From contig CAZNUP010000001.1 of NCBI GenBank assembly GCA_964576435.1, forward strand, positions 378,259-442,258: DNA of 64,000 bases. Direction: 5' to 3'. The position numbers and the translations under genes were made by a program. The notes under the pieces were generated by a model. That model saw nothing but the letters and a program-made list of their open reading frames with translations, was not told the DNA's origin and ran no database searches. How positions within the stretch are numbered: position 1 is the stretch's first letter; the number at the start of each line of letters is the position of its first letter. Source of the stretch: an uncultured Gammaproteobacteria bacterium. GTDB taxonomy: Bacteria > Patescibacteriota > Microgenomatia > JAMCZE01. Below, piece by piece: positions 1-64,000 of this stretch.

Positions 1-874
1 GAGCCACCAGCTTACAACCACCTGGCAGCACATTAGAAGATCTCCCTATCAAGCTTTGGCTGCCATCATGATTATGACTCTCACAATGTTTGTGGGTTTA
101 ACATTTTTCCTAATCTCCCTTGGATCAGATAGGCTGCTTTCTTATTTGGAACGACGTCCACAAGTTATTGCTTTTTTTAATGACACAGTAACTTCTAAAG
201 ATGACATTACAGTAGTCGTAGCCCAGTTAAATAAAACGGGCCGCGTCGCTAGTGTTAAATTCGTCTCCAAGGACGAAGCCTTAAATATTTATAGAGATAG
301 AAATAAAAGCGACCCGCTTTTGTTGGAACTGGTTAGTGCCAATACCTTGCCAGCTAGTTTAGAGGTTTCAGGAAAAACCGTTGCTGATTTGCCAGAACTT
401 TATAAAGTCATTAAAAAAGCTCCTAACGTTGAAGAAATTTCCTATCAAAAAGATGTCGTCAATAGTTTAATTCAGGTCTTAGATAAAATCAGAAAATTTG
501 GTGTAGTTCTTGTCAGCTTTTTGGTTTTAACTTCCCTTTTTACAATTCTGACTATCATTGGCATGAAGATCTCACTAAGAAAAGATGAGATTGAGATAGA
601 GCGTCTAGTTGGAGCTTCAAAATGGTATATCAGAATGCCATTTCTGTTAGAAGGTATATTTTATGGTTTCTTTGGTGGATTAATTTCTTGGGGCGTAATC
701 TATGTGCTTTTAACTTTAGCAACACCACAAATAACTCCGTATCTTGGAGGGCTAGCTTTACTCCCTGTATCTCCAATTTTTATGCTTGAAGTACTAGGTG
801 GAACTCTTCTAGTTGGGGGTTTGGTAGGTGTTATAGGAAGTTTCCTGGCAGTTTGGCGATATTTAAAAAATTAA
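1..874 (+). CDS. ftsX: Cell division permease FtsX (5'-partial; the frame is open to the window start, and the ORF track's TTG at 56 is internal)
   Basis: Four-TM FtsX topology with a large extracytoplasmic loop and the C-terminal 'MPFLLEGIFYGFFGG' region typical of FtsX. No stop codon in frame from nt 2. Followed directly by a PcsB/EnvC-like gene. Confidence 0.85.
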   Translation, partial: SHQLTTTWQHIRRSPYQALAAIMIMTLTMFVGLTFFLISLGSDRLLSYLERRPQVIAFFNDTVTSKDDITVVVAQLNKTGRVASVKFVSKDEALNIYRDRNKSDPLLLELVSANTLPASLEVSGKTVADLPELYKVIKKAPNVEEISYQKDVVNSLIQVLDKIRKFGVVLVSFLVLTSLFTILTIIGMKISLRKDEIEIERLVGASKWYIRMPFLLEGIFYGFFGGLISWGVIYVLLTLATPQITPYLGGLALLPVSPIFMLEVLGGTLLVGGLVGVIGSFLAVWRYLKN

Positions 875-877
875 GCA

Positions 878-2056
878 ATGTGGAAAAAATTATTAATAAT
901 TTTGCTGGCATTTTTCATCTTTGTCCCCCAAGTTCGGGCCGATGAAGTTGATGATTTAGAAAAACGAATTAGTGAACTTAAACAAAATTTAGCTAACACG
1001 CAGTCACAAGGGCGAACTTTGACTTCAGAAATTAGTCGCATAAATGATCAGATTTCAATAACTCAGCTCCAAGTAAAAAACACGGAAAGCAAACTAACAA
1101 GACTGGCTGATGACATAAATGAAGTCACGGAAAAAATAACTAAAATTCAAAGTGCTTTAAATGGGGTGTCTGAAGTTCTTGCAAACAGGATTTCAAAAAC
1201 ATACATCGCAAATAGAAGTGACCCGGTGATGTATCTTCTTTCTTCAGCCGACTTCAATGATTTTATTGAACGCATGGAGTATTTGCGTATCGTACAAAAG
1301 CACGACAAAGAGCTCCTCTATGAAATGAGTGCCACTCAAAAAAACTACAACGACCAAAAAGCACTTCTTGAAGAAAAAAAAATTGAAGTTGAAAAACTAT
1401 CAAGTGACTTAAAAAGTTACAAGACAAGTTTAGATTCTCAAAACCAGGAAAAGCAAAATCTCTTAACTGTCACTAAAAATGATGAACGCCGTTATCAAGC
1501 TCTCCTTGCCCAAGCACAAGCGCAGTTAGCTGCCTTTAGCGGTTTCGTCTCTAGTCAAGGCGGAGCCTCATTGTTATCTGGACAAACTAGCTGTAACGAC
1601 TGGGGTTGCTATTACAACCAACGCGACTCGTCTTGGGGAACGATGCGTATTGGTTTATCAAGTGATTCAATGGCAGAATTTGGTTGTTTAGTTACGTCTT
1701 CTGCCATGGTTCTTTCTCATTATGGTCATAGGGTAACTCCCGCCCAAGTAGCCCAAAACACTAATGCCTTTTTCTTAAATACTGCCCTCATGAATTTAGC
1801 TCCATGGAGTATTGATGGGGTGACCTTCACTAGAAGCGGTGCTGGAACTGGAGCTATTGATGGAGAACTTTCACAAGGGCGTCCAGTTATTGTTGGAGTC
1901 GGCGCTGGTCCATCACATTATGTTGTTATAAAAGCAAAAGATGGCGATCAATATATTATGAATGATCCGTTCGTTGAAAACGGTCACGACATTAAATTCA
2001 CTGATCACTACTCCTTGGGAAGTATCTCCGCGGTCAACATTGTAAGAGTAAATTAA
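878..2056 (+). CDS. FtsEX-associated peptidoglycan hydrolase: N-terminal signal/TM, long coiled-coil (EnvC/PcsB-like), C-terminal peptidase C39-like domain
   Basis: The N-terminal ~220 aa are heptad-rich (coiled coil). The C-terminus reads 'YYNQRDSSW...GCLVTSSAMVLSHYG...PVIVGV...HYVVI...DP', matching the Peptidase_C39_2 signature (CGPTSLAMVL-like catalytic Cys). Sits 3 nt after ftsX. Confidence 0.75.
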   Translation: MWKKLLIILLAFFIFVPQVRADEVDDLEKRISELKQNLANTQSQGRTLTSEISRINDQISITQLQVKNTESKLTRLADDINEVTEKITKIQSALNGVSEVLANRISKTYIANRSDPVMYLLSSADFNDFIERMEYLRIVQKHDKELLYEMSATQKNYNDQKALLEEKKIEVEKLSSDLKSYKTSLDSQNQEKQNLLTVTKNDERRYQALLAQAQAQLAAFSGFVSSQGGASLLSGQTSCNDWGCYYNQRDSSWGTMRIGLSSDSMAEFGCLVTSSAMVLSHYGHRVTPAQVAQNTNAFFLNTALMNLAPWSIDGVTFTRSGAGTGAIDGELSQGRPVIVGVGAGPSHYVVIKAKDGDQYIMNDPFVENGHDIKFTDHYSLGSISAVNIVRVN

Positions 2057-2075
2057 GAGTGCTATCTTTAATTAA

Positions 2076-3251
2076 ATGGCGGTTAAAGTTCTTCTGGCCG
2101 TCTTATTTTTGCTGATGGTTCCGGCAAAGGTCTTTGCCGCTTTCCAAATAGAAAATATTTCTCCAACTGAAGTTACATCATCTGACCAAGAACTAACGCT
2201 TTTTGTTTCTGCGTCAAATCTATCTAGTAGTACTCAGTATTTTCAGGTAGCTATTACAAAAGAGGGTAATTCAAACTACTTTGGCTATACTCAGAATAAT
2301 TCCGGAAATTGGAATAAATACGCTTCCTCCCCAGATTTAAGTTCTATTTTAAGCTTCACACCAGTTGGTGGAGTTTGGAATGGTGAAATAAAAGCAAGGC
2401 TTGATGCTGGGGACAGTGGTTTTTCCGGACCAGGAACTTATCAAGTAAAGCTCTTAAAATATATTACTGCTTCAGGAACCAGTTCCAACAACTTCCCAAT
2501 TAATGTCACGTTTCAAAACCAAGTTGAAAATTCACCAATTCCAACGCAAGCCCAAGAAGTGGTCAAAGAAGAAAAAACTAATCCTACGGTTCAATTTTCT
2601 ATTCCAGGAAATTTGAAAGTAGGGGAGGAATTTGAAATTTCCTATTTACTGCAAAATTTCGAGTCCGGCTCATATTTTGTCAAAGCCCGCATTGGTAAAG
2701 ATGCTTCTCATCTAACTCTTGGACAAACAAATAATGGTGAGTGGCTAACTGATACTGACTCTTGGTCAAAATTTCCAAAAACCGATTCGGGAGGAAAAAT
2801 AAAAGTCAGGCTCTCTCCGCAGGTAGAAAGTGGCGACTATAAAATCAGGTTAAGCTTTAAAAAAGGGGACGACTCACCAATTCAATCAACTGACCAAACA
2901 GCGAATTTTAAGGAAAATCCAAATCCACAATCCGCTTCAGTGAAAGCTACACCTACAAAAGCTTCAACGGGAATAGTTTTAGCTGCCGCAAAAGTTAGGG
3001 ATTCTAAAGAATCGACAATCGAAGCTGAAATAGCTAAGCATTATGAAAACATAGACTTGTTGGGAACAAAATCAGCAAAGCCCGAATCAAGAAGAAGCAA
3101 AGTAAAAAAAGCGCTTAACCTTCTTTTGTCAAAAAAGACCGCAAATGATTTTCCAATTGGAATGTTGGTAGTTCTTTTGGGGATTGGATTACTTTGCACA
3201 AGTGGTGCCTATATTGTTTGGAGAAAATTTTTTATGTCCCAAGACGAGTAA
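2076..3251 (+). CDS. Secreted hypothetical protein with N-terminal signal peptide and a C-terminal 'LLLSKKTAN'-TM-basic tail
   Basis: Signal peptide 'LLAVLFLLMVPAKVFA'. No recognisable domain. The C-terminus reads 'LNLLLSKKTANDFPIGMLVVLLGIGLLCTSGAYIVWRKFF', which resembles a sorting signal. Confidence 0.55.
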   Translation: MAVKVLLAVLFLLMVPAKVFAAFQIENISPTEVTSSDQELTLFVSASNLSSSTQYFQVAITKEGNSNYFGYTQNNSGNWNKYASSPDLSSILSFTPVGGVWNGEIKARLDAGDSGFSGPGTYQVKLLKYITASGTSSNNFPINVTFQNQVENSPIPTQAQEVVKEEKTNPTVQFSIPGNLKVGEEFEISYLLQNFESGSYFVKARIGKDASHLTLGQTNNGEWLTDTDSWSKFPKTDSGGKIKVRLSPQVESGDYKIRLSFKKGDDSPIQSTDQTANFKENPNPQSASVKATPTKASTGIVLAAAKVRDSKESTIEAEIAKHYENIDLLGTKSAKPESRRSKVKKALNLLLSKKTANDFPIGMLVVLLGIGLLCTSGAYIVWRKFFMSQDE

Positions 3252-3529
3252 GCCAGATTCTGTTTTAGCAACAATCTATCTATGCCCAACAACTTCGGTC
3301 GTGAAGAAAGCTATTCATGGACCATTCGGTTGGTTGCAGCGGGGGGAATTATCGCGTTTCACCCTTAATTTAGCTTTAGGCTAAAAAAAGACTCGTCTCT
3401 GTGACTTTACCATTGCCGATAATTTCTTACCGTGCACCCCTGGTATTAACCAAGGCACCCTGCTTTCTGCTGTCTGGACTTTCCTGTACTAGCCGAGGCC
3501 AATACTAGTTGCTCTGTCTTGGGACCTCC
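3236..3529 (-). ncRNA. rnpB: RNase P RNA (bacterial type-A-like, reduced, ~295 nt)
   Basis: Read on the minus strand. It contains 'CAGGAAAGUCCAGAC' (P4 5' strand, compare AGGAAAGUCCGGGCUCC), 'GCAGGGUGCCUUGGUUAAUACCAGGGGUGCACGGUAAGA' (compare GGGCAGGGUGCCAGGUAACGCCUGGGGGG...GGGUGCGGUAAGAGCGCACC), 'UUAAGGGUGAAACGCG', and the 3' element 'ACAGAAUCUGGCUUAC' (compare ACAGAACCCGGCUUAUCGG). P1 pairs CCCAAGACAGAG (5') with CUCGUCUUGGG (3'). A TATAAT box lies immediately upstream on the minus strand (3532-3537). Confidence 0.8.
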
Positions 3530-3565
3530 CAATTATACTAAAATATATTACAATACGGAAATTGT

Positions 3566-5602
3566 ATGAAATTAGATCGCGCCCATATAGTCCAAGTCAT
3601 ATCCCTGCTCTTAATTCAGTCAGTTGTACTTTTGTTATTGTCCTTCACAACTCCAGGAGTAAAGATTGATTCCATTTGGTCTGCGATAGGAATGGCCATA
3701 ATAATCTCTGTTATAGAAAGTATTGTTTGGTGGATTTTTATTGAGTTCTTTGCCCACCTCCCAATCATTCTTTATCCACTTCTAACTTTTCTTTTAACAG
3801 GCGCTGGAGTTTTGCTGGCTGGAAATTATGTTCCAGGGGTCACAATTACTGGAATTGTCCCAGCAATTTGGATTCCAATTGTAATAACAGTGGTAAACGC
3901 TATTCTTGGTGGTCTTTTTTCTCTCGATGAGGATGAATCTTTTGATAGAAACGTTACTAGAAAAATGGTTGAAAAGTATGGACATCCTAAAAAAACAGAT
4001 ATCCCAGGTCTTCTATTTTTAGAAATTGACGGTCTAAGTATTGATACTTTAAAAATCGCCCTAGAAAGAGGAGAAATGCCAACGCTAAAAGCTTGGCTAG
4101 ATTCAGGTAGCCACAAACTTGTTTCTTGGGAAACTGATTTCACTTCTCAAACTGGAGCAATGCAAACCGGAATTCTTATGGGAAATAATGTGGACATTCC
4201 CGCTTACAGGTGGTGGGATAGAGCAACTGGGAAAATGATTATGTCAGGTAATCCCAAAGATGCTAAAAATATTGAGGCCAGGCTTTCAAGTGGTAAAGGT
4301 TTACTTTCAAATGGTGGTGCTTCAAGAGGAAACATGTTTAGTGGTGATGCGACAGAGTCACTCTTTACAATGAGTGCCATGTTGAATAAAGGGCGGGGGA
4401 GAGGACCAGGGTTCTATTTCTATCTTGTTAATCCATTTGTCGTAGCAAGACTCATAACTAGATTTATTATCGAAATAATCAAAGAGTGGTATGAAGCCTG
4501 GGATCAAAGAAGAAGATATAAAAATGGGTCCAGAGAAGATAAATATATAGTTAAATCTAGAAATTTAGGCTACGCATTTCTTCGCGCCTTTATGGGACCA
4601 TTCCTCCAAGACTTAACGACCTATGCAGTAATTAGTGATGTTATGCGTGGTGTTCCAGCAATTTATGCTTTATATGCTGGCTACGATGATCTTGGACATT
4701 TTGCAGGAATGCGATCAAGAGAAGGGTATGAGGCACTTCATGAAGCAGATAGATATTTCAATAGAATTCAAAAGGCTCTAAAGTATGCGCCAAGACCATA
4801 CAATGTTGTGGTTTTATCAGACCATGGACAAAGTGAAGGCCCAACATTCCAAAGTGCATATGGTGAGAGTCTTGATTCACTAGTCAAAAAACTTGTTGGT
4901 GGGGAAGTCCTTGCTTCCATGGACACAAACGAGGCATGGGACAACTTAAATGCTGTTTTGACTGAATCAACTCATGGTGATACTAAATCAGCTAAAGTTG
5001 TAAGGAAAGCTCTATCCAAAAAAACCAAAGACGGTATAGTCCAAGTTGGTCCAGATAGAGACGATAAAGAAAAGACCTTGGATGACAAGAAAGCAGAAGA
5101 AGCAAATATTGTTATTTTTGGATCAGGCAGTACTGGATTAATCTATTTCAAAAATGCCAAGAAGCGAATGACTTATGAAGAAATTCAAAAGGCATATCCA
5201 AGTTTGATTCGAGGTTTGATTTCTCATGAAGGCATTGGCTTTTTAATTGTTAAATCCAAAACCAAAAAAACAATGGCAATTGGTAAAAACGGCGTTAATT
5301 TTGTTGATCTCGGTAAAGTTCAAGGTACTGACCCATTAAAAGTTTATGGAAAAAATGCGGCCGCCCATGTAAAGAGAGAAAGCGGATTTGACAATTGCCC
5401 AGACATTGTCGTTTGTTCAAAGTTTGATCCAAAGACAGAAGAACTTGCAGGGTTTGAAAATCAAGTCAGCCACCATGGTGGTCTAGGCGGCCCGCAAAAC
5501 AGACCATTTGTCCTTTATCCGTCATCATTAAAATATGATGGTAAACCAATTCTTTGGGCAACTGGTGTTTACAAACTTCTATACAGTTGGAGAAAAAATT
5601 GA
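3566..5602 (+). CDS. Membrane protein: N-terminal 4-TM holin-4-like region fused to alkaline-phosphatase-superfamily (type I phosphodiesterase/nucleotide pyrophosphatase-like) domain
   Basis: The first ~120 aa form about four TM helices. The remainder carries 'LLFLEIDGLSIDTL...MPTLKAW...SWETDFTSQTGAMQTGILMG', an alkaline-phosphatase/PF01663-type motif (inference). Confidence 0.65.
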   Translation: MKLDRAHIVQVISLLLIQSVVLLLLSFTTPGVKIDSIWSAIGMAIIISVIESIVWWIFIEFFAHLPIILYPLLTFLLTGAGVLLAGNYVPGVTITGIVPAIWIPIVITVVNAILGGLFSLDEDESFDRNVTRKMVEKYGHPKKTDIPGLLFLEIDGLSIDTLKIALERGEMPTLKAWLDSGSHKLVSWETDFTSQTGAMQTGILMGNNVDIPAYRWWDRATGKMIMSGNPKDAKNIEARLSSGKGLLSNGGASRGNMFSGDATESLFTMSAMLNKGRGRGPGFYFYLVNPFVVARLITRFIIEIIKEWYEAWDQRRRYKNGSREDKYIVKSRNLGYAFLRAFMGPFLQDLTTYAVISDVMRGVPAIYALYAGYDDLGHFAGMRSREGYEALHEADRYFNRIQKALKYAPRPYNVVVLSDHGQSEGPTFQSAYGESLDSLVKKLVGGEVLASMDTNEAWDNLNAVLTESTHGDTKSAKVVRKALSKKTKDGIVQVGPDRDDKEKTLDDKKAEEANIVIFGSGSTGLIYFKNAKKRMTYEEIQKAYPSLIRGLISHEGIGFLIVKSKTKKTMAIGKNGVNFVDLGKVQGTDPLKVYGKNAAAHVKRESGFDNCPDIVVCSKFDPKTEELAGFENQVSHHGGLGGPQNRPFVLYPSSLKYDGKPILWATGVYKLLYSWRKN

Positions 5603-5838
5603 TCTAGAAAATATATATTCCAAATTTCTTCTTGTAGCTTTATAAAGACCTCATGTGGAAAGATATTCGTTTTATTGTTTTCCTTTTTGTGTTGTGTCTT
5701 GCATTAGCAATTTATGACAGGTGGTCAGGAGCATTTTTCCTGCCTCCTTGGCAACCGCCGCAAGTCTTGGGTGAATCGACTCAAAGTTCCCCTTGAATTT
5801 TTTAGTGTTCCAAATTAAACTCGTCTCACATTAAAAAT

Positions 5839-6510
5839 ATGGCAACTAAGAAAAAAACTAAATCGTCAAAAGCCGCTCCAGTAGCAGCTACTCCAAAAGT
5901 AGAATCTCAGGTTGAACAAAAAGCAGCTCCAGAAAAAAAACGCCGCATGGGTCTAATTTTATTTGTCGCTGCAGTCGTAATTATTTTAGGGTTTATCATA
6001 ATTAAAAATCGAAGTCTGTTTGTTGTGGCTACTGTAGATGGAATGCCAATTTGGAGGCCTGCATTTGAAAGTAGAATAGTTTCAGTAAATGGACAAAAAA
6101 TTCTAGACCAAATGGTCAACGAACAAATTATTTTAAATGCAGCAGCTAAAAAGGGTGTGACTGTAACTCCGCAAGAAATTGACATCCAAATAACTGAAAT
6201 TCAAAAAACTTTGCCACAGGGAACAACCCTTGAGCAAGCTCTTAGTGGCCAGGGAATTACTCTGGATGACTTGAAAAGACGACTCCTAATTCAAATGCTA
6301 GTGGAAAAAATGATGACGTCTGAAATTAAAATTTCCGATTCTGAAATTGATGAATACTTAACTCAAAATAAAGATTTCTTGACTGCAACAGATGAAGCAG
6401 GTCTAAGAAACGAAGCTAAACAAGCAATTTTAAATCAGAAGAAAAATACTGAATTCCAAACTATTTTTACAAATCTGCAAAAAAGCGCCAAGGTCAATAG
6501 ATATCTTTAA
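5839..6510 (+). CDS. SurA N-terminal-domain-like periplasmic chaperone, membrane-anchored
   Basis: Lys-rich N-terminus, one TM, then 'VATVDG.PI....F..R......GQ..LDQMVNEQIIL..A.K.G..VT..EID', which resembles the SurA_N/PpiD N-terminal chaperone domain. No PPIase domain. Confidence 0.5.
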   Translation: MATKKKTKSSKAAPVAATPKVESQVEQKAAPEKKRRMGLILFVAAVVIILGFIIIKNRSLFVVATVDGMPIWRPAFESRIVSVNGQKILDQMVNEQIILNAAAKKGVTVTPQEIDIQITEIQKTLPQGTTLEQALSGQGITLDDLKRRLLIQMLVEKMMTSEIKISDSEIDEYLTQNKDFLTATDEAGLRNEAKQAILNQKKNTEFQTIFTNLQKSAKVNRYL

Positions 6511-7715
6511 TGGACGAAAATCAGCCTGCCCCAAATCCCGAACTTCAAGCCTCCCTTAGTGAATTAAATTCAAAAAAGACTAGCAAAAAGATAATTATTC
6601 TTCTTGGAGTAATTTTAATTGCCTTTTTATTAATTGCAGGATTTATTGCCTATCAATTTTCTAAAGAAAAAATTCCAAACAAATCCGTGACTGTGGTTAA
6701 AACACAAGTAAAGATAGAAAAACCAGCAACAGCTAGTTCTGACATAAAAAAGATTGCATACGTTAAATCTAATTCTCTTTGGTTAATAAATTCTGATGGT
6801 ACCGACAAAAAAGAATTAGTTGCCTCATCAAGTTCTCTTGTGTCGGGCCTCACTTGGAAAAATAAAAATGACATTTCCTATATAAGATGTACGTTGACCT
6901 GTCAGGTTGTAACAAAAAATATTTCTACTGGTTCTGAAACTGTTGAACTTGAAAAGCCACAAATCTTAGCTTTTGCGTGGAACAGTTCAAATAATAATTT
7001 GGCTTTTATATATAAACCCACAATGCAGGAAATGAAATTAGATATGGAGTCAAATGGTGAAATAAAAACAATCAAAAATTTTTCTTTACCAAGTATTGGG
7101 ACTGGTGGCAGGGGAGGTAGTCTTGATGATGATATTTCATTAAGTTTTTCGCCAGACAACAATTATTTATTAGTTACAAATACACTAACTCAACCAAATC
7201 CAAATGACAAAAATACTATTTGGGTTCTCAATAATTCAGGAAAAGAAGAAGTCTCTCTGGAAGCCAGTGGAAGTGCTTGGCCCACTCAAGCTAGTTGGAC
7301 AGGAAACAATGTTTTTATTTTCAAAGCGGGGAACAACTTTGGTAGGCAAACATTAGGTGAAGGCAGTGAAACATTATTTTCATCAATTAATTCATACGGT
7401 CCTGTGAAACCAAACCAAGAGCCTAACATATATTATTGGGTGAACAATCCCAAAGGGTTACCTAAAGTAGTCTCTTATGAAATGGATTCAAAGGTTGGTC
7501 CGACTACAGAAGGTTTTTATAAGCCTCAATTACTAAATCCAACCTCAATGTCTCATATAAGTGCCAACAATCTTGTTGTACTAAAGGCAAAAGAGGTGGG
7601 GGAGGAAGAAACAATTCTTCCTTTTGCTCCGGACGGAATTTCAGTAATTGGTGATGGTGGCAATATAATTGATCTTGATAATGGAGAAATTGAAGAATTT
7701 GCTATCGAACCCTAA
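6510..7715 (+). CDS. Membrane-anchored beta-propeller (TolB/PD40-like) hypothetical protein
   Basis: N-terminal TM, then repeated 'LWLINSDGTDKKELV'-type segments typical of PD40/WD40-like propellers. Start overlaps the upstream stop (TAATG). Confidence 0.5.
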   Translation: MDENQPAPNPELQASLSELNSKKTSKKIIILLGVILIAFLLIAGFIAYQFSKEKIPNKSVTVVKTQVKIEKPATASSDIKKIAYVKSNSLWLINSDGTDKKELVASSSSLVSGLTWKNKNDISYIRCTLTCQVVTKNISTGSETVELEKPQILAFAWNSSNNNLAFIYKPTMQEMKLDMESNGEIKTIKNFSLPSIGTGGRGGSLDDDISLSFSPDNNYLLVTNTLTQPNPNDKNTIWVLNNSGKEEVSLEASGSAWPTQASWTGNNVFIFKAGNNFGRQTLGEGSETLFSSINSYGPVKPNQEPNIYYWVNNPKGLPKVVSYEMDSKVGPTTEGFYKPQLLNPTSMSHISANNLVVLKAKEVGEEETILPFAPDGISVIGDGGNIIDLDNGEIEEFAIEP

Positions 7716-7944
7716 GAAAATACCAAAGAATAAATTCCGCTCCAAAAGCTAAGACTGTAAATATCCCTATTCTCTTCAAATCCGAAACAACATAATCATA
7801 GTCAGATGATCTAATTTCAACTGCCTTTGGTGTTGTTGATTGGCTTTGTGCTAAGTTTAAAGAATACTGAACTTTTTCCTGTTGTCTAAGGTTTGTGGCG
7901 ATTTTTTCTGCTTTAGTTTTTCTAGCCATATCGGTTTTTAACAT
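7702..7944 (-). CDS. Small tail-anchored hypothetical protein (Lys-rich N-terminus, C-terminal TM)
   Basis: Uninterrupted ORF in an otherwise gene-free 280-nt gap. C-terminal TM 'IGIFTVLAFGAEFILWYFL'. No homology recognised. Confidence 0.3.
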   Translation of the reverse strand: MLKTDMARKTKAEKIATNLRQQEKVQYSLNLAQSQSTTPKAVEIRSSDYDYVVSDLKRIGIFTVLAFGAEFILWYFLRVR

Positions 7945-7997
7945 ATTGACTACTTTGTGTAAAGCCTGATACCATATGTGGATACAAAAAATATTCA

Positions 7998-9215
7998 ATG
8001 AAAAAGGGTAAATCGTCTTTAATTATCATCATAGTAGTAGCTTATCTGGTCTCCGCAGGTCTTTCCTATTTTGCTTTTTCCTATTTCCATCCAGGCGCTA
8101 CAGAAATGGCAATTGTAACTGAACAAACCACAACAACCCCAGGTCAATTCGCAGCCTTACAGAAAAAATATGCAGCTTTGCCAAAAACAGAAGAGTGTCC
8201 ACTTAATGGCCGAATGCAAAGTAAACCAGAACGAGAAGTTTGGGAAAAAAGACGTCCTTTGGGTATTATGGTGGAAAATTCAACTGCAGCGAGGCCACAA
8301 TCAGGTTTATCATTTGCTGACGTCGTTTATGAAGCAGTTGCCGAAGGTGGAATTACTAGATTTTTAACCGTTTTCTATTGTAAAGATGCTGAAATTGTTG
8401 GCCCAGTTCGTTCCGCAAGGACATATTACCTAGATTGGATTTCGGAATACGGTGATAATCCACTTTATGCTCACGTTGGTGGCGCAAATTCAGATGGGCC
8501 TGCCGATGCTCTGGGTCAAATTCAAAAATATGGTTGGCAGCAATACAACGATCTTGATGGTATTAGTCTTGGATTACCAGTCTTTAGAAGAGATTATGAA
8601 CGCCTAGGCGACGTAGCTACAGAGCACACCATGTACACAGTTCCAGTAACTGATTGGAATTTTGCTGCCAAACAAAGAGGGCTGACAAACACTCAAACAA
8701 ACGAACGAACTGGCGCTACAACATCGTGGGATGAAAATTTCGTGCCTTGGAAATTTAAAGACGATGCTTCTCTTGGTCAAAGACCATCCAACCTTTCCGC
8801 TAATTTCAATTTCAGCCAGACAGAGGCTTCATACCTTGATGACTACTCAGTAGGTTGGAAATATGACAAAGACAGTAACTCTTTCCTAAGAACAAATGGT
8901 GGAAAACCTTTTAAAGACTTAAATACCAATCAACAAATTTCTGCCAAAAACGTCGTCATTCAATTTATGCCCATGTCCATAGCTCAAGATGGATATAACG
9001 AAGAAGGTCACGGTGCGCACACCCTTTATCAAAATAAGGGCACAGGTAAGGCCATAATCTTAATTGACGGTAAACAAATTGTAGGAACTTGGCAAAAACC
9101 TACTAGAACAGATAGAACCATTTTCTATGATGCAGATGGTAATGAAATCAAATTTAATCGTGGTCTCATTTGGATTGAAACATTACCAACTGGACAGGCG
9201 GTTAAAATAAGCTAA
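7998..9215 (+). CDS. DUF3048 (YerB-like) secreted/lipoprotein-like protein
   Basis: N-terminal TM/signal peptide. Core reads 'RP.GIMVENS..ARPQSGLS.ADVVYEA.AEGGITRFL.VFY', matching the DUF3048 N- and C-terminal domain pattern. Confidence 0.7.
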   Translation: MKKGKSSLIIIIVVAYLVSAGLSYFAFSYFHPGATEMAIVTEQTTTTPGQFAALQKKYAALPKTEECPLNGRMQSKPEREVWEKRRPLGIMVENSTAARPQSGLSFADVVYEAVAEGGITRFLTVFYCKDAEIVGPVRSARTYYLDWISEYGDNPLYAHVGGANSDGPADALGQIQKYGWQQYNDLDGISLGLPVFRRDYERLGDVATEHTMYTVPVTDWNFAAKQRGLTNTQTNERTGATTSWDENFVPWKFKDDASLGQRPSNLSANFNFSQTEASYLDDYSVGWKYDKDSNSFLRTNGGKPFKDLNTNQQISAKNVVIQFMPMSIAQDGYNEEGHGAHTLYQNKGTGKAIILIDGKQIVGTWQKPTRTDRTIFYDADGNEIKFNRGLIWIETLPTGQAVKIS

Positions 9216-9225
9216 AATAGGCGAA

Positions 9226-9801
9226 ATGCTCGAAGATCTCATAATTTCTAGGGTCCGGGTAAAACTGCTCCAGATCTTCCTCTCTGAACCCGGTCAAATG
9301 ATTCACGTAAGGGAACTTGTAAGAAGAAGCAAAGAGGAAATTAACGCAGTTAGGCGCGAACTTGCTCACATGGACAAAGCAGGTATGGTTTCCAAAGAAC
9401 ACCGGGCAAATAGACTCTATTACACCTTTAGGAAAGATTACCCTCTCTATTATGATCTGTTAGAGCTTATTACTAAAACTACTGGTTTGGGTGGAGGAAT
9501 CCTCAAAAATAAAAATAAACTAGGAAGAATAAAATTTGCCATGCTTTCTGGAAAGTTTGCAAGAAATATTCCAGGTTCCACAGAAAAGGTTGATCTTTTA
9601 ATTGTGGGAACTGTAGTTATTCCTGAAGTTGCTGCACTTGTTCGTGAAGAGGAAGTTCGAAGAGGTAGAGAAATTTTTTTCACTCCAATGACCGAAGAAG
9701 AATTTAGTTTTAGAAAAAAGAAAAAAGATCCTTTTATTCTTGGCATTCTTGAAGGTGGCAGAGTCATGGTTGTTGGTGACGAAGAAGAGATGATCTCCTA
9801 A
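9226..9801 (+). CDS. Putative winged-helix transcriptional regulator with uncharacterised C-terminal domain
   Basis: N-terminus 'SRVRVKLLQIFLSEPGQMIHVRELVRRSKEEINAVRRELAHMDKAGMV' is wHTH-like. The C-terminal domain is not recognised. Confidence 0.45.
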   Translation: MLEDLIISRVRVKLLQIFLSEPGQMIHVRELVRRSKEEINAVRRELAHMDKAGMVSKEHRANRLYYTFRKDYPLYYDLLELITKTTGLGGGILKNKNKLGRIKFAMLSGKFARNIPGSTEKVDLLIVGTVVIPEVAALVREEEVRRGREIFFTPMTEEEFSFRKKKKDPFILGILEGGRVMVVGDEEEMIS

Positions 9802-9805
9802 AACC

Positions 9806-9991
9806 ATGTCCAAAATTATCCAATCAGGAAATAGTCTTGCAGTAACGATCCCAAAAAAATTTGCCAAACAGTTGGGAGTTAAAAAAGGTGACAACATTAG
9901 ATTAAAAAAGTTACCTCACAAAGGTGAGCTAATAATTAGTTTTGATGGTCCAAAACAATTAATTTTGTCAGAAAACAAAGATGAAAAGTAG
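9806..9991 (+). CDS. AbrB/MazE/SpoVT-type swapped-hairpin DNA-binding protein (antitoxin-like)
   Basis: 'IQSGNSLAVTIPKKFAKQLGVKKGDNIRLKK' is the AbrB/MazE SpoVT_AbrB fold signature. 61 aa. Overlaps the secD start. Confidence 0.55.
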   Translation: MSKIIQSGNSLAVTIPKKFAKQLGVKKGDNIRLKKLPHKGELIISFDGPKQLILSENKDEK

Positions 9992-11249
9992 ATTTTTACT
10001 TTGGTTTATTATTTTAATAACAGCGCTAGCTGTGTTTATTGATTTACCAAAGCCAATTCCTCAAATTAATTTTCATAAAAATCTCAAAGAAGGCTTAGAT
10101 TTGGCAGGTGGTACAAGACTCGTCCTAAATGCCGACATGTCAAAAGTAAATTCTGCAGATAGAGATCAGGCTCTCGAGTCGCTTAAAGGGATTATTGAAA
10201 GAAGAGTTAATCTTTACGGAGTTTCTGAACCAGTTGTCCAAACTTCAAAATCTGGTGGTGATTACCGAGTAATAGTTGAACTTGCTGGTGTAACAGACAC
10301 TAATGAGGCATTAAAGCTTGTTGGGAAAACAGCCGATCTAACTTTTCGTGAGGAAGTAGATGCTTCCGAATCAGCCAAGGTTTCAACAGAGTCGGCAATA
10401 ATGTTCGGTCCGTTTCAAAGACTAACAAATTTAACTGGTCGAGATGTCAAAATTGCAAAACCAGCTTTTGATTCCAAATCTGGACAGGCGATTATTGATT
10501 TAACTTTCACCGATGAAGGTGCAGAAAAGTGGGCAGACATAACTACAAGAAATGTAGGAAGACGTATCGCAATCATGCTTGACGGCCAACCAATCATGGA
10601 TCCACCAACCGTCATGGGCCCAATTCCAAACGGTCAGACACAAATCAGTGGCAGATTTACAGCCGCCGAAACTAAGCAAATTTCAACTCTTTTAAATTCC
10701 GGAGCTCTTCCAGCCCCAGTTAAAGTCGTCGAGCAAAGAACAATTGGTGCAACACTTGGTAAAGAATCAATCGATCAAAGTATATTAGCTGGCATAATCG
10801 GTCTTTCAATCGTTGCAATCTTTATGATTGCTAATTATGGCCGTCTTGGTGTGTATGCCGATATGGCATTAGTAATCTATTCTCTTATCGTTCTTGCACT
10901 ATTCAAGTTAATTCCTGTAACTCTAACGTTAGCTGGGATTGCGGGTTTTATACTTTCTATTGGTATGGCAGTAGATGCAAACATATTGATTTTTGAGCGC
11001 ATGAAAGAAGAAATACGTTGGGGAAGAACGAGGAAAGCTGCTATTGAGGCTGGATTCTCACGGGCATTTCCCTCAATTAGAGATTCAAATATTAGTTCTT
11101 TAATAACCTGTGCAATTCTTTACTGGTTTGGCACAGGTGTAGTTCGTGGTTTTGCTCTAACCCTTGGAATTGGAATCATAGTCTCACTCTTTACAGCTGT
11201 AACAGTAACCAGGACTTTTCTAAGAGTTTTTGAAAGGAGCGACAAATGA
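9981..11249 (+). CDS. secD: Protein translocase subunit SecD
   Basis: N-terminal TM, large periplasmic domain, then C-terminal 6-TM RND-like core ('GVSEPVVQ', 'LDGQPIMDPPTVMGPI', 'ILSIGMAVDANILIFERMKEE'). Confidence 0.9.
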   Translation: MKSRFLLWFIILITALAVFIDLPKPIPQINFHKNLKEGLDLAGGTRLVLNADMSKVNSADRDQALESLKGIIERRVNLYGVSEPVVQTSKSGGDYRVIVELAGVTDTNEALKLVGKTADLTFREEVDASESAKVSTESAIMFGPFQRLTNLTGRDVKIAKPAFDSKSGQAIIDLTFTDEGAEKWADITTRNVGRRIAIMLDGQPIMDPPTVMGPIPNGQTQISGRFTAAETKQISTLLNSGALPAPVKVVEQRTIGATLGKESIDQSILAGIIGLSIVAIFMIANYGRLGVYADMALVIYSLIVLALFKLIPVTLTLAGIAGFILSIGMAVDANILIFERMKEEIRWGRTRKAAIEAGFSRAFPSIRDSNISSLITCAILYWFGTGVVRGFALTLGIGIIVSLFTAVTVTRTFLRVFERSDK

Positions 11250-12082
11250 TGAATTTAATGAAATATAAAAATGTTTATTTCTTAATTTCACTAATTCTAA
11301 TTTTGCCAGGTCTCTATTTCTTGGCCCGGTATGGATTAAAGCTTTCAATTGATTTTACAGGGGGAAGTGTCATTGAAGTTTCTGAAAAAATAAAAGATCC
11401 AAAAATTGAAATCGTTTCAATTCAAAAAACTAGCAACGGAACATATATTTATAGAACAAAACCAATCGATACAAAAACTAAAGACGCAGTTTTTGGTAAA
11501 AAAGTAGAACGCTTTGAAACAGTAGGTCCTGTTATTGGTAAAGAGCTAACGATAAAAGCTCTTCAAGGAATTGCTTTAGCAAGTTTGGCAATAGTCCTTT
11601 ATATTGCCTACGCCTTTAGACAAATCCCAGCTCCCTATAAATCTTGGAAGTTTGGTGTAAGTGCGGTTGTTGCTCTTCTCCATGACGTCTTACTTGTTGT
11701 TGGAGTCTTTGCCATCTTGGGTCATTTCTGGGGAGTAGAAGTAGATGCACTTTTTGTAACAGCTCTTTTAACTATTATTGGCTTTAGTGTCCACGACACA
11801 ATCGTAGTTTTTGATAGGCTTCGAGAGAATCTAAGGAAAGATGGAAATAAAATGTCTTTTGAAGATGTTGCCAATGAGTCGTTACTTCAAACATTGGGTA
11901 GATCATTAACAACATCGTTAACTGTTCTGTTTACACTTTTGGCCTTAATCTTGTTTGGTGGTGAATCTATTAAGTGGTTCTGCGTAGCACTCTTTATTGG
12001 TGTCGCTAGTGGAACATATTCTTCTATATTCAATGCCACTCCACTTCTGGTAATTTGGGAAGAGAAGGAAAAGAAGAAATAA
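11246..12082 (+). CDS. secF: Protein translocase subunit SecF
   Basis: ATGA-coupled to secD. 'IDFTGGSVIEV' and the C-terminal 6-TM 'GFSVHDTIVVFDRLREN' motif are SecF-like. Confidence 0.9.
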   Translation: MMNLMKYKNVYFLISLILILPGLYFLARYGLKLSIDFTGGSVIEVSEKIKDPKIEIVSIQKTSNGTYIYRTKPIDTKTKDAVFGKKVERFETVGPVIGKELTIKALQGIALASLAIVLYIAYAFRQIPAPYKSWKFGVSAVVALLHDVLLVVGVFAILGHFWGVEVDALFVTALLTIIGFSVHDTIVVFDRLRENLRKDGNKMSFEDVANESLLQTLGRSLTTSLTVLFTLLALILFGGESIKWFCVALFIGVASGTYSSIFNATPLLVIWEEKEKKK

Positions 12083-12106
12083 ATTGTGCGAGTTGTAAAG
12101 ATATTT

Positions 12107-13420
12107 CTATTTGAATTTTTCAATCTGTCCCAATAAGTATTCTCGGTTATTTTTGGTTGGATCCTCAGATATATCAGTAAAAAGTTTATTCAAAACTTCT
12201 CCTACTTTTGGACCACCAGGGATATTTAAGACTTCCATTACATCTTTACCGTTTATTTTTAGATCTGTGACTGACGGGATATGTTTTTGAACTTCTATAA
12301 TTCTAGTCTTAAAATCTTCATGTCTCCAACTAGTTTTTTTTGATCCTGACCCGAGCCTATCAGCTGTTCTAAGATCTAAGATATCTGTTGTATTTTCTGC
12401 GCCAACTCGTCTAATAAATCTCCTTATAGCTGAATCAGATAAAAATTCTGATACGGAGAACATATGCCAGCGAACAAGCATCCAAATCTTCTCTCTTTGC
12501 TCCTTTGAAAAGTGTAGTCGTTCGGCAATGTCTCGGGCAATATTTGCTCCAACTAATTCGTGGTTATAAAAAGTAGCTTTTCCATTTCTTTCCCTGTAAG
12601 TTACAGGCTTTCCAATATCATGAACAAGTGTGGCAAACCTGACCACCCAATCTTTATTCTCACAAAACTGTAATGCTTTAACACTGTGAGTAAATACATC
12701 GTCAACATGGTGTGTTCCTTTTTGGTCAACTCCTTTCCCGGCAGTCAACTCAGGAAGAATATATTCCAAAATCCCAGCATTATCTAAAAGTCTTATTCCA
12801 TCCGCAGGATAGTCAGATGTTAAGATCTTAACAAGTTCATCTCTAATTCTTTCAGAGGAAATATTCTTTATAAGTGAGGCATTGTTCCAAATAGCTGCCC
12901 AGGTCTTTTCTTCGATCGTAAATCCAAGTTGTGTAGCAATTCTAATAGCCCTCATAAGTCTTAAAGCATCTTCCTGAAATCTCTTATCGGGATCACCAAC
13001 TGCTCTAATTAATTTATTTTTTAAATCCTCCTGGCCATTAAATGGGTCAATAATTTTTTGCCCATCTGTTGCCATTGCATTAATTGTGAAGTCTCGTCTT
13101 CCAAGATCTTCATCTAAAGTCTCTGCCCATTCGATTTTGTCTGGGTGTCTAAGGTCCGAATATTTACCCTCTTTTCTAAATGGAGTTATTTCAAAAATTT
13201 CAGGATCCATCTTCACTCCGACCGTGCCGTAGCTATTGTCATAAAAACTTTCGGGAAAGATTTCTTGAATTTTTTCTGGTGTTGCATTCGTTGTAAAATC
13301 CCAATCTTTAACAATCCGGTTCAAAAGAAGGTCACGAACTCCGCCTCCCACTGCAAAACATTGAAACCCTGCTTCTTGCACAGACTTCATAAAACTGGTA
13401 ACTTTGTCCGGTATCTCCAT
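12107..13420 (-). CDS. cca: CCA-adding enzyme / tRNA nucleotidyltransferase with HD domain
   Basis: 'GGGVRDLLL...DWDFTT' pol-beta head domain, plus an HD domain ('HDIGKP', 'HHVDDVFTHS'). Confidence 0.85.
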   Translation of the reverse strand: MEIPDKVTSFMKSVQEAGFQCFAVGGGVRDLLLNRIVKDWDFTTNATPEKIQEIFPESFYDNSYGTVGVKMDPEIFEITPFRKEGKYSDLRHPDKIEWAETLDEDLGRRDFTINAMATDGQKIIDPFNGQEDLKNKLIRAVGDPDKRFQEDALRLMRAIRIATQLGFTIEEKTWAAIWNNASLIKNISSERIRDELVKILTSDYPADGIRLLDNAGILEYILPELTAGKGVDQKGTHHVDDVFTHSVKALQFCENKDWVVRFATLVHDIGKPVTYRERNGKATFYNHELVGANIARDIAERLHFSKEQREKIWMLVRWHMFSVSEFLSDSAIRRFIRRVGAENTTDILDLRTADRLGSGSKKTSWRHEDFKTRIIEVQKHIPSVTDLKINGKDVMEVLNIPGGPKVGEVLNKLFTDISEDPTKNNREYLLGQIEKFK

Positions 13421-13434
13421 AGGAGAATTTTAGC

Positions 13435-14997
13435 ATGAAATGGAACATCCTATCAGAAAAATCAGATAACATTCTTGCTGTCTTATTAAAAAACCGAGGC
13501 ATTAAAGACAAGGAAGAATTTTTAAATCCAATTAATCCTTCGAACCTAACTCCAAAAGATGTAGGAATAGATTCAAAACAAGTAAAAAAAACTATAGACC
13601 GAATTAAAGAAGCTATTAAAAATCAGGAGTCAATTATTGTCTACGGAGACTATGATGCCGACGGGATGTGCTCAGCGGCAATTGTTTGGGAAACATTGGA
13701 AAAACTAGGAGCCAAGGCATTGCCATTTATTCCTCATAGAGAAAAAGACGGCTACGGTTTGTCTATTGAAGGTATAGATCAAGTTTCTGCAAGCTTAATA
13801 ATTTCAGTTGATTCAGGAATTGTTGCCCACGAAGCGGTTGATTATGCAAAATCCAAAAATATTGATGTCATAATATTGGACCATCACGAAAAACCAAAAG
13901 ATCTTCCAAAAGCTTTCGCCATAGTTCACACAACACAGCTCTGTGCAGCAGGAATTTCCTATATCTTTTGCAAAGAACTAGGTAATGAAGTTTTGGAACT
14001 TGCCGCTATAGCAACAGTTACAGATTTGATGCCATTAACAGGTGCAAATAGATCAATTGTTAAGTTTGGTCTCAAAGAGTTAAGTGCCACGGCGCGTCCT
14101 GGATTAAAAGCTTTATTTAGTGTTGCTGGAATTGACAAAGTTGGTACCTATGAAATTGGTTATATGATTGGTCCAAGGTTAAATGCCTCAGGAAGGATTG
14201 ACAGTGCTCTTCTAGGACTAAGGCTTTTATGTACAAGAGACGAGGAGAAAGCCCTTGGTTACGCAAAAGAGTTAGATCAAATCAATAAAAATCGGCAGCG
14301 CATGCTTGAAGAGCAAGTAAACCATGCATTGCTCCTAACTTTAACTAATACAGAAAAGATTATTGTGGTTGAAGACGAATCCTATCATCAAGGAGTAATT
14401 GGGCTGATAGCCGGAAAGCTAACTGAAAAGTACCATTTACCATCAATTGTTATAGCTAAAAACTCTGAGATCAGTAAAGCTTCTGCAAGATCTATTTCGA
14501 GTTTCAACATAATTGAAGCCATAAGAGAGACTGAAGATATATTAATTAATGCAGGTGGTCATCCAATGGCCGCTGGTTTCACTATTGAAACAACTCAGAT
14601 TGATAACTTTAGAAGAAGAATTATAAAAATTGCTTCTGAAAAAATCGACTCTGAAATGCTGGAAAAAGTTCTGCGTATTGATTGTGAGCTAAATTTGTCG
14701 GATTTAACCATGGACCTCTACACGGAGATTTCTCAAATGCAACCATTTGGGATAGGGAATCCGGAACCAGTTTTCGCTTCGGGTGTAACCATTCAAGATT
14801 TGAGAACTGTCGGAACTGAGGGTAAACATCTCAAGTTAAAAGCCGGAGGATTTGATTGCATAGCCTTTAATCAAGGAAAAAAAGCACAAGAATTGAAAAT
14901 AGGTAATAAAATAAACGTTGCCTATAATTTAGATTTAAATGTTTATAATGGCCGCTCAAACCTCCAGTTGAAAATTAAAGATATCGTGCTAGAATAA
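13435..14997 (+). CDS. recJ: Single-stranded-DNA-specific exonuclease RecJ (DHH/DHHA1)
   Basis: 'IVYGDYDADGMCSAAIV', 'ILDHHE', 'GGHPMAAGF' DHH/DHHA1 motifs, and the C-terminal OB-like region. Confidence 0.9.
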   Translation: MKWNILSEKSDNILAVLLKNRGIKDKEEFLNPINPSNLTPKDVGIDSKQVKKTIDRIKEAIKNQESIIVYGDYDADGMCSAAIVWETLEKLGAKALPFIPHREKDGYGLSIEGIDQVSASLIISVDSGIVAHEAVDYAKSKNIDVIILDHHEKPKDLPKAFAIVHTTQLCAAGISYIFCKELGNEVLELAAIATVTDLMPLTGANRSIVKFGLKELSATARPGLKALFSVAGIDKVGTYEIGYMIGPRLNASGRIDSALLGLRLLCTRDEEKALGYAKELDQINKNRQRMLEEQVNHALLLTLTNTEKIIVVEDESYHQGVIGLIAGKLTEKYHLPSIVIAKNSEISKASARSISSFNIIEAIRETEDILINAGGHPMAAGFTIETTQIDNFRRRIIKIASEKIDSEMLEKVLRIDCELNLSDLTMDLYTEISQMQPFGIGNPEPVFASGVTIQDLRTVGTEGKHLKLKAGGFDCIAFNQGKKAQELKIGNKINVAYNLDLNVYNGRSNLQLKIKDIVLE

Positions 14998-15039
14998 TTA
15001 AAGTAAAGCGTTGATGGCATAACAAAGCCGGAGCTTAAG

Positions 15040-15118
15040 TGAATATTTGAGAAGCAATCAAGGTGGTACCACGGAACTCTCCGTCCTTGTATACTAAATA
15101 AGTAAGGGCGGTTTTTTT
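15040..15118 (+). promoter_or_regulatory. T-box-like leader element (T-box sequence plus terminator/sequestrator hairpin) upstream of aspS
   Basis: 'AAUCAAGGUGGUACCACGG' (15056-15074) matches 15 of 19 positions of the T-box consensus AAUUAGGGUGGNACCGCGG, including the UGGN bulge. It is followed by the hairpin CCGUCCUUG...AGUAAGGGCGG (15081-15111), then a U7 tract that abuts the aspS ATG. Confidence 0.55.
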
Positions 15119-16540
15119 ATGCATATGGAAAGAACTCTAACCAAAGATACAATTAACAAAATAGGAGAAACAGTTATTCTAAAAGGCTGGGTGCAAACAC
15201 GCCGTGACCACGGAAAAATAGTCTTCATCGACTTAAGAGACAGATGGGGAGTCGTCCAGGTAGTGGCGACAGCGGATATTGCGGGGGCTGCAAACACAGA
15301 ATATGTTGTTGAAATAACAGGAAGAGTGAAAGAAAGACCAGAAAAACTTATCAACGCAAAGATAGAAACTGGAAAAATTGAACTCGAAGCAGAAAAGATA
15401 GAAGTACTCAGTAAAGCCGACACTATGCCATTTCCTATTGATACTGATGGTCTAGATATTGACGAAGAAGTTCGAATGAAGTATCGCTATCTAGATTTAA
15501 GACGCCCAAGAATGCGCAGAAATCTTGATTTGCGAAACAAAACAATTCGTAAGATGCGTCAATATTTGCTGGGTAAAGATTTCTGGGAAATTGAAACACC
15601 AATCATAACTAAAGCCACTCCAGAAGGAGCGAGAGATTTCCTTGTGCCCTCAAGAATGCACCCAGGTGAATTTTATGCGCTCCCCCAGTCGCCTCAGCAA
15701 TATAAACAACTTCTAATGGTTGCTGGAATTGAGCGGTATTTCCAAATTGCTAGGTGTTTCCGCGATGAAGATCCAAGAGCAGATAGAGCCTATGGTGAAT
15801 TCACTCAGCTTGACGTCGAAATGTCTTTCATCACCCAAGAGGAAATAAGGCGTCTTATAGAGGAGATGTATATAGAAATAGTTAAAGAAATATTTCCAGA
15901 CAAGTATATCAGCCAAGTTCCATTTCCGGTTCTAACTTATGAAGAAGCCATGAGTAAATATGGCAACGATAAGCCTGATCTACGCAAAGATAAAAATGAC
16001 CCAAATGAATTAGCATTTGGTTGGGTTGTTGATTTCCCACTATTTGAGTGGAAAGAAAAAGAAAATAGATGGGATGCAACTCATCATCCCTTTACAGCCC
16101 CCAAAAAGGAATTCATTGAAGGAATAATTAAAGCTAATCCAAAAGATAAAGACGAAAAGGTATTCCAGGAAGCTACAGCTGATCAATATGACTTTGTTTT
16201 AAATGGTTTTGAAATTGGTGGCGGAAGTATTCGAATAACAGATCCAGAACTTCAAACAAAGATATTTGAAATTTTAGGGCACACTAGAAAGCAAATTGAG
16301 GAAAAGTTTGGACACTTGATTAAAGCATTTACTTATGGCGTTCCTCCTCATGGTGGAATTGCTCCCGGTATTGATAGGTTTATCATGGCTGCACTTGGTG
16401 AGCCAAGTGTCAGAGAAGCAATGGCGTTTCCAGCTGGAGCGTCCGGTCATATTTCAGTGATGGAAGCCCCTTCTCCAGTTGAAGAAGAGCAGCTTTCTGA
16501 ACTAGGATTGAAAATCGCCCCAAAAAAGAAAAGTGAATGA
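15119..16540 (+). CDS. aspS: Aspartyl-tRNA synthetase, short archaeal/eukaryal-type (no GAD insertion), possibly non-discriminating
   Basis: N-terminal OB anticodon-binding domain and class II motifs ('FRDEDPRADR', 'GGGSIRI', 'GIDRFIMAA'). The 473-aa length matches the short AspRS type. Confidence 0.9.
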   Translation: MHMERTLTKDTINKIGETVILKGWVQTRRDHGKIVFIDLRDRWGVVQVVATADIAGAANTEYVVEITGRVKERPEKLINAKIETGKIELEAEKIEVLSKADTMPFPIDTDGLDIDEEVRMKYRYLDLRRPRMRRNLDLRNKTIRKMRQYLLGKDFWEIETPIITKATPEGARDFLVPSRMHPGEFYALPQSPQQYKQLLMVAGIERYFQIARCFRDEDPRADRAYGEFTQLDVEMSFITQEEIRRLIEEMYIEIVKEIFPDKYISQVPFPVLTYEEAMSKYGNDKPDLRKDKNDPNELAFGWVVDFPLFEWKEKENRWDATHHPFTAPKKEFIEGIIKANPKDKDEKVFQEATADQYDFVLNGFEIGGGSIRITDPELQTKIFEILGHTRKQIEEKFGHLIKAFTYGVPPHGGIAPGIDRFIMAALGEPSVREAMAFPAGASGHISVMEAPSPVEEEQLSELGLKIAPKKKSE

Positions 16541-17553
16541 AAAAGAAAAGTTCTGTCCACAAAAGAAAACGGCTTTATAAAAAAAGGCTAGCTTTGTTCT
16601 CTTCTTGGTCTAAAAAGAATTGGTATCGAATCATTACCGCGGTTGTCATCTCACTTTTTTTTCTACTCCTTCCTGGTGAAGGCTATTACGATAACCTAAG
16701 ATTAGAATATAAACCACCATTAGTAAGAGCAAGTGAATTCGACAATTTCACTCCTGCTCCTTATCCAGAAAGAGTTTATTTAGATTCCCTTCCCCAAACC
16801 ACAGCTGAAGCAATCATGATTAGAGATGTCGATTCCTTTGTCCCAATGTTTGAATTAAATCCAAACGCCAGATTAAAACCAGCTTCAATAACTAAGCTTA
16901 TGACAGCTCTTGTTGCTCTCGATTATTACGATCCAAACTCAACCATAACTGTAAAACGTCTTGCCCCGGTTGAGGCGGAAGCTGACATGGGACTAAAAGT
17001 AGGTGACACTATTTCCGTAAAGAATCTGATTTACGGACTTTTAATTCCATCCGGTGGTGATGCAGCCTATACGCTTGCAGACAATTATCCAGGTGGCATT
17101 GAAAATTTCGTAGAGGCCATGAATAAAAAAGCAGAAAGTCTCCATTTAACAAACACTCATTTCCAAAATCCTGCTGGTTTTGACCACCCAAACCAGTACA
17201 CAACAGCTAATGATTTATCTCTTCTGGCAGCAGAGGCTATTAAAAACGAAATGATTAGTAAAGCAGTATCAACAAGTGGTATAACCCTATTTGATGTAAC
17301 GGGTAAGAAAACTTATCCTCTTACTAACGTCAACCAACTACTGGGCAAAGTTGACGGTGTTGATGGTATAAAGACGGGTTTTACAGATGAGGCCGGCCAG
17401 TGTTTAATTACCTCAGTTTCCAGAGACGGTCACCGTGTAATTATTGTCCTTTTAAAATCTAATGATCGTTTTACAGAAAGTGCTCGACTTGCCGAATGGG
17501 TATTTAGAAACTTTAACTGGGTTAATTTAGGTCCTACTGGAAACGGAGTTTAG
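16537..17553 (+). CDS. D-alanyl-D-alanine carboxypeptidase (serine-type, peptidase S11 / PBP5-like)
   Basis: N-terminal TM. 'ASITKLMTALVAL' (SxxK), 'SGGD' (SxN-like) and 'KTGFT' (KTG) motifs. ATGA overlap with aspS. Confidence 0.8.
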   Translation: MKKKSSVHKRKRLYKKRLALFSSWSKKNWYRIITAVVISLFFLLLPGEGYYDNLRLEYKPPLVRASEFDNFTPAPYPERVYLDSLPQTTAEAIMIRDVDSFVPMFELNPNARLKPASITKLMTALVALDYYDPNSTITVKRLAPVEAEADMGLKVGDTISVKNLIYGLLIPSGGDAAYTLADNYPGGIENFVEAMNKKAESLHLTNTHFQNPAGFDHPNQYTTANDLSLLAAEAIKNEMISKAVSTSGITLFDVTGKKTYPLTNVNQLLGKVDGVDGIKTGFTDEAGQCLITSVSRDGHRVIIVLLKSNDRFTESARLAEWVFRNFNWVNLGPTGNGV

Positions 17554-18745
17554 TTCTAATTCCTGCAACATTTCTCTCTCTTTCAAATGCTGGAAGGACT
17601 GCCGCTCTAAAAACAGAATTCTCTCCAAACTTGTCATTCACAATATCCATTGAGCTGGTGATTTTCCCCGCACGTTGATCTTCTGGTAAAAGAGACTCTG
17701 TTAATAGGTTATTCTTTTTCAAATATGAAATACCAACTGACAACATTCGTACCACCGGAAATTCCTTTGGGAACATTTCTCTAGCTATTTCAAATATTTG
17801 AGAACCGTCATTAATGTAATGGGGAAGCATTTTTTGTTCCGAAACCCCAGTCATGGTAGGGAATCTAATATATAAACTGACAACTTTTCCAGAAAAATTG
17901 TCCGCTCTCATCCTTCTTGCCACCTTTTCGGATAATCTAAGAAGTATTGCCTCAACATAATGTTTGTCGTCAGTAGCCTTTTTAAGAGTTAGTGCGTGAG
18001 AATAAGATTTTGCTTCCTCTGCTTCAAAATCTGGGACAACTTTTGAATAGTCGATCCCAAAAGCCATATTATGTAGATGATTTCCCGAGACGTTTCCAAA
18101 TGCCGCAACTAAAATAGGTAGCGGGATTTTTCTAAGCTGATCAACATTATAGACACCAAGTGCATTTAGTCTTTTTAAAATTCTTCTGCCAATTCCACAA
18201 AAGTCCTCAAGTTTTGAAGATAAAAGCATGTAGTCTAAATTATTTTCATCTATTACAACTAACCCATCGGGTTTCTTCTTTTCAGAAGCAAGCTTTGCTA
18301 AGAATTTATTCTTCGCAATGCCAATTGAGCAGGTCATGTGTGTTCCAATTTCTTTTTTAATTTGTTCTTTAATTTCTAATGCAATTTTAGTTGTGTCTCC
18401 TTGTGTCTCTAAAAAAACTTCATCAATAGAAAAAACCTCGATAAGTGGAGAGTAATTTTTGAAAATCCTAATCAACCTTCCAGTTATGTCAATGTATTTA
18501 TTGGGATCTCCCCGTATAAAAATTAAGTTTGGGCATAACCGTTTTGCTTCAAAAGTATTCATTCCCGCTCTAACACCCAATGTCTTTGCTTCATAAGAAG
18601 CTGTGGCAACAACAGAGTGGATGCTTGGTCTGCCAGACACTGCAATTGGTTTTCCAACAAGTAGGGGATTCGCTTGTTGCTCAACCGTAGCAAAATACGA
18701 ATTCATGTCTATGTGCATTATTGCCATATCTTTTCGAGTTTCCAA
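17534..18745 (-). CDS. dinB: DNA polymerase IV (Y-family, DinB)
   Basis: 'IMHIDMNSYFATVE', 'SIDEVFLE', 'SIGIAKNKFLAKLAS' Y-family palm/finger motifs. Confidence 0.9.
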   Translation of the reverse strand: METRKDMAIMHIDMNSYFATVEQQANPLLVGKPIAVSGRPSIHSVVATASYEAKTLGVRAGMNTFEAKRLCPNLIFIRGDPNKYIDITGRLIRIFKNYSPLIEVFSIDEVFLETQGDTTKIALEIKEQIKKEIGTHMTCSIGIAKNKFLAKLASEKKKPDGLVVIDENNLDYMLLSSKLEDFCGIGRRILKRLNALGVYNVDQLRKIPLPILVAAFGNVSGNHLHNMAFGIDYSKVVPDFEAEEAKSYSHALTLKKATDDKHYVEAILLRLSEKVARRMRADNFSGKVVSLYIRFPTMTGVSEQKMLPHYINDGSQIFEIAREMFPKEFPVVRMLSVGISYLKKNNLLTESLLPEDQRAGKITSSMDIVNDKFGENSVFRAAVLPAFERERNVAGIRTKLRFQ

Positions 18746-18996
18746 ATAAGGTTAATATTGTCAAAGGAGAGTTCGTAGAAATTTCCAGAAGCCATTATAG
18801 AAAAGCAGAATAAAATATTATCGCCTCTTTTTTCTGTGTGTTCGAGATTAATGCTGTCAACTGAGTATTTTCTGCCTTTCCAAAGAAAAGAGCGGGGGAG
18901 AGCATGGCCATTTCGAAAAACAGCTGCCACAACAATCTGTTCTTTTATATCCTCATACATTAACCATAATATGACCGAATTTAAACCATAAGTCAA
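18718..18996 (-). CDS. Hypothetical small protein translationally overlapping the dinB start (possible polymerase accessory factor)
   Basis: 92-codon ORF whose end overlaps the dinB start by 28 nt on the same strand. No recognised domain. Confidence 0.4.
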   Translation of the reverse strand: MTYGLNSVILWLMYEDIKEQIVVAAVFRNGHALPRSFLWKGRKYSVDSINLEHTEKRGDNILFCFSIMASGNFYELSFDNINLIWKLEKIWQ

Positions 18997-19000
18997 TTGA

Positions 19001-19014
19001 TGTAAAATATATCA
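19001..19014 (+). promoter_or_regulatory. -10 hexamer (TGTAAAAT) 6 nt upstream of tsaE ATG: candidate leaderless promoter
   Basis: TTTAAA-17-TAAAAT-atatca-ATG(19015). Confidence 0.35.
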
Positions 19015-19437
19015 ATGAAAGTTAAAACAGCATCTTTCAAAGAAACCCAAAAAACAGGGGAGGGGATAGGGGAAAATTTAAAAAATGGCGGCATTGTTTG
19101 CTTGTATGGCGATATGGGAGCAGGGAAGACAACTTTAACTCAAGGGATTGCTAAAGGTTTAGGAGTTAAACAAAACATAATTAGCCCAACCTTTATATTA
19201 ATGCGTAGATATGAAGTAGGGGACAATTTTCTTTATCATATTGACCTATACAGATTAAATGATTTAGAAGAGGCGAGGGGACTAGGCATTGATGAAATTT
19301 TAGCTAATCCAAAAAACATAGTTATAATAGAGTGGCCCGAAAAAATTGAATCACGTCTCCCCCGCCAAAGGATTGAAGTTAAACTAACTGGTATTTCTGA
19401 AAACGAAAGGGAAATTGAATATGAAACTTTACATTAA
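19015..19437 (+). CDS. tsaE: tRNA threonylcarbamoyladenosine biosynthesis ATPase TsaE
   Basis: Walker A 'GDMGAGKTTLTQGIAKGLG' and 'SPTFILMRRY'. ~140 aa, typical TsaE. Confidence 0.85.
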   Translation: MKVKTASFKETQKTGEGIGENLKNGGIVCLYGDMGAGKTTLTQGIAKGLGVKQNIISPTFILMRRYEVGDNFLYHIDLYRLNDLEEARGLGIDEILANPKNIVIIEWPEKIESRLPRQRIEVKLTGISENEREIEYETLH

Positions 19438-19726
19438 TACCGGTTCCAATGAAAAAACTATCGTCCGTCTTGACGACCTAGAGTTAGGTGAAGATTCTAG
19501 AATTGAACATTCTCAAGTTGTTCTTCCAATGATTAAAGAGCTCTTGGCTAAAGAAAATAAAAAACTAGAAGACTTAACTGAAATCGAAGTTTTTGAGGGT
19601 CCGGGAAGTTTTACAGGACTACGAGTTGGCGCTGCAATTGCCAATGCTTTAGGTTATGCCTTAAAAATACCGGTAAATGGCAAAAAACCTTGGGAAATGG
19701 AAATTGTAGAGCCAGTTTATGAGTGA
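19415..19726 (+). CDS. tsaB: TsaB (YeaZ)-like, short form
   Basis: 'LYINTGSNEKTIVRLDD...EGPGSFTGLRVGAAIANALGYALKIP' matches the TsaB/YeaZ N-terminal ASKHA half. Truncated relative to canonical TsaB. Overlaps the tsaE end. Confidence 0.6.
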   Translation: MNMKLYINTGSNEKTIVRLDDLELGEDSRIEHSQVVLPMIKELLAKENKKLEDLTEIEVFEGPGSFTGLRVGAAIANALGYALKIPVNGKKPWEMEIVEPVYE

Positions 19727-19729
19727 AAA

Positions 19730-21019
19730 TTAAGCAACGTAAGCTCTTAACTTTGCATTTTCACCTTTTCCTTGAACTTCATCTACAGATTTCTTCAATA
19801 AATCGCAACCTTTAATTAGGTCTTCTTGAGATATTGTAAGTGCTGGCATCAATTGAATCACGCCATCATCTCCGTAGATAACATCTAGCCCATTAGACCT
19901 ACATTTTTCAGCAACTACACTGGCTAATTCGGGGTTAGAAATTTTTGTTTCTGCCGCTTTGACAAACTGCAAACCTATCTCAAGCCCCTGGCCCCGCACA
20001 TCACCAATAAGTTTATTGTCTTTAAATCTATCCTTTAACTCTTTCATCAAGATTTCCCCTTTAGATTTAGATTGTTCCCAAGTTTTTTCTCTTTTGTGAA
20101 TTTTAAGAGTTTCCAGCCCGGCGGCACAGCTTAGTGGGGTCCATCCAAATGTGGAAATAAGAAAACAGTCTCCCATTGTGTCTTCAGCTATTTTCTTTTT
20201 CATTGCAACTGCACCAAGTGGTGCTGCCCCATTAGAGATTCCCTTAGCAAATGTTGCAATATCAGGAACAAAGTCTTTTTCTAAATACATTCCAAACATT
20301 TCTCCACACCTTCCAAATCCAGTTCCAACTTCATCTAAAATTAGAACCACACCATATTTTTTAGTAAGTCTTGAAAGGACACTTAAATAACCTTTTGGGG
20401 CAACTAGTGCCGATCCCCACCCAGTTATCATTCCTGCTTCAGTTATAACAGCAGCAAAGGTTTCCTCTTTTAAGATTGATTCAAGTTTAATAGAAAAATC
20501 TTCAAGTATTTCCTGTTCGGTTTTATCCGAATGAAACACTGAGGGGAATTCCATTTGTACGAATTCATTTGGTATTTTGCCAAGTCTTTTTAGAAATTCT
20601 CTGGGAACCCCAAGTGATAACTCGGTGAATGACTCTCCATTATAAGATGGAGTAAAGGCAAGAATTTTCTCTTTACCTGTGTAAGCTCTTGCGAGTTTTA
20701 TTGCTTGTTCGTTTGCTTCCGTCCCTCCCGTGCATCTGGAAAAAGTATTTAGTTCTTGTGGAAGTTCTGATGCTAGGGCGTCTGCATAATCTTGAATAAT
20801 TGGATTCGGTTCCCACATTGGTGAGTATGGGTTTTCTTTAGCTTGTTTAGCAACAGCAGCATTTACCTCAGGGTGGTTCCATCCTAAATTAGTAACATTC
20901 CAACCAGAGGTAAAATCTAAATACCTTTTACCATTTACATCCCAAATGTGTGAACCTTTTGCTTTTGCAAATTCAAAGTGCCAGTCACCGAAAACAACTT
21001 TTCCCTGAAGCATGTCCAA
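19730..21019 (-). CDS. Class-III (acetylornithine/GABA-type) PLP-dependent aminotransferase
   Basis: 'DEVGTGFGRCGEMF' and PLP-Lys context 'TFAKGISNG'. Class III fold. Substrate not assignable. Confidence 0.85.
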   Translation of the reverse strand: MDMLQGKVVFGDWHFEFAKAKGSHIWDVNGKRYLDFTSGWNVTNLGWNHPEVNAAVAKQAKENPYSPMWEPNPIIQDYADALASELPQELNTFSRCTGGTEANEQAIKLARAYTGKEKILAFTPSYNGESFTELSLGVPREFLKRLGKIPNEFVQMEFPSVFHSDKTEQEILEDFSIKLESILKEETFAAVITEAGMITGWGSALVAPKGYLSVLSRLTKKYGVVLILDEVGTGFGRCGEMFGMYLEKDFVPDIATFAKGISNGAAPLGAVAMKKKIAEDTMGDCFLISTFGWTPLSCAAGLETLKIHKREKTWEQSKSKGEILMKELKDRFKDNKLIGDVRGQGLEIGLQFVKAAETKISNPELASVVAEKCRSNGLDVIYGDDGVIQLMPALTISQEDLIKGCDLLKKSVDEVQGKGENAKLRAYVA

Positions 21020-21129
21020 ATATTACATCACAAAGAATAGATTTAAAATAGTTATAAAACCGCTCTTGCAATTTATCATATAAAACTGTATCATCCATTT
21101 AATTCTCTGCCCAAGAATTTATTAAACCT

Positions 21130-21483
21130 ATGGCAGACGAAACAACTCTTCCAGAACCAAAATCCGATACATCAGACATTTTGCGAAAAGTCGTGGCAGC
21201 AATTGTGGGTTTGATTGTAATTATTCTCATTGTTCTTGCTGCTAAATGGATTGGTGACAGGATTAGAGAAAGGTTTTTCCCAGGAACAATTACACCTACA
21301 CCAACTCCAGTTGTAACCATAACTCCAATCCCAACTGGCTATATTAGTCCAATGCCAACTAGAGTTCCAAGTTACTCACACATTCCAGCAACAGGAACTG
21401 AAGACTATATATATGTTCTCGTAGGACTCATGGCAATCGGAGGAACTTCCGCTCTAGTTCTTGCAAAAAAGAAAGCTCTATAG
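21130..21483 (+). CDS. Small Pro/Thr-rich surface protein with canonical C-terminal cell-wall-sorting-like signal (IPATG + hydrophobic + KKK)
   Basis: N-terminal TM/signal-anchor. PT linker 'TITPTPTPVVTITPIPTG'. C-terminus 'HIPATGTEDYIYVLVGLMAIGGTSALVLAKKKAL' is an LPXTG-like pentapeptide, then ~17 hydrophobic residues, then a basic tail. Confidence 0.55.
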   Translation: MADETTLPEPKSDTSDILRKVVAAIVGLIVIILIVLAAKWIGDRIRERFFPGTITPTPTPVVTITPIPTGYISPMPTRVPSYSHIPATGTEDYIYVLVGLMAIGGTSALVLAKKKAL

Positions 21484-21498
21484 TATCTTCCTTGACGT

Positions 21499-21909
21499 AT
21501 GTTTCTTGCCGAAAGTACTGTCAACACAAATGTAACAAGTAATGTTAATTCCTCACAAACTTCAACGGGTGGTTCTTCCTCTCATACATCTATAACAACT
21601 ACAACAAATGGTGAAACAACACATATTGAAAGTAACGAACAAGGCTCAATTCATGTTGAAACAATAAATGGTGAAACTACTGTTAAAACTAGTCCAGGTA
21701 TGAAAGTGGAAGTTAAAAAAGGTGAAGCAAAAGTTGAAGACAATCTTAAACCCACTCCAAAAGCCAGCAGTTCTCCAGAAGTTAAAGGTGTCGCAACTAT
21801 AAATACTGAAGATGTTAAATCAGAGACAAAAGAGGTAAAACAAAATATTTTAGAACAGATTAAAGAAATGTTTGAAAACTTCTTTAAAAAGCTGCAGTTT
21901 CCTAGTTGA
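21499..21909 (+). CDS. Ser/Thr-rich hypothetical protein (no signal peptide detected)
   Basis: ORF with low-complexity S/T/N composition like its neighbours. Start uncertain. Confidence 0.3.
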   Translation: MFLAESTVNTNVTSNVNSSQTSTGGSSSHTSITTTTNGETTHIESNEQGSIHVETINGETTVKTSPGMKVEVKKGEAKVEDNLKPTPKASSSPEVKGVATINTEDVKSETKEVKQNILEQIKEMFENFFKKLQFPS

Positions 21910-21964
21910 CACATTTAGAATTGGCTTGTATCATTGCGTTTAACTTCTGCCCAAAAGTTTTTTT

Positions 21965-22687
21965 ATGAAAACTCGAAGGGCAACCACTATTACTTTAGAA
22001 ATTCCCCAAAATCCAATTCCTGAAATTCTTTCAATGGTTCAAGACTTTGCTTCTGACACTCAAAGTAAAGGCTCAAACATTATTTCAAATATAAAATCAA
22101 AACTTTCTTCCGGAAGAAACGGAAATAAATTTAAAAACTACCTCCCTATTGTTATTGTTGCCATAGTTGCTCTTGGAGCAATTTTCTTCGTCGGCAAATT
22201 TATAACTTCAGCAATTGCGAACTCACACGCTAATTCAGTAGATAATAGAGTTGAGTTGAAAGGTCCAAGAGCAAAAATGACCGTTAATAAAACTTTTGAA
22301 TTCCCTCTTAAAGATGATAAAGGAAAGACAATCGCCACTCTCAAATTCTTATTAGGTGACGCTGAACTTCGAGACGAAATAATTCTCCAAGGACAAAAAG
22401 CAGTTGCTGTAAAAGGTAGAACTTATTTAATAACCACAATTAAATTAACAAATAGTTCTGACAAATTTATTCAAATGAAAGTCAGAAACTATGTAAGACT
22501 TAATGTCAACGGTAATAAAGATGAATGGTTGGCTGCTGAAATTCATAACGATCCAGTTGAAGTGCAACCAGAATCCACAAAACAAACTCGTCTTGGATTT
22601 CCAATTAACGACACAGATAAAGATTTAATCCTAAGAGTTGGTGATCTTGAAGGCAAGAAAGAATCCATTCCCCTAAACTTTAACTAA
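21965..22687 (+). CDS. Membrane-anchored hypothetical protein with extracytoplasmic beta-rich (DUF4352-like) domain
   Basis: Cytoplasmic N-terminus, TM 'LPIVIVAIVALGAIFFVGKFI', then a ~150-aa domain 'LKGPRAKMTVNKTFEF...YLITTIKLTN'. Confidence 0.5.
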   Translation: MKTRRATTITLEIPQNPIPEILSMVQDFASDTQSKGSNIISNIKSKLSSGRNGNKFKNYLPIVIVAIVALGAIFFVGKFITSAIANSHANSVDNRVELKGPRAKMTVNKTFEFPLKDDKGKTIATLKFLLGDAELRDEIILQGQKAVAVKGRTYLITTIKLTNSSDKFIQMKVRNYVRLNVNGNKDEWLAAEIHNDPVEVQPESTKQTRLGFPINDTDKDLILRVGDLEGKKESIPLNFN

Positions 22688-22691
22688 GTTT

Positions 22692-22877
22692 ATGCAAGGA
22701 CAATCTAAAAAACCATCATTAAACGACGAAATACAAGCCGCTCTCCAAAATATCCGTTTCGGTAGTGTTGAAATCTACATTCAAGATGGAGTTGTCACCC
22801 AAGTAACTGCAAGAAATATTAAGAAGACAAAATTTGAAATTTCTAAAGATTTAAAACCGGCCAAGAGTAAAAGTTAG
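22692..22877 (+). CDS. DUF2292/YezD-like small protein
   Basis: 'IRFGSVEIYIQDGVVTQVTARNIKKTKF' matches the YezD (DUF2292) core 'YGSV.I.IQDGKVVQIE'. Confidence 0.5.
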   Translation: MQGQSKKPSLNDEIQAALQNIRFGSVEIYIQDGVVTQVTARNIKKTKFEISKDLKPAKSKS

Positions 22878-22970
22878 AGGATAGATTTGACATATTGACA
22901 AAGCTATTTTCAAATTGTAAAACTGTTTACAAGTAAATATAGTATAAATATTTAGGACGTCTACCGCAAA

Positions 22971-23040
22971 CGGAGACTTCTTTATCTGAAATTCATAGAA
23001 AATCTATTGAAGATTCAGGTCAGGAAGCCTCCGTTTTTTT
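22971..23040 (+). promoter_or_regulatory. Long leader hairpin plus U7 (intrinsic-terminator-like) upstream of the repeat-protein gene; attenuator or upstream-operon terminator
   Basis: CGGAGACTTC...(43-nt loop with internal pairing)...GAAGCCTCCG followed by TTTTTTT. Candidate promoter TTGACA-17-TAAAAC lies upstream at about 22900-22934. A CCCGATCGGG palindrome sits at 23064-23073. Confidence 0.4.
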
Positions 23041-23128
23041 ATTTTATTTGTCGCGAAGATCAACCCGATCGGGAGTGACAAATAAAAGGACGGAAAGGAA
23101 AAAAATTGAAAGGGGGTGAATCGATAAA

Positions 23129-24358
23129 ATGACAAACTTTAAAAAACAATTAGTAGGTGCTCTCGCAACCGGCCTCTTGGTCGCCAATATTTTGGCCCCA
23201 GTCGCCTATGCAGAAGATGGAATCCATCTTGAAGTGAGTGGAAATGGAGCAAAATCCGATTCCACAATCAACGCAGCTGTTTCAAACACTACTGCCGTTA
23301 CCCAAAGTAACGTAGCTAATGTCACAAACAATGTTGATTCAACATCCAATAGCGGAGGAAACAAGGCTAGTGGAAACACTTCTGGAGACGTTTTAATCAA
23401 GACTGGTAAAGCTACATCTAATGTAGAAGTCGCCAATAACTTGAACACAAACGTAGCCAATGTTGATTGCTGCGGAGCCACTTCCACTAACGTTACTATT
23501 TCTGGAAATGGAAAGAAATCAGATAATGATGTAAACCTTTCACAGACCAATGCTAACGTTGTTGCACAAACAAATGAAGCAAACGTCTTAAACAACGTTG
23601 ATTCAAAAGCAAACAGTGGAAAAAACAAAGCTAATGCAAACACTGGAGGCGATGTCACAGTTGTGACAGGAGCAGCCACTGCAGGAGCCGATGTTTCCAC
23701 ACATGCTAATACTAATGTTGCAAACATTGGTGGAGGACATATGGGAGATGAAGGAGAAGTTTCCTTGATCATCTCAGGAAATGGAGAGAAGTCAGACAAT
23801 GATATTGCCTTGGCACTCTCTAACGCTAATTCACTCATTCAAGCAAACGAAGCTAACGTCACTAATGACGTTGATGCAAAAGCTAATTCAGGATACAACA
23901 AAGCCAACGCTAATACCGGAGGCGAAGTTGCAATCTTAACTGGAAAAGCAGACGCAATGGTCGGAGTTGACAATGATGTTAACTTTAACTGGGCAGACGT
24001 TGATTGCGGATGTGTTACCGATTTGAAAGCTAAAGTAGCTGGAAATGGCAAAGAATCTGACAATGATATCAATGCCTCACTCGTTAATACTAAGTTAGCT
24101 GAACAAGTGAATGCAGCAGCTCTACAAAATAATGTAGACGCAAAAGCCAAATCTGGTTGGAATAAAGCAAACGATAACACCGGATCAGTTGAAGGAAGTG
24201 ATCCAGCTATCTTAACTGGGGATTCGTCCTCAAACACAGAAGTTGGAAATTCCAGTAACTGGAACGTGTTTGGAAATGGAGAACTTACTCCTTTGCCAGA
24301 ATTCGACTTTGATTTTGACTGGAGTACATTCATGTTCTGGATGGTTCAACATTCATAA
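23129..24358 (+). CDS. Secreted tandem-repeat surface protein (novel 'SGNG...NSGxNKxNxNTGG' repeat family, ~89-aa period, Cys-pair junction motifs)
   Basis: Strong SD (AAGGGGGTG). Signal peptide 'LLVANILAPVAYA'. Four repeats start at aa 37, 125, 216 and 305, each with '[IV]SGNGxKSD.....N.VD..ANSG.NKANANTGG[DE]V.[IV].TG'. Cys motifs 'VDCCGATS' and 'VDCGCVTD' sit at repeat junctions. Confidence 0.75.
   Translation: MTNFKKQLVGALATGLLVANILAPVAYAEDGIHLEVSGNGAKSDSTINAAVSNTTAVTQSNVANVTNNVDSTSNSGGNKASGNTSGDVLIKTGKATSNVEVANNLNTNVANVDCCGATSTNVTISGNGKKSDNDVNLSQTNANVVAQTNEANVLNNVDSKANSGKNKANANTGGDVTVVTGAATAGADVSTHANTNVANIGGGHMGDEGEVSLIISGNGEKSDNDIALALSNANSLIQANEANVTNDVDAKANSGYNKANANTGGEVAILTGKADAMVGVDNDVNFNWADVDCGCVTDLKAKVAGNGKESDNDINASLVNTKLAEQVNAAALQNNVDAKAKSGWNKANDNTGSVEGSDPAILTGDSSSNTEVGNSSNWNVFGNGELTPLPEFDFDFDWSTFMFWMVQHS
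23225..24280 (+). repeat. Four ~267-nt coding tandem repeats inside the 23129-24358 gene
   Basis: Periodicity of the SGNG/NTGG motif blocks in the translated protein. The nucleotide level is diverged (not identical copies). Confidence 0.6.
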
Positions 24359-24372
24359 CTGAAATCTCAAAC

Positions 24373-24418
24373 TTCGTAAGGGTCTTTGCTTGAGCACTTC
24401 AGGCAAAGCCCCTACGAA
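24373..24418 (+). terminator. Strong stem-loop (16-17 bp near-perfect inverted repeat) downstream of repeat-protein gene; candidate terminator without U-tract
   Basis: TTCGTAAGGGTCTTTGC - 13-nt loop - GCAAAGCCCCTACGAA. Starts 15 nt after the stop codon at 24358. Confidence 0.4.
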
Positions 24419-24447
24419 ATAGAGAAAAATAAAATTAAAACTAGATA

Positions 24448-26679
24448 ATGAAAAATCTTAAAAATAAAATTACAAAATCGCTAAGCATACTATTAATTGT
24501 GATTCTCTTTTTGGGTCACATGTCTCCCCTTGCTGTTTTAGCAGAAGAAGGAACACCAACGCCAGAGCCCACTCAACAAGTTCAACAAGAAGCAACACCA
24601 ACTCCTCAACCTGAAGCAACTCAAATACCAGCACCTGTTGCAACACCAGTTGCACCAACCACGCCAACAGCACCAGTAACTCCTGTAGCACCAACTAACC
24701 CAAATCCAGTTGTTGTAGCACCAGTAACTCCAGTGGCTCCAGTAGCGCCAAGTAATTCAAATAATAATTCAAATAACGAAGAATCTAAAAATAAAGAGGC
24801 CAATAAAGAGAAGAAAAGATCAGAAAATAAATCCAACAACAATAGTGGTGGAAACGTTGGTGATACAACTGTAAATACTGGTAGCACAAATACTAACGGA
24901 GCAATCGTAACAGATGCTAATTCAAATCTTGCTGGCACAAACGGAGGATCAACAAATGGAGTAAGTATCGTAAATGCAAATAATGGCCAGGCTTCAGACA
25001 ATAGTGGTTCAGCGTCAGTTGTTAACAACGACAATACCAATCAAAACAACAATGCCAACGTTTCAAACGGACTTAGTCTAAGTTCTGATTCCGGAAGTAA
25101 CAAAAGTAATGGCAATGTTGGTGATACAACTATTAAAACTGGAGATTCAAATGTTTCAGGAACAATAATCACAGCAGTGAACACAAATGTTGACGGCGTC
25201 ATGGTCTCAGAATTTAATATCGCTGATGATCACGTTGGAGACATCGTCTTAGACTTTGGTGCAAATTGTGTCTCTGGTTGTGGTAACAGCAACGTATCAG
25301 CAAACAACACAGGTAATGGAGCAAATTCAAATAATACGGCCAATTCTGATTTAACAAACAACACAAACACTTTCCAAAATAATGACGCCAATGTTGGTAA
25401 TGACCTTGTCTTGTCAGCAAATAGTGGGAACAACAAGGCTAACGCAAATACTGGTGGAGATAGTTCCATTCAAACTGGCGACGCGAATGTTTCAGGAAAC
25501 GTTCTGACAATGGCTAACAACAATTTTGCAGGGAATGTCGTTTACGGGGTAGTCAACATTTATGGAGATCTTCATGGAGATATCGTTTTCCCAGAAGAAC
25601 AAATGACAGGTTGTTGTGGAACTGGAAGTCTCGCTGCAAACAATATTGGCAATGGATCCAATTCAACAAATTCTGCTAATGGAAGTGCAACCAACAATAA
25701 CAACACGACACAAAACAATAACGCCAATATTACAAACACACTTGATCTAGATGCAGTTACTGGAGACAATAAATTGAATGCAAATACTGGTGGTAATTCC
25801 GAAGTCACAACAGGCAACACCAATGTTCAAGCCAATGTCTTGAATGTCGCCAACAATAATCTTGATGGCGGTAATATGTGGCTTGTCTTAATTAACGACG
25901 CAGGTAAATGGATTGGTAAATTAGTTGGAGCCGATGGAAATATGGCTGCTTCTGGTGGAACAGTTCTAACAGTTGACGAAAATGGTCAGATAACTGCTTC
26001 CAATAACGGAAATGGTAGCGGTTCAACAAATTCAACAGATGGTAGTGTCACAAACAACAACAATACGACTCAAAACAATAATGCCAACATAAATAACAAT
26101 GTTAACCTCTCAGCAAATACAGGTGGCAATTCAACAAGTTATAACACTGGGGGAGATAATGCAATTCAAACTGGAGATGCCAATATCATTGTTAACATGG
26201 TTAACTTTGTAAACAATAATATTACTGGCAATGGAAAATTGTTTGTCACAGTCGTTAACGTATTTGGTAGTTGGACTGGTGATTTCTTAACACCAGGACA
26301 AAAGAAAGAATCAAAGCCAGCTGCTCAAACTGTAGCTAACTCACAAAGTTCACAGTCAACAAATAATAGTAATCAAACACAGCAAGAACAAAGTTCGGTA
26401 CTTGGTTGGACACAGACTAATACACAAACAACACAAACTGTAAAAACAACTCAAACAAATCCTGCTGGCGGAGTACTCTCTTTCTTTGCTGGAGCACAAA
26501 ATAAAACTAACACTTTGAAAGAATCTGTTGGAGTTAAAGATGCAAAAATCACTAAATCTTCTAAATCAAAAGTAAAAATAAACTTGGCATGGTTGATTTT
26601 GGCTTTGCCATTTGCTATACTCTTCCTGTTAAGGAAAAGAGTGGCTCAAGTAGTCACCAAAATGACCGCTCTTCTCTAA
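24448..26679 (+). CDS. Large secreted N/S/T-rich repeat protein of the same 'NKxNxNTGG' family, Pro/Thr-rich N-terminal linker, C-terminal TM + basic tail
   Basis: Signal peptide 'ILLIVILFLGHMSPLAVLA'. 'PTPEPTQQ...TPVAPTTPTAPVTPVAPT' linker. At least 5 repeats 'SxNKxN.NTGGDSSIQTGDANVSGNVLTMANNNFAGN'. Cys motifs 'GANCVSGCG' and 'MTGCCGTG'. C-terminus 'INLAWLILALPFAILFLLRKRVA'. Confidence 0.75.
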   Translation: MKNLKNKITKSLSILLIVILFLGHMSPLAVLAEEGTPTPEPTQQVQQEATPTPQPEATQIPAPVATPVAPTTPTAPVTPVAPTNPNPVVVAPVTPVAPVAPSNSNNNSNNEESKNKEANKEKKRSENKSNNNSGGNVGDTTVNTGSTNTNGAIVTDANSNLAGTNGGSTNGVSIVNANNGQASDNSGSASVVNNDNTNQNNNANVSNGLSLSSDSGSNKSNGNVGDTTIKTGDSNVSGTIITAVNTNVDGVMVSEFNIADDHVGDIVLDFGANCVSGCGNSNVSANNTGNGANSNNTANSDLTNNTNTFQNNDANVGNDLVLSANSGNNKANANTGGDSSIQTGDANVSGNVLTMANNNFAGNVVYGVVNIYGDLHGDIVFPEEQMTGCCGTGSLAANNIGNGSNSTNSANGSATNNNNTTQNNNANITNTLDLDAVTGDNKLNANTGGNSEVTTGNTNVQANVLNVANNNLDGGNMWLVLINDAGKWIGKLVGADGNMAASGGTVLTVDENGQITASNNGNGSGSTNSTDGSVTNNNNTTQNNNANINNNVNLSANTGGNSTSYNTGGDNAIQTGDANIIVNMVNFVNNNITGNGKLFVTVVNVFGSWTGDFLTPGQKKESKPAAQTVANSQSSQSTNNSNQTQQEQSSVLGWTQTNTQTTQTVKTTQTNPAGGVLSFFAGAQNKTNTLKESVGVKDAKITKSSKSKVKINLAWLILALPFAILFLLRKRVAQVVTKMTALL

Positions 26680-26703
26680 CACTCCTGCCCCCAATTTATT
26701 TTA

Positions 26704-27273
26704 GTGCAAAAAACTCTTTTTACAATTTTTGCGTTCCTCTTAGTGTTAGCTCTTGTCAAAACCCAAGTACAAGCAATCGACTACAGTGTTGAAAATAATG
26801 GTGCCAACTCCCAAAACAACGTAAATGTTCAAAACACCAACAATAACTCCAATAGCCAAAGTAATACCACAAATATCACTAACAATGTAAATGCTAATGC
26901 AAATACAGGTGGCAACAGTGCTTCAGGTAATTCTGGAGACAGTACTATTATTACTGGCGATTCAACAGTTAGTATTTCCATAACTAATAATGGAAACGGC
27001 AACAATACTCAAACTGGTTGCTGTAAAACTCCTACGCCAACAAAAACACCAACTAAGGTTCCAACTCCAGATCCAACAGGCACTCCAAACTCAGGAGGAA
27101 GTAATGGAGGATCGTCTGGTGGAAGTAGTTCTGGTGGTAGTTCAGGAAGTTCTTCAAGTCCACAAGTCCTGGGCCTTTCTAAGACCGCAGGCACTCAAAA
27201 AGTTGACGTCGCATTCTATTTAGCTGGAATCTTATGCCTAGGTCTCGCCGGAAAAAGACTTCTAAAAAGTTAA
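26704..27273 (+). CDS. Small secreted repeat-family protein with PT linker and C-terminal 'LGLSKTAG'-TM-basic sorting-signal-like tail
   Basis: Signal peptide 'AFLLVLALVKTQVQA'. One 'ANANTGGNSASGNSGDSTIITGDSTV' repeat. 'TGCCKTPTPTKTPTKVPTPDPTGTP' linker. C-terminus 'VLGLSKTAGTQKVDVAFYLAGILCLGLAGKRLLKS'. Confidence 0.6.
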   Translation: MQKTLFTIFAFLLVLALVKTQVQAIDYSVENNGANSQNNVNVQNTNNNSNSQSNTTNITNNVNANANTGGNSASGNSGDSTIITGDSTVSISITNNGNGNNTQTGCCKTPTPTKTPTKVPTPDPTGTPNSGGSNGGSSGGSSSGGSSGSSSSPQVLGLSKTAGTQKVDVAFYLAGILCLGLAGKRLLKS

Positions 27274-27803
27274 CCCTCAAGGACTATCTGCCCATTCTCT
27301 TAATAGTAATTGGCCTAGTTCTATTAATGGTTCCCCTAGCAACGAAAAACATTGCTTCTGCTCAATCTAACCCTATAAAGATAAAATCAGAACTTCTTTC
27401 CAAAAAAGACACTAGGGAAGTCCCAATCAGGATTTTAGTCCCTAAATATAAAGTTGATCTTCCCATAATTGAAGCAAAAGTAGTAAATGGGTTGTGGGAA
27501 CTTTCAGAAACAACCGCCTCCCATGGTGTTGGATCGGCTAATCCCGGTGACAAAGGTAATATCGTTGTTTTTGCTCATGCAAGGGACGATCTATTTGGTC
27601 CAATTAGATATATTCAAAAAGATGACGAGATTTATCTTCTAACTAAAGATAAATGGCACAAATACAAAGTTGAGGAAACAAAGCTTGTTGACCCGAGTGA
27701 AGTGAAAGTAATTGCTCCCACCAAAAAAGAAACCCTGACTTTGTACACTTGTTCAGGATTTCTTGATTCCAAGAGGCTTATTGTTGTTGCAAAGCCATCT
27801 TAA
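27234..27803 (+). CDS. Sortase family transpeptidase (N-terminal signal-anchor; catalytic His/Cys/Arg present)
   Basis: Basic N-terminus plus TM. 'NIVVFAHARDD' (His), 'LTLYTCSG' (TLxTC Cys), 'RLIVVA' (Arg). Overlaps the upstream gene by 40 nt. Confidence 0.8.
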   Translation: MPRSRRKKTSKKLTLKDYLPILLIVIGLVLLMVPLATKNIASAQSNPIKIKSELLSKKDTREVPIRILVPKYKVDLPIIEAKVVNGLWELSETTASHGVGSANPGDKGNIVVFAHARDDLFGPIRYIQKDDEIYLLTKDKWHKYKVEETKLVDPSEVKVIAPTKKETLTLYTCSGFLDSKRLIVVAKPS

Positions 27804-27810
27804 TTGCTTG

Positions 27811-27838
27811 CCCCGGGGTCAGATTGCTGTTCCCGGGA
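27811..27838. terminator. GC-rich hairpin between convergent genes (sortase and repeat protein); candidate bidirectional terminator
   Basis: CCCCGGGG - 12 nt - TCCCGGGA gives a 7-bp G/C stem. A U-rich run follows on the + strand (AUCAGCUUUUAAGUUU). Confidence 0.4.
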
Positions 27839-27851
27839 TCAGCTTTTAAGT

Positions 27852-28457
27852 TTAGAGCACTGTATTGCCCTCTCCAGTTACTGTAGTTTCAACACTAGAA
27901 TCAGCTGGGCCAGTTACGACTCCATTTGTTCCATTGGTGTTGTCTTTCACAGTGTTTCCGCCGGTATTAGCGACTGAGGAAACTGCTGTAACAGCAACGG
28001 TGTTACTCTTTTGTTTCACGACGTTTGTAGTGCCGGAAACGACTGTCACTGTGTTAACGGATTTTTTACCGTTTCCGGTAATGCTAACGTCAGTAGAATC
28101 GCCACATCCACAAGATGGAGCAACTGCTTCATTGGATCCACCCATAACAGTAGTTGTAACTGTTGATGTGGAAGCGCCAGTTGTAACTCCATTTGTTCCA
28201 CCAGTGTTTCCATTAACTTTGTTGTTTCCACTGTTAGCTACAGAAGAGACGAATGTTAATGCCATGGTGTTACTTGTTTGCTTGGTGATATTTTTATTTG
28301 CAGAGATAGCAGTCACTGTGTTAACGGATTGTTTTCCATTTCCACTAATGTTAACTGTGTTTGCTGCAAATGCTGCGGATGCTGTGGTAGCGACCAAAAG
28401 GCCAATTGCCAAAGCTCCTGTTGTTCCTTTCAAAATTAGTTTGTTCATATTATTCAC
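27852..28457 (-). CDS. Secreted repeat-family protein (two ~85-aa SGNG/NTGG repeats separated by 'PSCGCGDSTD' Cys motif)
   Basis: Signal peptide 'ALAIGLLVATTASAAFA'. Repeats 'ISGNGKQSVNTVT...ANSGNNKVNGNTGGTNGVTTG' and 'ITGNGKKSVNTVT...ANTGGNTVKDNTNGTNGVVTG'. The + strand ORF over the same DNA translates to P/V/T nonsense. Confidence 0.65.
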   Translation of the reverse strand: MNNMNKLILKGTTGALAIGLLVATTASAAFAANTVNISGNGKQSVNTVTAISANKNITKQTSNTMALTFVSSVANSGNNKVNGNTGGTNGVTTGASTSTVTTTVMGGSNEAVAPSCGCGDSTDVSITGNGKKSVNTVTVVSGTTNVVKQKSNTVAVTAVSSVANTGGNTVKDNTNGTNGVVTGPADSSVETTVTGEGNTVL

Positions 28458-28466
28458 CCCCTTTCA

Positions 28467-29504
28467 TCAAAGTTCACATTTAATTCGAGTTTCTGCTTCA
28501 CATGTGTCTTTTCCATTTCCTCCGTTAGCTTTGTCAGTTCCTGTTTCCCCAAATAACTTGTCATCACCGTTTCCGCCGTCAATGATGTCGTTTCCCCCGC
28601 CGGCATGAACTTCATCCCTGTCATTACCAACGTCAATTGTGTCAACTCCTGATCCTGAAACTATTAGATCATTTCCATTTCCACCAATAATGTTGTTGTT
28701 CCCGTCCCCTGCAGAGATATTGTCATCCTCATTTCCCCCATCGATTGTGTCGTTGCCACTTTCTGCCGTGATAACATCTTTCCCATTTCCCCCATCAAGT
28801 TTGTTATTTCCCATTCCCCCAACGATACAGTCATCATTATTTCCTCCATCAATTGTGTCGTTTCCTTCAAGACCAATTATCAAGTCTTTTTTATTTGTTC
28901 CATTAAGTTTGTCATTACCTGAGGTGCCCATTATTGTTGAAGTGTATTGGCTGATATCCCCACAAGCTGCGGGTAGAGAAAACGCGACACCGATTTGTAA
29001 ATCAAAAACTATTTTTGTGTTTTGAAATTCATTTCCAGCATTTGGATCAAAATCTAATTTAAATGTATATTGTTTAGTGGCTCCTGAATTTAAATTGCCT
29101 AAGGCCATTCCGTCTGGTCCATTGCTTTCACTAAAAAATTGACTAAGTGTTTTCGGGCCATAAACCGTAGTAGCTCCTTGTGTGATTGTTATTTCTAAAA
29201 CTCCAGACAAACTAGCTGTTTCGGAAGTTAAAAGACCCCGAACTGCGATGGGTTTAAGGTCTGGTGATGAATTTGTGACATTAACATTCCTATTTTCCGA
29301 TTGTCCCGGTGCAGCATTAGCTATATTAAATAGTGGTGTTCCAGGTGGAACTCCCCAGTCAACTGTTAGGTCCCCAACAGCGTAAGCGGTAGGGGATTTG
29401 AAAATATTCATAACTCCCCCACTAGCCCAAACTAATATTGCTATTACTCCTAAAACAATTCCAATTCTGATAAATCTTTTTGTCATATATTTAGCATGAA
29501 CCAT
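28467..29504 (-). CDS. TasA/camelysin-like N-terminal domain fused to RTX-type (GGxGxD) calcium-binding beta-roll repeats; SipW-cognate-like signal peptide
   Basis: Signal region 'WASGGVMNIFKSPTAYAVGDLTV' (compare TasA 'GGGTWAAFNDIKSKDATFASGTLDL'). 'NIANAAPGQSE...NVTN' and '...FDLQIGVAF' are TasA-like. The C-terminal half carries at least 10 nonapeptide-like repeats 'GGNGNDLIVSG', 'GGNGDDKLFG', 'GGMGNNKLDGGNGKD'. Confidence 0.7.
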   Translation of the reverse strand: MVHAKYMTKRFIRIGIVLGVIAILVWASGGVMNIFKSPTAYAVGDLTVDWGVPPGTPLFNIANAAPGQSENRNVNVTNSSPDLKPIAVRGLLTSETASLSGVLEITITQGATTVYGPKTLSQFFSESNGPDGMALGNLNSGATKQYTFKLDFDPNAGNEFQNTKIVFDLQIGVAFSLPAACGDISQYTSTIMGTSGNDKLNGTNKKDLIIGLEGNDTIDGGNNDDCIVGGMGNNKLDGGNGKDVITAESGNDTIDGGNEDDNISAGDGNNNIIGGNGNDLIVSGSGVDTIDVGNDRDEVHAGGGNDIIDGGNGDDKLFGETGTDKANGGNGKDTCEAETRIKCEL

Positions 29505-30126
29505 TATTTGTTAACCCTTTTGTTGACGTGTTGCAGTTTTTGAATGAACCGGTACCATCGATATTTCGACCTATTGAAACATTTGCACTGCTTGAGGCGT
29601 AAGTTTGCGCGCTGACTGTAGCTCCTAAATTATTTTCTAAATTTAATCCATCTCCGGCATTGTTAAGCCAACCCGCGCTATGGTTAAAAGCAAGTATTTG
29701 ACCTGGTGTAATTGTCCCAGTTAGCGCTAAGTCATCAGCTCTAGTGTTATTTGCGTCAAAAATCCCCCAGCCTGTCAAATTTATTGAGGTGTTACCAATG
29801 TTAATTATTTCTACCCATTCATCTCCAATGCTCGGTTGAGTCATAAACTCATTAATTTGCAGATTAGTGATTGGTGCGGGAGTTGGGATTGGGGATATTG
29901 TCGGCGTGGGGGTCAATGACGGTGTTGCAGTTGGAGTAGTGGCTTCAATTGGTGTTACAGTTGGTGTAATTTCTTGTGGTGGAGTTTGCGGAAAAAGGCT
30001 AGCTGCAGTAAACAAATTTCCGCTATTAGAATTAGTGCTGGAAAATAATGCATATGTGACACGATAAGATATTAATGTCAAAAACACTAAAATCATTCCT
30101 ATTAATAAAAAGTGTTGTTGTTTCAT
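29491..30126 (-). CDS. Lamin-tail-domain (LTD) protein with SipW-cognate-class signal peptide and PT-rich linker
   Basis: 'YALFSSTNSNSGNLFTAASL' matches the SipW-cognate signal pattern (AxFxD/S...N.FTAG.L). 'TPTVTPIEATTPTATPSLTPTPTISPIPTPAPIT' linker. 'INEFMTQPSIGDEWVEIINIGNTSINLTGWGIFD' is LTD-like (PF00932). Confidence 0.7.
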   Translation of the reverse strand: MKQQHFLLIGMILVFLTLISYRVTYALFSSTNSNSGNLFTAASLFPQTPPQEITPTVTPIEATTPTATPSLTPTPTISPIPTPAPITNLQINEFMTQPSIGDEWVEIINIGNTSINLTGWGIFDANNTRADDLALTGTITPGQILAFNHSAGWLNNAGDGLNLENNLGATVSAQTYASSSANVSIGRNIDGTGSFKNCNTSTKGLTNNGSC

Positions 30127-30671
30127 GGTGTAGCTGCAATCTCATTTCTAACTTTTTTCTCAATTTGGACTTCCATCTCCTTTTTAATATTCCAAATTTC
30201 AAAGCCCATGAAAATAAAAGCTGGAATGGCGATCGCAATAATAAATCCTGTTGGAGTTTTTAAATTTTGAGACAAATTTCCAATATAAGGTATAGTCGCA
30301 ATCCACTTACCCTTTATGGAACTGCTATTCACTGGATCCAAGTCAGCTGCATTATTAGCGTCTCCTTTTGTTTTAAAACTCACGATATCGTTTGTCATAA
30401 TGGTCTGGTTAATTCTGTGAGCGATTGTCCTTTTGTTTATGTCTTCAAAAACAACTAAGTCGTTTAATTCATAGTTTTTTTGAGGGCTAGTAAAAATTAC
30501 AGACCCAACAGGTACAGAAGGCTCCATGCTTCCCGAGGCTATTGCAAAGCTCCGAATGCCACCTAGCACATTAGAATTTGAAGTGATAACGGTTGCCCCG
30601 ACCAAAATAAGGATCAAAGCCAATGTTGATTTAAGAAAGATTCCTAAGCCAGTTAGTATTTTTTTGTTCAT
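30123..30671 (-). CDS. sipW: SipW-type (ER/archaeal-type) signal peptidase I with C-terminal TM
   Basis: N-terminal TM. 'SGSMEPSVPVGSVIF' (the catalytic-Ser SGSMxP box of S26B/SipW-type peptidases). Second TM near the C-terminus 'FIIAIAIPAFIFMGF'. ATGA overlap with the downstream LTD gene. Confidence 0.8.
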   Translation of the reverse strand: MNKKILTGLGIFLKSTLALILILVGATVITSNSNVLGGIRSFAIASGSMEPSVPVGSVIFTSPQKNYELNDLVVFEDINKRTIAHRINQTIMTNDIVSFKTKGDANNAADLDPVNSSSIKGKWIATIPYIGNLSQNLKTPTGFIIAIAIPAFIFMGFEIWNIKKEMEVQIEKKVRNEIAATP

Positions 30672-30706
30672 CTAATTTCAAATATATAATCGTATGTTCC
30701 CGGGTG

Positions 30707-30723
30707 GCGGGGCCATCCCCGCC
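30707..30723 (-). other. Intercistronic GC hairpin between tasA-like and sipW (no U-tract): possible partial terminator or processing site
   Basis: GGCGGGG-CCAU-CCCCGCC 7-bp G/C stem, plus an adjacent CCCGGG palindrome, inside the 58-nt gap. Confidence 0.35.
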
Positions 30724-30729
30724 AAAGTT

Positions 30730-31281
30730 TTACTGTGACGCGGTGAAAGCCATATTGAATGCTACACTTTGTCCTTGAAACGAATCGTCAGTTGTTGGAT
30801 CAAAAGTTAGTTGAGCTGCTAAGTTGTATGAACCTCCTGCGGGTAATGTTGCTCCTGAAAGAACAAAATTAGCCCAAGTTGGGTCGTCCAATGCTCCACT
30901 GCCTAGTGATGTGTCGCCTGCGTCAAAAACGCCATTGTCATTTGCGTCTTTAAAGAGCATTAGATTGAGTTTTGCTGCCAATCCAGGGTTTGCACCCCCA
31001 ATGGCAATCGAACCCACCTTAACAAAATTTGCATCAACAGTTCCTGTATTTTGCAAAGTCAGTTTTTGGGAAAAGACATCGCCAGGTGCTGCTGATGGAA
31101 TGGTAAATACGCCAGTTGATGGGGAGACCTGAGTGTTTATTCTCAAGACCATATTACCGGCTCCAAAAGTATTTCCAGTGTTGGTATTAGTTGAACTAAA
31201 TGCTGCAAAAGCACTACCTCCAAGCATGGCTAAGCAAGCCACGATTGAAACTGCACTAATTGCTATTTTTCGATTTAACAT
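30730..31281 (-). CDS. TasA/camelysin-family protein with SipW-cognate-class signal peptide
   Basis: Strong SD GGAGGTGAG. 'MLGGSAFAAFSSTNTNTGNTFGAGNMVL' signal (TIGR04088-like). 'IPSAAPGDVFSQKLTLQNTGTVDA' (compare TasA NLKPGDKLTKDFQFENNG). C-terminal '...VAFNMAFTASQ'. Confidence 0.75.
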   Translation of the reverse strand: MLNRKIAISAVSIVACLAMLGGSAFAAFSSTNTNTGNTFGAGNMVLRINTQVSPSTGVFTIPSAAPGDVFSQKLTLQNTGTVDANFVKVGSIAIGGANPGLAAKLNLMLFKDANDNGVFDAGDTSLGSGALDDPTWANFVLSGATLPAGGSYNLAAQLTFDPTTDDSFQGQSVAFNMAFTASQ

Positions 31282-31305
31282 AAATTTTTCTCACCTCCTT
31301 CACAC

Positions 31306-31342
31306 AAAAAACCAGCTATCTGGGCAGATAAAGCTGGTTTTT
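31306..31342 (-). promoter_or_regulatory. Long near-perfect hairpin with A5/U5 flanks in the 5' leader of the tasA-like operon (candidate attenuator/operator)
   Basis: AAAAACCAGCTATCTG-GGC-CAGATAAAGCTGGTTTTT. Lies between a candidate minus-strand promoter (TTGCCA-17-TAATAA, about 31352-31380) and the SD. The 'TGGGCAGA' core recurs at about 31391. Confidence 0.4.
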
Positions 31343-31562
31343 CATTAGATTTTATTAATTTTTTAAAATTGAATTGGCAAACTTTCATTTGGGCAGAATT
31401 TCCAAATAAACTTTTTGTGTTTGCCTCCGATGGCGGTCAGCAAGAATAACCATATCAAGACCAAGTCCATGACTGTCAACAAGACAAATTACATCGAAAC
31501 TATGTCATGGTTTTTTGCCATTTTCACTGAATAAAAATCAATTTTTGAAGCGGGAAAAATAT

Positions 31563-31576
31563 GCTAGAATAAATTA
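31563..31576 (+). promoter_or_regulatory. Extended -10 (TGcTAGAAT) placed 6 nt upstream of ATG: candidate leaderless promoter for 31577 gene
   Basis: TGCTAGAAT-aaatta-ATG. No Shine-Dalgarno sequence. Confidence 0.4.
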
Positions 31577-32512
31577 ATGAAACCTCACGAACATCTTCTT
31601 CACATCTTTACTCCAAGGCATACTAATAACCACAGAGCCAAGATTCTTCATTTTTCTGGATTAACTTTCTGCATAGCACTTTTGCTAGTTTTTCAATTAG
31701 CTTTAACCTTTGTTCACGCAGTTGATCCCGAGGTTTTAGGATATGCATCTAATATCAATGTCTCAGATCTTTTAAGTCAAACAAATTCGAGACGCGCACA
31801 AGCAGGTGTTGGTGCACTAGCTTTAAATGATCAATTAACAAACGCCGCTTCAGGTAAAGGTGCTGATATGTTTCAAAACCAATATTGGGCGCATGTATCC
31901 CCATCTGGAAAAGAACCATGGGCTTTCATAACTGGAGCTGGTTATAACTACGTTTTCGCTGGTGAAAATTTAGCAAGAGATTTCGGGGATTCTAAAGGTG
32001 TTGTTGATGCTTGGATGAATTCACCTTCACATAAAGAAAATCTTTTGAACGAAAGGTTTAAAGATGTCGGTTTTGCCATTGTTAATGGTAAATATGGAGA
32101 TTCTGAAACAACGCTTGTAGTACAAATGTTTGGTTCAAAGGCGAGTGATGCTCCATCAATTTCTGAAGTAGCAGCTGTTAATACTCCAATCCCATCAGAA
32201 ACTCCAACATTAACACCGACCACAACCATAACCCCTGTCGCTCCAGTAAATCCTGCCAACGGACAACCTCCAACGGGGGTAGTTCTTAGGACAGAGACTC
32301 AGATTACCAATCCAAAATTTGATATCTTATCTCTCTCAAAAACTCTAGCCTTTGGAATAACAATGTTACTTCTAGCAGCATTAGTTATTGACGCAGTTCT
32401 AATCTACAAAAGAAAAACTGTCCGTATTTCTGGTCACAACATTGCTCACATGTTGATTTTAATTACAGTGCTAGTTGCAGTAACCTTAATTGGAAGGGGG
32501 ATAATTATTTAA
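31577..32512 (+). CDS. CAP/SCP (YkwD-like) domain secreted protein with PT linker and C-terminal 'LSLSKTLA'-TM-basic tail plus second TM
   Basis: N-terminal TM/signal. 'QYWAHVSPSG...WMNSPSHKENLLNERFKDVGFAIV' is a CAP/PR-1 signature. 'IPSETPTLTPTTTITPVAPVNP' linker. C-terminus 'ILSLSKTLAFGITMLLLAALVIDAVLIYKRKT'. Confidence 0.7.
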   Translation: MKPHEHLLHIFTPRHTNNHRAKILHFSGLTFCIALLLVFQLALTFVHAVDPEVLGYASNINVSDLLSQTNSRRAQAGVGALALNDQLTNAASGKGADMFQNQYWAHVSPSGKEPWAFITGAGYNYVFAGENLARDFGDSKGVVDAWMNSPSHKENLLNERFKDVGFAIVNGKYGDSETTLVVQMFGSKASDAPSISEVAAVNTPIPSETPTLTPTTTITPVAPVNPANGQPPTGVVLRTETQITNPKFDILSLSKTLAFGITMLLLAALVIDAVLIYKRKTVRISGHNIAHMLILITVLVAVTLIGRGIII

Positions 32513-32778
32513 TGAATACCAATCACACAGTTCGTCACGGTTTTGATTTCTTCCTTCTGGTTTTAATTTTATGTTTAGGTTTAGGAGGACTACTCTATTT
32601 TAATTTCAACAAAGCTGCACAGATAAGTATTGTAATTATTATGTCTGCTATGTACATCTTTTGGGGAATTTATCACCACCATCATGATGGAAATCTGACA
32701 TTTAAAACACTATTTGAGTATATTGGAATTGCTTCTTTAGTTGCAGCAGTGCTAATTGTAATGGTTACAAGGATTTAA
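32512..32778 (+). CDS. Small 2-3 TM membrane protein, His-rich loop (HHHHD), hypothetical
   Basis: ORF overlapping the upstream stop. Hydrophobic helices. No homology recognised. Confidence 0.35.
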   Translation: MNTNHTVRHGFDFFLLVLILCLGLGGLLYFNFNKAAQISIVIIMSAMYIFWGIYHHHHDGNLTFKTLFEYIGIASLVAAVLIVMVTRI

Positions 32779-33401
32779 TTTTCTTTTCTCCACTCATCAA
32801 TTTTCCCGTGGTTTCCAGATAAAAGTATTTCTGGAACTTTCCACCCATTAAATTCTTCTGGCCTAGTATATTGTGGGTGCTCTAGTGAAGTTTCTGACTC
32901 TGAAAAAGATTCAAACTTAACTGCGTCGGGTTTTTCCAAGACACCTGGGATAAGTCTGGTAACAGCATCAACTATTGCCATTGACGGAATCTCTCCACCT
33001 GTTAAGACGAAATCACCCATGCTAATTGACTCATTGACCAGGTGTTCTCGGACTCTTTCATCAACGCCTTCATATCTTCCGCAAATTATTGTAAGTTGAT
33101 CTAGTTTTGCAAACTCCCTGGCCTTGGCTTGGGTAAATCTTGTACCTCTTGGGTCCATAAGTATTACCTTGGAGCTTTTAATTTTTTGCAAAGCTTTAAA
33201 AACAGGTTCGACCATAAGGACCATTCCGACGCCACCACCGTATGGTCTATCGTCAACAGTTCCTCGTTCATCGGAAGCAAAATCCCGGAGGTCATGGTAA
33301 TTGATTTTAACCAGGCTTTTATCCTGTGCTCTTTTTATGATGCTCTGGTCAAATGGTCCAGAAAACATATATGGAAAGAGAGTGACAATATCAAACGTCA
33401 T
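32775..33401 (-). CDS. trmD: tRNA (guanine37-N1)-methyltransferase TrmD
   Basis: 'FDIVTLFP.MF', 'RPYGGGVGMVL', 'IICGRYEGVDERV' SPOUT/TrmD motifs. Confidence 0.9.
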   Translation of the reverse strand: MTFDIVTLFPYMFSGPFDQSIIKRAQDKSLVKINYHDLRDFASDERGTVDDRPYGGGVGMVLMVEPVFKALQKIKSSKVILMDPRGTRFTQAKAREFAKLDQLTIICGRYEGVDERVREHLVNESISMGDFVLTGGEIPSMAIVDAVTRLIPGVLEKPDAVKFESFSESETSLEHPQYTRPEEFNGWKVPEILLSGNHGKIDEWRKEN

Positions 33402-33425
33402 AACTGTATTTTAGCCCTATTGCCT

Positions 33426-33439
33426 GATATACTCAAATT
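33426..33439 (+). promoter_or_regulatory. Extended -10 (TGaTATACT) 6 nt upstream of ATG: candidate leaderless promoter of the glycosylation super-operon
   Basis: TGATATACT-caaatt-ATG(33440). No Shine-Dalgarno sequence. Confidence 0.4.
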
Positions 33440-34195
33440 ATGACCAAGCCCAAAATAGTGATTGCCATGCCCACCTATAATGAGGCGGAAAGCATTGGGA
33501 AAATGCTGGATGTGCTAACTAAAGATATTTTTCCAAAAATCAAAGACCATGATGTCCAGGTTTTAGTAATTGATGGGCACTCTCCTGATGGAACCTGGAA
33601 AATAGTTGCCGAAAAAGCCAAAAAGAATAAATCAGTAGTTCTCCTAGATGAAGGTAAAAAAAGCGGCCTAGGTGCTGCTTATACTAATGGTTTTAACTAC
33701 GCCATAAAAACTCTTAAAGCTGATGCAATTATGGAAATGGATTCCGATTTCCAACATGATCCACAAGACATCCCAAGATTCATTGCAGAATTTGATAAAG
33801 GCCATGACTATATCTTGGGATCAAGGTATATCAAAGGTGGTTCAATTCCAAAAGAATGGGGATTAGATCGTAAATTCTTATCAGTTGTTGGTAACCTTGT
33901 TTATCAATTTGGTCTTTTGATGTTTGATATCCATGATTTTACAACTGGTTATCGCCTAGCAAGGGTAAAGGATTATTTAGATTCAATAAACTTTGAAAAA
34001 GTTTTTTCTAAATCTTTTGCCTATAAAACTCGTCTGCTTTATGAAATGAAAAAGAGAGGTGCCAAGATTGAAGAAATCCCAATTAAGTTTGGAGTAAGAG
34101 GTGCGGGAGATAGTAAGATGACTACAAATACATTAACTGAAAGCGTCAAAATTATCGCAGTGATTTGGGCAGATCGTCTAGGATTGTCAAAATGA
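33440..34195 (+). CDS. GT2 polyprenyl-phosphate sugar synthase (Dpm1/GtrB/ArnC-like), soluble form
   Basis: 'IVIAMPTYNEAESI', 'VIDGHSPDGT', 'MDSDFQHDP' DXD-type GT-A motifs of dolichol-phosphate mannose synthase-like enzymes. Confidence 0.85.
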   Translation: MTKPKIVIAMPTYNEAESIGKMLDVLTKDIFPKIKDHDVQVLVIDGHSPDGTWKIVAEKAKKNKSVVLLDEGKKSGLGAAYTNGFNYAIKTLKADAIMEMDSDFQHDPQDIPRFIAEFDKGHDYILGSRYIKGGSIPKEWGLDRKFLSVVGNLVYQFGLLMFDIHDFTTGYRLARVKDYLDSINFEKVFSKSFAYKTRLLYEMKKRGAKIEEIPIKFGVRGAGDSKMTTNTLTESVKIIAVIWADRLGLSK

Positions 34196-34938
34196 AAAAA
34201 CTTGTCATAGTTGCCCCTACTTTCAATGAAGAAGAAAACATCGAGGACTTCATCACAAACACCCTAGCTCAGCAAATAAGACTAAACAATGTGGATTTGG
34301 AACTTCTTATTTCAGATAGTATTTCCAATGACAAAACAAAAGAGATTGTTCAAAAAATGCAAAAAAAAGAAAAGAAACTCCACTTTTTAGAGTCTAAAAC
34401 TCCAGGTCCTGGAAAGTTGGGTGCCGGTCTAATTGAGGGTCTAGATTATGCGACTTCAAATCTTAAAGCAGATTACCTGATCACTATGGAGGCAGATTTA
34501 ACAAATGACGTCAATAAAATTCCTGAGATTGCAGATCTACTAAGTAAGTTTGAAGTGGTAATCTGTAGCAGATATATAAATGGTGGCCGTGTTGTTAATT
34601 GGTCGCTGTGGAGGAAGTTTTTAAGCTACTTTGCAAACTTAATTTTGCGAACTCTTTCCGGAGGCTCTAAATTGCATGAATTTACCAACCTTTACAGGGG
34701 CTTCCATAAAGATGTCTGGCAAAAGCTCCGTCCGGAGTTAATAGCTCAAACTGATTGGCTTTTTGTTCCGGCATTCGTTTTTGCAGTAATTCAGGGCAAG
34801 TTCAAAACGGTTGAGATTCCCTATACGTTTTATGATCGTTTTGGTGGCAGATCTAAGATGCAAACTCCCTCATATACAAAAAACTTGCTTATATTTGCGC
34901 TAAAATATAGACTAAACCGTCATGGAGCATTTTCTTAA
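34192..34938 (+). CDS. GT2 polyprenyl-phosphate sugar synthase paralogue (Dpm1-like)
   Basis: Start chosen at the ATG that overlaps the upstream TGA (ATGA). 'LVIVAPTFNEEENI', 'MEADLTND'. Confidence 0.8.
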   Translation: MKKLVIVAPTFNEEENIEDFITNTLAQQIRLNNVDLELLISDSISNDKTKEIVQKMQKKEKKLHFLESKTPGPGKLGAGLIEGLDYATSNLKADYLITMEADLTNDVNKIPEIADLLSKFEVVICSRYINGGRVVNWSLWRKFLSYFANLILRTLSGGSKLHEFTNLYRGFHKDVWQKLRPELIAQTDWLFVPAFVFAVIQGKFKTVEIPYTFYDRFGGRSKMQTPSYTKNLLIFALKYRLNRHGAFS

Positions 34939-35422
34939 ATTCTTAGTAGTAGGTTCAATTGGATTTCTAATTAACACCACGGTGTTAATTTTTGGCGTTC
35001 GCAAGTTCAATCTTAAGCCATCAATTGCTGGTCCAATTGGTGCCGAACTTGCGATTATCTCCAACTTTATTTTGAATAATTTTTGGACCTTTTCAGATAA
35101 AACAATCACTTCCTGGTCAGTTCTCCCCCAAAAATTTATTGCCTTTAATATTCTTTCCCTAGGGTCTGCTGTAATTCAATTCATTTTCTTAAAAGCTGGA
35201 GAAATCATCTTTGGACTAGAAAAGTATAAAAAACCTGTTTTAACAGTTATTCCAGTCAAAAAGATACCAGTAGTTAACAGTATTGTCGAAGCGCTTTTAA
35301 AGATCAAAATATTCAATAAACTCTCTCAAAAAATGACTGTATATTTTGTTTTCTATATTGCTGGTGTTGGTGTTGGTTTAATTGTAAATTTCTTTATCTA
35401 TAGCCTAATAATTTGGAGATGA
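34922..35422 (+). CDS. GtrA-family small membrane protein (polyprenyl-P-sugar translocation component)
   Basis: 'KFLVVGSIGFLINTTVLIF...ISNFILNNFWTF' GtrA (PF04138) pattern, 4 TM. Confidence 0.75.
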   Translation: MEHFLKFLVVGSIGFLINTTVLIFGVRKFNLKPSIAGPIGAELAIISNFILNNFWTFSDKTITSWSVLPQKFIAFNILSLGSAVIQFIFLKAGEIIFGLEKYKKPVLTVIPVKKIPVVNSIVEALLKIKIFNKLSQKMTVYFVFYIAGVGVGLIVNFFIYSLIIWR

Positions 35423-36894
35423 AAAAAAAGTTAGTCCTTTTAACATTCGGGCTAATTATTGTTCTGGGATTCCTACTTCGCTTCTATAGATTAGAAGCTT
35501 ACTTAACTTTTCTCGGTGATCAAGGACGAGATCTTTTAGTGGTTAAAAGAATGATTGTCGATCATATACCAACTCTTTTAGGTCCAACGGCTTCAGTCGG
35601 TGGATTTTATGTAGGCCCAGCTTATTACTATTTTCTGGTGCCATTTATGTTTGTCTTTAGGCTAGATCCCTTTGGTTCTGCCTTTATGTCAGCAACAATT
35701 GGACTGGCAACATTGATTTTGACCTATTTCTTTGTAAAGGAGCTAACAAGTAGTAAGAAGATTTCACTATTGGCAGCATTTTTAACAACAATTGCTCCCA
35801 AGTTTGTAGGAATCTCGCGTTTTTCTTGGAACCCAAATCCAATGCCTCTATTTACAATTCTGACTCTCTATTTAACCCTCCTCGGCGCTAAAAGAAATAA
35901 ACTAATTTATACGCTCTTTGCTGGAGTCTCATTTGGAATCCTTCTCCAACTTCACTATATGTCTTTAGTTCTTGTTCCCGTACTGGCTGTAGCTGCTGTG
36001 CTACTATTTTGGAGAAAAAGATTGCTTCTCAATCTGGGAATGGCTGTGCTTGGTGTTTTAATTGGCCTAAGCCCATTCCTTCTTTACGAACTTCGCCATA
36101 GTTTTCCAAACTTGATTAGTGCTACAGAGTTTTTAACTAGGGGAACTACAGTAGCTCCAAAATCCTATAATCCTTTTGAGCTCTACAACAACACGGGAAG
36201 AATTCTTTTTGATACTCTCATTGGCTTCATGGGTGTAGTGCCTAATTTTTTCTTTTTGACTTCGCTTTTAGGATCAGCAATTTTAATTTTCAAAAAGAAG
36301 CTATCAAGATCCACAGTCATAATAGTTTTAAGTTATTTCCTCTTAGGAATCATAACGATGGGTCTTTATAGAGGACAAATTCTTGACCATTATTATGGCG
36401 TTCTTTTCCCACTAGCCATTTTAATGCTTGCTCTCACCGGCATGTTGCTTATTTCTTATGGCAAAGTAGGTAAAGTTATTGCCATAATCTATTTCGGAGC
36501 TTTCACAGTCTTTTCCTTAAAAAATGAATTTTATGTATTTCCAGCAAACAACTTGGTTCAACAAACTAGAGCAGTTTCTGAAATAGCCCTTGGTCTAACA
36601 AATCATGAACCATTCAATTTTGCATTGATTACTCCAGGAAATAGTGACCACGCCTATAGGTACTTCATGGAGACAAAAGGCATAAAACCTGAAGTTATTC
36701 AAAACGAAATTATTGACCCAAAAAGATTTTCAGTCACCAAGCAACTTATTGTCGTCTGTGAAGATCCAAAGTGTGAGCCTCTTGGTAATCCTCTTTGGGA
36801 AGTTGCTGGTTTTGGTAGAGCTGAGATCAAGGAAACGAGGAACGGTCCAGCTGGGATTAAAGTGTTTAAACTGGTACACTACGAGGGTGAATAA
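35413..36894 (+). CDS. GT-C fold polytopic membrane glycosyltransferase (ArnT/PMT-like)
   Basis: About 12 TM. N-terminal 'LRFYRLEAYLTFLGDQGRDLLVVKRM' loop with acidic residues, as in polyprenyl-P-sugar-dependent GT-C enzymes. Confidence 0.65.
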   Translation: MEMKKKLVLLTFGLIIVLGFLLRFYRLEAYLTFLGDQGRDLLVVKRMIVDHIPTLLGPTASVGGFYVGPAYYYFLVPFMFVFRLDPFGSAFMSATIGLATLILTYFFVKELTSSKKISLLAAFLTTIAPKFVGISRFSWNPNPMPLFTILTLYLTLLGAKRNKLIYTLFAGVSFGILLQLHYMSLVLVPVLAVAAVLLFWRKRLLLNLGMAVLGVLIGLSPFLLYELRHSFPNLISATEFLTRGTTVAPKSYNPFELYNNTGRILFDTLIGFMGVVPNFFFLTSLLGSAILIFKKKLSRSTVIIVLSYFLLGIITMGLYRGQILDHYYGVLFPLAILMLALTGMLLISYGKVGKVIAIIYFGAFTVFSLKNEFYVFPANNLVQQTRAVSEIALGLTNHEPFNFALITPGNSDHAYRYFMETKGIKPEVIQNEIIDPKRFSVTKQLIVVCEDPKCEPLGNPLWEVAGFGRAEIKETRNGPAGIKVFKLVHYEGE

Positions 36895-37663
36895 TATCTT
36901 TCTATCAGTTGTAATACCTTCTTATAATGAAACCGCGAACTTAAAGCGTGGTGTTCTGGAAGAAGTTTATAACTACCTAAAAGACCAAAAATATACTTGG
37001 GAAGTAATTGTCTCTGATGATGGTTCCCCTGAAGAAGAAAGTAGAAAGCTAGCTAAAGAGTTTTGCGATGGTCATAAGGGATTTAAATTTGTCCAAAATG
37101 AACATGCAGGTAAACCATTTGCTGTTTGGTCAGGAATTCAAAAATCTCAAGGTGAAATAGTCCTTTTCACTGATATGGATCAATCAACCCCAATTTCTCA
37201 AGTTGAGAAGCTTCTTCCAAAATTTGATGCAGGTTATGATGTTGTAATTGGTAGTCGTGGCCTAAAAAGAAATAACGCTTCAGTTTTAAGAAAATTAGCG
37301 TCAGGAACTTTCTCCACCTTTAGAAGAGTAATGCTCTTGAGAAGTATTAGTGACACTCAAGCTGGTTTTAAATCTTTTAAAGCACCAGTGATTAAAGAAA
37401 TATTTCCACTTTTAGAAATAATTAAAAATCACGGATCAAAAAAAGTTGTTGGCTGGACACCAACGTCTTTTGATGTTGAGCTTCTTGTTGCAGCCAAAAG
37501 ACGTGGCTATAAAATTGCTGAAGTCCAAATTGATTGGGAAGATAGAGATGTTTCAACAGGCAAAGCAAGAGGAAATAAGAAGTTTGCCAAAGAGTCCGCT
37601 GATATGATGAAAGAAATCTTCCGCGTAAAGCTAAACGACATTCGCGGTGCTTACAAAAAATGA
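36887..37663 (+). CDS. GT2 polyprenyl-phosphate sugar synthase (Dpm1-like); GTG start proposed
   Basis: The GTG at 36887 gives 'MNNIFLSVVIPSYNETANL'; the ORF-track start at 36713 would overlap the upstream gene by 180 nt. 'SDDGSPEE', 'TDMDQSTP'. Confidence 0.75.
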   Translation: MNNIFLSVVIPSYNETANLKRGVLEEVYNYLKDQKYTWEVIVSDDGSPEEESRKLAKEFCDGHKGFKFVQNEHAGKPFAVWSGIQKSQGEIVLFTDMDQSTPISQVEKLLPKFDAGYDVVIGSRGLKRNNASVLRKLASGTFSTFRRVMLLRSISDTQAGFKSFKAPVIKEIFPLLEIIKNHGSKKVVGWTPTSFDVELLVAAKRRGYKIAEVQIDWEDRDVSTGKARGNKKFAKESADMMKEIFRVKLNDIRGAYKK

Positions 37664-38655
37664 TAGCAGTCTTATATTTACTTGTTCTAATTGCTCTAGG
37701 AGTTTACTCCTATTCTCAAATTGATTTAAATCTTACTCTTTTTCAAAACCCAGTCTTTCTAAATTTCCAAAACTCCATGATTCAACTTGGTTATTTCCAT
37801 CGTCCGGAGTCTGGATTAATTTTTGTTGTCTTAACATTACTCTTGTCACTTTTCTATTTTCTATTAATTCGCTCACCAAAAGACTGGAAATTAGTCGTTG
37901 GTGGACTGATTGTCCTTGGGCTTATTTGTTATCCAGCATTTTCGCATGACATTTTTAACTACATATTTGACGCGAGAATTTTTGCTTATCATCATCAAAA
38001 TCCATACACGCACACTGCCTTAATGTTTAAAGGTGATGACTGGACCAGGTTTATGAATTGGACGCATAGAGTTTATCCCTATGGTCCATCATTTTTAGCA
38101 ATAACCATAGGTTTTTATTTCTTAGGTCTTGGAAAGTTTATCCTAACCCTTCTTTCTTTTAAGATAATGTCTCTTTTGGCTTTTGGTGGTAGCTCATACA
38201 TTATTTACAAGTTAGCTGGAAAAAGAGGATTAATGTTTTTTGCGGCTAACCCTCTAATTATTTACGAGGTAATAATTTCTGACCATTTGGATATATTGAT
38301 GTTGTTCTTTGCTCTCCTTGGTTGGTACCTTCTTATAAAGCCTCAAAAAAAAGTTTTGTCTTATCTCTCCCTCCTTGTGTCAGTGGGAATTAAATTTGTA
38401 ACAGTTCTTTTAGTGCCCGCATTTATCTTGAAGAATTTGAAGTTGGCCGTCATTCTAGCCTTTGTTGGTGCGGGTTTGCAGGTTTTGTCTCGTGAGGTCT
38501 TGCCACATTATCTAATTGTTCCAATTGGTTTTGCTGCTTTAATGCCTGAGAATAAAAAACTAATTTACGGAACAGCTATTGCCTCAATTCTTATTCTTTT
38601 CATCCGTTACTACCCATTTATTTCAACAGGTAAATGGTTACCTTTAAGCTTTTAA
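37660..38655 (+). CDS. DUF2029/GT87-like (PimE-like) GT-C membrane glycosyltransferase
   Basis: 'HDIFNYIFDARIFAYHHQNPYTH...RVYPYGP' conserved DUF2029 loop motif. About 9 TM. Confidence 0.65.
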   Translation: MIAVLYLLVLIALGVYSYSQIDLNLTLFQNPVFLNFQNSMIQLGYFHRPESGLIFVVLTLLLSLFYFLLIRSPKDWKLVVGGLIVLGLICYPAFSHDIFNYIFDARIFAYHHQNPYTHTALMFKGDDWTRFMNWTHRVYPYGPSFLAITIGFYFLGLGKFILTLLSFKIMSLLAFGGSSYIIYKLAGKRGLMFFAANPLIIYEVIISDHLDILMLFFALLGWYLLIKPQKKVLSYLSLLVSVGIKFVTVLLVPAFILKNLKLAVILAFVGAGLQVLSREVLPHYLIVPIGFAALMPENKKLIYGTAIASILILFIRYYPFISTGKWLPLSF

Positions 38656-40331
38656 TTCTTGGAGATTAAACCCTGCTCTAGAAGTTTCTTCACCATCTCT
38701 GGGTATACATCTTTTCTGAAGTTAAAATTATCATCTAAGTTAAAGTCACCCCTTTTAGATTCGTTAAAATGATAGCCTTTAAGTCTTGTGTAGTTGTTAT
38801 CAAGGAAATTAACGAAGAAATTATTAAACTCACTGGAGAGCCCGAATGCACTATAGTCCCTCCTAAAAACAATCACTTTTGCCGAATTATTTTTATAGTC
38901 AGAAAGTATTTGATTTTTAATCAAAGGAATACCTGCAAACTGCGGCAAGATCCAATGGTATTTTGAAGGTGCCTTACATTTCAAATAAAACATTTCTTCA
39001 AATTCAAATGGTCCCGCCCAACAATACTCATTTGGTGAAACGAGTCCGTTAATAATTGGAGCGACAATCGGTCTGTCATAAACAAGCGGTGCGGTCCCCA
39101 TGTATCTGTTGTATGTGATCCTCCAGTTTTCTGAAAAAATAAATATAGCAGCAAACACCCAATAAATAGCAAGAATAATTCCAAGAATTGTGAATGCTGA
39201 TTTAGCAAGGTGGTCAGAGATTCCATTTATTTCTTTTCTCAAAAGATCAAAAACCAAAGCAAAATTCAAAATGCTCAAAATAAAGTAAACAGATGTTTGA
39301 TAGTCAGTAACTTTTATTTCTGCTGGGTTCCCGCGAGCATTTGCAAAAATTAAAAGTCCGAGAACAAGGAAGAATAGCAGTATCTTTCTTCTATAAAGAA
39401 GCCACGCAAATAAGACCATGTTTGCAAGGGCAAGTGCATGAGTCATTGGGAATCTTGGGTTAAATGAAATGATTCCGCTAACTGCAAGTTGGAAATTGTT
39501 GAAGAAGTTATTAAAGATAACTATCGCATATCTAATTGGGTTTATTGTTTCCACCCCAGCAGCTCTTGGGTAATTATAAATGTAATATTTCTGGTTATAT
39601 CCAATAGCTTCGTACATAAAATCATTGATGGATCCAGAAACTAAAAGATACAATCCAAAAGCTAAGTAAGGGACCACTAACACCAAACCAAATATGATAA
39701 GAGGCTTGATTTCAGATTTAAGTTTCGCTTTATTAAATGGCAAGAAAATTTGTCTAAGATAATAAATTGCCAATATTGCGTACACAACAATTCCTGCATA
39801 TGTGTATGTCATGGAATTTAAAATAGAAAGGAAGGTAAACCCAGAGATAACTACAATATCCGAAAGGCTAACCTTTTCCTGAAAATACATTCTGTAAAAT
39901 AGAAGTAGATAAGCAGGAACTAGAAAGAATCCACTCATCGGATCAGCAAGGAACATGTGTCCCCAAAAATAAATTGCAGCAAATGAAGTTAGAAATGCAA
40001 AAAGCCAAAAAGCCAAAATATCGAGTTTTGGCATTTTCTTCCTAAAAAGTAAAAATATTCCAACGAAATAAGCCAAAAATACTAAGCTTGTGAGAAGTCT
40101 GAATTTTACAAACGACCCTCCACCTATAAGTACTAAAGGTGCTGACAAAAAGTAAGCTAGTGGTCCATGATGTGAGAAAAATCCAGAATATGGCAATATT
40201 CCTTCGAGAATTAACTTCCCCCCAAGAATGTTATCAAATTCATCTGGATAGCTTGCAAATAGGCAGTTGGCAAGAAGAACTAAAAATAGTGCTCCAAAAA
40301 GTGCGATTGTTATTAACTTAATGTTTTTCAT
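38652..40331 (-). CDS. Polytopic membrane protein, GT-C-like, inverted within the + strand operon
   Basis: About 13 TM plus a C-terminal soluble domain. Stop codon shares the TTAA at 38652-38655 with the convergent gene. Its start is 13 bp from the divergent start at 40345. Confidence 0.55.
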   Translation of the reverse strand: MKNIKLITIALFGALFLVLLANCLFASYPDEFDNILGGKLILEGILPYSGFFSHHGPLAYFLSAPLVLIGGGSFVKFRLLTSLVFLAYFVGIFLLFRKKMPKLDILAFWLFAFLTSFAAIYFWGHMFLADPMSGFFLVPAYLLLFYRMYFQEKVSLSDIVVISGFTFLSILNSMTYTYAGIVVYAILAIYYLRQIFLPFNKAKLKSEIKPLIIFGLVLVVPYLAFGLYLLVSGSINDFMYEAIGYNQKYYIYNYPRAAGVETINPIRYAIVIFNNFFNNFQLAVSGIISFNPRFPMTHALALANMVLFAWLLYRRKILLFFLVLGLLIFANARGNPAEIKVTDYQTSVYFILSILNFALVFDLLRKEINGISDHLAKSAFTILGIILAIYWVFAAIFIFSENWRITYNRYMGTAPLVYDRPIVAPIINGLVSPNEYCWAGPFEFEEMFYLKCKAPSKYHWILPQFAGIPLIKNQILSDYKNNSAKVIVFRRDYSAFGLSSEFNNFFVNFLDNNYTRLKGYHFNESKRGDFNLDDNFNFRKDVYPEMVKKLLEQGLISKN

Positions 40332-40344
40332 GAGATAATCAATT

Positions 40345-41934
40345 ATGGCACGTTTAGCTCTAATTGCAATTTTCGTTTTAGCTCTTCTCCTTAGAGTTTA
40401 CAGTCTTTCAACCATTCCAAATGGTTTTCACATTGATGAAGCAGCTAATGGATATATTGGTAGATATATTTTATTAAATGGCCACGACTTAGCAAATAGG
40501 CCCTGGCCGATTGACTATTCAGATAAATTTGAAGATTATCCACCAGTAATTCCCATGTATCTATCAGCACTCCCAACTTTTGTCATGGGAGTTAATGAAT
40601 TTGCAGTGAGGCTACCATCGGCAATTTTTGGTGCAATCTTAGTAGTTCTTGTTTACCAACTAGTAGTCGTTTTAACTAAAAGTAAAAGAGCTTCTCTTGT
40701 GGCTGCACTTTTAACCGCAGTCTTGCCCTGGAGTATTGTCCTTTCCAGAACAACTTCTGAAACCAGTTTCGGATTGGTTTTCTTTGCCCTTGGTTTAATT
40801 CTGGTTTTCAAAAACAAGATCGGTTGGTCAATTCCAATATTTTTACTTTCCTATTTAGTCTATCCAACCTTTAGAACTGTTATTCCAATGGTGTTTTTCG
40901 GACTTCTTTTTGTAACTGCAAGACCTTCAAGAAAAATGATTGTCACAGGTCTAGTTATAACTCTGTTGGCAACAATTCTTGCCTCTCAAACTGTTTGGGG
41001 TCAAGCAAGATTTAAAAAGATTTCCCTGTTAACAGATCCAAATACAGTAACAAGACTTGAGAAGAAGTCACAGGCATTAGGCTTTGAAGAAGGACCAAAT
41101 AATGTTTTTATAGCTCGTTTCTATCACAATAAAATAACCACAACCGCTGAAGAGTTTACTAAAAACTATCTTGACTATCTCTCTCCAAGATTCTTGTTTT
41201 TCCAAGGAGGTTTGCCTGATCGTGTTGTAGTTCCTGAGCGGGGAGTGTTATTAATATTTACTGCCTTTGTAATCATATTGGGACTTTTAATAAGTTCAAA
41301 AAACAAAAAACTAATCTACTTTTTCACATATCTATTACTGATCTCAATTATTCCAGCCGCTTTAACAATAGACGAAATCCCAAGCATAAATAGAGCTGCC
41401 CCCATGATTATTCCAATTGTCGTCTTAGTGGGTCTTGCTGCTGATGAGATTTTGGCATTAAAGTTTAAAAAACCAATTTGGATTGCTCTATCACTTGGAG
41501 CATCAGCTTTTTTGGCAATCGAACTCTTATTTTTCCTTCATTACTATTTTATTCATGCAGCCTCCTATAGAAGCTTTTCAAGAAATGATGGTGCCAAGGA
41601 AATGGCAGAATATCTAATCTCAGAGAAAAATTCAGGGAAGAAGATTCTAGCTACTGCTTCCGACTGGGAACCCATCTACTATTTATTTTATTCAAATAAT
41701 TTTTCAAAAAATTTAACACCATTTGGTAAAAAACTTTATATTAAGAACGTAGACAACATAACTTTTGTTCCAACCCTTTGCGTTACGGGTTCTGAAAGTA
41801 AAGAAACAATTTCAAAGTTCGATATCATTCTTGAGGGCGGAGGTTGTGATGAAAAGGCTGTAGGGAAAACATTAAAAGTCTTTACAAGGCAGGATGAGAG
41901 TAAGTCCTACAAAGTAATAGAAGTTAATAGATGA
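40345..41934 (+). CDS. GT39-like (PMT/ArnT family) membrane glycosyltransferase, paralogue 1
   Basis: 'RLALIAIFVLALLLRVYSLSTIPNGFHIDEAANGYIGRYIL' is the N-terminal DE-motif loop typical of GT39/GT83. Confidence 0.75.
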   Translation: MARLALIAIFVLALLLRVYSLSTIPNGFHIDEAANGYIGRYILLNGHDLANRPWPIDYSDKFEDYPPVIPMYLSALPTFVMGVNEFAVRLPSAIFGAILVVLVYQLVVVLTKSKRASLVAALLTAVLPWSIVLSRTTSETSFGLVFFALGLILVFKNKIGWSIPIFLLSYLVYPTFRTVIPMVFFGLLFVTARPSRKMIVTGLVITLLATILASQTVWGQARFKKISLLTDPNTVTRLEKKSQALGFEEGPNNVFIARFYHNKITTTAEEFTKNYLDYLSPRFLFFQGGLPDRVVVPERGVLLIFTAFVIILGLLISSKNKKLIYFFTYLLLISIIPAALTIDEIPSINRAAPMIIPIVVLVGLAADEILALKFKKPIWIALSLGASAFLAIELLFFLHYYFIHAASYRSFSRNDGAKEMAEYLISEKNSGKKILATASDWEPIYYLFYSNNFSKNLTPFGKKLYIKNVDNITFVPTLCVTGSESKETISKFDIILEGGGCDEKAVGKTLKVFTRQDESKSYKVIEVNR

Positions 41935-44210
41935 AAAAGTTCCTAATTCCATTCTTAGTTTTGCTTGTAGCAAATATCATTTTAAATTGGCAATTTTATT
42001 TCCATGGTTTAATTCCATTCCCGGGTGACCTTTTAGTATCATTCTATTTTCCATGGAACTCCGGCGGTTTTCCCGAATTTAATTCTTGGACTACTCACAA
42101 AGAAGTTGTTGGTGCCGATGCTATTAGACAAATTTATCCCTGGAAAGAACTGGTGATAAATCAGTTGAAAATAGGCGAGTGGCCACTTTGGAACCCTTAT
42201 AATTTTTCTGGCACCCCCCTTTTGGCAAACCTTCAATCATCAGTCTTCTCCCCTGTTAATTTAGTATTTTTTGTTCTGCCATTTGTTTGGGGTTGGATCA
42301 GTCTTGTAATGTTCCTGCCAGTAATTTTTGGGTTTGGTTTTTATCTTTTCTTTAAATCTTTAAATTTAAAAACGATCCCGTCACTTTTTGGCGCACTGGT
42401 TGTCATGAATATTTCTTACATCACAATTTGGGAAGAGCAATTAATTCATATTCAAAGTATTTTATTTTTACCCTTCATCCTTCTTGCTATAAATTACAAA
42501 AAATATTGGTTTGTACCCATTTTTATTGCTCTAAGTGTCTTTGGTGGTCACATTCAAACAGTTACCTATATTTGTATTCTAACTTTCCTTTTTAGTCTAT
42601 TTAAAAAAGTCCCACTTAAATGGATTGCTTTTATATTTGTAACTGGTCTATTAGCTGCAAGTGTCCAACTACTTCCGACATTGGAATTATTCATGAGTTC
42701 AGCTAGAGACGGTTCGGAAACTTTAAGACTGTTTCCAACAACCATAATTCCCTCACAATCTTTCATTACCCTATTAATTCCTGATTTTTTCGGTAACCCT
42801 GCCACTGGGAATTTTTGGGGAGTCGATTACGCAAACTTTGAGCTTTTTGCCGGTGCTTTAGCAATATTTTTTGGTCTAATTGGTTTAATTTCTGGTTGGA
42901 AAAGATCGTTTGTGAAATTTTTTACTTTAATTTTTGTCATAGGTCTAGTTTTTGCAGCGACTCCCCTAGCTTACATTTGGCCAACACTTCATGTTCCTGT
43001 ATTGTCTTCAAGTAATGCCTCAAGAATTTTCTTGTTATCATTCATTTCAATTTCAGTTCTAGCTGCAGTGGGTTTAGAAAATACTCTCTACTATTTTAAT
43101 GAACATAAGAAATCTATATTTGTGAGTTGTTCTATTTTTATAGGAGTCTTTTTATTAATAATTTCCTATTCTATATTTTTACCTTCAGCCTTTAGGTCAA
43201 TTGCTATTAGGAATACATTTATCCCAGGGGTTGTAGTTGGTGTCGGGCTTTTTGTGGTCGCTATAAATTTGATTTTCAAAAACAAAAAGACAGTTTTAAT
43301 TCTTTCAGCAATTTTGATATTCATGGCAGCTAGTTTTGAATACACAATTTTCTACAACAAGTATCAGCCCTTTTCGAGTCCTAGTTTTGTTTTCCCAAAT
43401 CACCCTGTTTTTACTTTTCTTGAAGATAAAGCAGATGAAAATAGATTTTTTGGTTCCAGTGGTTCTTATGTTGAAACAAATTTTGCTACTAAGTTCAAAG
43501 TATTTGCTCCAGAAGGATATGACTCTCTCTATATTAAAAGATATGGAGAATTACTGGCTTCTAGTGATAAAGGAACGCTACCAAAGTCAGTCATGCGCTC
43601 TGACGCTTATGTAGGTAGGTTAGAAAACAAAAATAGGGAAAAATTGTTTGATCTACTGGGTATTAAATATATTCTTGAGAAAAATGATGCAGCAACAGGC
43701 AGTGCCATTATTGGTGATAGGATGGTTTGGCACGATGGAAAATTTTTCGCTTTCGAAAGAAAGTCAGTTTCGCCTAGAGTTTTTCTAGCAAGTGACTACG
43801 AAGTATTAACTAAAAATATTTTAGATCGCTTCTATGAAAAAGATTTTGACTATAAAGACTCTCTGATTCTCGAAAAGTCTCCAACACTAAAACCTGAAGA
43901 GGGGGGCTCACCAAGTGCAAATATTACTTTCTACTCGCCAAATAAAGTGATAATAAATACAACATCAACTAAACCAAAAATTCTTTTCCTTTCTGATGTC
44001 TATTTCCCAGGTTGGCAAGTAAATATAGACGGAAAACAAGCTGAAATATACAGAGCTGACTACACATTTAGAGCTGTGCCTATTTCAGCTGGTAATCATG
44101 TTGTTACATTTATTTATGATCCAAAAAACTTTAAACTTGGTTTATTAATTTCCGTTTTGACATTGTTGTCACTTTTAGGTTTATGTTTAAAAAAATCCTT
44201 CCATTCTTAA
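41931..44210 (+). CDS. YfhO-family GT-C membrane glycosyltransferase, paralogue 1
   Basis: 759 aa, about 14 TM. The C-terminal extracytoplasmic domain ending 'FFPGWQVNIDGKQAEIYRADYTFRAVPISAGNHVVTF' is characteristic of YfhO. Confidence 0.7.
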   Translation: MKKFLIPFLVLLVANIILNWQFYFHGLIPFPGDLLVSFYFPWNSGGFPEFNSWTTHKEVVGADAIRQIYPWKELVINQLKIGEWPLWNPYNFSGTPLLANLQSSVFSPVNLVFFVLPFVWGWISLVMFLPVIFGFGFYLFFKSLNLKTIPSLFGALVVMNISYITIWEEQLIHIQSILFLPFILLAINYKKYWFVPIFIALSVFGGHIQTVTYICILTFLFSLFKKVPLKWIAFIFVTGLLAASVQLLPTLELFMSSARDGSETLRLFPTTIIPSQSFITLLIPDFFGNPATGNFWGVDYANFELFAGALAIFFGLIGLISGWKRSFVKFFTLIFVIGLVFAATPLAYIWPTLHVPVLSSSNASRIFLLSFISISVLAAVGLENTLYYFNEHKKSIFVSCSIFIGVFLLIISYSIFLPSAFRSIAIRNTFIPGVVVGVGLFVVAINLIFKNKKTVLILSAILIFMAASFEYTIFYNKYQPFSSPSFVFPNHPVFTFLEDKADENRFFGSSGSYVETNFATKFKVFAPEGYDSLYIKRYGELLASSDKGTLPKSVMRSDAYVGRLENKNREKLFDLLGIKYILEKNDAATGSAIIGDRMVWHDGKFFAFERKSVSPRVFLASDYEVLTKNILDRFYEKDFDYKDSLILEKSPTLKPEEGGSPSANITFYSPNKVIINTTSTKPKILFLSDVYFPGWQVNIDGKQAEIYRADYTFRAVPISAGNHVVTFIYDPKNFKLGLLISVLTLLSLLGLCLKKSFHS

Positions 44211-45577
44211 TAGTTATAATTCTGACTCTTCCGGTAGTGGTCCCATTGCTGATGCCTGGTTTTTTTAAATCAGACGATGGGGGATGGATGGTTATTAGAC
44301 TTTCAGCTTTCCACCAAACTCTAAAGACCGGTCAATTTCCAGTTCGATTCTTAGAACCGCTCAATCATGGCTATGGTTATCCAGTGACTAATTTTCTTTA
44401 CCCACTACCATTCTATATGGGAGAAATAATTCATCTATTAGGTTTTAGTTTTATAAATACGGTAAAGCTACTTTTTGCCTTTGGATTTATATTCGGCGCA
44501 ATCTTCATGTATCTATGGACCAGAAAATGGGGACAACTGCCAGGGATTGTTTCCGCAACAATTTATACATTTTTCATCTATAGAATTACCGATGTCTATC
44601 AAAGAGGTTCCCTTGGTGAATCAGTGGCTTTTATGTTTGTTCCGCTAATTTTCCTGTTTATTGATAAAAAGAAAATCCCCTTGGCGGCTTTAGCAACAGC
44701 TGCCTTAATTATGTCTCACAACTCACTGGCATTGATGTTTTTGCCAATAATACTTTTGTACGGATTTTTTATTACAAAGTTAAACTTTAAAGCTCTAGGA
44801 ATAATGTTAGCTTTGTCTCTAGGTGTGTCTGCTTTTTTCTGGATTCCTGCTCTTTATGACCTACAGTACACCAAGGCTTTTGAAACACAGGTTTCTGATT
44901 TCCAAAACTACTTCCTCTCAGATTGGCTAGTAATTTTAGAAATATTTGTTCCCCTTGTGGTTGGTTTCATCCTTTTAAAGAAAAAATTAATTTTCTGGGG
45001 GGTAATAACAGTGGGTGCAGTTTTTCTAGCACTTCCAATTAGTAATTTCTTATGGGAAATTTTGCCGCTTCCAAAGTTGATTCAGTTTCCTTGGCGCTTT
45101 TTAGCGATACCAACTTTTACGATTGCAGTAGTAGCTGGATTAATTGCACAAAAAAATAAATATCTAGGTATTGGTCTATTAATTATTTTTCTAGTGATTG
45201 GCGTCTCAGTTCTCCGCATTGACAGAACTTTCGAGCCAGATAATTACTATTATACAAATGATGACACTACAACGGTTAAAAATGAATATATGCCTATTTG
45301 GGTTAAATCAAATCCTACAGAAAAGCCTCCAGTTGAGTTTCAAATAGTTGATGGACGAATGCAAATAAATAAAGTCTATTTTCCAGGGGCAACAGTTTTA
45401 GTGAATGGGGAAAGTGTCCCAATAAATTATTCCTATAACGGCTTTGTCCAAATTGAAGTTCCAGGAAGCCAAGACGATGTTCAATTTAAATATTATGAAC
45501 CGCCACTTCACTTAATAGCAGATACCATCTCAGTAATAGCATTTATTATAGTTCTATTTCTATGCGTAAACTCATAA
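44183..45577 (+). CDS. Polytopic membrane protein ('GQFPVRF...GYGYP' family), GT-C-like, paralogue A
   Basis: 'FHQTLKTGQFPVRFLEPLNHGYGYPVTNFLYPLPFYMG' is shared with the 47479 gene. C-terminal 'FPGATVLVNGESV'. Confidence 0.6.
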   Translation: MFKKILPFLIVIILTLPVVVPLLMPGFFKSDDGGWMVIRLSAFHQTLKTGQFPVRFLEPLNHGYGYPVTNFLYPLPFYMGEIIHLLGFSFINTVKLLFAFGFIFGAIFMYLWTRKWGQLPGIVSATIYTFFIYRITDVYQRGSLGESVAFMFVPLIFLFIDKKKIPLAALATAALIMSHNSLALMFLPIILLYGFFITKLNFKALGIMLALSLGVSAFFWIPALYDLQYTKAFETQVSDFQNYFLSDWLVILEIFVPLVVGFILLKKKLIFWGVITVGAVFLALPISNFLWEILPLPKLIQFPWRFLAIPTFTIAVVAGLIAQKNKYLGIGLLIIFLVIGVSVLRIDRTFEPDNYYYTNDDTTTVKNEYMPIWVKSNPTEKPPVEFQIVDGRMQINKVYFPGATVLVNGESVPINYSYNGFVQIEVPGSQDDVQFKYYEPPLHLIADTISVIAFIIVLFLCVNS

Positions 45578-46980
45578 TTTTTGGCATTTGGCTTCTTGGT
45601 ACAGTTGTAGTTTTAAGAAGCATAATGTTTGGCGGAATCCCCTTTTGGTTTGACCCAGCAAGAGACATGTTACTCGCTGTAGCCAATCTTTCGAAGTTGA
45701 CTCTTCTAGGTGTGCCAACAGGTATTCCCGGTTTAAACTACGGTCCTTATTGGGTTTGGTTTTTAAGTTTTGCTACCATTTTTTCAAAAGACCCAAGACT
45801 TGCTTCATTTCTAGTTTTAGGGGTTCCTTATCTTTTTATTCTGCCAGCGCTTCTATTTAAATTGCGAGGAACTTTTAAACTTGAAGCCGCATTAGCTATC
45901 TGGTTAATTTTGATTTGTAACTTTGAATCTTATGCGTCATTTATTTGGAATCCGCATCTTGCACCATTTCTATTTTTTCTCCTCTTCTTTATTTCAGTAA
46001 AAGCATTCACAAAAAAAGCGTCATCACCTTTAATCTTCATTGCCTTTGGTTTTGTTGCTGGTTTGATCTTTAATTTTAGTTTCGCTTTTGGAATTGCTGC
46101 CTTTTTTGCTTCATTTATAACTTTAATTTTCTATCGTGTGCATTTGAAAAATTTTGCGGCTTTCATCCTTGGTGCGGGTGTAGCATTTCTACCTACACTA
46201 ATCTTTGAACTAAGACACGGCTTTAATGAGGTTCAAACATTATTTAGAGATGTAACAAACACCCTCTTCTATAACACAGCAATTGTTGGTCAACATGGTC
46301 TTTCTCAAACAAGCATAAAAATGGAACTGATTGGAGTCATTTCTAAAACCTTTGTGATTCCTTGGCAACTTTCTTGTCTGATTTTTGTTCTACTTTTAGC
46401 TTTAGCTTGGAAAAGAAGAAAAGATTTAAAACCAATTCTCCTCCCAGCCCTAACCCTCCTCATATTGGTAGTTATTCTCTTGTCATCAAAAAATCCCGTT
46501 TGGGGATATCACACAATTGGAATTGAAAGCATTCTATTAATTATCACAGGGTATTTAGTAAGCAGGTTTAGGTTTCTGCCAACAATTTTTCTATTTTTTG
46601 CCTGTTTGCTCTTAATTCAAAAACTAATACCAGTAATAAAAGATCCAACTCCAGACTTTACAACATTTTCTTCACTTGCCTCAAAAGAATTGGTTACCAG
46701 AGGAGTTGTTTCTGATGCTGGGAATAACCCATACGCCGTGGCGGCAAGAGACCCCGGAATCTATACCTATGATTTTGACTATCTTTTCTCCTGGTTAGCA
46801 AGTAAAAACAAGCCATCCCCGGTCGGAGAAGTCAAAACTGTCTATTTAATTATTCCAAAAACTGGTAAAGGAGAAGAGTTAGATTTTATTCACTATAAAA
46901 CTCCAGATAGAGACTATAAAACAGTTTGGAGAAAAACATTTCCTGACCAGACATTAGTTATAAAAAGATTTAATGATTAA
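45562..46980 (+). CDS. Polytopic membrane protein, GT-C-like, hypothetical
   Basis: About 12 TM. No named family recognised. Confidence 0.5.
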   Translation: MRKLIIFGIWLLGTVVVLRSIMFGGIPFWFDPARDMLLAVANLSKLTLLGVPTGIPGLNYGPYWVWFLSFATIFSKDPRLASFLVLGVPYLFILPALLFKLRGTFKLEAALAIWLILICNFESYASFIWNPHLAPFLFFLLFFISVKAFTKKASSPLIFIAFGFVAGLIFNFSFAFGIAAFFASFITLIFYRVHLKNFAAFILGAGVAFLPTLIFELRHGFNEVQTLFRDVTNTLFYNTAIVGQHGLSQTSIKMELIGVISKTFVIPWQLSCLIFVLLLALAWKRRKDLKPILLPALTLLILVVILLSSKNPVWGYHTIGIESILLIITGYLVSRFRFLPTIFLFFACLLLIQKLIPVIKDPTPDFTTFSSLASKELVTRGVVSDAGNNPYAVAARDPGIYTYDFDYLFSWLASKNKPSPVGEVKTVYLIIPKTGKGEELDFIHYKTPDRDYKTVWRKTFPDQTLVIKRFND

Positions 46981-47432
46981 ACCTCAAAGTTTTTTACTTT
47001 GACATCTTTTACTAACTTTTTACTCTCTTCAAATCTTAAGTTTGTTATCGCCTCATCAATTTCAAACCACCTTACATCCTTTTGAGTTAATTTTTCATTG
47101 TCAGTCAGTTTAACAGTCTCTTTGTTAACCGGTCCACCGGTTGCTAAAAACCAATAAACGGTTTTTTCTCGCAAAATTCCATCAGCTAGCTTAAAGTGAA
47201 ACTTGCTTATGTCGATTTGTTCCATTATTTTTAAATTTTCTATCCCTGTTTCTTCAATAGTTTCTCGGTATGCTGCCTGTTCGGGCGTCTCTCCACTTTC
47301 TACGGTTCCCTTTGGTAACACCCATCCGAAGTCTTTTTTATTCCATTCTTTGTAGATAAGGAGAACGAGTATTTTGTCTTTGTCTTTTCTTAATACGACA
47401 CAACCAGCCGAAATATAGTGTTTGTCCTTCAT
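46977..47432 (-). CDS. NUDIX hydrolase
   Basis: Nudix box 'GTVESGETPEQAAYRETIEETGI'. Stop codon shares the TTAA at 46977-46980 with the convergent gene. Confidence 0.8.
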   Translation of the reverse strand: MKDKHYISAGCVVLRKDKDKILVLLIYKEWNKKDFGWVLPKGTVESGETPEQAAYRETIEETGIENLKIMEQIDISKFHFKLADGILREKTVYWFLATGGPVNKETVKLTDNEKLTQKDVRWFEIDEAITNLRFEESKKLVKDVKVKNFEV

Positions 47433-47466
47433 ATTTGAATTTTACCTGGTTTTATTCCCAAAAGGG

Positions 47467-47478
47467 TATAATGTACTA
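47467..47478 (+). promoter_or_regulatory. -10 hexamer TATAAT 6 nt upstream of ATG(47479): candidate leaderless promoter
   Basis: GGTATAAT-gtacta-ATG. No Shine-Dalgarno sequence. Confidence 0.35.
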
Positions 47479-49188
47479 ATGTCCTGGAAAAGGGATCTTT
47501 TAGCCCTATTTTTACTCCTAATTTTGAGCGTATTTGCAGTTTTGCCGCTATTCCATGCAGGGTATTTCACAATGCACGACGATCAGCATATCGTTCGCTT
47601 GTTTGAGTTCGATAAAGCACTTCTTGCCGGTCAATTTCCAGTCCGCTGGATAGCAGGCCTTGGTTTTGGCTTTGGATATGCTCTTTTCAACTTTTACCCA
47701 CCCCTTATCTATTATGTTGGAGAATTTTTCCATCTCATAGGTTTTAGCCTTATTGATTCTGTAAAAGCAGTTTGGTTTTTAGCAATTGTCGGATCGGGTT
47801 TTGCCATGTACTTTCTGGCAAAAAATTTCTTCGGTCGTATAGGAGCTCTTGTAGCAGCTCTTTTCTACATGTATGCCCCATATCATGCAGTTGATGCCTA
47901 TGTAAGAGGGGCCTTGGCAGAACTCGCTTCGTTTGTTTGGCTGCCTCTAATTCTCCTCTTTGCAAAAAAAGCAGCAGAAACAGGTAAGTTAAAGTACTCT
48001 CTTTGGACTGGGATTTTTCTTGGCCTTTTAATGCTTACCCATAACCTAATTTTCCTTCCATTCTTTGGTCTTTCGGTTTTGTGGTTTGGTGCGATGGTCT
48101 TAATTTATAAAACCAAATTAAAAACCGCTATTGGCCTTTTTTTATTATCCACAGTTTTATGTTTTGGATTAACTGCATTTTTCTGGCTGCCAAGCCTTTG
48201 GGAAAAACAGTTCACTTTAGTTGATAGTCTGCTTATTAAAAATCTAGCCTCATATAACATTCACTTTGTATGCCCAAGTCAGTTGTGGGACAGCCTGTGG
48301 GGATTTGGTGGTTCAATTCCAGGTTGTGTCGATGGTTTATCCTTTAAGATTGGCAAGCTTCATATTCTTGTATCAATTGCGGCAGCTTTTGTTGCCATCT
48401 ATCTTTGGATAAAAAACCAACGCAAGCTATCTTTAGTTGTTTTAACCGGATTGATGCTTTTATCTTTTAGCATTTTTATGACTACCAACTATTCCAAATT
48501 TATTTGGGATAATATTTCACTTTTGTGGTATCTCCAGTTTCCGTGGAGATTCCTAGAATTTGTCACTCTATTTTCATCTTTTTTGGTTGCCAGCCTTTTT
48601 ATTGTCTTGCCAAATAAATACGCCAAGGCAGGATTAGGAGCTTTCCTTATTGCCTTACTGTTTTTTGTAAATCTAAAACTTTTTGTCCCCCAACAATATT
48701 TGGAAGACGCTACAGATAAAAAGTTAACAACTAATGAAGAAATCAAGTGGCGAGTGAGTGGAACCTCATTTGAGTATATGCCAAAAGGTGTTGCTACTAA
48801 GCTAACTGACAAAGGAGCTGTTTGGGTAGACATCGAAAAAGAACAGATTCCAAACCTACCATATAAGACAACTCTCAGCACCACTTCACAAAAGTTTACC
48901 CCCTCAAGTTTTACTTTCATAACGGACAACTTGAACGCTGGTACAGTTCAAATTCAAACCACTAACTTCCCAGGATGGAAAGTTTGGATTGACGGAAAAG
49001 AAGTAAAGATTACTGACAACAATAAATATAAATTGATCACGATATCTGTTCCAGCTGGAAACCATGAAGTTGTTGGTAAATTTGAAAATACAAATGTTCG
49101 AACGCTTGGCGATTCAATTACCCTAATTACACTTTTTGCGCTTATAATTTTTACAGTATTTAACCTATGGAAATTGAAGAAACAGTAA
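47479..49188 (+). CDS. Polytopic membrane protein ('GQFPVRW' family), GT-C-like, paralogue B (alternative start 47422)
   Basis: 'FEFDKALLAGQFPVRWIAGLGFGFGYALFNFYPPLIYY' is paralogous to the 44183 gene. C-terminal 'FPGWKVWIDGKEVKI'. Confidence 0.6.
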   Translation: MSWKRDLLALFLLLILSVFAVLPLFHAGYFTMHDDQHIVRLFEFDKALLAGQFPVRWIAGLGFGFGYALFNFYPPLIYYVGEFFHLIGFSLIDSVKAVWFLAIVGSGFAMYFLAKNFFGRIGALVAALFYMYAPYHAVDAYVRGALAELASFVWLPLILLFAKKAAETGKLKYSLWTGIFLGLLMLTHNLIFLPFFGLSVLWFGAMVLIYKTKLKTAIGLFLLSTVLCFGLTAFFWLPSLWEKQFTLVDSLLIKNLASYNIHFVCPSQLWDSLWGFGGSIPGCVDGLSFKIGKLHILVSIAAAFVAIYLWIKNQRKLSLVVLTGLMLLSFSIFMTTNYSKFIWDNISLLWYLQFPWRFLEFVTLFSSFLVASLFIVLPNKYAKAGLGAFLIALLFFVNLKLFVPQQYLEDATDKKLTTNEEIKWRVSGTSFEYMPKGVATKLTDKGAVWVDIEKEQIPNLPYKTTLSTTSQKFTPSSFTFITDNLNAGTVQIQTTNFPGWKVWIDGKEVKITDNNKYKLITISVPAGNHEVVGKFENTNVRTLGDSITLITLFALIIFTVFNLWKLKKQ

Positions 49189-50651
49189 ATAAAACAATTC
49201 GAAGCATTGTAGCCTTAATGGGTAGGTCAATTTTTTTGCAGCTTATAAATTTCGTTGCTTTCTTCTTTCTTGGGATTTTCCTAACCCCAAGTGCATTCGG
49301 TGCCTTCATTGTTGTTGCTGCATTAATGAAAATATTCACTCTTTTTACAGACGTTGGTTTGGGTGCTGCTTTAATTCAACAAAAAGACGAACCGTCAAAA
49401 GAAGAACTGTCAACGGCTTTTGTCATTCAAATGGCCCTAGTCATTACAGTTGTTGCCATAGGACTAATTCTGACACCAGTTGTAGCTTCATATGCTAAAT
49501 TAACTAGTCCCGAAGTAGTTCTCTATCAAGTTCTTCTTGTTGTCTTAATTATTTCCTCCCTCAAAACCATTCCTTCAATCCTCATGGAAAGGCGCCTAGC
49601 CTTTGATAAACAGATTATTCCTCAAATTGTGGAATCAATTGTTTTTAATACTATTGTTGTAGTCCTGGCTTTTAAAGGGTTTGAAGTTGCCTCCTATTCC
49701 TACGCAATTCTAATTTCCGCTTTGATTGGCCTCCCTATTTATTATTTAGTTTCACCCTGGAGAATATCTCTCAAATTTTCAAAGAATCTTGCGGGCAAGC
49801 TTTTCTCATATGGTATCTTTTTCCAAGGAAAAAGTACTCTAGCTGTCATCAAAGACGACCTTTTAATATTCGTGGTCTCAGGAATTGTTGGCACGTCGGG
49901 TATCGGTTTTTGGGGATGGGCTCAGAGATGGAGTTATTTCCCCTTTAGGTTTACGGTTGATTCGATAACTAAAGTCACTTTCCCAGCCTATTCGAGAGTC
50001 CAGCATGACAAAAACGCCCTAAGAGTTGGCATCGAGAAGTCTCTTTTAGCAACCAGTCTTATATTATTCCCAATTATTGTCCTTATGATGACCCACATCC
50101 AAAGATTCATCGAACTCATCCCAAAATACATTAAATGGGAGCCAGCCTTACCATCATTTTATTTACTCTGTCTAACAGCCTGCATAGCTGCCCTCTCAAG
50201 TATCCTTATAAATGCACTGGACGCTACAGGAAGAGTCAAGACGACACTTGGACTAATGGTCTTTTGGATAATTTTGACTTGGGGATTAACTCTAAGTTTG
50301 ACTTACAAAATTGGTTTTACTGGAATTGCTCTTGCTTCATTTTTAGTATCTCTAACGATCGTCTTAACTATCTATATAGTTAAAAGAGTTGTAGATTTCA
50401 CTTTCTTTAAAAATATTATCCATGCAATAATTGGATCGGTTGCAATTGCTGTTGTGGTAATCCCAGTTACCAAACTCTTACCAAATAACCTCATAACCTT
50501 TGCCCTAACACTTGGCCTAGGCTGTATAATTTATGGAATCGTGATTTACCTAATTGCTGGAAATGAACTTCGCGATAATTTAAAGATTGTAATTGGTGCC
50601 TTTAAAAAGCCTGCAGCTATAGAAAAACCAGACGAAGAAATTTATGACTAA
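49167..50651 (+). CDS. Wzx-like polysaccharide/oligosaccharide flippase (MOP superfamily)
   Basis: About 14 TM. 'GAALIQQKDEPSKEELSTAF' loop and overall Wzx/MATE-like topology. Confidence 0.7.
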   Translation: MEIEETVNKTIRSIVALMGRSIFLQLINFVAFFFLGIFLTPSAFGAFIVVAALMKIFTLFTDVGLGAALIQQKDEPSKEELSTAFVIQMALVITVVAIGLILTPVVASYAKLTSPEVVLYQVLLVVLIISSLKTIPSILMERRLAFDKQIIPQIVESIVFNTIVVVLAFKGFEVASYSYAILISALIGLPIYYLVSPWRISLKFSKNLAGKLFSYGIFFQGKSTLAVIKDDLLIFVVSGIVGTSGIGFWGWAQRWSYFPFRFTVDSITKVTFPAYSRVQHDKNALRVGIEKSLLATSLILFPIIVLMMTHIQRFIELIPKYIKWEPALPSFYLLCLTACIAALSSILINALDATGRVKTTLGLMVFWIILTWGLTLSLTYKIGFTGIALASFLVSLTIVLTIYIVKRVVDFTFFKNIIHAIIGSVAIAVVVIPVTKLLPNNLITFALTLGLGCIIYGIVIYLIAGNELRDNLKIVIGAFKKPAAIEKPDEEIYD

Positions 50652-51537
50652 GTTGTCAGTTGCTATTGCTACATATAACGAAGAAAAAAACATTGAAAGA
50701 TGCCTAAAGTCAGTTAGCTTTGCTGATGAAATTGTAGTAGTTGATGAATCTTCAATTGATAAAACTGCAGAAATTGCTAAGATGCTTGGTGCAAAAGTCT
50801 TTAAAGTAAAAAAGGAAGAGAATTTTCATAATACAAAACAAACTGCGATTGAAAAATGCACATCTGATTGGATTCTTGTAATGGACGCGGATGAAGAAGT
50901 GTCAAAAGAACTTAAGTCCGAAATCCAAGCAACCATAGAATCAAATACTGACTTTAGTGGTTTCGAAATCCCAAGAAGAAACAAAATTTTCGGCAAGTGG
51001 TTTGGTCACACTGGTTTTTATCCGGATTACCAAGTAAGACTATTTAAAAAAGGCAAAGGTAAACAACCTGGAAAAAGTTTTCATGAAATGATTGAAGTAA
51101 GTGGTGACAGGGGCAAATTGACGAACGACTTACTTCACTATCACTACACTTCAATTGACCAGTTTGTAACAAGATTAAATAGATATACAACAAATGATGC
51201 GAATTATTTGCTTTCTAAAGGAGAAAAGGTAGTTTGGTCAGACAGTATAAAATTCCCAACTGATGAATTTCTTAAAAGATTCTTTTTCTGGGAGGGTTAC
51301 AAAGACGGACTTCATGGTTTAATGTTATCTTTATTGCAAGCATTAAGTAGGGCAGTCGTTTTTGCAAAAATGTGGGAAGCACAAGGCTTTTTTGAATATC
51401 AAGGATCAGACTTCTTGGGAGATGTTAAGATGGAAGGCCAGAAAGTTAAAGCAGATTTAGATCACTACTTAATTCAAACCACAAAAAACCCCGCCAAGAA
51501 ACTTTCATTAAAATTAAAAAGAAAATTAAACATTTAA
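50644..51537 (+). CDS. GT2 glycosyltransferase (WaaE/KdtX-like subgroup)
   Basis: 'LSVAIATYNEEKNIERCLKSV', 'VMDADEEV', C-terminal 'GYKDGLHGLMLSLLQA...AKMWE'. Confidence 0.8.
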   Translation: MTKLSVAIATYNEEKNIERCLKSVSFADEIVVVDESSIDKTAEIAKMLGAKVFKVKKEENFHNTKQTAIEKCTSDWILVMDADEEVSKELKSEIQATIESNTDFSGFEIPRRNKIFGKWFGHTGFYPDYQVRLFKKGKGKQPGKSFHEMIEVSGDRGKLTNDLLHYHYTSIDQFVTRLNRYTTNDANYLLSKGEKVVWSDSIKFPTDEFLKRFFFWEGYKDGLHGLMLSLLQALSRAVVFAKMWEAQGFFEYQGSDFLGDVKMEGQKVKADLDHYLIQTTKNPAKKLSLKLKRKLNI

Positions 51538-51572
51538 CTTCCAATTTAGTAGCAGCCATTGGGACCTGCCTA

Positions 51573-53123
51573 GTGGTTTTTTTTCAAACCCGTTTTCTAG
51601 TAGCAAGCGGTCTGCGTGACGTATCTGGAAACTTAGTTTTCCATGGTATTGTTCTTTTCAGGGATAGCTCAATCCATTTAGCCCTAATTACTGAGCTTTT
51701 GAAATCATTCCCCCCTAAAAATTTCACATATACAGCTCTTGGAATTGAACCATTAAAAAACTATCATTTTCTCTACGACATAATCCTAGCAAGCCTAATT
51801 AAAATAACAGGTTTAAATATTAATTTTGTCTATTTTCAACTTGCCCCTGTTATTATCTCTTTCCTTCTTTGCCTGACAATCTATATAACAACCTTAAAGC
51901 TTAGTAAAAATCGTTGGGCCGCAGCCCTTTCAATTTTCTTTGTAGTTTTTGGAACTGGTGTAAGTCAGATCCCTAATCAGTTCATGGCCGATCAGATTTT
52001 GAGTAACCTCGTAAATCCTCATGGTGGACTAAGTTTGGCTCTTTTTTTAACTCTTTTCCTTTTACTTTTCTCATATGAGAAGGGAAATAAAAAAGCTTTA
52101 ATTTTTTATGCACCACTTCTGGCTCTATCATTCTCTTTAAAAGCTTATGGGGGAATAGTTTTTGCCGGTGGTGCAGTTGTAGCCGCACTTGGCTTTTATA
52201 TCTTAAAAAAAGATAGGCTAATGCCATTAGTCACTCTTTGTTCGCTCTTTGGCATGGCAGCGCTTATCTTCCTCACGATTGACAACAAAGCAGCTGGCCT
52301 ATCCTTTGCCCCACTTTGGACACTAAATCATTTGGCAGCTGATTCAGATAAACTGAATAATCCAAGTTTCCTTACAGGTTCAATTGTTAAGCTTATTCCA
52401 GCTTACTTTTTAGTTTTTGCAGTCTATTTGTGCGGCAATTTGGGGATTAGGATACTTGGATTCTTCGCAATTTTTGAAAAGATAAAAAAACCTTCTAAAA
52501 TCTCCCCTGCCTTTCTCTTTCTTTTGTCAGTGGCTCTTGCCTCACTAACAATTCCTCTAGTTTTTAACCAGGGTAAAAAGGCCTATGACATAATCCAATT
52601 CACTTCTTATTTCCTGCTCTTTATGGGAATTATGTTCTCAGTAGCTCTATTTGATTTATTGCCAAAGCTAAAATTCAAATTTCTTCAAATACTCATTGTG
52701 GTACTCACAATCCTATTTTTAGTTTTTATGAATTGGCCAAAAATGACAGGATCTGTGGAAAAGGTTGTCATAAGTAAAAATCTTGTCACGGCTGGAGATT
52801 TTATTCAAAAAAATTCCGAGCCTTATGCAATTTTCCTCCTGGCACCGACTGACTTTAATCTAGAATCAAACTGGTTTAACTATTTGTCAGCAAGAAGAAC
52901 CGTCTATTCTGGTTGGCGTATGGCAGATCAGATAGGAGTTCCTAAAGACTCTGGGGTTAAACTTATAACAACTGTGTTTGATTGCAAGAATAAGGAAGTA
53001 AAGTTTGACCTCGTCTTCCTAGAAGACAAAGATCGTCAGATGTTTGATAGAATTAATAGGTGCTATAAATTCACGGAGTGGTATAACAAAGATAAGGTAT
53101 TAATTTTGAAAAGAAAATCATGA
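51573..53123 (+). CDS. Polytopic membrane protein, GT-C/O-antigen-polymerase-like, hypothetical
   Basis: About 13 TM. No named family. Confidence 0.5.
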   Translation: MVFFQTRFLVASGLRDVSGNLVFHGIVLFRDSSIHLALITELLKSFPPKNFTYTALGIEPLKNYHFLYDIILASLIKITGLNINFVYFQLAPVIISFLLCLTIYITTLKLSKNRWAAALSIFFVVFGTGVSQIPNQFMADQILSNLVNPHGGLSLALFLTLFLLLFSYEKGNKKALIFYAPLLALSFSLKAYGGIVFAGGAVVAALGFYILKKDRLMPLVTLCSLFGMAALIFLTIDNKAAGLSFAPLWTLNHLAADSDKLNNPSFLTGSIVKLIPAYFLVFAVYLCGNLGIRILGFFAIFEKIKKPSKISPAFLFLLSVALASLTIPLVFNQGKKAYDIIQFTSYFLLFMGIMFSVALFDLLPKLKFKFLQILIVVLTILFLVFMNWPKMTGSVEKVVISKNLVTAGDFIQKNSEPYAIFLLAPTDFNLESNWFNYLSARRTVYSGWRMADQIGVPKDSGVKLITTVFDCKNKEVKFDLVFLEDKDRQMFDRINRCYKFTEWYNKDKVLILKRKS

Positions 53124-53920
53124 TTTCAGCAGTTGTATTCACAAAAGATGGAGACGAGGAAATAATTGAACCTTGTCTAAAGACAGTCGCTTGGGCAGAT
53201 GAAGTGATAGTTATTGAAGACAATGCCTCTCCCAAACTTATGGTACTTCTTAAAAAATATGCGACAAAGATTGAAACGAGTAAAACCAGTGACTTTGCTA
53301 AAAGACATAATCAGGGTCAAGAACTAGCTAAAGGAGATTGGATTTTATATGTCGATTCTGATGAAAGAGTTTCCAAAGAACTTCAAAACCAAATTACAAA
53401 AGAACTAGAATCCCCTAAAGCAGATGCCTACGAGGTAAATAGAGTTAATTATTTCCTAGGCAAAAAAGTTCGCTACGGTGATAGATACCCTGACTATGTG
53501 ACTAGGCTATTTAAGAAGGCCAATCTTAAAGGTTGGACAGGGGAAATTCATGAATCGTCCCATGTTGAGGGGAGTATTGGCAAGTTAACTGGTCCACTGT
53601 ATCACTTAACTCACACCAATATATTTTCCATGATGGCAAAAACCAAAGACTATGCAGAAACAGAAGCTAAATTGAGGCTAGCAGCTAACCACCCTCCAGT
53701 TGTCGGATGGCGATTAGTTAGGGTTTTTGTGACTGAATTTTTCCATAGAATTTTTGGGCTGCAAGGATATAGACAAGGCACCGAAGGTTGGATTGATGGA
53801 ATATTCCAAGCATTTTCCATGTTTATTGTTTACGCGAGACTTTGGGAGATGCAAAGAAAGGAAACTTTAAAAGAAACCTACAAAGACATCGACAAAAAGA
53901 TCTTGGAGGAATGGTCATGA
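53120..53920 (+). CDS. GT2 glycosyltransferase (WaaE/KdtX-like), paralogue of 50644
   Basis: 'ISAVVFTKDGDEEIIEPCLKTVAWADEVIVIED', 'VDSDERV', C-terminal 'GYRQGTEGWIDGIFQA...ARLWE'. Confidence 0.8.
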   Translation: MISAVVFTKDGDEEIIEPCLKTVAWADEVIVIEDNASPKLMVLLKKYATKIETSKTSDFAKRHNQGQELAKGDWILYVDSDERVSKELQNQITKELESPKADAYEVNRVNYFLGKKVRYGDRYPDYVTRLFKKANLKGWTGEIHESSHVEGSIGKLTGPLYHLTHTNIFSMMAKTKDYAETEAKLRLAANHPPVVGWRLVRVFVTEFFHRIFGLQGYRQGTEGWIDGIFQAFSMFIVYARLWEMQRKETLKETYKDIDKKILEEWS

Positions 53921-54948
53921 AAGTTGGCATCTATAGCCCGTATTTAGATAGCCTTGGAGGTGGGGAACGCTACATTTTGACAATAGCGGAATTTTTTCTA
54001 AAAAAAGGTGACACGGTCGATATTTTTTGGAATAAATCAGGAGATCTTATAGACATGGGCAAGCGTTTTGGTTTGGATCTTCGCGGCGGAAAATTTGTTA
54101 GTAATCCGTTTTCCAAAAATCTTCTTGAGAAAATAAAGATTACACAAAGTTATGATTTAGTTGTTGCTCTCTCTGATGGAAGCATTCCTTTATCTTTCGG
54201 TAAAAAAAACTGGCTACACCTTCAAGTCCCCTTCCAAAAATCTAATAGACCAAAAACAATCGACAAGCTTAAATTTAAGTTTTATGAGCACATAATATGT
54301 AATTCAAATTTTACAAAAAAAGTGATCGACAAGACTTATGGCATAAATAGTACCGTTGTTTATCCACCTGTTGACGTAGAAGTATTTAAAAAAGGGAAAA
54401 AAGAAAATTTAATTATTTCTGTAGGCAGATTCGCCGCCTCTAAAAAGCAACAAGATTTAATTAAAGCATTTAAAAAGCTAAATACTTGGAAACTTATTTT
54501 TTTAGGGTCCCACACTCCAGATGTTTCTTTAGATATGGATAAACTTAGATCAAACGCCAAGGGCTTTAAAATTGAATTCAAGTTAAATGTCTCGTATGAC
54601 GTCCTTAAGGAAAGTTTTGAACAAGCCTCAATTTATTGGCATGGGGCTGGTTTTGGTGAGGATTTAAATGCGCATCCAGAAAATGCTGAACATTTTGGCA
54701 TTACAACCGTTGAGGCAATGAGCGCAGGATGTGTCCCCGTTGTTTTTGGGGGTGGTGGACAGTTGGAAATTATTGAAGAAGGTAAAACTGGATTCTTTTG
54801 GCAAACACAAGATGAATTAATTGAAAAGACGAGTAAATTAATTACTGATCCTAAACTTAGAGAAAAAGTTGCCGGAGAAGCTGTTTTAGCTTCCAAAAAA
54901 TTCAGTAAACAAAATTTCTATAATGCCCTAGAAAAACTTTTAATATGA
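53917..54948 (+). CDS. GT4 (GT-B) glycosyltransferase
   Basis: ATGA-coupled start. The C-terminus 'FGITTVEAMSAGCVPVV...GGGQLEII' carries the EX7E-type motif region of GT4. Confidence 0.8.
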   Translation: MKVGIYSPYLDSLGGGERYILTIAEFFLKKGDTVDIFWNKSGDLIDMGKRFGLDLRGGKFVSNPFSKNLLEKIKITQSYDLVVALSDGSIPLSFGKKNWLHLQVPFQKSNRPKTIDKLKFKFYEHIICNSNFTKKVIDKTYGINSTVVYPPVDVEVFKKGKKENLIISVGRFAASKKQQDLIKAFKKLNTWKLIFLGSHTPDVSLDMDKLRSNAKGFKIEFKLNVSYDVLKESFEQASIYWHGAGFGEDLNAHPENAEHFGITTVEAMSAGCVPVVFGGGGQLEIIEEGKTGFFWQTQDELIEKTSKLITDPKLREKVAGEAVLASKKFSKQNFYNALEKLLI

Positions 54949-57020
54949 AAAAATTTATACCACTATTTTTTCTATTTATTTTTACGTTCCTAGCATTCAA
55001 GCCGTTTTTTATTGACGGCAAATTACCAATTCCAGCTGACACATTAGTTGGCCTTTACCATCCTTGGCGAGATCAACAAAGTGCAAACTATCCAAATGGT
55101 GTTCCGTTCGATAATTTTCTAATAACTGACCCAATCCGCCAGCAGTATCCTTGGCGAAAATTAGCAGTCGAAAGTTTTAAAAATAACGAGTGGCCCAACT
55201 GGAATCCTTATCAATTATCAGGCACACCACTTCTAGCAAATTTGCAAACCGCCGCCCTTGCCCCTCTTAATGTTCTCTATTTTGTTCTACCATTTGAAAC
55301 TTCTTGGAGTATCCAAATTATTCTTCAAGTTCTCCTTGGTGGATTTTTTATGTATCTCTATTTGAGAAGTTTAAAGCTAGATATTTGGGCTATAACTCTC
55401 GGGACATTGTCTTGGGTTGGAAGTGGGTTTTTTGTAGGCTGGTTAGAATGGAACACTCTTGTTCAAGTCGCACTTTGGCTTCCACTAAGTCTCTATTTAG
55501 TTGATAAAGTATTTTTCTCCAAAAAGAAAATTATCTTTTCTGGTCTTTTTGCTCTTTCACTGGCGGCCAGTTTTCTTTCTGGGCATTTGCAGATCTTCTC
55601 CTATGTATTAGTTTTTGTAGTAGTTTACTCTCTTGCCAGATTCATCCAAACAAAAAAGATAAAAAGTCTATTATTACTCTTGTTAGCAGGTATTGTTTTC
55701 GTAATTTTAACCTCTCCTCAATGGATGCCAATGCTCACGCTTTTTGGTGAAAGTTCAAGAAGCCTTTCTCCAAATAGTTGGCAAAATCCAGGGTGGTTCC
55801 TTCCAGTTCAAAACTTAGCCCAGTTTATAGCACCTGATTTTTTTGGAAATCCTGCAACTTTGAACTATTTTGGAGTTTGGAACTACTTGGAATTTGTTGG
55901 TTACATAGGACTCGTTGGTTTGTTCTTTGCGCTTTTAGCACTAATTGGTAGGAGAGATAAAAAAACATTATTTTTTGGAGTTATCGTAGTAGTTTCTTTA
56001 GTTTTTATGCTTCCCACATTTTTTGCGAAACTTCCTTTTATATTTAATTTTCCCTTACTCTCGCAGGCACAACCAACCAGACTTATTGTATTAGTTGATT
56101 TCTCCCTGTCCGTTTTAGGAGCGTTGGGTTTGGATCATCTTTTAAAAAATAAAGACAAAAAGTCTGCCTTAATTTCACTTGGCATAATGTTCTTTGCACT
56201 TCTATTCCTTTGGGGAATTGCCTTAAGAAACGACTTTCCAGTCAGCTTAAGGAATCTCGTTTTACCATCGGGCACATTTTTGATCCTGGCACTGCTAGTC
56301 TTTGGGTTAGTTCTAGGAGGGACGCGGAAGAAGATGGTTTTATTAATTAGCATTTGTCTAATTTTTGTAGCATTTTTTGATATTTATAGATTTTTTGGGA
56401 AGTTTGAGTCTTTTTCAAATCCTGAATGGCTCTACCCAAAAAACAAAACCTTAACTTTCTTGATGAAAAACACTTCCTCTAACGAGGGTCCAACTAGGAT
56501 TGCCACTCTTGATGATAGGATCTTGCCACCAAACACCAATCTTCCATACAAACTTCAGTCAGTCGACGGCTATGACTCATTCTTTTTGACAGGTTATGCA
56601 AGTCTTGTTTCAAAGTACGAGAAAAACTATTCCTGGAATAGAATTTTGACTCCTAAAAATTTAACCACCCCACTTTTTGATACTTTGGGAGTTAAATATG
56701 TTCTCTCTTTGGATGCTGTAAAAAATCCAGGGTACAAATTAGTTTATGAGGAAGGACAAACTAAAGTTTATGAAAATATTTCGAGGAATCCTCGCGTAAA
56801 GGTATCGAGTGGCAAAGCTAAGATTATTAGTTACCAACCAAATGAAGTAATAATAACTGTAAATACCCCAAAAGCCAGTAAATTAGTTCTTTATGATCCT
56901 TATTATTCTTCATGGAAAGCAGCTGTGGACGGGAAGGAAACTGATATCCTCTTAACAGAACAAGCGTTTCGTGGAATAATGGTTCCACAAGGGAAGCACA
57001 CTGTCCGCTTTTTCTTCTAA
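54945..57020 (+). CDS. YfhO-family GT-C membrane glycosyltransferase, paralogue 2
   Basis: 691 aa. 'GLYHPWRDQQ...IRQQYPWRKLAVESFKNNEWPNWNPYQLSGTPLLANLQ' aligns with the 41931 paralogue ('FYFPWNSGG...IRQIYPWKELVINQLKIGEWPLWNPYNFSGTPLLANLQ'). Confidence 0.75.
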   Translation: MKKFIPLFFLFIFTFLAFKPFFIDGKLPIPADTLVGLYHPWRDQQSANYPNGVPFDNFLITDPIRQQYPWRKLAVESFKNNEWPNWNPYQLSGTPLLANLQTAALAPLNVLYFVLPFETSWSIQIILQVLLGGFFMYLYLRSLKLDIWAITLGTLSWVGSGFFVGWLEWNTLVQVALWLPLSLYLVDKVFFSKKKIIFSGLFALSLAASFLSGHLQIFSYVLVFVVVYSLARFIQTKKIKSLLLLLLAGIVFVILTSPQWMPMLTLFGESSRSLSPNSWQNPGWFLPVQNLAQFIAPDFFGNPATLNYFGVWNYLEFVGYIGLVGLFFALLALIGRRDKKTLFFGVIVVVSLVFMLPTFFAKLPFIFNFPLLSQAQPTRLIVLVDFSLSVLGALGLDHLLKNKDKKSALISLGIMFFALLFLWGIALRNDFPVSLRNLVLPSGTFLILALLVFGLVLGGTRKKMVLLISICLIFVAFFDIYRFFGKFESFSNPEWLYPKNKTLTFLMKNTSSNEGPTRIATLDDRILPPNTNLPYKLQSVDGYDSFFLTGYASLVSKYEKNYSWNRILTPKNLTTPLFDTLGVKYVLSLDAVKNPGYKLVYEEGQTKVYENISRNPRVKVSSGKAKIISYQPNEVIITVNTPKASKLVLYDPYYSSWKAAVDGKETDILLTEQAFRGIMVPQGKHTVRFFF

Positions 57021-57024
57021 TTTA

Positions 57025-57708
57025 ATGAAGCTTTCAGTGATCATACCCGTTTTCAATGAGAAGAAGACTATCTCCAAGGTTATAAAAACAATTAAGAAAA
57101 CCACCTTCTTTGGATGGAAAAAAGAAATAATTGTTGTTGATGATGGTTCAACAGACGGGACAGTGGAAAGTTTGAGTCACTTTAAAGGCATTTATTCCCT
57201 AAAACACAAGAAAAATCTTGGCAAAGGAGCAGCCATAAAAAGTGGTCTTAGAAAAGCAAACGGTGACTACATAATTATTCAAGATGCTGATTTGGAGTAC
57301 AACCCATCAGAGATAGAAATACTCATTGCTGCGGCCAAACACAATCCAAAAGCTGTAATTTATGGCTCAAGGTTTAGAGGTAAACATGAAGACACTATTT
57401 TTGGCCACAAATTTGGAAATATGGCTTTAACCAAATTAACAAACCTCCTTTATGGCTCTCAGTTGTCCGATATGCAGACTTGCTATAAACTTATTCCAAG
57501 AGCGTTTCTAAGGAAAATAAAAATTGACAGTATGCGCTTTAATTTTGAGCCTGAAGTAACCGCTAAGCTTCTTTTGGCAAAGAAGGATATCCTAGAGGTA
57601 CCGATTTCTTATAAGAAACGAAGTTTTAGCGAAGGAAAAAAACTTTTTTGGTTCAAAGACGGAACTAGTGCAGTATGGACACTATTAAAATATCGATTCT
57701 TCTCTTAA
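57025..57708 (+). CDS. GT2 polyprenyl-phosphate sugar synthase (Dpm1-like)
   Basis: 'LSVIIPVFNEKKTI', 'VVDDGSTDGT', 'QDADLEYNP'. Confidence 0.85.
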   Translation: MKLSVIIPVFNEKKTISKVIKTIKKTTFFGWKKEIIVVDDGSTDGTVESLSHFKGIYSLKHKKNLGKGAAIKSGLRKANGDYIIIQDADLEYNPSEIEILIAAAKHNPKAVIYGSRFRGKHEDTIFGHKFGNMALTKLTNLLYGSQLSDMQTCYKLIPRAFLRKIKIDSMRFNFEPEVTAKLLLAKKDILEVPISYKKRSFSEGKKLFWFKDGTSAVWTLLKYRFFS

Positions 57709-59255
57709 TACTATTTTTAGCATTCTTGGTGCGTGGTTTTAACTTCGGTTCAAATCCACCATCCCTGAATTCTGACGAAGCTGCAATTGGCTACAACGCC
57801 TATTCCATTTTGAAAACCGGTAAAGACGAATATGGGCAATCTTTCCCATTAGCTTTCAGATCATTTGACGATTACAAGCCACCACTCTATATTTACTTAA
57901 CTGTTCCCTCAGTGGCCGTTTTTGGTCCTACAAGTTTCGGAATAAGATTGCCGGCCCTTATTTTGGGTCTCCTTTCAATTGTTTCAGTCTTTCTGTTGGT
58001 TAAAGAAGTATCGAAGAAATTCTATCTTGGAGCACTTGCCGCATTTCTTTTGGCAATAAGTCCCTGGCACATTCTTTTTTCAAAAGTGGCCTTTGAAGCA
58101 GGCGGATTAGTCTTTTTGTTCTCTTTAGGTTCCTATTTCTTTCTTAAAGCAAAAACTAGGCCCTGGTTTTATACAGGAGCTCTCATTTGTTTTGCTCTAG
58201 CTCCATTTTTGTATCAAGCAGGTAAAGTAATAGCTCCATTATTGGTTATTATTCTGATCTTAACTAACTGCTCCAAAAAACTATTAGTCTCAATTCTTTT
58301 TGCCATAGTTCTCTTACCCGGTTTTTTAACACTAGTATCAAGTGAAGGCTCACTTCGCTATAGAGGTTTAAGTGTTCTTAGTGACCCAGGTATTGAAAGC
58401 CAGACAACAAGCGACCGAAAAATTGACTGGCTTAGAGGGGACAACAAGTCCGCGCTTCTCTTCCACTCCGAGATAAAAACTGCCGGTCTTAAAGTTGCAA
58501 ACAACTACTTCTCATATTTTAGACCTGACTTTCTTTTTCTAGCAAATGGAGACAACAGATTACCATACGTCCCAGACACAGGATTTCTCTATCTAATTGA
58601 GCTTCCACTCCTTTTTATTGGTGTCTACTTTTTGTGGCGTAAAACTTCAAAGAACCTGGCCATTTTTATTACATTGTGGCTAGTGATAGCTCCAATTCCA
58701 GCAAGCATTGTAATTGGTTCACCAAATTCAATTAGAGCATCGTTAATGATTGTTCCTTTGTACACAATGATTGCCTATGGTATTTACTATTTAACAAAAG
58801 AATTTTCAAAAGTATCTAAGTTTGTCTTTCCAATTCTTTTTGCAATTTCTCTAGCATTTTATCTCCATGAGCTTTTGATTCATGCACCAGTTGTTAACAG
58901 TAAAACTTGGTATTACTCACTTGAAGACACAGTAAAGTACACGGAAAGTATAAAAGGGGGTTATGACAAAATTTATGTTTCTAACTCCATTGACGAACCA
59001 TATATTTTCTTTTTGCTTTACTCAGCAAAAGACCCAGCTAAGTATTTAAAACAAGGGGGCACTGTCTCTGGTGGATTTAAAGAAGATAGAAATAAATTTG
59101 ATAAATACAAATTCGTTTTCCTAGACTTTGAAAAACTAAAAAAACAACCAAATACTCTGATAGTTGGAACTCCCAAAGATTTTCCAAATGATGCTGTGCC
59201 ATCGAAGACCCTTAATTATTTAAATGGTGAACCTTCCATTTTCATTTTCCAATGA
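57675..59255 (+). CDS. GT39-like membrane glycosyltransferase, paralogue 2
   Basis: 'LVRGFNFGSNPPSLNSDEAAIGYNAYSILKTGKDEYGQSFP'. Confidence 0.75.
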   Translation: MDTIKISILLLILFLAFLVRGFNFGSNPPSLNSDEAAIGYNAYSILKTGKDEYGQSFPLAFRSFDDYKPPLYIYLTVPSVAVFGPTSFGIRLPALILGLLSIVSVFLLVKEVSKKFYLGALAAFLLAISPWHILFSKVAFEAGGLVFLFSLGSYFFLKAKTRPWFYTGALICFALAPFLYQAGKVIAPLLVIILILTNCSKKLLVSILFAIVLLPGFLTLVSSEGSLRYRGLSVLSDPGIESQTTSDRKIDWLRGDNKSALLFHSEIKTAGLKVANNYFSYFRPDFLFLANGDNRLPYVPDTGFLYLIELPLLFIGVYFLWRKTSKNLAIFITLWLVIAPIPASIVIGSPNSIRASLMIVPLYTMIAYGIYYLTKEFSKVSKFVFPILFAISLAFYLHELLIHAPVVNSKTWYYSLEDTVKYTESIKGGYDKIYVSNSIDEPYIFFLLYSAKDPAKYLKQGGTVSGGFKEDRNKFDKYKFVFLDFEKLKKQPNTLIVGTPKDFPNDAVPSKTLNYLNGEPSIFIFQ

Positions 59256-60745
59256 AAACAAATTTAGTTTTAATCGCAATACTACTGCTTTCCAGCCTGC
59301 TGCGCTTTTACAACATCACTAAAGTTCCTCCCAATTTAAATTGGGACGAAGTGGCAATTGGCTATAACGCCTTTTCCATAAATGAAACGGGTAAAGATGA
59401 ATGGGGGAATAAGTACCCTGTTTTATTTAAATCTTTTGGTGACTATAAACCACCAGTCTATATTTATTCTGTAGCACTAGCAGAGAAACTATTCGGTCAG
59501 ACAGATTTTTCAGTTCGCTTGCCATCAGCTCTAGCTGGTATTTTTACTACTTGTGTAGTCTTCCTCTTGGTAAGAGAGCTTTTTAATTCTTCAAAAAAGA
59601 AAACAAAACTCGCACTGATGGCCGCTTTTTTATTTGCAGTTTCGCCATGGGCACTACAATTCAACAGGGCTGGATTTGAAGCAAGTCTCGCGTTATTTCT
59701 CGTAACAACTGGTGTTTATTTTTTTCTATTGGCATTGAAAGAAAAAATTATTTGGCTCCTACCATCATTAATCTTTTTTTCTTTGGCAACAGCCACTTAT
59801 CACAATGCTAGAATTTTTGTCCCACTTTTTGTAGGAGTTCTATTTTTGCTAAATTTCCGTTATCTATGGAAAAAGATATTGCCCATCGCTCTAATTTTAA
59901 TTTTTGTTTTTATTCTTAATATCCCTTATCTTGGAACCTGGGTTTCAAATGAAGGCAGAGCAAGATTTGTTTCAGAAAGTGTAATTAATCAGCCAGGTAA
60001 CTTAGTGGAAAACCTGCAAACTAACTATCTGGGCAATTTTAGTTCCGATTATTTGTTTTTCAGAGGCGATCAAAACGGTCGTCACTCCGTAAAAAAGCTC
60101 GGTCAAAATTATCTTTGGGAACTACCATTTTTCCTCTTTGGTGCTTATATCCTAATTAAAAAAAGAAACAAAGCATCGTGGCTAATAATTTCCTGGCTTC
60201 TTTTAGCTGCAATCCCTCCAACTATGACAAAAGTTTCTCCTCACGCTCTTCGTGGACTGTTGATGGTAATTCCTATTTTGACAATTACTGCTCTTGGGCT
60301 AGTAACAATTAACAGAAAAAAGCTGTTAACAGTTATTGTTCTGCCAATATTTCTCTTTTTCTTTGTCCTATATCTACACACTTACTTTGAACATTATCCA
60401 AAAGCCTACGCACTTGATTGGCAGGATGGTAGTAAGCAAGCAGTGGAGGATTTAACAAAACTAAGTCCAAGTTATGATCAGATTTTTGTACATCCATCAC
60501 TTGATCCAACTTTCATTCTTTTTTACAACTCTTACCCTCCAGAAAAATTATATGAAAAGCATCATGTGACCAAGAATTTAGGAAAATTCTATTATCATGA
60601 CTTAAATACTCAGCCAATAAAGAAAAATCCCACTAAGAAAAGTCTCATTTTAGCTCCCGCCACAACCACTCCAGGTAACTCAAAACAACTTGAAGAAATT
60701 GATATGACTAATGGTGAAGCCATTTTTAAAATATATGAATTTTAA
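59252..60745 (+). CDS. GT39-like membrane glycosyltransferase, paralogue 3 (tandem duplicate)
   Basis: 'LLRFYNITKVPPNLNWDEVAIGYNAFSINETGKDEWGNKYP'. ATGA-type overlap with the upstream gene. Confidence 0.75.
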   Translation: MKTNLVLIAILLLSSLLRFYNITKVPPNLNWDEVAIGYNAFSINETGKDEWGNKYPVLFKSFGDYKPPVYIYSVALAEKLFGQTDFSVRLPSALAGIFTTCVVFLLVRELFNSSKKKTKLALMAAFLFAVSPWALQFNRAGFEASLALFLVTTGVYFFLLALKEKIIWLLPSLIFFSLATATYHNARIFVPLFVGVLFLLNFRYLWKKILPIALILIFVFILNIPYLGTWVSNEGRARFVSESVINQPGNLVENLQTNYLGNFSSDYLFFRGDQNGRHSVKKLGQNYLWELPFFLFGAYILIKKRNKASWLIISWLLLAAIPPTMTKVSPHALRGLLMVIPILTITALGLVTINRKKLLTVIVLPIFLFFFVLYLHTYFEHYPKAYALDWQDGSKQAVEDLTKLSPSYDQIFVHPSLDPTFILFYNSYPPEKLYEKHHVTKNLGKFYYHDLNTQPIKKNPTKKSLILAPATTTPGNSKQLEEIDMTNGEAIFKIYEF

Positions 60746-61157
60746 TCCCTATACCTGTATAAATAGCCGAATCAAACTTGATCTTCCAAATCAGTTTTGG
60801 GAAGCAAGAAGCTTTGACGATCCAGGAAGTCTTTTGGCAAAAGTCCTTCACAACAAGGCTTATCTAATTTTCGATAACTACACGAGGTGTTACACCAGTT
60901 TCTTTTCCCCAGAAACTATTGCCATGGTTTTTACAATTGTAAGTGTTCCTCTATTTTTCGCAGGTATTTACTTCCTTATCTCGAAGAAGGTGTATTGGCC
61001 ATTAATTGTTCTTCTTTTATCTCCCATGCCGATATTATTTGAGTTTCCACAAAATACTTTCATTAGGCAAATTCCACTTTTGTTATCTCAATCTGCGATA
61101 ATGATATACGGTCTATGGCATTTATTAAAAACACTAAAGTCATCCTGGCGGGCATAG
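60735..61157 (+). CDS. Small 3-TM membrane protein, hypothetical (possible remnant or accessory subunit)
   Basis: ORF bridging two GT39 paralogues, overlapping both. No homology recognised. Confidence 0.35.
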   Translation: MNFNPYTCINSRIKLDLPNQFWEARSFDDPGSLLAKVLHNKAYLIFDNYTRCYTSFFSPETIAMVFTIVSVPLFFAGIYFLISKKVYWPLIVLLLSPMPILFEFPQNTFIRQIPLLLSQSAIMIYGLWHLLKTLKSSWRA

Positions 61158-62734
61158 TTTTGGTAGCTAGCCTTTTAAGGCTTTTTAATCTTGGAACTAA
61201 TCCACCTGCACTATACTGGGACGAAAGCAGTTTAGGTTTTAATGCGTTTGCAATTTCTGAAAGCCTGCATGATGAACATGGGGAATTTTTACCGTTTTCC
61301 AGGTTCATTGCGTATGGTGACTACAAGCCACCTCTCTATATTTATGCGGCCGCACCTTTTGTAAAAATATTTGGATTAAATGAGTTTACAACTCGTTTAC
61401 CGTCAGCCCTTTCAGGTATTGCTTTAACAGTTCTTGGTTATTTCCTGGTTTTAGAAATACTAAGATCTTCCAAATTAAGAAAGAGAGCAGCTCTTTTAAC
61501 AAGTTTCATAATTGCAATTTCCCCTTGGATGCTTCAAATATCAAGGGCAGCCTTTGAAGCAAACCTAGCAACGGCTCTCATGTGTGCTGGGGTCCTATTT
61601 CTGTTAAAGTTTTTTAGAACCTACGAATATAAATTCCTTTTTCTTGGTGGTTTGTTTGCGACTCTTCCTGTATACACGTTTAATTCCCACAGAGTTAGTA
61701 TCCCGCTTTTAGTTGGTTTAATTTTTATCTTAAATCTCAAACGGCACCTTCCTTGGAAAAAATTGATCATTTTGGTGGCTTTCATGGGAGTTTTAGTTTT
61801 ACCAGCAATTCCTCATTTAGTTTCCCCAGAAGGTAGGTTGCGTTTCCAAGAAGTTGCTTGGGTAAATGATCTTGCACCCATTATTCAGTCCAATGATCGG
61901 ATTGCAACAGATAGTGGAAGTTTAGCGGGAAAAATTCTGCACAACCGCCGGATCGTCTACGGTTTAGAATTTCTAAACCATTTTTCGGATCATTTAAATC
62001 CGGACTATCTATTTGTGTCAGGGGACGAGAATCCAAAGTTATCAATACAAAAAATAGGGGAGTTCTATTGGTTTGATTTAGCTCTCATCCTTTTGGGCCT
62101 AGTCTTTCTTATAAAATTTCAAAAAAAAGCAGGCCTTCTTCTTGTTGGCTGGATCATTATTGGGATAATTCCAGCTGCCCTGGCAAGAGAAACTCCCCAT
62201 GCACTAAGAACTGCTGCAAGTCTTCCAGCTCCACAAATAATAATTGGCGTAGGACTTGCTTATGGAATGAGTCTTATAAGTGGAAAATATCGGAAATTAG
62301 CAGCTGCTGTTCTCAGTATTATTGTCGTGCTTTTCTTAGCAAACTATCTGACCCTCTACTACAAATGGTACCCGCTTCGTTATGCTTCAGCTTGGCAATA
62401 CGGTTATAAACAGATGGTTTTGGAAGTTACCAAAGATCTCCCAAGATATAAAGGCGTGGTAGTGACTAAGGAATTGGGTCGCCCCTATATTTATTTCCTT
62501 TTCTACAATCAAGTTACCCCAGAAGAATATTTAAAAAATTCCGATGTCACTCATGATTCGTTTGGGTTTTATGACGTTAACCGTTTTGGGAAAATCTATT
62601 TCACCGAATCAGATAAGCCTGGTAAGGGATGGTTGTATGTGAGAGTTCCAGGAAAAAGTCCTCAAGGATCAAAAGTGATAAAGACAATTACAGATTTAGA
62701 GGGCAAAAAAGTATTTGAAATAAGTACAAGATGA
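61115..62734 (+). CDS. GT39-like membrane glycosyltransferase, paralogue 4
   Basis: 'LLRLFNLGTNPPALYWDESSLGFNAFAISESLHDEHGEFLP'. Confidence 0.75.
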   Translation: MAFIKNTKVILAGIVLVASLLRLFNLGTNPPALYWDESSLGFNAFAISESLHDEHGEFLPFSRFIAYGDYKPPLYIYAAAPFVKIFGLNEFTTRLPSALSGIALTVLGYFLVLEILRSSKLRKRAALLTSFIIAISPWMLQISRAAFEANLATALMCAGVLFLLKFFRTYEYKFLFLGGLFATLPVYTFNSHRVSIPLLVGLIFILNLKRHLPWKKLIILVAFMGVLVLPAIPHLVSPEGRLRFQEVAWVNDLAPIIQSNDRIATDSGSLAGKILHNRRIVYGLEFLNHFSDHLNPDYLFVSGDENPKLSIQKIGEFYWFDLALILLGLVFLIKFQKKAGLLLVGWIIIGIIPAALARETPHALRTAASLPAPQIIIGVGLAYGMSLISGKYRKLAAAVLSIIVVLFLANYLTLYYKWYPLRYASAWQYGYKQMVLEVTKDLPRYKGVVVTKELGRPYIYFLFYNQVTPEEYLKNSDVTHDSFGFYDVNRFGKIYFTESDKPGKGWLYVRVPGKSPQGSKVIKTITDLEGKKVFEISTR

Positions 62735-64000
62735 AAAAGCTATTAGTTCTTGGTTTTATCTTTTATGTTTTTCTCTCTTGGGTCGTGTTCTTTAGGTTTG
62801 AGTGGGCTCTTTCAATCTATGCCAAAAATTATCCCGATGTCGCCCTTTTATTGCCACAAATTAGAGATTTTCTTCTTAAACTTTATCTAAACACCGTCCC
62901 CACTTTGCTTTTTGGGGCTTTGGTTGTTGGCTTGTTTGCTGCCTACTTGTATAGCCTAAGAGACAAATTGACTGCTAAATCAGTCATCATCTACGCAATT
63001 CTTTTTCAAATTATTGTCCTTTTTTCCTATCCAATTCTTTCAACTGATATTTATGGCTACATAGTTTCAGATAGGCTAGCCATTGTTCACAATTCTAACG
63101 TTTGGACAACGAAACCGAATGCGTTCCCGGAAGACAAGTTTTACAATTTAGCTGATTACACAGATCAAGTTAGAATTTATGGACCGGTAAATCAGGGTAT
63201 TTATGCTATCCCCACAGTTTTATCTGGAGACGATGTCTTAACGAATGTTTTAGTTCACAAACTTGTGGTTATGGTTTTTGTCATAGCTAGTTTGTTTGTA
63301 GTGAAAAAAATAAATTCTGATCCGAAAATTTTGGCACTAATTTTTTGGAACCCTCTTCTAGTTTTAGAAACTGCAGGTTCAGGTCACAACGACATAATAA
63401 TGCTGTTTTTCCTACTCCTTTGTTATTTGTTCTTTACTAATAAGCGCTATCTCTTAGCGGGTCTTATGGCCGCTCTTTCAGTGCAAGTTAAGGCAACACC
63501 ACTGCTCCTATTGCCTTTTATTTTTATATTTTTTATCAAAAATACCAGTTGGAAAGCTATGCTTCAATTCTTCGTGTCATTCGTGGCGGTTTATCTAATA
63601 ACTTTCTTGCCAATGCAGACATCCTTTGGTGCGCTTTTAAGTCGTCAAGCACAAGCAACCGGTGCCTATTGGCAATCATTGCCACTATTAATTGACAGGT
63701 ACATTCAACCATTAGCATTCTTATTAAAAATAGCCTTGCCCTTAGTCTTATTAGTCCAGGCGACCAGGACATTTCTTGGAGAAAATCCATGGAGAATGTT
63801 TGTCCAAACGCTATTTATCTATCTTCTTTTCTTCTTGCCAACTCTTTGGAACTGGTATCCACTTTGGGTATTAGCTCTTGCCCCGCTGCTATTTTCTCTT
63901 AAGTCCCGCACAGTTTGGGCCATAGTTGGAATGACCTTTGGCGCCCTTTTTGCATACGTTGTCTATTGGACAGGTCAAAGAATTGATTACTTTCAAAGCC
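62731..64000 (+). CDS. DUF2029/GT87-like GT-C membrane protein (3'-partial, runs off window); paralogue of 37660
   Basis: ATGA overlap. 'TDIYGYIVSDRLAIVHNSNVWTTKPNAFPED...RIYGP' parallels the 37660-gene motif. No stop codon before the window end, so it is absent from the ORF track. Confidence 0.6.
   Translation, partial: MKKLLVLGFIFYVFLSWVVFFRFEWALSIYAKNYPDVALLLPQIRDFLLKLYLNTVPTLLFGALVVGLFAAYLYSLRDKLTAKSVIIYAILFQIIVLFSYPILSTDIYGYIVSDRLAIVHNSNVWTTKPNAFPEDKFYNLADYTDQVRIYGPVNQGIYAIPTVLSGDDVLTNVLVHKLVVMVFVIASLFVVKKINSDPKILALIFWNPLLVLETAGSGHNDIIMLFFLLLCYLFFTNKRYLLAGLMAALSVQVKATPLLLLPFIFIFFIKNTSWKAMLQFFVSFVAVYLITFLPMQTSFGALLSRQAQATGAYWQSLPLLIDRYIQPLAFLLKIALPLVLLVQATRTFLGENPWRMFVQTLFIYLLFFLPTLWNWYPLWVLALAPLLFSLKSRTVWAIVGMTFGALFAYVVYWTGQRIDYFQS

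Follow-up and report, generated by a model that had tools for sequence, protein, structure and literature searches.

An undescribed family of secreted, Asn-rich repeat proteins with predicted β-hairpin fold, encoded in a Microgenomates gene cluster that probably builds an abundant cell-surface structure

The chaplins of Streptomyces are secreted paralogues built on a small β-rich domain with a conserved Cys pair per domain, and their long forms are anchored by sortase. Curli (CsgA/CsgB, PF07012) and Fap (FapC) are all-β, consist of N/Q/G-rich imperfect repeats and follow the logic of a major subunit with an anchored nucleator. Gram-positive LPXTG proteins and pili combine a signal peptide, a P/T/G/S-rich stalk, a sorting signal, a hydrophobic stretch and a basic tail with an adjacent sortase. 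S-layer genes typically encode an acidic secreted product and combine strong translation signals with a 5′ UTR that is long and structured; Luef et al., in 2015, reportedly observed an S-layer on ultra-small groundwater CPR cells. Pam pili and TasA/SipW fibres are CPR-specific or monoderm surface filaments formed without a trans-envelope machine. The pilins of the CPR Pam pili are Ig-like and unrelated to the proteins described below (bioRxiv 10.64898/2026.03.03.709456).

Here we describe a Microgenomates gene cluster that probably builds an abundant cell-surface structure. The window, that is, the whole 64-kb stretch of DNA that was analysed, encodes four proteins (A–D) that belong, judging from their sequences, to an undescribed family of secreted, Asn-rich β-hairpin repeat proteins with paired conserved cysteines. 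An earlier sequence-only reading of this DNA had placed A, B and C on one strand and D on the other, and all four reading frames are present. That reading did not mention the neighbouring sortase, the putative LPxTG-type signal of C, the predicted membrane anchor of B, or that seven genes form a conserved locus. The locus and its neighbours contain the following features:

21965-22687, plus strand: transmembrane (TM) protein, 240 aa, with predicted cytoplasmic N-terminus, one TM helix and extracellular domain
22692-22877, plus strand: DUF2292 (YezD-like) protein, 61 aa (PF10055, E 4e-10)
23129-24358, plus strand: protein A, 409 aa, with signal peptide, four repeats and conserved C-terminal tail
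23225-23488, 23489-23761, 23762-24025 and 24026-24268, plus strand: the repeats of A
24290-24355, plus strand: conserved C-terminal tail of A (PEFDFDFDW..)
24448-26679, plus strand: protein B, 743 aa, with signal peptide, half-repeat and four repeats, Q/S/T-rich stalk and C-terminal TM helix
24544-24768, plus strand: Pro/Thr-rich linker of B
26578-26640, plus strand: C-terminal motif K-I-N-L-A-W of B, then TM helix, then RKR
26704-27273, plus strand: protein C, 189 aa, with signal peptide, one repeat and a P/T-rich, then G/S-rich stalk
27169-27270, plus strand: sorting-signal-like end of C (LGLSKTAG, hydrophobic stretch, KRLLKS)
27234-27803, plus strand: sortase (PF04203 at 5.8e-25; TIGR01076 at 47.5 bits, above cut-off)
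27852-28448, minus strand: protein D, 198 aa, with signal peptide and two repeats linked through a C-G-C
28467-29504: RTX neighbour (PF00353 at 9e-23)
30730-31281: TasA/camelysin neighbour (PF12389 at 5.9e-15)

The start of D is most likely the ATG at 28448 rather than the GTG at 28457 that had been proposed, since the resulting 198 aa equal the length of the database protein P0266 and AAAGGGGGTGA lies five bases upstream.

An ∼88-aa unit is common to A, B, C and D, as the sequence-only reading had claimed. An HMM of the repeat, built only from A, detects four domains in B (E 1e-10 to 1e-14) and a further partial match that is weak, one domain in C (E 4e-15) and two in D (E 7e-14 and 2e-10); no further repeat-carrying ORF occurs within the 64-kb window. 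The copies number four in A, four plus an N-terminal half-repeat in B, one in C and two in D, and the earlier count of at least six is unsupported. Likewise, the period of ∼85–90 aa given earlier describes A and D (88–91 aa) but not B, where hydrophobic inserts separate the repeats and the period is about 112–120 aa. Alignment of 11 repeats reveals an invariant N-G..S..Q..G-N..N..T-G..N pattern, and these positions correspond to the SGNGxKSxN / NSGxNKxNxNTGG / TG signature given in the sequence-only reading.

The composition is indeed as extreme in N, S, T and G as had been noted, with Asn alone at 13–19% of residues. A composition of this kind would also be expected if the pattern were compositional low complexity and the ORFs spurious or fast-evolving, with no defined fold or function. 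We regard this as having a negligible chance of being correct. None of 800 shuffled versions of the four proteins scores against the repeat HMM (best E 0.43), whereas the real proteins have hundreds of orthologues of fixed length with invariant positions and preserved synteny, and their structure is confidently predicted with consistent coevolution (see below). We rejected the low-complexity reading on the shuffle control, the homologue counts, the invariant positions and the synteny.

Comparison with known families returned little. At E≤1 in Pfam-A (hmmscan), A–D give merely noise well under the cut-offs, in agreement with the earlier impression that no Pfam family is involved; the candidates CARDB, DUF11 and PKD, any of which would have undermined the claim of novelty, are not among the matches. 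Scans of A–D yielded no meaningful match in NCBIfam and none in PHROGs, no SLH, CWB2 or other known wall-anchoring domain appears in Pfam or NCBIfam, and PDB sequences produced 0 matches at E≤10 to either the full-length or the repeat profile. In literature searches on sortase, S-layers or LPXTG in Microgenomates or Patescibacteria, we came across no account of the family. A-type homologues number 731 (length about 410 aa, identity about 50%), and the repeat profile matches 3156 clusters at the 50% identity level, which fall into two main length classes.

Related loci were retrieved with a 20-sequence alignment. Across Microgenomates the locus reads TM protein, DUF2292, A, B, C and sortase, followed by D on the opposite strand, and the A, B, C, sortase, D(–) order recurs in 80 GTDB species representatives named Gottesman-, Woese-, Levy-, Davies-, Ames-, Roizman- and Chisholmbacteria. 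Of 81 loci, 79 have a homologue of the TM protein upstream of A, and 78 have the DUF2292 gene there. The TM protein has only weak Pfam matches, and neither upstream protein has a PDB relative. The gene cluster adjoins a sortase in most relatives examined: a sortase homologue is found downstream of A in 51 loci, and in the window the start of the sortase gene overlaps the 3′ end of C. Genes directly beside D in the window encode a TasA/camelysin-like protein, SipW, and proteins of the LTD and RTX types. Neither PF00353 (RTX/β-roll) nor PF12389 matches A–D. A–D resemble Pam pili and TasA/SipW fibres as putative surface material of CPR or monoderm cells, but they lack the Ig-like or jelly-roll subunit domains that those filaments join by donor-strand exchange.

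All four proteins begin with Sec-type signal peptides, read from the sequences, in keeping with the secretion proposed earlier. Mature A is an acidic protein of 38.7 kDa (pI 4.25), and mature D has a pI of 8.7. B is predicted to be membrane-anchored through its C-terminal helix; the B-type ending N[LF][AS][WYL]+TM (INLAW, TM helix, basic residues) is present in 62 of 69 orthologues. C is a likely candidate sortase substrate with a putative LPxTG-type signal. Thirty of its 59 orthologues end in a canonical LPxTG, TM segment and basic tail, and another 16 carry an LGLSxTS/AG variant in the same place. The C protein of the window has this variant (LGLSKTAG, 20 hydrophobic residues, KRLLKS), which the LPXTG model PF00746 does not match.

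In its signal peptide, stalk, sorting-signal-like end and adjacent sortase, C resembles a Gram-positive LPXTG protein. The set as a whole differs from LPXTG proteins and pili in that only one of the four paralogues carries such a candidate signal, the motif in the window is the LGLSKTAG variant, the passenger domain is a new family, and a pilin-type polymerisation motif is not evident. The likeness to chaplins is one of analogy only: in both sets a single small β-rich domain is shared in differing copy numbers, members bearing sortase signals as wall-anchored bases are mixed with free secreted members, and Cys pairs are conserved. Chaplins (DUF320, PF03777) show no sequence relationship to A–D, which have no Pfam match at E≤1; the chaplin unit is hydrophobic and about 40 aa long, whereas the A–D unit is hydrophilic, N-rich and 88 aa long. 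Moreover, the A–D set has an additional membrane-anchored member (B), and its predicted fold is a long hairpin rather than an amyloid.

The main gene of the cluster is surrounded by conserved RNA elements and expression signals:

22915-22943, plus strand: σ70-like promoter TTGTAA-17-TATAGT for the A transcript (consensus match only)
22956-23043, plus strand: conserved leader RNA consisting of cuACCGCAAACGGAGac, a variable hairpin, GCCUCCG and a U-run
23072-23077, plus strand: leader motif GGAGUG (most relatives have GAAGUGC); the loop of the hairpin 3′ of A is complementary to it
23110-23119, plus strand: extended Shine-Dalgarno (SD) sequence AAGGGGGTGA, 9 nt ahead of the A ATG
24365-24425, plus strand: strong A–B intergenic hairpin without U-tract (MFE −29.4 kcal/mol, z −6.25)
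24394-24400, plus strand: GCACUUC in the loop of this hairpin, complementary to the leader motif

The sequence-only reading had pointed to a long, structured leader and a strong SD ahead of A; both are confirmed, and both are conserved throughout the superphylum. At the A leader, covariance model R1 reaches 56.6 bits (E 4e-14), and about 70 of 80 loci give 50–80 bits ahead of A, with compensatory changes at 13 of 25 pairs. In many orthologous loci, TTGACA-N17-TATAAx boxes precede the leader element by 15–35 nt. No Rfam family matches the leader at the gathering score; the window and 10 orthologous loci yield only tRNAs and a chance match to MIR319 (E 0.02). An equivalent A–B hairpin occurs in 57 of 57 loci (median z −6). 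The complementary motifs are suggestive of a putative pairing between the 5′ leader and the 3′ loop that flank A; formal pair counting gives no significant covariation for this helix, as the two motifs hardly vary. Orthologues of A have on average 7.6 nt of contiguous anti-SD complementarity and those of D 8.1 nt, compared to about 1.8–2.0 nt for B, C and the sortase. Similarly, B and C of the window have no SD, while D has the extended SD AAAGGGGGTGA.

These signals, together with the acidic, secreted product of about 40 kDa, make A resemble an S-layer protein. Unlike S-layer proteins, A–D contain conserved cysteines and no SLH, CWB2 or other known anchor, and anchoring would use dedicated paralogues. 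Any lattice of A–D is hypothetical.

Structure prediction and coevolution converge on a long-hairpin fold. From AlphaFold we used the secondary structure and confidence values. The model of A (pLDDT 83.5, pTM 0.69) is all-β with 33-residue strands, and the model of D (pLDDT 72.8) has the same strand pattern. In mean-field DCA, antiparallel ladders appear for b/d (i+j∼165) and a/b (i+j∼78) and, in the same register, for d(k)/b(k+1). AlphaFold secondary structure and independent coevolution agree: each repeat is predicted to be one very long (∼33–40-residue) antiparallel β-hairpin, and successive hairpins connect into an up-and-down sheet with a conserved face (Q/N/A/V) and a variable, polar face. 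Foldseek found nothing at E≤0.001, either for the A model in PDB and BFVD or for the D model in PDB, and all matches had TM <0.2 and rmsd 35–45 Å. The predicted repeat fold thus appears to have no counterpart in the PDB.

This topology differs from the β-solenoid suggested by the sequence-only reading, and from the idea of a curli- or Fap-like functional amyloid. Under that idea, a parallel cross-β solenoid with Asn/Gln ladders would form from A as fibre subunit on B or C as nucleators. The least bad Foldseek matches are FapC (E 0.024 and 0.16) and CsgA, the conserved face is rich in N, Q, A and V, a major subunit coexists with anchored paralogues, and equivalent positions of different repeats co-vary. 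However, the Foldseek matches are all non-significant, A–D have no Curlin_rpt match, and hhalign assigns a probability of 0.2% to a match between the repeat profile and E. coli CsgA. The 88-aa period also contrasts with about 22 aa (19–23 aa for the curli units, which stack in parallel). Finally, the genuine contact signals are antiparallel ladders. Couplings between equivalent positions are as strong at two-repeat spacing (i,i+178 = 1.139) as between adjacent repeats (i,i+88 = 1.143), which indicates shared evolution rather than stacking contacts; we rejected parallel stacking on this basis. Export differs as well: curli and Fap use outer-membrane export by CsgG or FapF, whereas the host of A–D is a monoderm-type CPR cell using Sec and sortase. 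We consider a functional amyloid improbable.

Paired cysteines mark the junctions between repeats. All the Cys strings quoted in the sequence-only reading are present in the sequences, and the pairs are conserved in orthologues of A (65/65), B (69/69), D (36/36) and C (54/59), a test that could have overturned the original proposal. The pairs sit 5–9 residues ahead of the next repeat, and Cys counts in orthologues are mostly even. In the window they are located as follows:

23468-23473, plus strand: Cys114-Cys115 of A, at the R1/R2 junction (C115 invariant and C114 nearly so in 120 homologues)
24005-24013, plus strand: Cys293-Gly-Cys295 of A, at the R3/R4 junction (C293 invariant, C295 in at least 90%)
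25267-25281, plus strand: CVSGC of B
25612-25617, plus strand: CC of B
27019-27024, plus strand: repeat-end CC of C
28104-28112, minus strand: C-G-C between the two repeats of D (C116 invariant, C118 in at least 90% of 103 homologues)

A pattern of CC or CxC plus CGC is seen in 108 of 120 A homologues. CGC is known as a redox-active tripeptide motif, and the pairs could accordingly be read as redox-active or as metal-binding (Zn, Fe or Cu) sites in an extracellular metal/redox matrix that is not purely structural. The vicinal CC, CxC and CxxxC motifs are invariant across the family, and two pairs per A or B could make a Cys4 site. Nevertheless, no conserved His, Asp or other ligand lies beside the pairs, and there are no cofactor-maturation genes among the neighbours scanned; we judge such sites to be very improbable. 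CPR genomes are reported to be enriched in MdbA-like thiol-disulfide oxidoreductases with VKOR (PMC6744442). The even Cys counts, the extracytoplasmic location and this reported disulfide machinery together favour disulfides over metal or redox sites, and we infer that the junction pairs may form disulfide bonds.

How might these proteins work together? We propose that A–D are paralogous extracytoplasmic structural proteins of a Microgenomates-specific envelope module in which A and D would assemble on anchored B and C, a proposal that argues from architecture and analogy and to which we give an even chance. The acidic A, with four hairpins, and the basic D, with two, would be made abundantly and released by Sec. 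B would be retained in the membrane by its C-terminal helix, and C would be attached to the wall by the adjacent sortase via its LPxTG-type signal, with low-complexity stalks holding the repeats of both off the cell. B and C may then serve as primers or attachment points to which A and D are added through homotypic sheet-to-sheet or edge-to-edge contacts, and oxidation outside the cell would turn the junction Cys pairs into disulfide staples within or between subunits. Such assembly would give rise to a layer, sheath or fibre that is abundant on the cell surface; the filament or S-layer of the sequence-only reading is likewise hypothetical. The complementary charge of A (pI 4.25) and D (pI 8.7) counts for co-assembly. 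On the other side stand the variant LGLSKTAG signal of C, unrecognised by the Pfam LPXTG model, and the absence of cysteine from typical S-layer proteins, to our knowledge.

The coupling between the outermost repeats of A also bears on this question. R1–R4 coupling is weak (0.13, z 2.9), with the echo of non-adjacent control pairs barely lower (0.03–0.11), and is compatible with closure or head-to-tail contact. It fits a closed, monomeric eight-stranded barrel equally well, which would argue against polymerisation. Alternatively, A–D could be secreted or surface proteins that act independently and do not polymerise. Each would then fold on its own as a rod-like, up-and-down barrel or a sandwich, with the shared repeat only a scaffold; B and C would be adhesins on stalks, or receptors that bind host or partner cells, and A and D soluble secreted binding proteins. 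CPR bacteria are thought to be host-attached, the sheet has a variable face, the R1b–R4d coupling would close A as such a barrel, and the pTM of 0.69 suggests a defined monomer. The conserved C-terminal tail of A, which could cap the fold, speaks for this alternative and against assembly. However, with only four and two strands, D and C cannot form a closed barrel by themselves, and yet both are conserved; D also carries strong translation signals and is predicted to be highly translated. Furthermore, about 50% identity at fixed length throughout the superphylum is unusual for host-specific adhesins, and the strict co-occurrence of secreted and anchored paralogues with one repeat suggests that the two kinds meet. 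We therefore view independent proteins as possible but rather unlikely, and return to assembly on B and C as the preferred reading.

A more far-reaching form of the assembly proposal is that A–D are the main surface material of Microgenomates and a new kind of surface polymer, an antiparallel sheet extended by A and D from the primers B and C. The sheet would be continuous and stapled by the junction disulfides. Its output would be boosted by a dedicated mRNA architecture comprising the 5′ leader hairpin, which may be common to other envelope-protein genes, and the pairing of the 5′ UTR with the 3′ hairpin. We offer this only tentatively, and it may well prove too bold.

Microgenomates (OP11) make up a large share of the bacterial tree and are uncultivated, with next to nothing known about the molecules of their envelope. 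In a published comparison of CPR protein families, most of those specific to Microgenomates were hypothetical proteins, and sortase was found nearly throughout the group, with no substrates named (PMC6744442). The locus described here offers a likely sortase substrate (C), a paralogue with a predicted membrane anchor (B), strongly SD-equipped subunits (A and D), a repeat whose predicted fold lacks a PDB counterpart, and conserved RNA elements around the main gene. It is also a clean marker gene set for Microgenomates. Through it, the make-up and attachment of the Microgenomates surface become directly testable, and, if A–D polymerise, they would represent a new architecture among bacterial surface polymers.

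Four neighbouring genes (A to D) encode proteins built from a single repeat, and all four of the repeat open reading frames (ORFs) described in the sequence-only reading were confirmed in place:

23129–24358, plus strand: A, 409 aa ORF
24448–26679, plus strand: B, 743 aa ORF
26704–27273, plus strand: C, 189 aa ORF
27852–28457, minus strand: D, 201 aa from the first possible start

D most likely begins at the ATG at 28448 rather than at 28457 as earlier proposed, yielding 198 aa, as long as the database protein P0266; the Shine-Dalgarno sequence AAAGGGGGTGA precedes this ATG. Asparagine accounts for 13–19% of the residues of A–D. When a profile is built from the repeats of A alone (four copies), it recognizes four good domains and one weak partial domain in B, a single domain in C, and a pair in D (independent E-values of 1e-10 to 4e-15). 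A profile of all 11 repeats found no match beyond A–D in a six-frame translation of the window, and zero matches among 800 shuffled versions of A–D. The N-G, S, Q, G-N, N, T-G, and N positions are invariant in the alignment of the 11 repeats. Every cysteine string quoted in the sequence-only reading is present in A–D, whereas its copy number of ‘at least 6’ is too high; the maximum is four and a half. Its period of ∼85–90 aa is about right for A and D, where the GNG and N[ST]GG motifs recur every 88–91 residues, but not for B, where hydrophobic inserts separate the repeats and lengthen the period to ∼112–120 aa. A looks like a duplicated D-like two-repeat unit, as Cys pairs lie at the junctions of repeats 1 and 2 (R1/R2) and R3/R4, with a conserved Gly-rich loop at R2/R3.

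The repeat matches no recognized Pfam family, as had been proposed, nor anything in NCBIfam, PHROGs, or the PDB sequences. Scans of A–D returned just noise far under the cut-offs in Pfam-A at E ≤ 1, nothing meaningful in NCBIfam, and no match in PHROGs, and neither a full-length A-family profile nor a single-repeat profile matched any PDB chain, even at E ≤ 10. Models of CARDB, DUF11, and PKD, which the sequence-only reading had named as possible known families, do not match A–D; nor do those of curlin, chaplin, RTX, SLH, and camelysin. A profile–profile comparison of the repeat with Escherichia coli CsgA was negative, and a literature search for a description of the repeat family found none. 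The Pam pili of CPR bacteria, described recently, consist of Ig-like pilins and are unrelated.

Homologues of A are numerous and belong to one superphylum. A collection of 5.8 billion proteins contains 731 of them, nearly all ∼410 aa long and ∼50% identical; none has a protein name other than ‘hypothetical’, and those with a named source come from Microgenomates, Gottesmanbacteria, and Levybacteria. At 50% identity, 3156 clusters are hit by the repeat profile, 602 of them at E ≤ 1e-30. There are two main classes: one is ∼410 aa long with four repeats, the other ∼750 aa long with five matched stretches. Relatives of A are encoded on 179 stretches from GTDB species representatives, of which we fetched 80 for locus comparison; their titles name Gottesman-, Woese-, Levy-, Davies-, Ames-, Roizman-, and Chisholmbacteria, Microgenomates, or Patescibacteria. 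The titles of many locus-bearing TPA MAGs among these representatives (our loci L002–L081) give the organism as ‘uncultured Gammaproteobacteria bacterium’, and one gives it as ‘Candidatus Methylomirabilota’. Such names seem to be placeholders or mis-assignments, not a sign that this Microgenomates-specific locus is truly more widespread.

The gene order A, B, C, sortase, and, on the opposite strand, D recurs wherever the contig is long enough, including in the related locus L001. A sortase homologue lies downstream of A in 51 loci. Directly upstream of A, homologues of a 240-aa single-pass membrane protein and a 61-aa DUF2292 protein occur in 79 and 78 of 81 loci, respectively. In the window, these two proteins (21965–22877, plus strand; the DUF2292 protein is YezD-like) are without PDB relatives and could be assembly or regulatory factors. 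Orthologues of A have four repeats, those of B four to five (∼740 aa), and those of D two (∼200 aa), while C-type orthologues take two forms, with one repeat (∼195 aa) or three (∼380 aa).

All four proteins begin with predicted Sec signal peptides of the typical kind (basic n-region, hydrophobic core, AxA-type site); their C-termini differ. C-type proteins end in (I/V)LP[AVI]TG, a transmembrane (TM) segment, and a YLRLRSGRSP-like basic tail in 30 of 59 orthologues, and in the variant (I/V)LGLSxT(S/A)G followed by a hydrophobic stretch and basic tail in 16 of 59; the C protein of the window (LGLSKTAG...KRLLKS) falls in the variant group. The stalk ahead of this sorting signal is P/T-rich and then G/S-rich, and the layout, judged by sequence, is that of a wall protein anchored by a sortase. 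B-type proteins end in a conserved K-x-(I/V)-N-L-A-W motif followed by a TM helix and basic residues (62/69), with a Pro/Thr-rich linker after the signal peptide and a Q/S/T-rich stalk before the anchor. A carries a conserved C-terminal tail (P-E-hydrophobic-D/E-F-x-F ... W ... short hydrophobic end) that is modelled with low confidence, and D is without a C-terminal extension.

D is also the final gene of a minus-strand run, whose upstream members (28467–31281) are:

30730–31281, minus strand: TasA/camelysin-like protein, strong Shine-Dalgarno
30123–30671, minus strand: SipW-type signal peptidase
29491–30126, minus strand: Lamin-tail-domain (LTD) protein
28467–29504, minus strand: RTX calcium-binding repeat protein

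This run is a second, different surface-fibre kit adjoining the repeat locus. Its four genes lie outside the conserved set, and their adjacency to A is not conserved in other genomes. Two further genes lie nearby. A 117-aa protein (21130–21483, plus strand) has a TM segment at its N-terminus, a stretch rich in Pro and Thr, and the canonical sorting signal of IPATG, TM, and KKK (PF00746 match, 8e-5); it is likely a further sortase substrate, and is present in only one of 81 related loci. A CAP/SCP-domain protein (cysteine-rich secretory protein family; 31577–32512, plus strand) adjoins the surface genes and has homologues in 10 related loci.

The Cys pairs proposed as conserved junction motifs are indeed retained in homologues. 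Across the 80 species loci, at least one C-x(0–4)-C pair is found in every A (65/65), B (69/69), and D (36/36) orthologue and in 54 of 59 C orthologues, positioned 5–9 residues ahead of the next repeat or, in C, after the last repeat; Cys counts are mostly even. In an alignment of 120 A homologues, C115 and C293 never vary and C114 and C295 hardly do, with the patterns CC+CGC in 82 and CNC+CGC in 22. D homologues have an invariant C116 and a C118 that is ≥90% conserved. Extracytoplasmic disulfides are plausible because a protein-family comparison reports an enrichment of CPR in MdbA-like thiol-disulfide oxidoreductases with VKOR, and a near-ubiquitous sortase in Microgenomates (PMC6744442). 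The same pairs might instead have a metal or redox role, which we consider highly improbable.

The AlphaFold2 model of A (120 homologues) is all-beta and confident (mean pLDDT 83.5, pTM 0.69). In each unit, a 6-residue strand leads through the GNGxKS turn into a 33-residue strand; two short strands around the turns GGN and NTGG come next, and an 18-residue strand then runs up to the Cys loop, at which confidence drops. D (103 homologues) is predicted to have the same pattern with lower confidence (pLDDT 72.8, pTM 0.50). As an independent check, we applied mean-field direct coupling analysis (DCA) to 236 non-redundant A-type sequences (Meff 208). The best non-trivial couplings are antiparallel ladders, with the long strand b pairing with strand d of its repeat at i+j∼165 (63–103, score 6.5; 151–189, 6.4; also 53–110, 69–97, and others); in each of the four repeats, the short strand a pairs with the beginning of b at i+j∼78. 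Strand d also couples with b of the next repeat in unchanged register (103–151, 3.96; 189–241, 2.4; 281–329, 2.5), and a register scan peaks at 165 for each own-repeat and next-repeat pair. This pattern is characteristic of a meander sheet, in which long hairpins run up and down. Both the antiparallel ladders and the 88-aa period disfavour a true cross-beta functional amyloid, which we consider unlikely. Equivalent positions in different repeats couple very strongly, which might suggest parallel stacking; however, the mean strength is equal one repeat apart (1.143) and two apart (1.139), and we therefore read these couplings as shared evolutionary drift rather than contacts.

Along the strands of A, conserved residues alternate (V57 Q59 N61 A63 V65 N67 V69 ..., and V99 V101 N103 L105 N108 A110 V112); therefore one conserved face of the sheet must be buried, the opposite face being variable and polar. 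Strand b of the first hairpin and d of the last couple more weakly in the same register (61–374, 2.38; 69–365, 1.8; register scan 0.13, z 2.9, against 0.03–0.11 for non-adjacent controls). This signal is compatible with closure of an eight-stranded barrel or with an intermolecular head-to-tail contact, and is too weak to choose between them. One further coupling, within and between adjacent repeats, is unexplained: GNG-turn residue 39 couples with GNKA-turn residue 80 (residues 38–40 and 78–82; window ∼23240–23248 and ∼23360–23374), at opposite ends of the long-hairpin model. It could reflect molecules touching end to end, or be phylogenetic noise.

A and D are also set apart by their translation signals. 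Among the window genes compared, only A (AAGGGGGTGA), D, and the TasA-like gene (GAAGGAGGTGA) have an extended Shine-Dalgarno; it is absent from B, C, the sortase gene, the two upstream genes, and the SipW, LTD, and RTX genes. Over the 80 loci, the longest contiguous anti-Shine-Dalgarno match has a mean length of 7.6 nt in A and 8.1 nt in D, compared with 1.8–2.0 nt for B, C, and sortase with all candidate starts allowed, and 31 of 33 D genes carry the extended form. Mature A is acidic (pI 4.25) and mature D basic (pI 8.7). Both the strong Shine-Dalgarno and the structured leader that the sequence-only reading assigned to A are thus upheld, the leader by a conserved hairpin: RNAalifold of 42 examples gives 25 pairs, 13 with compensatory changes, on an invariant base helix (ACGGAGGC/GCCUCCGU). 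The spacer between DUF2292 and A contains a consensus-like promoter and then this highly conserved element, which consists of GCUGACCGCAAACGGAGGC, the variable hairpin (in a few genomes, a long insertion instead), GCCUCCG, and a U-run. Its covariance model scores 56.6 bits (E 4e-14) at 22956–23043 (plus strand); before A it reaches 50–80 bits in ∼70 of 80 loci, and a few of these loci have further copies before D-type genes. No family in Rfam 15 matches it. Metagenome contigs contain an exact 18-mer of the leader at least 121 times: in 82 cases a repeat-family ORF comes next, in 17 the contig ends, and in 22 something else follows, often another signal-peptide protein, including TasA-like and small N/T/G-rich ones. 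The leader may be a 5′ element that mRNAs for envelope proteins have in common, with a role as stabilizer, attenuator, or sRNA. Its 5′ half is also found at 31423–31437 (minus strand), ahead of the TasA-like gene. Five metagenome loci (L109, L115, L153, L183, L192) encode 100–180 aa signal-peptide proteins downstream of the leader that carry xVxNxAxxxSNTGxNxQxN, fall below the repeat-HMM threshold, and may be a distant sister family of the repeat.

The spacer between A and B holds a strong hairpin (−29.4 kcal/mol, z −6.25) that lacks a U-tract and is kept in 57 of 57 loci. Its loop, GCACUUC (24394–24400, plus strand), is the exact reverse complement of the conserved leader motif GAAGUGC. The two match at 7/7 positions in 32 of 50 loci, with a few double compensatory changes (L009, L003, L005, L080) and several wobble-compatible single changes; in the window, GGAGUG (23072–23077, plus strand) can form six pairs with CACUUC, one of them G·U. 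By formal pair counting, the core of this 5′–3′ helix is 98–100% paired and almost invariant, and with so little variation in either motif, covariation does not reach significance against shuffles (55/500). The pairing is therefore suggestive. STAB-SD-type 5′ stabilizers and S-layer mRNA leaders are precedents for such RNA roles, and hbs and icaR mRNAs pair their 5′ and 3′ UTRs. By analogy, the RNA elements of A might serve mRNA stabilization, attenuation, or differential expression of A over B.

The best explanation for A–D is a module of the cell envelope, with B and C as the base onto which A and D would assemble. This reading draws on the one repeat common to four secreted paralogues in a locus conserved across the superphylum; on the strong translation signals of the anchorless A and D, the membrane anchor of B, and the sortase signal of C beside a sortase gene; and on the invariant junction Cys pairs and the one conserved sheet face that must be buried. 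A and D would be unanchored secreted subunits made from strong translation signals and added onto B, a membrane-anchored base, and C, a base with a sortase signal. The same secreted and anchored proteins could instead act independently, as non-polymerizing adhesins or binding proteins, which we think doubtful. For the assembly module, the variable hairpin copy numbers (1, 2, 3, 4, 5) fit better with an open sheet continued between subunits than with a fixed closed barrel. Its logic resembles that of chaplins, with anchored long and secreted short forms, and of curli, with a nucleator and a major subunit, although the proteins are unrelated and the predicted fold differs. Candidates for the assembled product are a fibre, a sheath, or a two-dimensional S-layer. 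Luef and colleagues reportedly saw, by cryo-EM in 2015, an S-layer on ultra-small groundwater cells, which makes A an S-layer candidate and nothing more. The system belongs to an already known general kind, the sortase-linked secreted surface repeat proteins; what appears to be new is the family itself, a predicted fold without a PDB counterpart, the combination of anchors, and the associated RNA elements.

Follow-up and report, generated by a model that had tools for sequence, protein, structure and literature searches.

Within the 64,000-nt stretch of DNA analysed (the window), the minus-strand locus at 27852-31281 was predicted to encode a TasA-superfamily surface fibre that is assembled by donor-strand exchange without a chaperone and is equipped with its own processing peptidase. 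From sequence and predicted structures, the probability of this reading, in which polymerisation is itself a prediction, was put at roughly 70%, and to that extent the TasA-type extracellular fibre or adhesin proposed in a preliminary description of this DNA was supported. What is new lies in the first four genes, a cassette that represents a variant of the known TasA system in a tiny-genome CPR/Patescibacteria-like bacterium. The locus comprised five closely packed, co-directional ORFs (g1 to g5), found where, and in the order in which, they had first been placed. The genes g1 and g2 were separated by 58 nt, g2 and g3 overlapped by 4 nt, g3 and g4 overlapped by 14 nt, and g4 and g5 lay 9 nt apart, a spacing compatible with a single operon.

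The product of g1 (30730-31281, minus strand; 183 aa), the putative major subunit, matched the TasA/CalY/camelysin family model PF12389 of Pfam with an E value of 5.9e-15 and 56.1 bits, well above the curated gathering score of 22.5, and its assignment as a TasA/camelysin-like protein therefore stood. Against the B. subtilis TasA equivalog NF046066, a score of 20.1 bits was obtained (cut-off, 450); g1 is therefore a distant member of the TasA family and not an orthologue. The comparison with TasA structure that had been proposed yielded, in the predicted model, the same jelly-roll beta-sandwich fold, and the best structural matches were filament subunits throughout. A signal peptide of 26 aa was predicted (…GGSAFA followed by AFSSTNTNTGNTFGAGN…), after which came a donor-strand segment and then the jelly-roll core. 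In a profile alignment, residues 27-46 aligned to the mature N terminus of TasA (FNDIKS-KDATFASGTL), and when the g1 family was aligned by HMM to residues 2-205 of TasA in 8aur, the alignment also began at the mature N terminus. The most conserved part of the family was the post-cleavage strand; A26, F28, N37, F39, G42, and L46 were at least 90% conserved among 58 sequences. An N-terminal donor strand starting at the cleavage site was found for g1 only, the equivalent segment of g4 not being conserved. The mature protein was acidic (pI about 4) and contained an EF-hand-like loop at D112-D123, which was present in only 19-29 of the 58 family members.

Directly downstream of g1 in 11/11 loci was g2 (30123-30671, minus strand; 182 aa), which had been described as a SipW-type S26B signal peptidase. 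This description of g2 as a peptidase of the ER/archaeal type (signal peptidase I) held, with 80.2 bits against TIGR02228 (cut-off, 51.85) and merely 16.2 bits against the bacterial P-type model TIGR02227 (cut-off, 47). The score of 95.5 bits against the Bacillus SipW model NF046067 fell short of the equivalog cut-off of 190, and, judged by sequence, g2 is SipW-like and not a SipW orthologue by the NCBI criterion. Two hydrophobic segments were present, one N-terminal and one C-terminal. The sole PDB sequence matches were human SEC11A and SEC11C; the alignments covered the Ser box (SGSMEP in both g2 and SEC11A/C), the His box (AHRI in g2, VHRV in SEC11A/C), and the Asp box (GDANNAAD in g2, GDNNAVD in SEC11A/C), indicating a Ser-His(-Asp) arrangement and not a Ser-Lys dyad. 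From established knowledge of SEC11 and SipW, we take these three boxes of g2 to carry the catalytic residues. A simple motif scan of the 64-kb window found no second signal peptidase, and synteny suggests that g2 is dedicated to the substrates of the cassette.

The third gene, g3 (29491-30126, minus strand; 211 aa), was correctly recognised as a Lamin Tail Domain (LTD) protein, scoring 45.1 bits against PF00932 of Pfam (cut-off, 34.3). Its signal peptide (…RVTYA followed by LFSSTNSNSGNLFTAAS) was succeeded by a Pro/Thr linker of about 50 aa and then the LTD. Among the 17 residues that follow the predicted cleavage site, 10 were identical to the g1 donor strand, and across 10 loci the two proteins shared F2, S4, N8, N11, a hydrophobic residue at position 13, and A15. 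Only g1, g3, and g4 matched the g1-family profile in the window; the g3 match (25.8 bits; E value of 9.5e-8 among the window ORFs) was confined to residues 11-55. A donor motif, a linker, and a variable cargo made up g3 in 11/11 loci. No within-locus covariation was detected between the g1 strand and its mimic in g3 (8.5 versus 8.1 identities; P = 0.16). In addition, seven proteins, each from a different 50%-identity cluster, were fusions of the peptidase to a g3-type protein, with a peptidase part scoring 80-93 bits against TIGR02228. Searches of Pfam, NCBIfam, and PDB sequences revealed no homology of g3 to TapA, yet its organisation was of the TapA type, namely a donor-like N terminus followed by a domain unable to accept a strand (the linker and Ig-like LTD). 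On sequence grounds, g3 is best described as a TapA analogue and not a member of the TapA family. By analogy, the LTD protein is then a functional counterpart of TapA rather than an oddity.

The fourth gene, g4 (28467-29504, minus strand; 345 aa), proved to be the TasA-like::RTX fusion that had been proposed, with a TasA-like acceptor domain at about residues 40-175 and an RTX beta-roll of some 17 short strands at about residues 185-345. The N-terminal domain had no direct match in Pfam but was aligned to the g1-family profile by hhalign with a probability of 98.6% (E value of 5e-16), and the orthologues in L017 and L021 gave weak PF12389 matches. The RTX block scored 80.3 bits against PF00353 of Pfam (cut-off, 23) in 6 stretches. 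In the AF2 model (pLDDT 93), short strands recurred at 9-residue intervals between residues 189 and 341 with a pLDDT of around 98, as in an RTX beta-roll, and the best Foldseek matches were the CyaA RTX domain or blocks and the TasA fibre 8aur (E value of 6.9e-4). Four Cys were invariant, and a conserved pair of Cys (…C.AE….CEL) closed the module. Full-length homologues numbered more than 120. A hydrophobic helix predicted at residues 3-27 argues for Sec-dependent export. The signal/donor motif was divergent and about five residues shorter, and residues 28-38 were not conserved among 91 homologues.

Unusual SipW-cognate signal peptides had been ascribed to g1, g3, and g4, and this was borne out only in part. 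The motifs were present, and g3 shared the g1 profile. With TIGR04088 (cut-off, 19), however, g1 was a near miss at 14.8 bits for the whole protein and 18.7 bits for its N-terminal 51 aa, and neither g3 nor g4 gave a match even at E values of up to 10. As judged from its sequence, g4 is without a convincing SipW-cognate or donor motif.

The genes g1-g2-g3 recurred in 11/11 distinct loci having enough sequence, and g4 recurred in 10/11. The named relatives bearing the cassette were MAGs of Candidatus Roizmanbacteria or Patescibacteria. The cargo differed between loci, with an LTD, a repeat unit, or a Cys-rich domain in g3 and RTX or LTD (the latter in most relatives) in g4, as verified with Pfam. 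Such exchange suggests that the cassettes have adapted to differing hosts or surfaces. The novelty implied by the preliminary description was too high, since PF12389 homologues in Patescibacteria were already reported by Wang et al. in 2022 (PMC9245690) and NCBI already annotates some Patescibacteria PF12389 proteins as "CalY family protein."

In the proposed mechanism, g2 would cleave g1 after A26 and g3 after A26, exposing the N termini AFSST… and LFSST…, respectively. Residues 28-38 of TasA form its donor strand, with F29, I32, and F39 occupying the groove according to the literature, and F28 and F39 of the exposed strands would correspond to F29 and F39, which fill the groove in B. subtilis TasA. 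Having no acceptor domain, g3 could only donate; its strand would enter the first g1, freeing that subunit's own strand for the next, so that g1 would polymerise head to tail. Starting the fibre by strand donation is the role shown for TapA, and g3 would be a TapA-like nucleator or cap that remains at one fibre end and displays its Ig-like LTD on the Pro/Thr stalk. The EF-hand-like loop and the acidity of mature g1 suggest that Ca2+ helps in assembly. An acceptor-only terminal subunit, g4 would take the last free strand and end the fibre, being either released or retained in the membrane by its N-terminal helix, with its Ca2+-folding RTX module serving as an adhesin or anchor. It may sit at the tip or at the base of the fibre, or be interspersed as a minor subunit.

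The proteins could instead be secreted or surface matrix proteins or adhesins that act singly and share one peptidase; g1 would then be a soluble protein of the TasA/CalY type, alongside two independent adhesins, g3 and g4. This was judged unlikely, although a TasA-family protein can remain a stable monomer in solution (PMC9674648), the support obtained here consisted of sequence and predicted fold, and most of the g1 chain was modelled confidently as a monomer. The model was of low confidence precisely at residues 23-32, as expected of a strand needing a partner. Conservation in the g1 family also peaked in the strand that serves polymerisation in TasA, and the best structural matches pointed uniformly to filaments. 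Furthermore, g3 retained exactly this strand and nothing else of g1 in 11/11 loci, which is otherwise hard to explain and argues for strand donation. The name of the Pfam family matching g1, Peptidase_M73 (camelysin metallo-endopeptidase), would allow g1 to be a secreted metalloprotease of the camelysin type (MEROPS M73) and the operon a protease-maturation module. Such a role is highly improbable: g1 contained no histidine at all and therefore cannot form a classical zinc site, no catalytic motif occurred among its conserved columns, and TasA, which represents the structurally characterised members of the family, is a jelly-roll fibre subunit.

Another reading places the operon within a sortase-assembled, Gram-positive-type pilus or surface-protein island, with the sortase at 27234-27803 covalently linking or anchoring g1, g3, and g4. 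The sortase lay 48 nt from the end of g5, the region at 21130-27273 encoded an LPXTG-anchor protein and repeat proteins whose C termini carried hydrophobic and basic tails, sortases were also near the cassette in L005 and L007, and linkage to sortases and LPXTG anchors is common among bacterial AbpX loci (bioRxiv 10.64898/2026.01.04.697558). However, the C termini of g1 (…FTASQ), g3 (…NNGSC), and g4 (…IKCEL) had neither a sorting motif nor a hydrophobic or basic tail; sorting-type tails were found only in the neighbours at 21130-21483, 24448-26679, and 26704-27273, and the flanks of L003, L004, and L006 contained no sortase. Covalent assembly of the TasA-like proteins was accordingly considered quite improbable, the repeat proteins being the likely sortase substrates.

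Compared with tapA-sipW-tasA of B. subtilis (Böhning et al. 2022, PMC9674648; Roske et al. 2023, PMC10151520), the predicted fibre system has in common a major subunit with a donor strand right after the cleavage site, an adjoining ER-type signal peptidase with two membrane segments, and an accessory protein in which a donor-strand-like N terminus precedes an Ig-like non-accepting domain. It differs in its gene order, with the major subunit first (g1-g2-g3-g4), and in its host, a CPR bacterium whose genome measures about 0.7 Mb. In addition, g1 has about 50 aa fewer than TasA, is only about 14% identical to it in structural alignment, and falls outside the equivalog model, and g3, undetectable as a TapA homologue, carries an LTD on a Pro/Thr stalk. 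The LTD and RTX-fusion genes had both been regarded as foreign to the canonical Bacillus operon; this held for g4, whose TasA-like domain with RTX or LTD has no counterpart there, whereas g3, though it carries an LTD, would fill the place of TapA.

The AbpX/AbpA/Tafi/thread loci of archaea, Bacillota, and Chloroflexota (PMC9245690; bioRxiv 10.64898/2026.01.04.697558) likewise combine a major subunit, a signal peptidase I, and minor or tip subunits whose distal domains vary, and they share the frequent sortase/LPXTG-anchor linkage and, for AbpX, Ca2+ involvement. The g1-family profile matched AbpX 9sj2/9rhp with an E value of 3e-5. The AbpX-associated peptidases are reported to have ten TM helices and a DUF5305 partner (bioRxiv 10.64898/2026.01.04.697558), whereas g2 has 182 aa and two hydrophobic segments, and no DUF5305 partner was found among the scanned neighbours of the locus. 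The surveys of the TasA superfamily used RefSeq, and CPR loci, RTX fusions, and peptidase::substrate fusions were not described there (PMC9245690; bioRxiv 10.64898/2026.01.04.697558). Relative to chaperone-usher type 1 and P pili (FimH and PapH logic), the cassette lacks a periplasmic chaperone, an usher, an outer membrane, and sequence homology. With the RTX adhesins and toxins of type I secretion, g4 shares tandem GGxGxD nonapeptide repeats and a predicted Ca2+-binding beta-roll, but it has an N-terminal hydrophobic signal/anchor, bears the RTX block as C-terminal cargo of a TasA-like domain, and closes this module in the Cys pair; no type I secretion genes were noticed among the immediate neighbours of the operon.

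The operon had been described as one of five genes, of which g1-g4 formed the conserved cassette. The fifth, g5 (27852-28457, minus strand; 201 aa, or 198 aa if translation starts at the ATG at 28448), encoded a secreted protein that had an ordinary signal peptide (AFA/A) and two repeat units, each about 88 aa long. It had no match in Pfam, NCBIfam, or PDB, and it was paralogous to the repeat proteins at 23129-27273 in the adjacent sortase cluster. Among the related loci, it followed the cassette in L007 only. By sequence comparison g5 is thus placed outside the conserved cassette, with which it is probably co-transcribed. Two hairpins accompanied g1. The spacer between g1 and g2 contained a GC-rich hairpin at 30705-30724 (minus strand; 8 bp, 7 of them G-C) without a T-tract on the coding strand, which may act as an mRNA-stabilising or partial-termination element raising expression of the major subunit. 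A terminator-like hairpin (AAAACCAGCT…AGCTGGTTTT) with a T-run lay at 31306-31342 (minus strand) in the 295-nt divergent intergenic region, a few nucleotides upstream of the g1 Shine-Dalgarno sequence (AAGGAGGTG; 31292-31300, minus strand). An Rfam search with this hairpin returned no credible family. Similar hairpins preceded g1 in loci L003, L007, and L021, and the element may be a leader or attenuator.

The five packed, co-directional ORFs proposed in the preliminary description are all present on the minus strand, at 27852 to 31281. They encode a major subunit of the TasA/CalY family (PF12389) (g1; 30730 to 31281, 183 aa), a SipW-type signal peptidase (g2; 30123 to 30671, 182 aa), a TapA-like, donor-only protein with a Lamin Tail Domain (LTD; PF00932) (g3; 29491 to 30126, 211 aa), a fusion of a TasA-like domain to an RTX beta-roll (g4; 28467 to 29504, 345 aa), and a secreted repeat protein (g5; 27852 to 28457, 201 aa). 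The g1-g2 and g4-g5 gaps measure 58 nt and 9 nt, respectively, while g2/g3 and g3/g4 overlap by 4 nt and 14 nt. A 709,729-bp NCBI contig and two Logan contigs encode identical proteins, with gene order unchanged. The putative TasA-type fibre cassette takes ∼3.4 kb of a ∼0.7-Mb genome. The G+C content of the window was 35 to 41%, and no tRNA was found in it.

The pre-sequence of g1 (…GGSAFA, followed by AFSSTNTNTGNTFGAGN) parallels that of TasA (…GGGTWA, followed by AFNDIKSKDATFASGTL). In TasA, the donor strand, the segment after the signal-peptide cleavage site, comprises residues 28 to 38, with F29, I32, and F39 filling the groove of the next subunit (PMC9674648). Among 58 g1 homologues, conservation reaches 90% or more at A26, F28, N37, F39, G42, and L46, positions that form the best-conserved N-terminal stretch. 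A PDB search with the single g1 sequence gave no match; TasA and AbpX were reached with the g1 family profile only. Three SipW-cognate signals had been proposed, on g1, g3, and g4. With the TIGR04088 model (cut-off, 19), this was marginal for g1, at 14.8 bits for the whole protein and 18.7 bits for the N-terminus, and g3 and g4 were silent; when isolated N-termini were searched with E values up to 10, a score was again obtained for g1 only, under the cut-off. Because g1 alone scored, the generic model was unusable for g3 and g4.

The assignment of g2 as a SipW-type peptidase was confirmed. It passed TIGR02228 (80.2 bits; cut-off, 51.85), a model for signal peptidase I of the archaeal/ER type in which SipW is covered, and scored 95.5 bits with the Bacillus SipW model and 16.2 bits with the bacterial P-type model. 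Its sole PDB sequence relatives were human SEC11A and SEC11C, the alignment spanning the SGSMEP, HR, and GDxN boxes. On these grounds, g2 does not group with LepB, the outcome that had been set against the SipW assignment. The Bacillus equivalog cut-off was also missed by g1, and since these cut-offs failed, g1 and g2 are regarded as family members, not orthologues.

The LTD of g3 was likewise detected (45.1 bits against 34.3), behind a Pro/Thr-rich linker of ∼50 residues. The N-terminal motif of g3 (…RVTYA, followed by LFSSTNSNSGNLFTAAS) is identical to g1 at 10 of 17 positions, with two Phe residues at equal spacing, and the match of the g1 family profile to g3 was confined to residues 11 to 55. 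The relation of g3 to TapA is one of analogy rather than homology. Within-locus covariation of the g1 donor strand and its g3 mimic gave no signal (8.5 versus 8.1 identities; permutation P = 0.16; n = 10). An exhaustive g3 search returned short g3-type proteins that share the N-terminal motif and also seven representatives of distinct 50%-identity clusters (P0221, P0232, P0264, P0281, P0289, P0303, and P0308), in which a TIGR02228 peptidase (80 to 93 bits) is joined via a hydrophobic segment to the donor motif, Pro/Thr linker, and LTD. Such Rosetta-stone fusions link the peptidase with g3 and are direct genomic evidence that the SipW-type enzyme and the TapA-like protein function jointly. Because a single polypeptide unites the enzyme with its presumed substrate, the architecture implies that the fusion proteins would process themselves.

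For g4, the proposed TasA-like::RTX fusion was borne out. The RTX repeats scored 80.3 bits, the N-terminal domain was homologous to g1 (hhalign, 98.6%, E = 5e-16, with reciprocal HMM matches), and the structural model (pLDDT 93) matched the CyaA RTX domain and the TasA fibre. The cognate signal ascribed to g4 was not convincing: residues 28 to 38, which lead from the hydrophobic helix to the domain, are unconserved among 91 homologues. In the profile alignment this segment is five residues shorter, with bulky residues at the position of g1 cleavage, and conservation begins at T39-AYAVGDL. Judged from its sequence, g4 may either stay membrane-anchored or undergo cleavage, one candidate site lying after the conserved A-x-A (residue 42). 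Mature g1 has a predicted pI of ∼4 and an EF-hand-like loop (D112-A-N-D-N-G-V-F-D-A-G-D123), the latter found in 19 to 29 of the 58 relatives; together with the RTX block of g4, these features hint at a possible Ca2+ dependence, which has been reported for AbpX (bioRxiv 10.64898/2026.01.04.697558).

Scans of species-representative genomes and metagenomes with a 7-sequence alignment returned 19 related loci. In all 11 distinct loci that were long enough (window included), g1 was followed by g2 and a g3-type gene, and a g4-type gene was present in 10, the exception being L007; in L017 the order of g3 and g4 was swapped. Relatives of this cassette (g1 to g4) were labelled Candidatus Roizmanbacteria or "Patescibacteria group," with other homologues labelled Levybacteria. 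The cargo varied: an LTD was the usual g3 module, replaced in L021 by a Cys-rich domain; by Pfam the g4 cargo was RTX in the window, L006, and L009 and LTD in L003, L004, L005, L017, and L021. The g4 C-terminal sequences of L014 and L018 had the same LTD-like ending by sequence comparison rather than by Pfam. The closest g1 relative in the genome collection (59% identity) is that of L003 (CAYOZJ010000004.1), where the cassette is the same and the MAG bears the title "uncultured Gammaproteobacteria bacterium"; as all other named relatives are from the candidate phyla radiation (CPR), this label is probably a taxonomic misassignment.

The interpretation as a TasA-type extracellular fibre was supported, and the data fit a fibre assembled by donor-strand exchange. 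In the proposed mechanism, g2 would cleave g1 and g3; g3, without a TasA domain to accept a strand, would donate one; and g1 would polymerise. With an acceptor domain and no conserved donor, g4 would receive the final strand and terminate the fibre, with the RTX or LTD module serving to present or anchor, a fibre-ending logic that recalls FimH of type 1 pili. We tentatively propose, with a probability of about 0.3, that the donor-strand fibre of Microgenomates-type CPR bacteria assembles by itself in a Ca2+-dependent manner, its modular ends being a donor-only cap (g3) and an acceptor-only terminator (g4). Exchangeable cargo (LTD, RTX, repeat units, or Cys-rich) would set the adhesion target, such as a host cell, eDNA, or a mineral surface, and in some lineages the fused peptidase would free the nucleator by self-cleavage. 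The fibre would then be a second attachment organelle of these episymbiotic, ultra-small bacteria besides type IV pili.

That the proteins are secreted and act independently, without polymerising, is considered unlikely. A pilus built by sortase is improbable, given that g1, g3, and g4 are without sorting signals. Least credible is a camelysin-type protease: g1 contains no histidine, and for this reason the metalloprotease reading of "Peptidase_M73" was rejected for it.

Compared with known systems, the donor-strand fibre proposed here is closest to B. subtilis tapA-sipW-tasA, within the wider frame of the TasA superfamily (AbpA, AbpX, Tafi, threads, and cannulae). In a 2026 preprint, loci of this superfamily are reported to encode a major subunit, a signal peptidase I, and minor and tip subunits and, in bacteria, also sortase/LPXTG anchors (bioRxiv 10.64898/2026.01.04.697558). 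The novelty is lower than first suggested, since Patescibacteria are among the phyla listed with PF12389 homologues by Wang et al. 2022 (PMC9245690) and some relatives are named "CalY family protein" by NCBI. Among the papers searched, none connected SipW with the CPR. Apparently new are a four-gene cassette conserved in these CPR lineages, a TapA analogue that bears an LTD, TasA domains fused to RTX or LTD, and the peptidase::substrate fusions. Bacillus and archaea had already provided the family and the general logic of such loci, so the findings extend an existing picture and do not open a new one. CPR bacteria (Patescibacteria) have minimal genomes and are thought to be attached to other cells, with attachment largely ascribed to type IV pili. 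Retention of the cassette across several Roizmanbacteria-like species points to chaperone-free building of a surface fibre and a second attachment route. The arrangement would represent a compact natural design of starter, polymer, and terminator with exchangeable end domains, and the genes are small enough for heterologous reconstitution, making the system testable.

The g5 gene is peripheral to the conserved cassette and, among the relatives, trails it in L007 only. It consists of two repeat units of ∼88 aa each, and neither g5 nor its paralogues matched Pfam, NCBIfam, or PDB; a weak gamma-haemolysin-like match (E = 0.13) was rejected as compositional. In L007, a Patescibacteria MAG (9159 to 9464 and 9499 to 10098, both plus strand), half a g5-type repeat unit takes the place of the LTD in the g3-type protein, and after its gene come, as in the window, a g5-like gene, a sortase, and genes for repeat proteins. 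This arrangement is the sole hint tying the repeat family functionally to the fibre.

The operon is enclosed by a surface-protein island of ∼11 kb, the plus-strand part of which (21130 to 27803) encodes an LPXTG-anchor protein (21130 to 21483; PF00746), three large Asn/Gly/Thr-rich repeat proteins (23129 to 24358, 24448 to 26679, and 26704 to 27273), a sortase (27234 to 27803; PF04203, 88 bits), and two further unknown proteins. The repeat proteins are g5 paralogues, matching no known family, and two of the three large ones have C-terminal tails that are hydrophobic and basic.

The g1 ribosome-binding site is closely preceded by a terminator-like hairpin that includes a T-run (31306 to 31342, minus strand). 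The intergenic region around it is divergent and 295 nt long, and no co-directional gene lies upstream. The hairpin matched no Rfam family and may act as a regulatory leader; L003, L007, and L021 have similar hairpins ahead of g1. Neither the whole window nor the g1 leader yielded a credible family in Rfam searches, the sole match, Phe_leader (21 bits against 55; E = 0.29), being taken as chance. A promoter scan, uninformative for this lineage, gave fewer sigma-70-like sites than in shuffles and none on the minus strand. The divergent gene (31577 to 32512, plus strand) encodes a further surface protein adjoining the operon, a secreted member of the CAP/YkwD family (PF00188, 65.8 bits) that has a Pro/Thr linker plus a membrane segment at the C-terminus. 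A few kilobases from the operon, at 33440 to 36894 (plus strand), are two family-2 glycosyltransferases and a PMT-type protein mannosyltransferase; speculatively, their targets could include the Pro/Thr-rich linkers of the surface proteins, which would then be glycosylated.

Follow-up and report, generated by a model that had tools for sequence, protein, structure and literature searches.

A donor-strand-less TasA homolog fused to an RTX beta-roll in a putative fiber operon of Microgenomates-group CPR bacteria

Introduction

Bacillus biofilms are built on a protein scaffold of TasA-type fibers, and relatives of TasA occur across monoderm bacteria and archaea. The Bacillus subtilis protein polymerizes by donating residues 28 to 38 to the next subunit, where the incoming donor strand pairs with a C-terminal edge strand, and a donor-strand mutant (tasA delta28-38) was among the strains used for pellicle tests in the same work (PMC9674648). 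The N terminus of TapA, which initiates assembly, mimics this donor strand (PMC9674648, PMC10151520), and both TapA and its counterpart AbpB are minor components that supply the first donor strand (PMC9674648, PMC10151520, PMC9245690). For TasA-type fibers, then, the start (TapA) and the growth (donor-strand exchange) are known; in the literature that we searched, we found no terminating or tip subunit.

Here, we describe a TasA-superfamily protein with an appended RTX domain, encoded in a 64,000-nucleotide stretch of DNA (the window). Its gene, like that of TasA, shares an operon with genes for a SipW-type peptidase and a bona fide PF12389 protein. The fusion protein and TasA (PF12389; 8AUR, 5OF1) have a jelly-roll/beta-sandwich in common and share conserved PGD and N-x-(F/Y)-Q...F-x-(L/F) edge-strand motifs. 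Unlike TasA, the fusion protein has neither a SipW-type leader nor a donor strand (TasA residues 28 to 38), goes undetected by the PF12389 model, and ends in a 150-aa RTX beta-roll, whereas TasA has a short C-terminal tail there.

Results

Gene cassette and domain layout

The cassette, together with a last gene that may or may not belong to it, reads as follows from upstream to downstream:

30730..31281 (-), TasA/camelysin-like presumed major subunit, 183 aa (PF12389 E 5.9e-15; SipW-type leader; donor strand AAFSSTNTNTGNTFGAG)
30123..30671 (-), SipW-type (archaeal/ER-type) signal peptidase I, 182 aa (TIGR02228, NF046067)
29491..30126 (-), LTD protein, 211 aa, upstream of the fusion gene (LTD E 1.5e-11)
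28467..29504 (-), fusion ORF, 345 aa (from the ORF list)
27852..28457 (-), co-directional gene downstream of the fusion gene, 201 aa, N/S/T/G-rich secreted repeat protein

The TasA-like neighbor, whose N-terminal strand is AFSSTNTNTGNTF, is presumed to be the fiber-forming subunit. The SipW-type peptidase, encoded two genes upstream of the fusion gene in an association kept in nearly all orthologous loci, scores 80.2 bits against TIGR02228 (cutoff, 51.85) and matches NF046067 SipW at E 2.8e-27. The LTD protein combines a SipW-type leader, a donor-strand-like N terminus (ALFSSTNSNSGNLFTAA), a Pro/Thr linker, and a lamin-tail domain and is a candidate TapA-like initiator. On the downstream side, the 201-aa gene starts 9 nt past the fusion-gene stop, a position often kept in orthologous loci; its product has no Pfam or NCBIfam match, and a homolog search with it returned six proteins, all unannotated. 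No Rfam family reached its gathering threshold in the window, and the leader 5' of the tasA-like gene gave only sub-threshold, chance-level matches. A hairpin follows the stop codon of the tasA-like gene and is a candidate attenuator.

The fusion ORF occupies exactly the interval assigned to it in the initial annotation, and the repeat segments quoted there (GGNGNDLIVSG, GGNGDDKLFG, and GGMGNNKLDGGNGKD) were all found. Its true start is probably Met7 (ATG at 29486, giving 339 aa), because orthologs begin with MIKK... at the position aligned with residue 7 (MTKR). The exact protein is present on three contigs of public data. Numbered from the ORF start, its parts are as follows:

29379..29504 (-), signal peptide, residues 1 to 42 (AF2 helix and family site pattern)
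28980..29378 (-), TasA-superfamily beta-sandwich, residues ~43 to 175, ~130 aa (hhalign, Foldseek, AF2)
28929..28979 (-), linker, residues 176 to 192, with an invariant Cys181 in P-x-x-C
28497..28928 (-), RTX beta-roll, 16 nonapeptides in 8 turns, residues 193 to 336 (PF00353, register, AF2, Foldseek)
28467..28496 (-), C-terminal cap AETRIKCEL and stop codon, residues 337 to 345 (alignment of orthologs)

The gene product is thus a two-domain extracellular protein with a signal peptide, a TasA-superfamily beta-sandwich, and a capped RTX beta-roll, and its full-length AF2 model is confident (pLDDT, 90.1; pTM, 0.77). Cysteines 181 and 226 are invariant in 39 sequences, and we infer a C181-C226 disulfide from this pattern. 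C335, C343, and E344 are kept in at least 90% of sequences; the near-invariant Cys335 and Cys343 lie on either side of the short C-terminal cap, and in orthologs the distance from the first cap cysteine to the C terminus is 10 to 13 residues.

A TasA-superfamily N-domain

The N-terminal ~200 aa had been described as TasA/camelysin-like, resembling the neighbor at 30730. This region resolves into the signal peptide (residues 1 to 42), the ~130-aa beta-sandwich, and the cysteine-containing linker; remote homology to that neighbor and a TasA fold were borne out, although the Pfam model alone does not detect them. Peptidase_M73 (PF12389) had no match in the fusion protein even at an E value of ≤10, and it matched only 4 of the 39 fusion-family members, weakly (best E, 0.0014). 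Profile comparison with hhalign gave a probability of 86.8% for the N-domain against the single TasA-like neighbor and 98.2% against the neighboring TasA-like family (E 3.1e-14, 136 columns), in an alignment that begins at PTAYAVGDL in the fusion family and GNTFstGtldL in the TasA-like family. The homology spans the whole jelly-roll, edge strand included, and the N-domain of the fusion protein retains the C-terminal edge strand AGNEFQNTKIVFDLQIG.

Structure comparison agrees. Modeled alone, the N-domain reaches a pLDDT of 85.8, and among PDB structures Foldseek matches it best to the TasA fiber 8aur_A (E 3.7e-5; probability, 1.0; TMq, 0.63); TasA is the sole fold match at an E value of ≤1e-3. 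Weaker matches include generic Ig-like and CARDB-like domains as well as FimG, FimA, and PapA, and CanA (9hdi) ranks fifth. Neither the N-domain profile nor the TasA-like neighbor retrieved anything useful from the PDB sequences (best E, 0.22, to an unrelated chain). Profile and fold evidence place the N-domain in the TasA superfamily, its resemblance to TasA/camelysin being remote.

Leader, cleavage site, and missing donor strand

In the signal peptide, a basic n-region is followed by a hydrophobic helix at about residues 10 to 27, a poorly conserved c-region, and the sequence T-A-Y-A | V-G-D-L. AF2 models a helix at residues 3 to 27 and assigns a pLDDT of <50 to residues 32 to 38, which are also unconserved in the family alignment. 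When 152 fusion-family representatives were anchored on GDL and the site itself was left unconstrained, P-1 was Ala in 143 and P-3 was A, V, T, I, or S in 151, while P-2 was free. A classical (A/V)-x-A signal-peptidase site immediately precedes the invariant GDL, and the fusion protein is probably cleaved at AYA|VGDL. We also considered TAYA as a structural motif equivalent to TasA T38-F39-A40; the free P-2 and near-invariant small P-1 and P-3 favor a cleavage site, without proving it. SipW might instead cut upstream of this site, close to the GG that follows the hydrophobic core, leaving a 9- to 12-residue extension (NIFKSPTAYA) that could serve as a short donor strand of low conservation; without any cleavage, the protein would be membrane anchored.

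Two features of the TasA-like and LTD neighbors are absent from the fusion family: the SipW-type leader and the donor strand at the N terminus. The TasA-like and LTD families carry a SipW-type leader plus an 'A|xFS(D/S)TxxSxxNxF' segment. The leader model TIGR04088 matched 22/22 TasA-like and 5/16 LTD proteins but none of the 39 fusion-family members at an E value of ≤1, and the donor motif xFS(D/S)TxxSxxNxF was present in all 22 TasA-like and all 16 LTD proteins but in a single fusion-family member (1/39). Consistent with these counts, homology of the fusion family to the TasA-like profile begins only downstream of the latter's FSDT..N segment.

The RTX beta-roll

The repeats reported by the initial annotation are present and more numerous than the approximately 10 it had counted: register analysis places 16 RTX nonapeptides in a single unbroken register across residues 193 to 336. 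Repeat position 6 is D or N in 16/16 and position 8 is hydrophobic in 15/16, and the 12 in-phase xxxGx[DN] units compare with a maximum of 7 in 5,000 composition-preserving shuffles. PF00353 (HemolysinCabind) matches the fusion protein at E 9.2e-23 and 80.3 bits, well over its gathering score of 23, and matches all 39 fusion-family members.

A parallel beta-roll, which had also been proposed, is what the models predict, with two repeats per turn. AF2 gives one 3-residue strand for every 9 residues at a pLDDT of 95 to 98, wound into an 8-turn roll, and Foldseek matches the C-terminal part best to CyaA RTX blocks (7usl_C, 7rah_E, and 6sus). Repeat numbers in orthologs are always even (16, 14, 12, or 10), that is, whole 18-residue turns, and such whole-turn insertions and deletions point to a genuine beta-roll under geometric constraint. 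By analogy with known RTX proteins, we infer that the domain binds Ca2+ and takes part in adhesion.

Conservation, taxonomic range, and swapped modules

The fusion is kept in all 40 homologs from a word search, each with PF00353, and in all 30 GTDB loci. The initial annotation considered such a fusion unusual, which holds relative to characterized systems; inside a sizeable CPR protein family, it is the rule. The gene order tasA-like, sipW, LTD, fusion recurs in nearly all loci whose upstream flank is available. Every GTDB locus with a phylum-level name belongs to the Levy-, Gottesman-, Curtiss-, Woyke-, or Amesbacteria (Microgenomates-group CPR). Many GTDB loci are titled 'uncultured Gammaproteobacteria,' a label that we doubt, since they carry the same cassette as named Microgenomates MAGs.

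In more distant relatives, the RTX module is replaced by LTD or FN3-like (Pur_ac_phosph_N) modules, and one such module-swapped relative occupies the same cassette position (L038). By sequence comparison, the RTX roll is one among several interchangeable C-terminal modules. Some cassettes also contain RTX proteins without the N-domain, for example those at L006 (421 aa as called, 424 aa by the ORF finder) and L031 (508 aa); the second RTX protein of L006 showed no shared N-domain by hhalign (4.8%).

Discussion

The combination of a retained acceptor side and an absent donor strand suggests a specific role. We propose, with about as much reason to expect the idea to hold as to fail, that the fusion protein forms an end cap or the tip of the adjacent fiber, able to accept a strand and unable to donate one. 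After Sec export and a cut at AYA|VGDL, the mature protein would keep the side on which TasA-type subunits accept a strand, including the conserved C-terminal edge strand, and, having no donor strand of its own, would have nothing to donate. It would therefore be added once, where the growing TasA-like fiber exposes a free donor strand at its end, and its addition would halt growth, so that the last subunit is a cap or tip. Fiber growth would be started, as by TapA, by the LTD protein, which has a donor strand only. The beta-roll would fold upon encountering extracellular Ca2+ and be shown at the fiber end as an adhesive or cross-linking module, and because related cassettes put LTD or FN3-like modules on the same N-terminal module, the N-domain may be a fiber-docking adaptor for variable cargo. 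The initial annotation had suggested a tip or anchoring subunit; the absence of the donor strand needed for TasA-type polymerization gives that idea a concrete basis. The AF2 monomer is nevertheless a complete, confident fold and so might never open, as argued for the Ig domain of TapA.

Among described systems, TapA (B. subtilis) and AbpB (Pyrobaculum) resemble the fusion protein in role, as minor operon-encoded TasA-type accessories proposed to sit at a fiber end and bearing an extra, possibly adhesive domain (PMC9674648, PMC10151520, PMC9245690). The logic is opposite, however: TapA, whose Ig fold is closed, provides a strand, whereas the fusion protein is strandless and has a TasA-type acceptor fold, and the TapA-like role in the CPR cassette fits the LTD protein at 29491..30126 rather than the fusion protein. 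The tip adhesins FimH and PapG offer an analogy, since they too join an acceptor-only pilin-type domain without an N-terminal extension to a functional domain at the end of a donor-strand-exchange fiber. They have no demonstrable homology to the fusion protein, and here, in a monoderm organism, both chaperone and usher are absent. FimH and PapG carry their functional domain at the N terminus and the fusion protein carries it at the C terminus, and the acceptor-only unit would be added last in the proposed CPR fiber, whereas it is added first in chaperone-usher pili.

The C-terminal half has its own set of relatives. CyaA RTX blocks, the C-terminal domains of serralysin/alkaline protease, and RTX adhesins share tandem GGxGxDxUx repeats (PF00353) with the fusion protein; unlike those beta-roll proteins, it is predicted to be exported through an N-terminal signal peptide rather than a T1SS and has no C-terminal secretion signal. 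Its roll also differs from known RTX rolls in being closed by a 9-residue cysteine-containing cap and in belonging to a CPR monoderm host. Within the archaeal TasA superfamily, the assembly or material properties of the CanA/CanX cannulae and AbpX depend on Ca2+ (PMC12518558); in those proteins, Ca2+ lies within or between jelly-roll subunits, whereas in the fusion protein it is predicted in a separate, appended RTX domain.

Three other explanations bear on the end-piece proposal. It is possible, although we think it rather unlikely, that the fusion protein is a free secreted or surface Ca2+-binding matrix protein or adhesin outside the fiber, merely co-expressed with the fiber genes, its N-domain serving as a closed stalk or spacer. 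The complete and confident AF2 monomer would suit such a protein, as would the weaker-scoring similarity of the N-domain to generic Ig-like and CARDB-like folds and the occurrence of N-domain-less RTX proteins in L006 and L031, and the complete Ig fold of TapA has been argued to stay out of the filament (PMC10151520). Yet the homology of the N-domain to the adjacent polymerizing-type subunit is specific and covers the entire jelly-roll and edge strand, the cassette position of the N-domain stays constant while the C-terminal cargo varies, as expected of a docking module and not of a spacer, and the gene is syntenic with tasA-like and sipW genes. We consider it improbable that the protein is instead a membrane-anchored base subunit, in which an uncleaved helix would hold it in place while it accepts the first subunit's donor strand and tethers the fiber, with the roll near the envelope. 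The 'anchoring' idea of the initial annotation points in this direction, a single N-terminal transmembrane helix is modeled at residues 3 to 27, the stretch of ~15 aa from helix to GDL is long for a signal-peptide c-region, and no sortase signal or C-terminal anchor was found in the fibre subunit or the fusion protein. Against this, the near-invariant (-3,-1) positions with a free -2 are the signature of a cut site and not of a structural segment, residues 32 to 38 are unconserved and of low confidence, and the polarity of TasA puts an acceptor-only subunit at the growth end, not the start (PMC9674648).

Some automatic annotations name the protein 'Ca2+-binding RTX toxin-like protein,' and the NCBIfam models RTX_toxin and EhxA match its repeats, far below their cutoffs (for RTX_toxin, 72 bits versus 1,000). 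That the protein is a type I secretion substrate, such as an RTX toxin or a bacteriocin, is nonetheless the least plausible explanation, and we regard it as extremely improbable. The protein has an N-terminal signal peptide, the 9 residues after the last repeat leave no space for a C-terminal T1SS signal, and it contains no pore-forming, acylation, or enzymatic domain. Its neighbors are fiber genes, and no ABC/MFP/TolC genes were found beside the fusion gene or among the window genes sampled; on the grounds of the missing C-terminal signal, the N-terminal signal peptide, and the lack of exporter genes, we rejected the type I secreted toxin reading. CPR bacteria are, in addition, described as having no outer membrane.

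Returning to the end-piece proposal, its broadest form is more tentative, and we would sooner expect it to need revision than to stand as it is: the fusion family may be the first dedicated acceptor-only cap/tip subunit of TasA-type, chaperone-free donor-strand-exchange fibers, in a scheme in which the LTD protein would start the fiber, the TasA-like protein would extend it, and a strandless adaptor would end it and present swappable cargo. A conserved TasA homolog that naturally lacks the donor strand and shares the operon is a directly testable candidate for the terminator or tip role, and the fusion would show how extra functions are mounted on TasA-type fibers, here a Ca2+-dependent beta-roll. 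It also provides a clear case of RTX repeats in a protein predicted to be Sec exported rather than type I secreted, and a concrete surface structure to look at in Microgenomates-group CPR bacteria. If the proposal is true, these ultra-small bacteria have a modular tip-adhesin and length-control system, which could serve Ca2+-dependent attachment to hosts or surfaces.

A TasA-like domain fused to an RTX beta-roll

The protein under study is the last of a four-gene cassette:

30730..31281 (-), TasA-like subunit
30123..30671 (-), signal peptidase SipW
29491..30126 (-), lamin-tail domain (LTD) protein
28467..29504 (-), RTX fusion, a TasA-like N-domain followed by RTX repeats

The RTX fusion ORF translates to 345 aa; since its orthologues start at the position of Met7, translation probably begins there (ATG at 29486). 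PF00353 (HemolysinCabind), the model named in the initial annotation, matches with an E value of 9.2e-23 and 80.3 bits, well over its gathering score of 23. Residues 193-336 form 16 successive nonapeptides in a single 9-residue register with no phase break, with D/N at position 6 in 16/16 and a hydrophobic residue at position 8 in 15/16; in-phase G-x-D/N units number 12, versus a maximum of 7 among 5000 composition-preserving shuffles. The repeat strings first quoted occur in the protein and the glycine/aspartate nonapeptides are real, but their number had been put too low, at about 10.

An AlphaFold2 model built from a 39-sequence family alignment (pLDDT 90.1, pTM 0.77) consists of a helix (residues 3-27), a disordered stretch (32-38), a beta-sandwich (46-173), and the beta-roll that the initial annotation expected (189-341), which has 8 turns with a 3-residue strand each 9 residues (pLDDT 95-98). 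The top Foldseek matches of the full model in the PDB are a CyaA RTX fragment (7usl_C, E 8e-5) and, at rank 2, the TasA fibre (8aur_A). Modelled by itself (pLDDT 85.8), the N-domain has 8aur_A as its sole PDB match at E ≤ 1e-3 (E 3.7e-5, probability 1.0, TM 0.63 on the query); CanA, an archaeal member of the TasA superfamily, stands at rank 5, and chaperone-usher pilins are among the weaker fold matches.

PF12389, the TasA/camelysin model, does not match the RTX fusion and matches 4/39 of its relatives weakly; proteins with this domain have been noted in Patescibacteria (PMC9245690). In profile-profile comparison, the family profile scored 86.8% against the neighboring PF12389 protein (30730..31281) and 98.2% (E 3.1e-14) against a 22-member alignment of that neighbor's orthologues, over 136 columns that span the entire sandwich. 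Both families have PGD/PGQ, the N of V-x-N, and a C-terminal edge strand (AGNEFQN...FDL.IG in the RTX fusion family, DDSFQGQSVAFNM in the TasA-like neighbor). Because these profiles match, the homology first suggested by resemblance to this neighbor is settled, and by both fold and profile the protein is a member of the TasA superfamily.

Conservation of the fusion and its cassette

With residues 1-200 as query, a word-indexed search retrieved 40 proteins of 254-350 aa, all of which (40/40) carry PF00353, so that the fusion is kept in orthologous loci. When the N-domain profile was run as an exhaustive HMM search, it matched 2619 cluster representatives at E ≤ 1e-3 (134 at E ≤ 1e-30), with the domain always starting at about residue 30-40. 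A GTDB scan for the family yielded 30 loci, and those with a phylum-level name are all Candidatus Levy-, Gottesman-, Curtiss-, Woyke-, or Amesbacteria (Microgenomates group, CPR/Patescibacteria). Many loci titled "uncultured Gammaproteobacteria" (L007, L009-L012, L014, L016, L018, L020, L021, L026, L029-L031, L033, L035) bear the same cassette as named Microgenomates MAGs; we therefore treated these titles, which look like placeholders or errors, as unreliable.

We called ORFs in 36 loci (these 30 plus 6 more) and searched them with the window proteins. The order TasA-like, SipW, LTD protein, RTX fusion holds in nearly all loci with sufficient flank. Next in line are often a 200-aa repeat protein rich in N/S/T/G, a sortase, and larger proteins in which this N/S/T/G-rich repeat recurs. 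The genes are closely packed in the window: 58 nt separate tasA-like from sipW, sipW overlaps the LTD gene by 4 nt, the LTD gene and the RTX fusion overlap or lie 4 nt apart, and the following gene is 9 nt away. In about eight orthologous loci (L010, L011, L015, L019, L020, L022 [the same as L004], L030, L036), SipW and the LTD-type protein form one ORF of 338-460 aa, joining a signal peptidase to the protein presumed to be its substrate; Pfam finds only the peptidase part of the L004 (385-aa) and L005 (383-aa) products. Some cassettes hold further RTX-repeat proteins without the TasA-like N-domain (L006, 9038..10303; L031, 2455..3981; L034, 3373..3918), and that of L006 has only a P-x-E-C linker and the repeats in common with the RTX fusion.

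Additional features in the window are as follows:

31296..31335 (-), approximate, terminator-like hairpin and U-run (AAAACCAGCU...AGCUGGUUUUUU) in the 295-nt intergenic region 31282..31576
30705..30724 (-), GC-rich 8-bp hairpin (TGGCGGGG-ATGG-CCCCGCCA)
27852..28457 (-), 23129..24358 (+), 24448..26679 (+), and 26704..27273 (+), secreted repeat proteins
27234..27803 (+), sortase (PF04203, E 5.8e-25)
3566..5602 (+), 678-aa ORF with a phage-holin-4-like four-TM domain and a type I phosphodiesterase/nucleotide pyrophosphatase domain

The first hairpin (fold z-score, -2.3) lies directly upstream of the tasA-like ribosome-binding site with no gene upstream on the same strand, and may be a regulatory leader; Rfam gave only subthreshold matches to this leader. 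The second begins 5 nt past the tasA-like stop codon, inside the gap before sipW, and lacks a coding-strand U-tract; it may be an attenuator or 3' stabilizer that controls how much major subunit is made relative to minor subunit. The four secreted proteins share an uncharacterized ~85-aa N/S/T/G-rich repeat (ISGNGxxSxNxV...ANSGxNKANxNTGGxxxxxTG) and small Cys clusters (CGCG, DCC), with no significant Pfam or NCBIfam match. Such proteins and the sortase recur beside the cassette in many loci, and in locus L038 the sortase is accompanied by a SpaA-like pilin; the sortase may represent a second, covalently linked surface-fibre system alongside the TasA-type one.

Leaders and donor strands

In Bacillus subtilis, every TasA subunit inserts its residues 28-38, the donor strand, into the following subunit (PMC9674648, PMC10151520), and the tasA delta28-38 mutant was tested in pellicle assays (PMC9674648). 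The N-terminus of TapA is nearly identical to that of TasA (AFHDI versus AFNDI) and supplies the first strand (PMC9674648, PMC10151520). TasA-like subunits (...GATFA↓FFSDTxTSTxNTF(S/T)xG) and LTD proteins (...(S/A)↓LFSDTAxSxxNTFTAA) of the cassette have in common a SipW-dependent-type leader and a conserved mature N-terminus, nearly identical in the window's TasA-like (AAFSSTNTNTGNTFGAG) and LTD (ALFSSTNSNSGNLFTAA) proteins. The SipW-type leader model TIGR04088 and a donor-type motif match 22/22 and 22/22 of the TasA-like family and 5/16 and 16/16 of the LTD family, respectively, versus 0/39 and 1/39 of the RTX fusion family, whose alignment to the TasA-like profile begins only past the donor segment (TAYAVGDL against NTFstGtL). 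Among 152 family representatives anchored on GDL, with the site left unconstrained, the preceding residues fit the (-3,-1) rule for signal peptidases: Ala occupies P-1 in 143 and A/V/T/I/S occupy P-3 in 151, while P-2 is free (Y, Q, R, E, F, L, K, S). From the hydrophobic core to this predicted site, length and sequence vary and AlphaFold2 confidence is low. On the simplest reading, the mature protein would start at V-G-D-L, without a donor strand.

That the protein remains an uncleaved, membrane-anchored base subunit seems improbable to us, and a free Ca2+-binding matrix protein or adhesin, to which we give somewhat more credence, is still unlikely. An RTX toxin or type I secretion substrate is barely credible: the RTX repeats are genuine, but the protein does not have the hallmarks of type I secreted RTX proteins, having an N-terminal signal peptide and lacking the C-terminal signal. 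The genes sampled elsewhere in the window are housekeeping genes, and no type I secretion genes occur among them. Two cysteines are invariant among orthologues (C181, C226) and two more occur in at least 90% (C335, C343). The nonapeptides between the conserved cysteines are always even in number in the orthologue alignment (16 in 17 sequences, 14 in 13, 12 in 1, and 10 in 3), indicating that indels occur by whole 18-residue beta-roll turns. The four cysteines, the even repeat numbers, and the short C-terminal cap after the roll are more in keeping with a rigid module outside the cell than with a device for secretion.

A putative polar fibre

Unlike polymerizing TasA subunits, the RTX fusion lacks the Pfam match, SipW-type leader, and donor strand; its closest functional counterparts are FimH and PapG, tip subunits of chaperone-usher pili that only accept a strand, from which it differs in reversed domain order and the lack of demonstrable homology. 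Within the incomplete coverage of the literature searched, we found no description of a TasA-RTX fusion, an LTD-type initiator, or a terminating subunit of a TasA-type fibre, which is absence of evidence only. Distant relatives of the N-domain carry an LTD or a purple-acid-phosphatase-N (FN3-like) domain in place of the RTX roll, and in L038 a protein with a swapped C-terminal module occupies the fourth position of an otherwise equivalent cassette. Given these swaps, the N-domain appears to stay constant as a docking module while the cargo it carries varies.

Strand acceptance by the RTX fusion, fibre formation by these CPR TasA-like proteins, and Ca2+ binding are putative. A TasA-type sandwich that keeps its strand-accepting side but has no strand to donate would attach a single time, at the growing end, where a donor strand is free, and would stop the fibre from growing on; on this view the four genes specify a polar fibre. 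The LTD protein, with its SipW-type leader, Pro/Thr linker, and lamin-tail domain, seems to be TapA's functional counterpart on an unrelated body, and would initiate the fibre as a subunit with a donor strand only. Copies of the TasA-like subunit would extend it, and the accept-only RTX fusion would be its terminator or tip. As established for RTX domains, its beta-roll would fold only in contact with extracellular Ca2+, and the folded roll would be displayed at that end.
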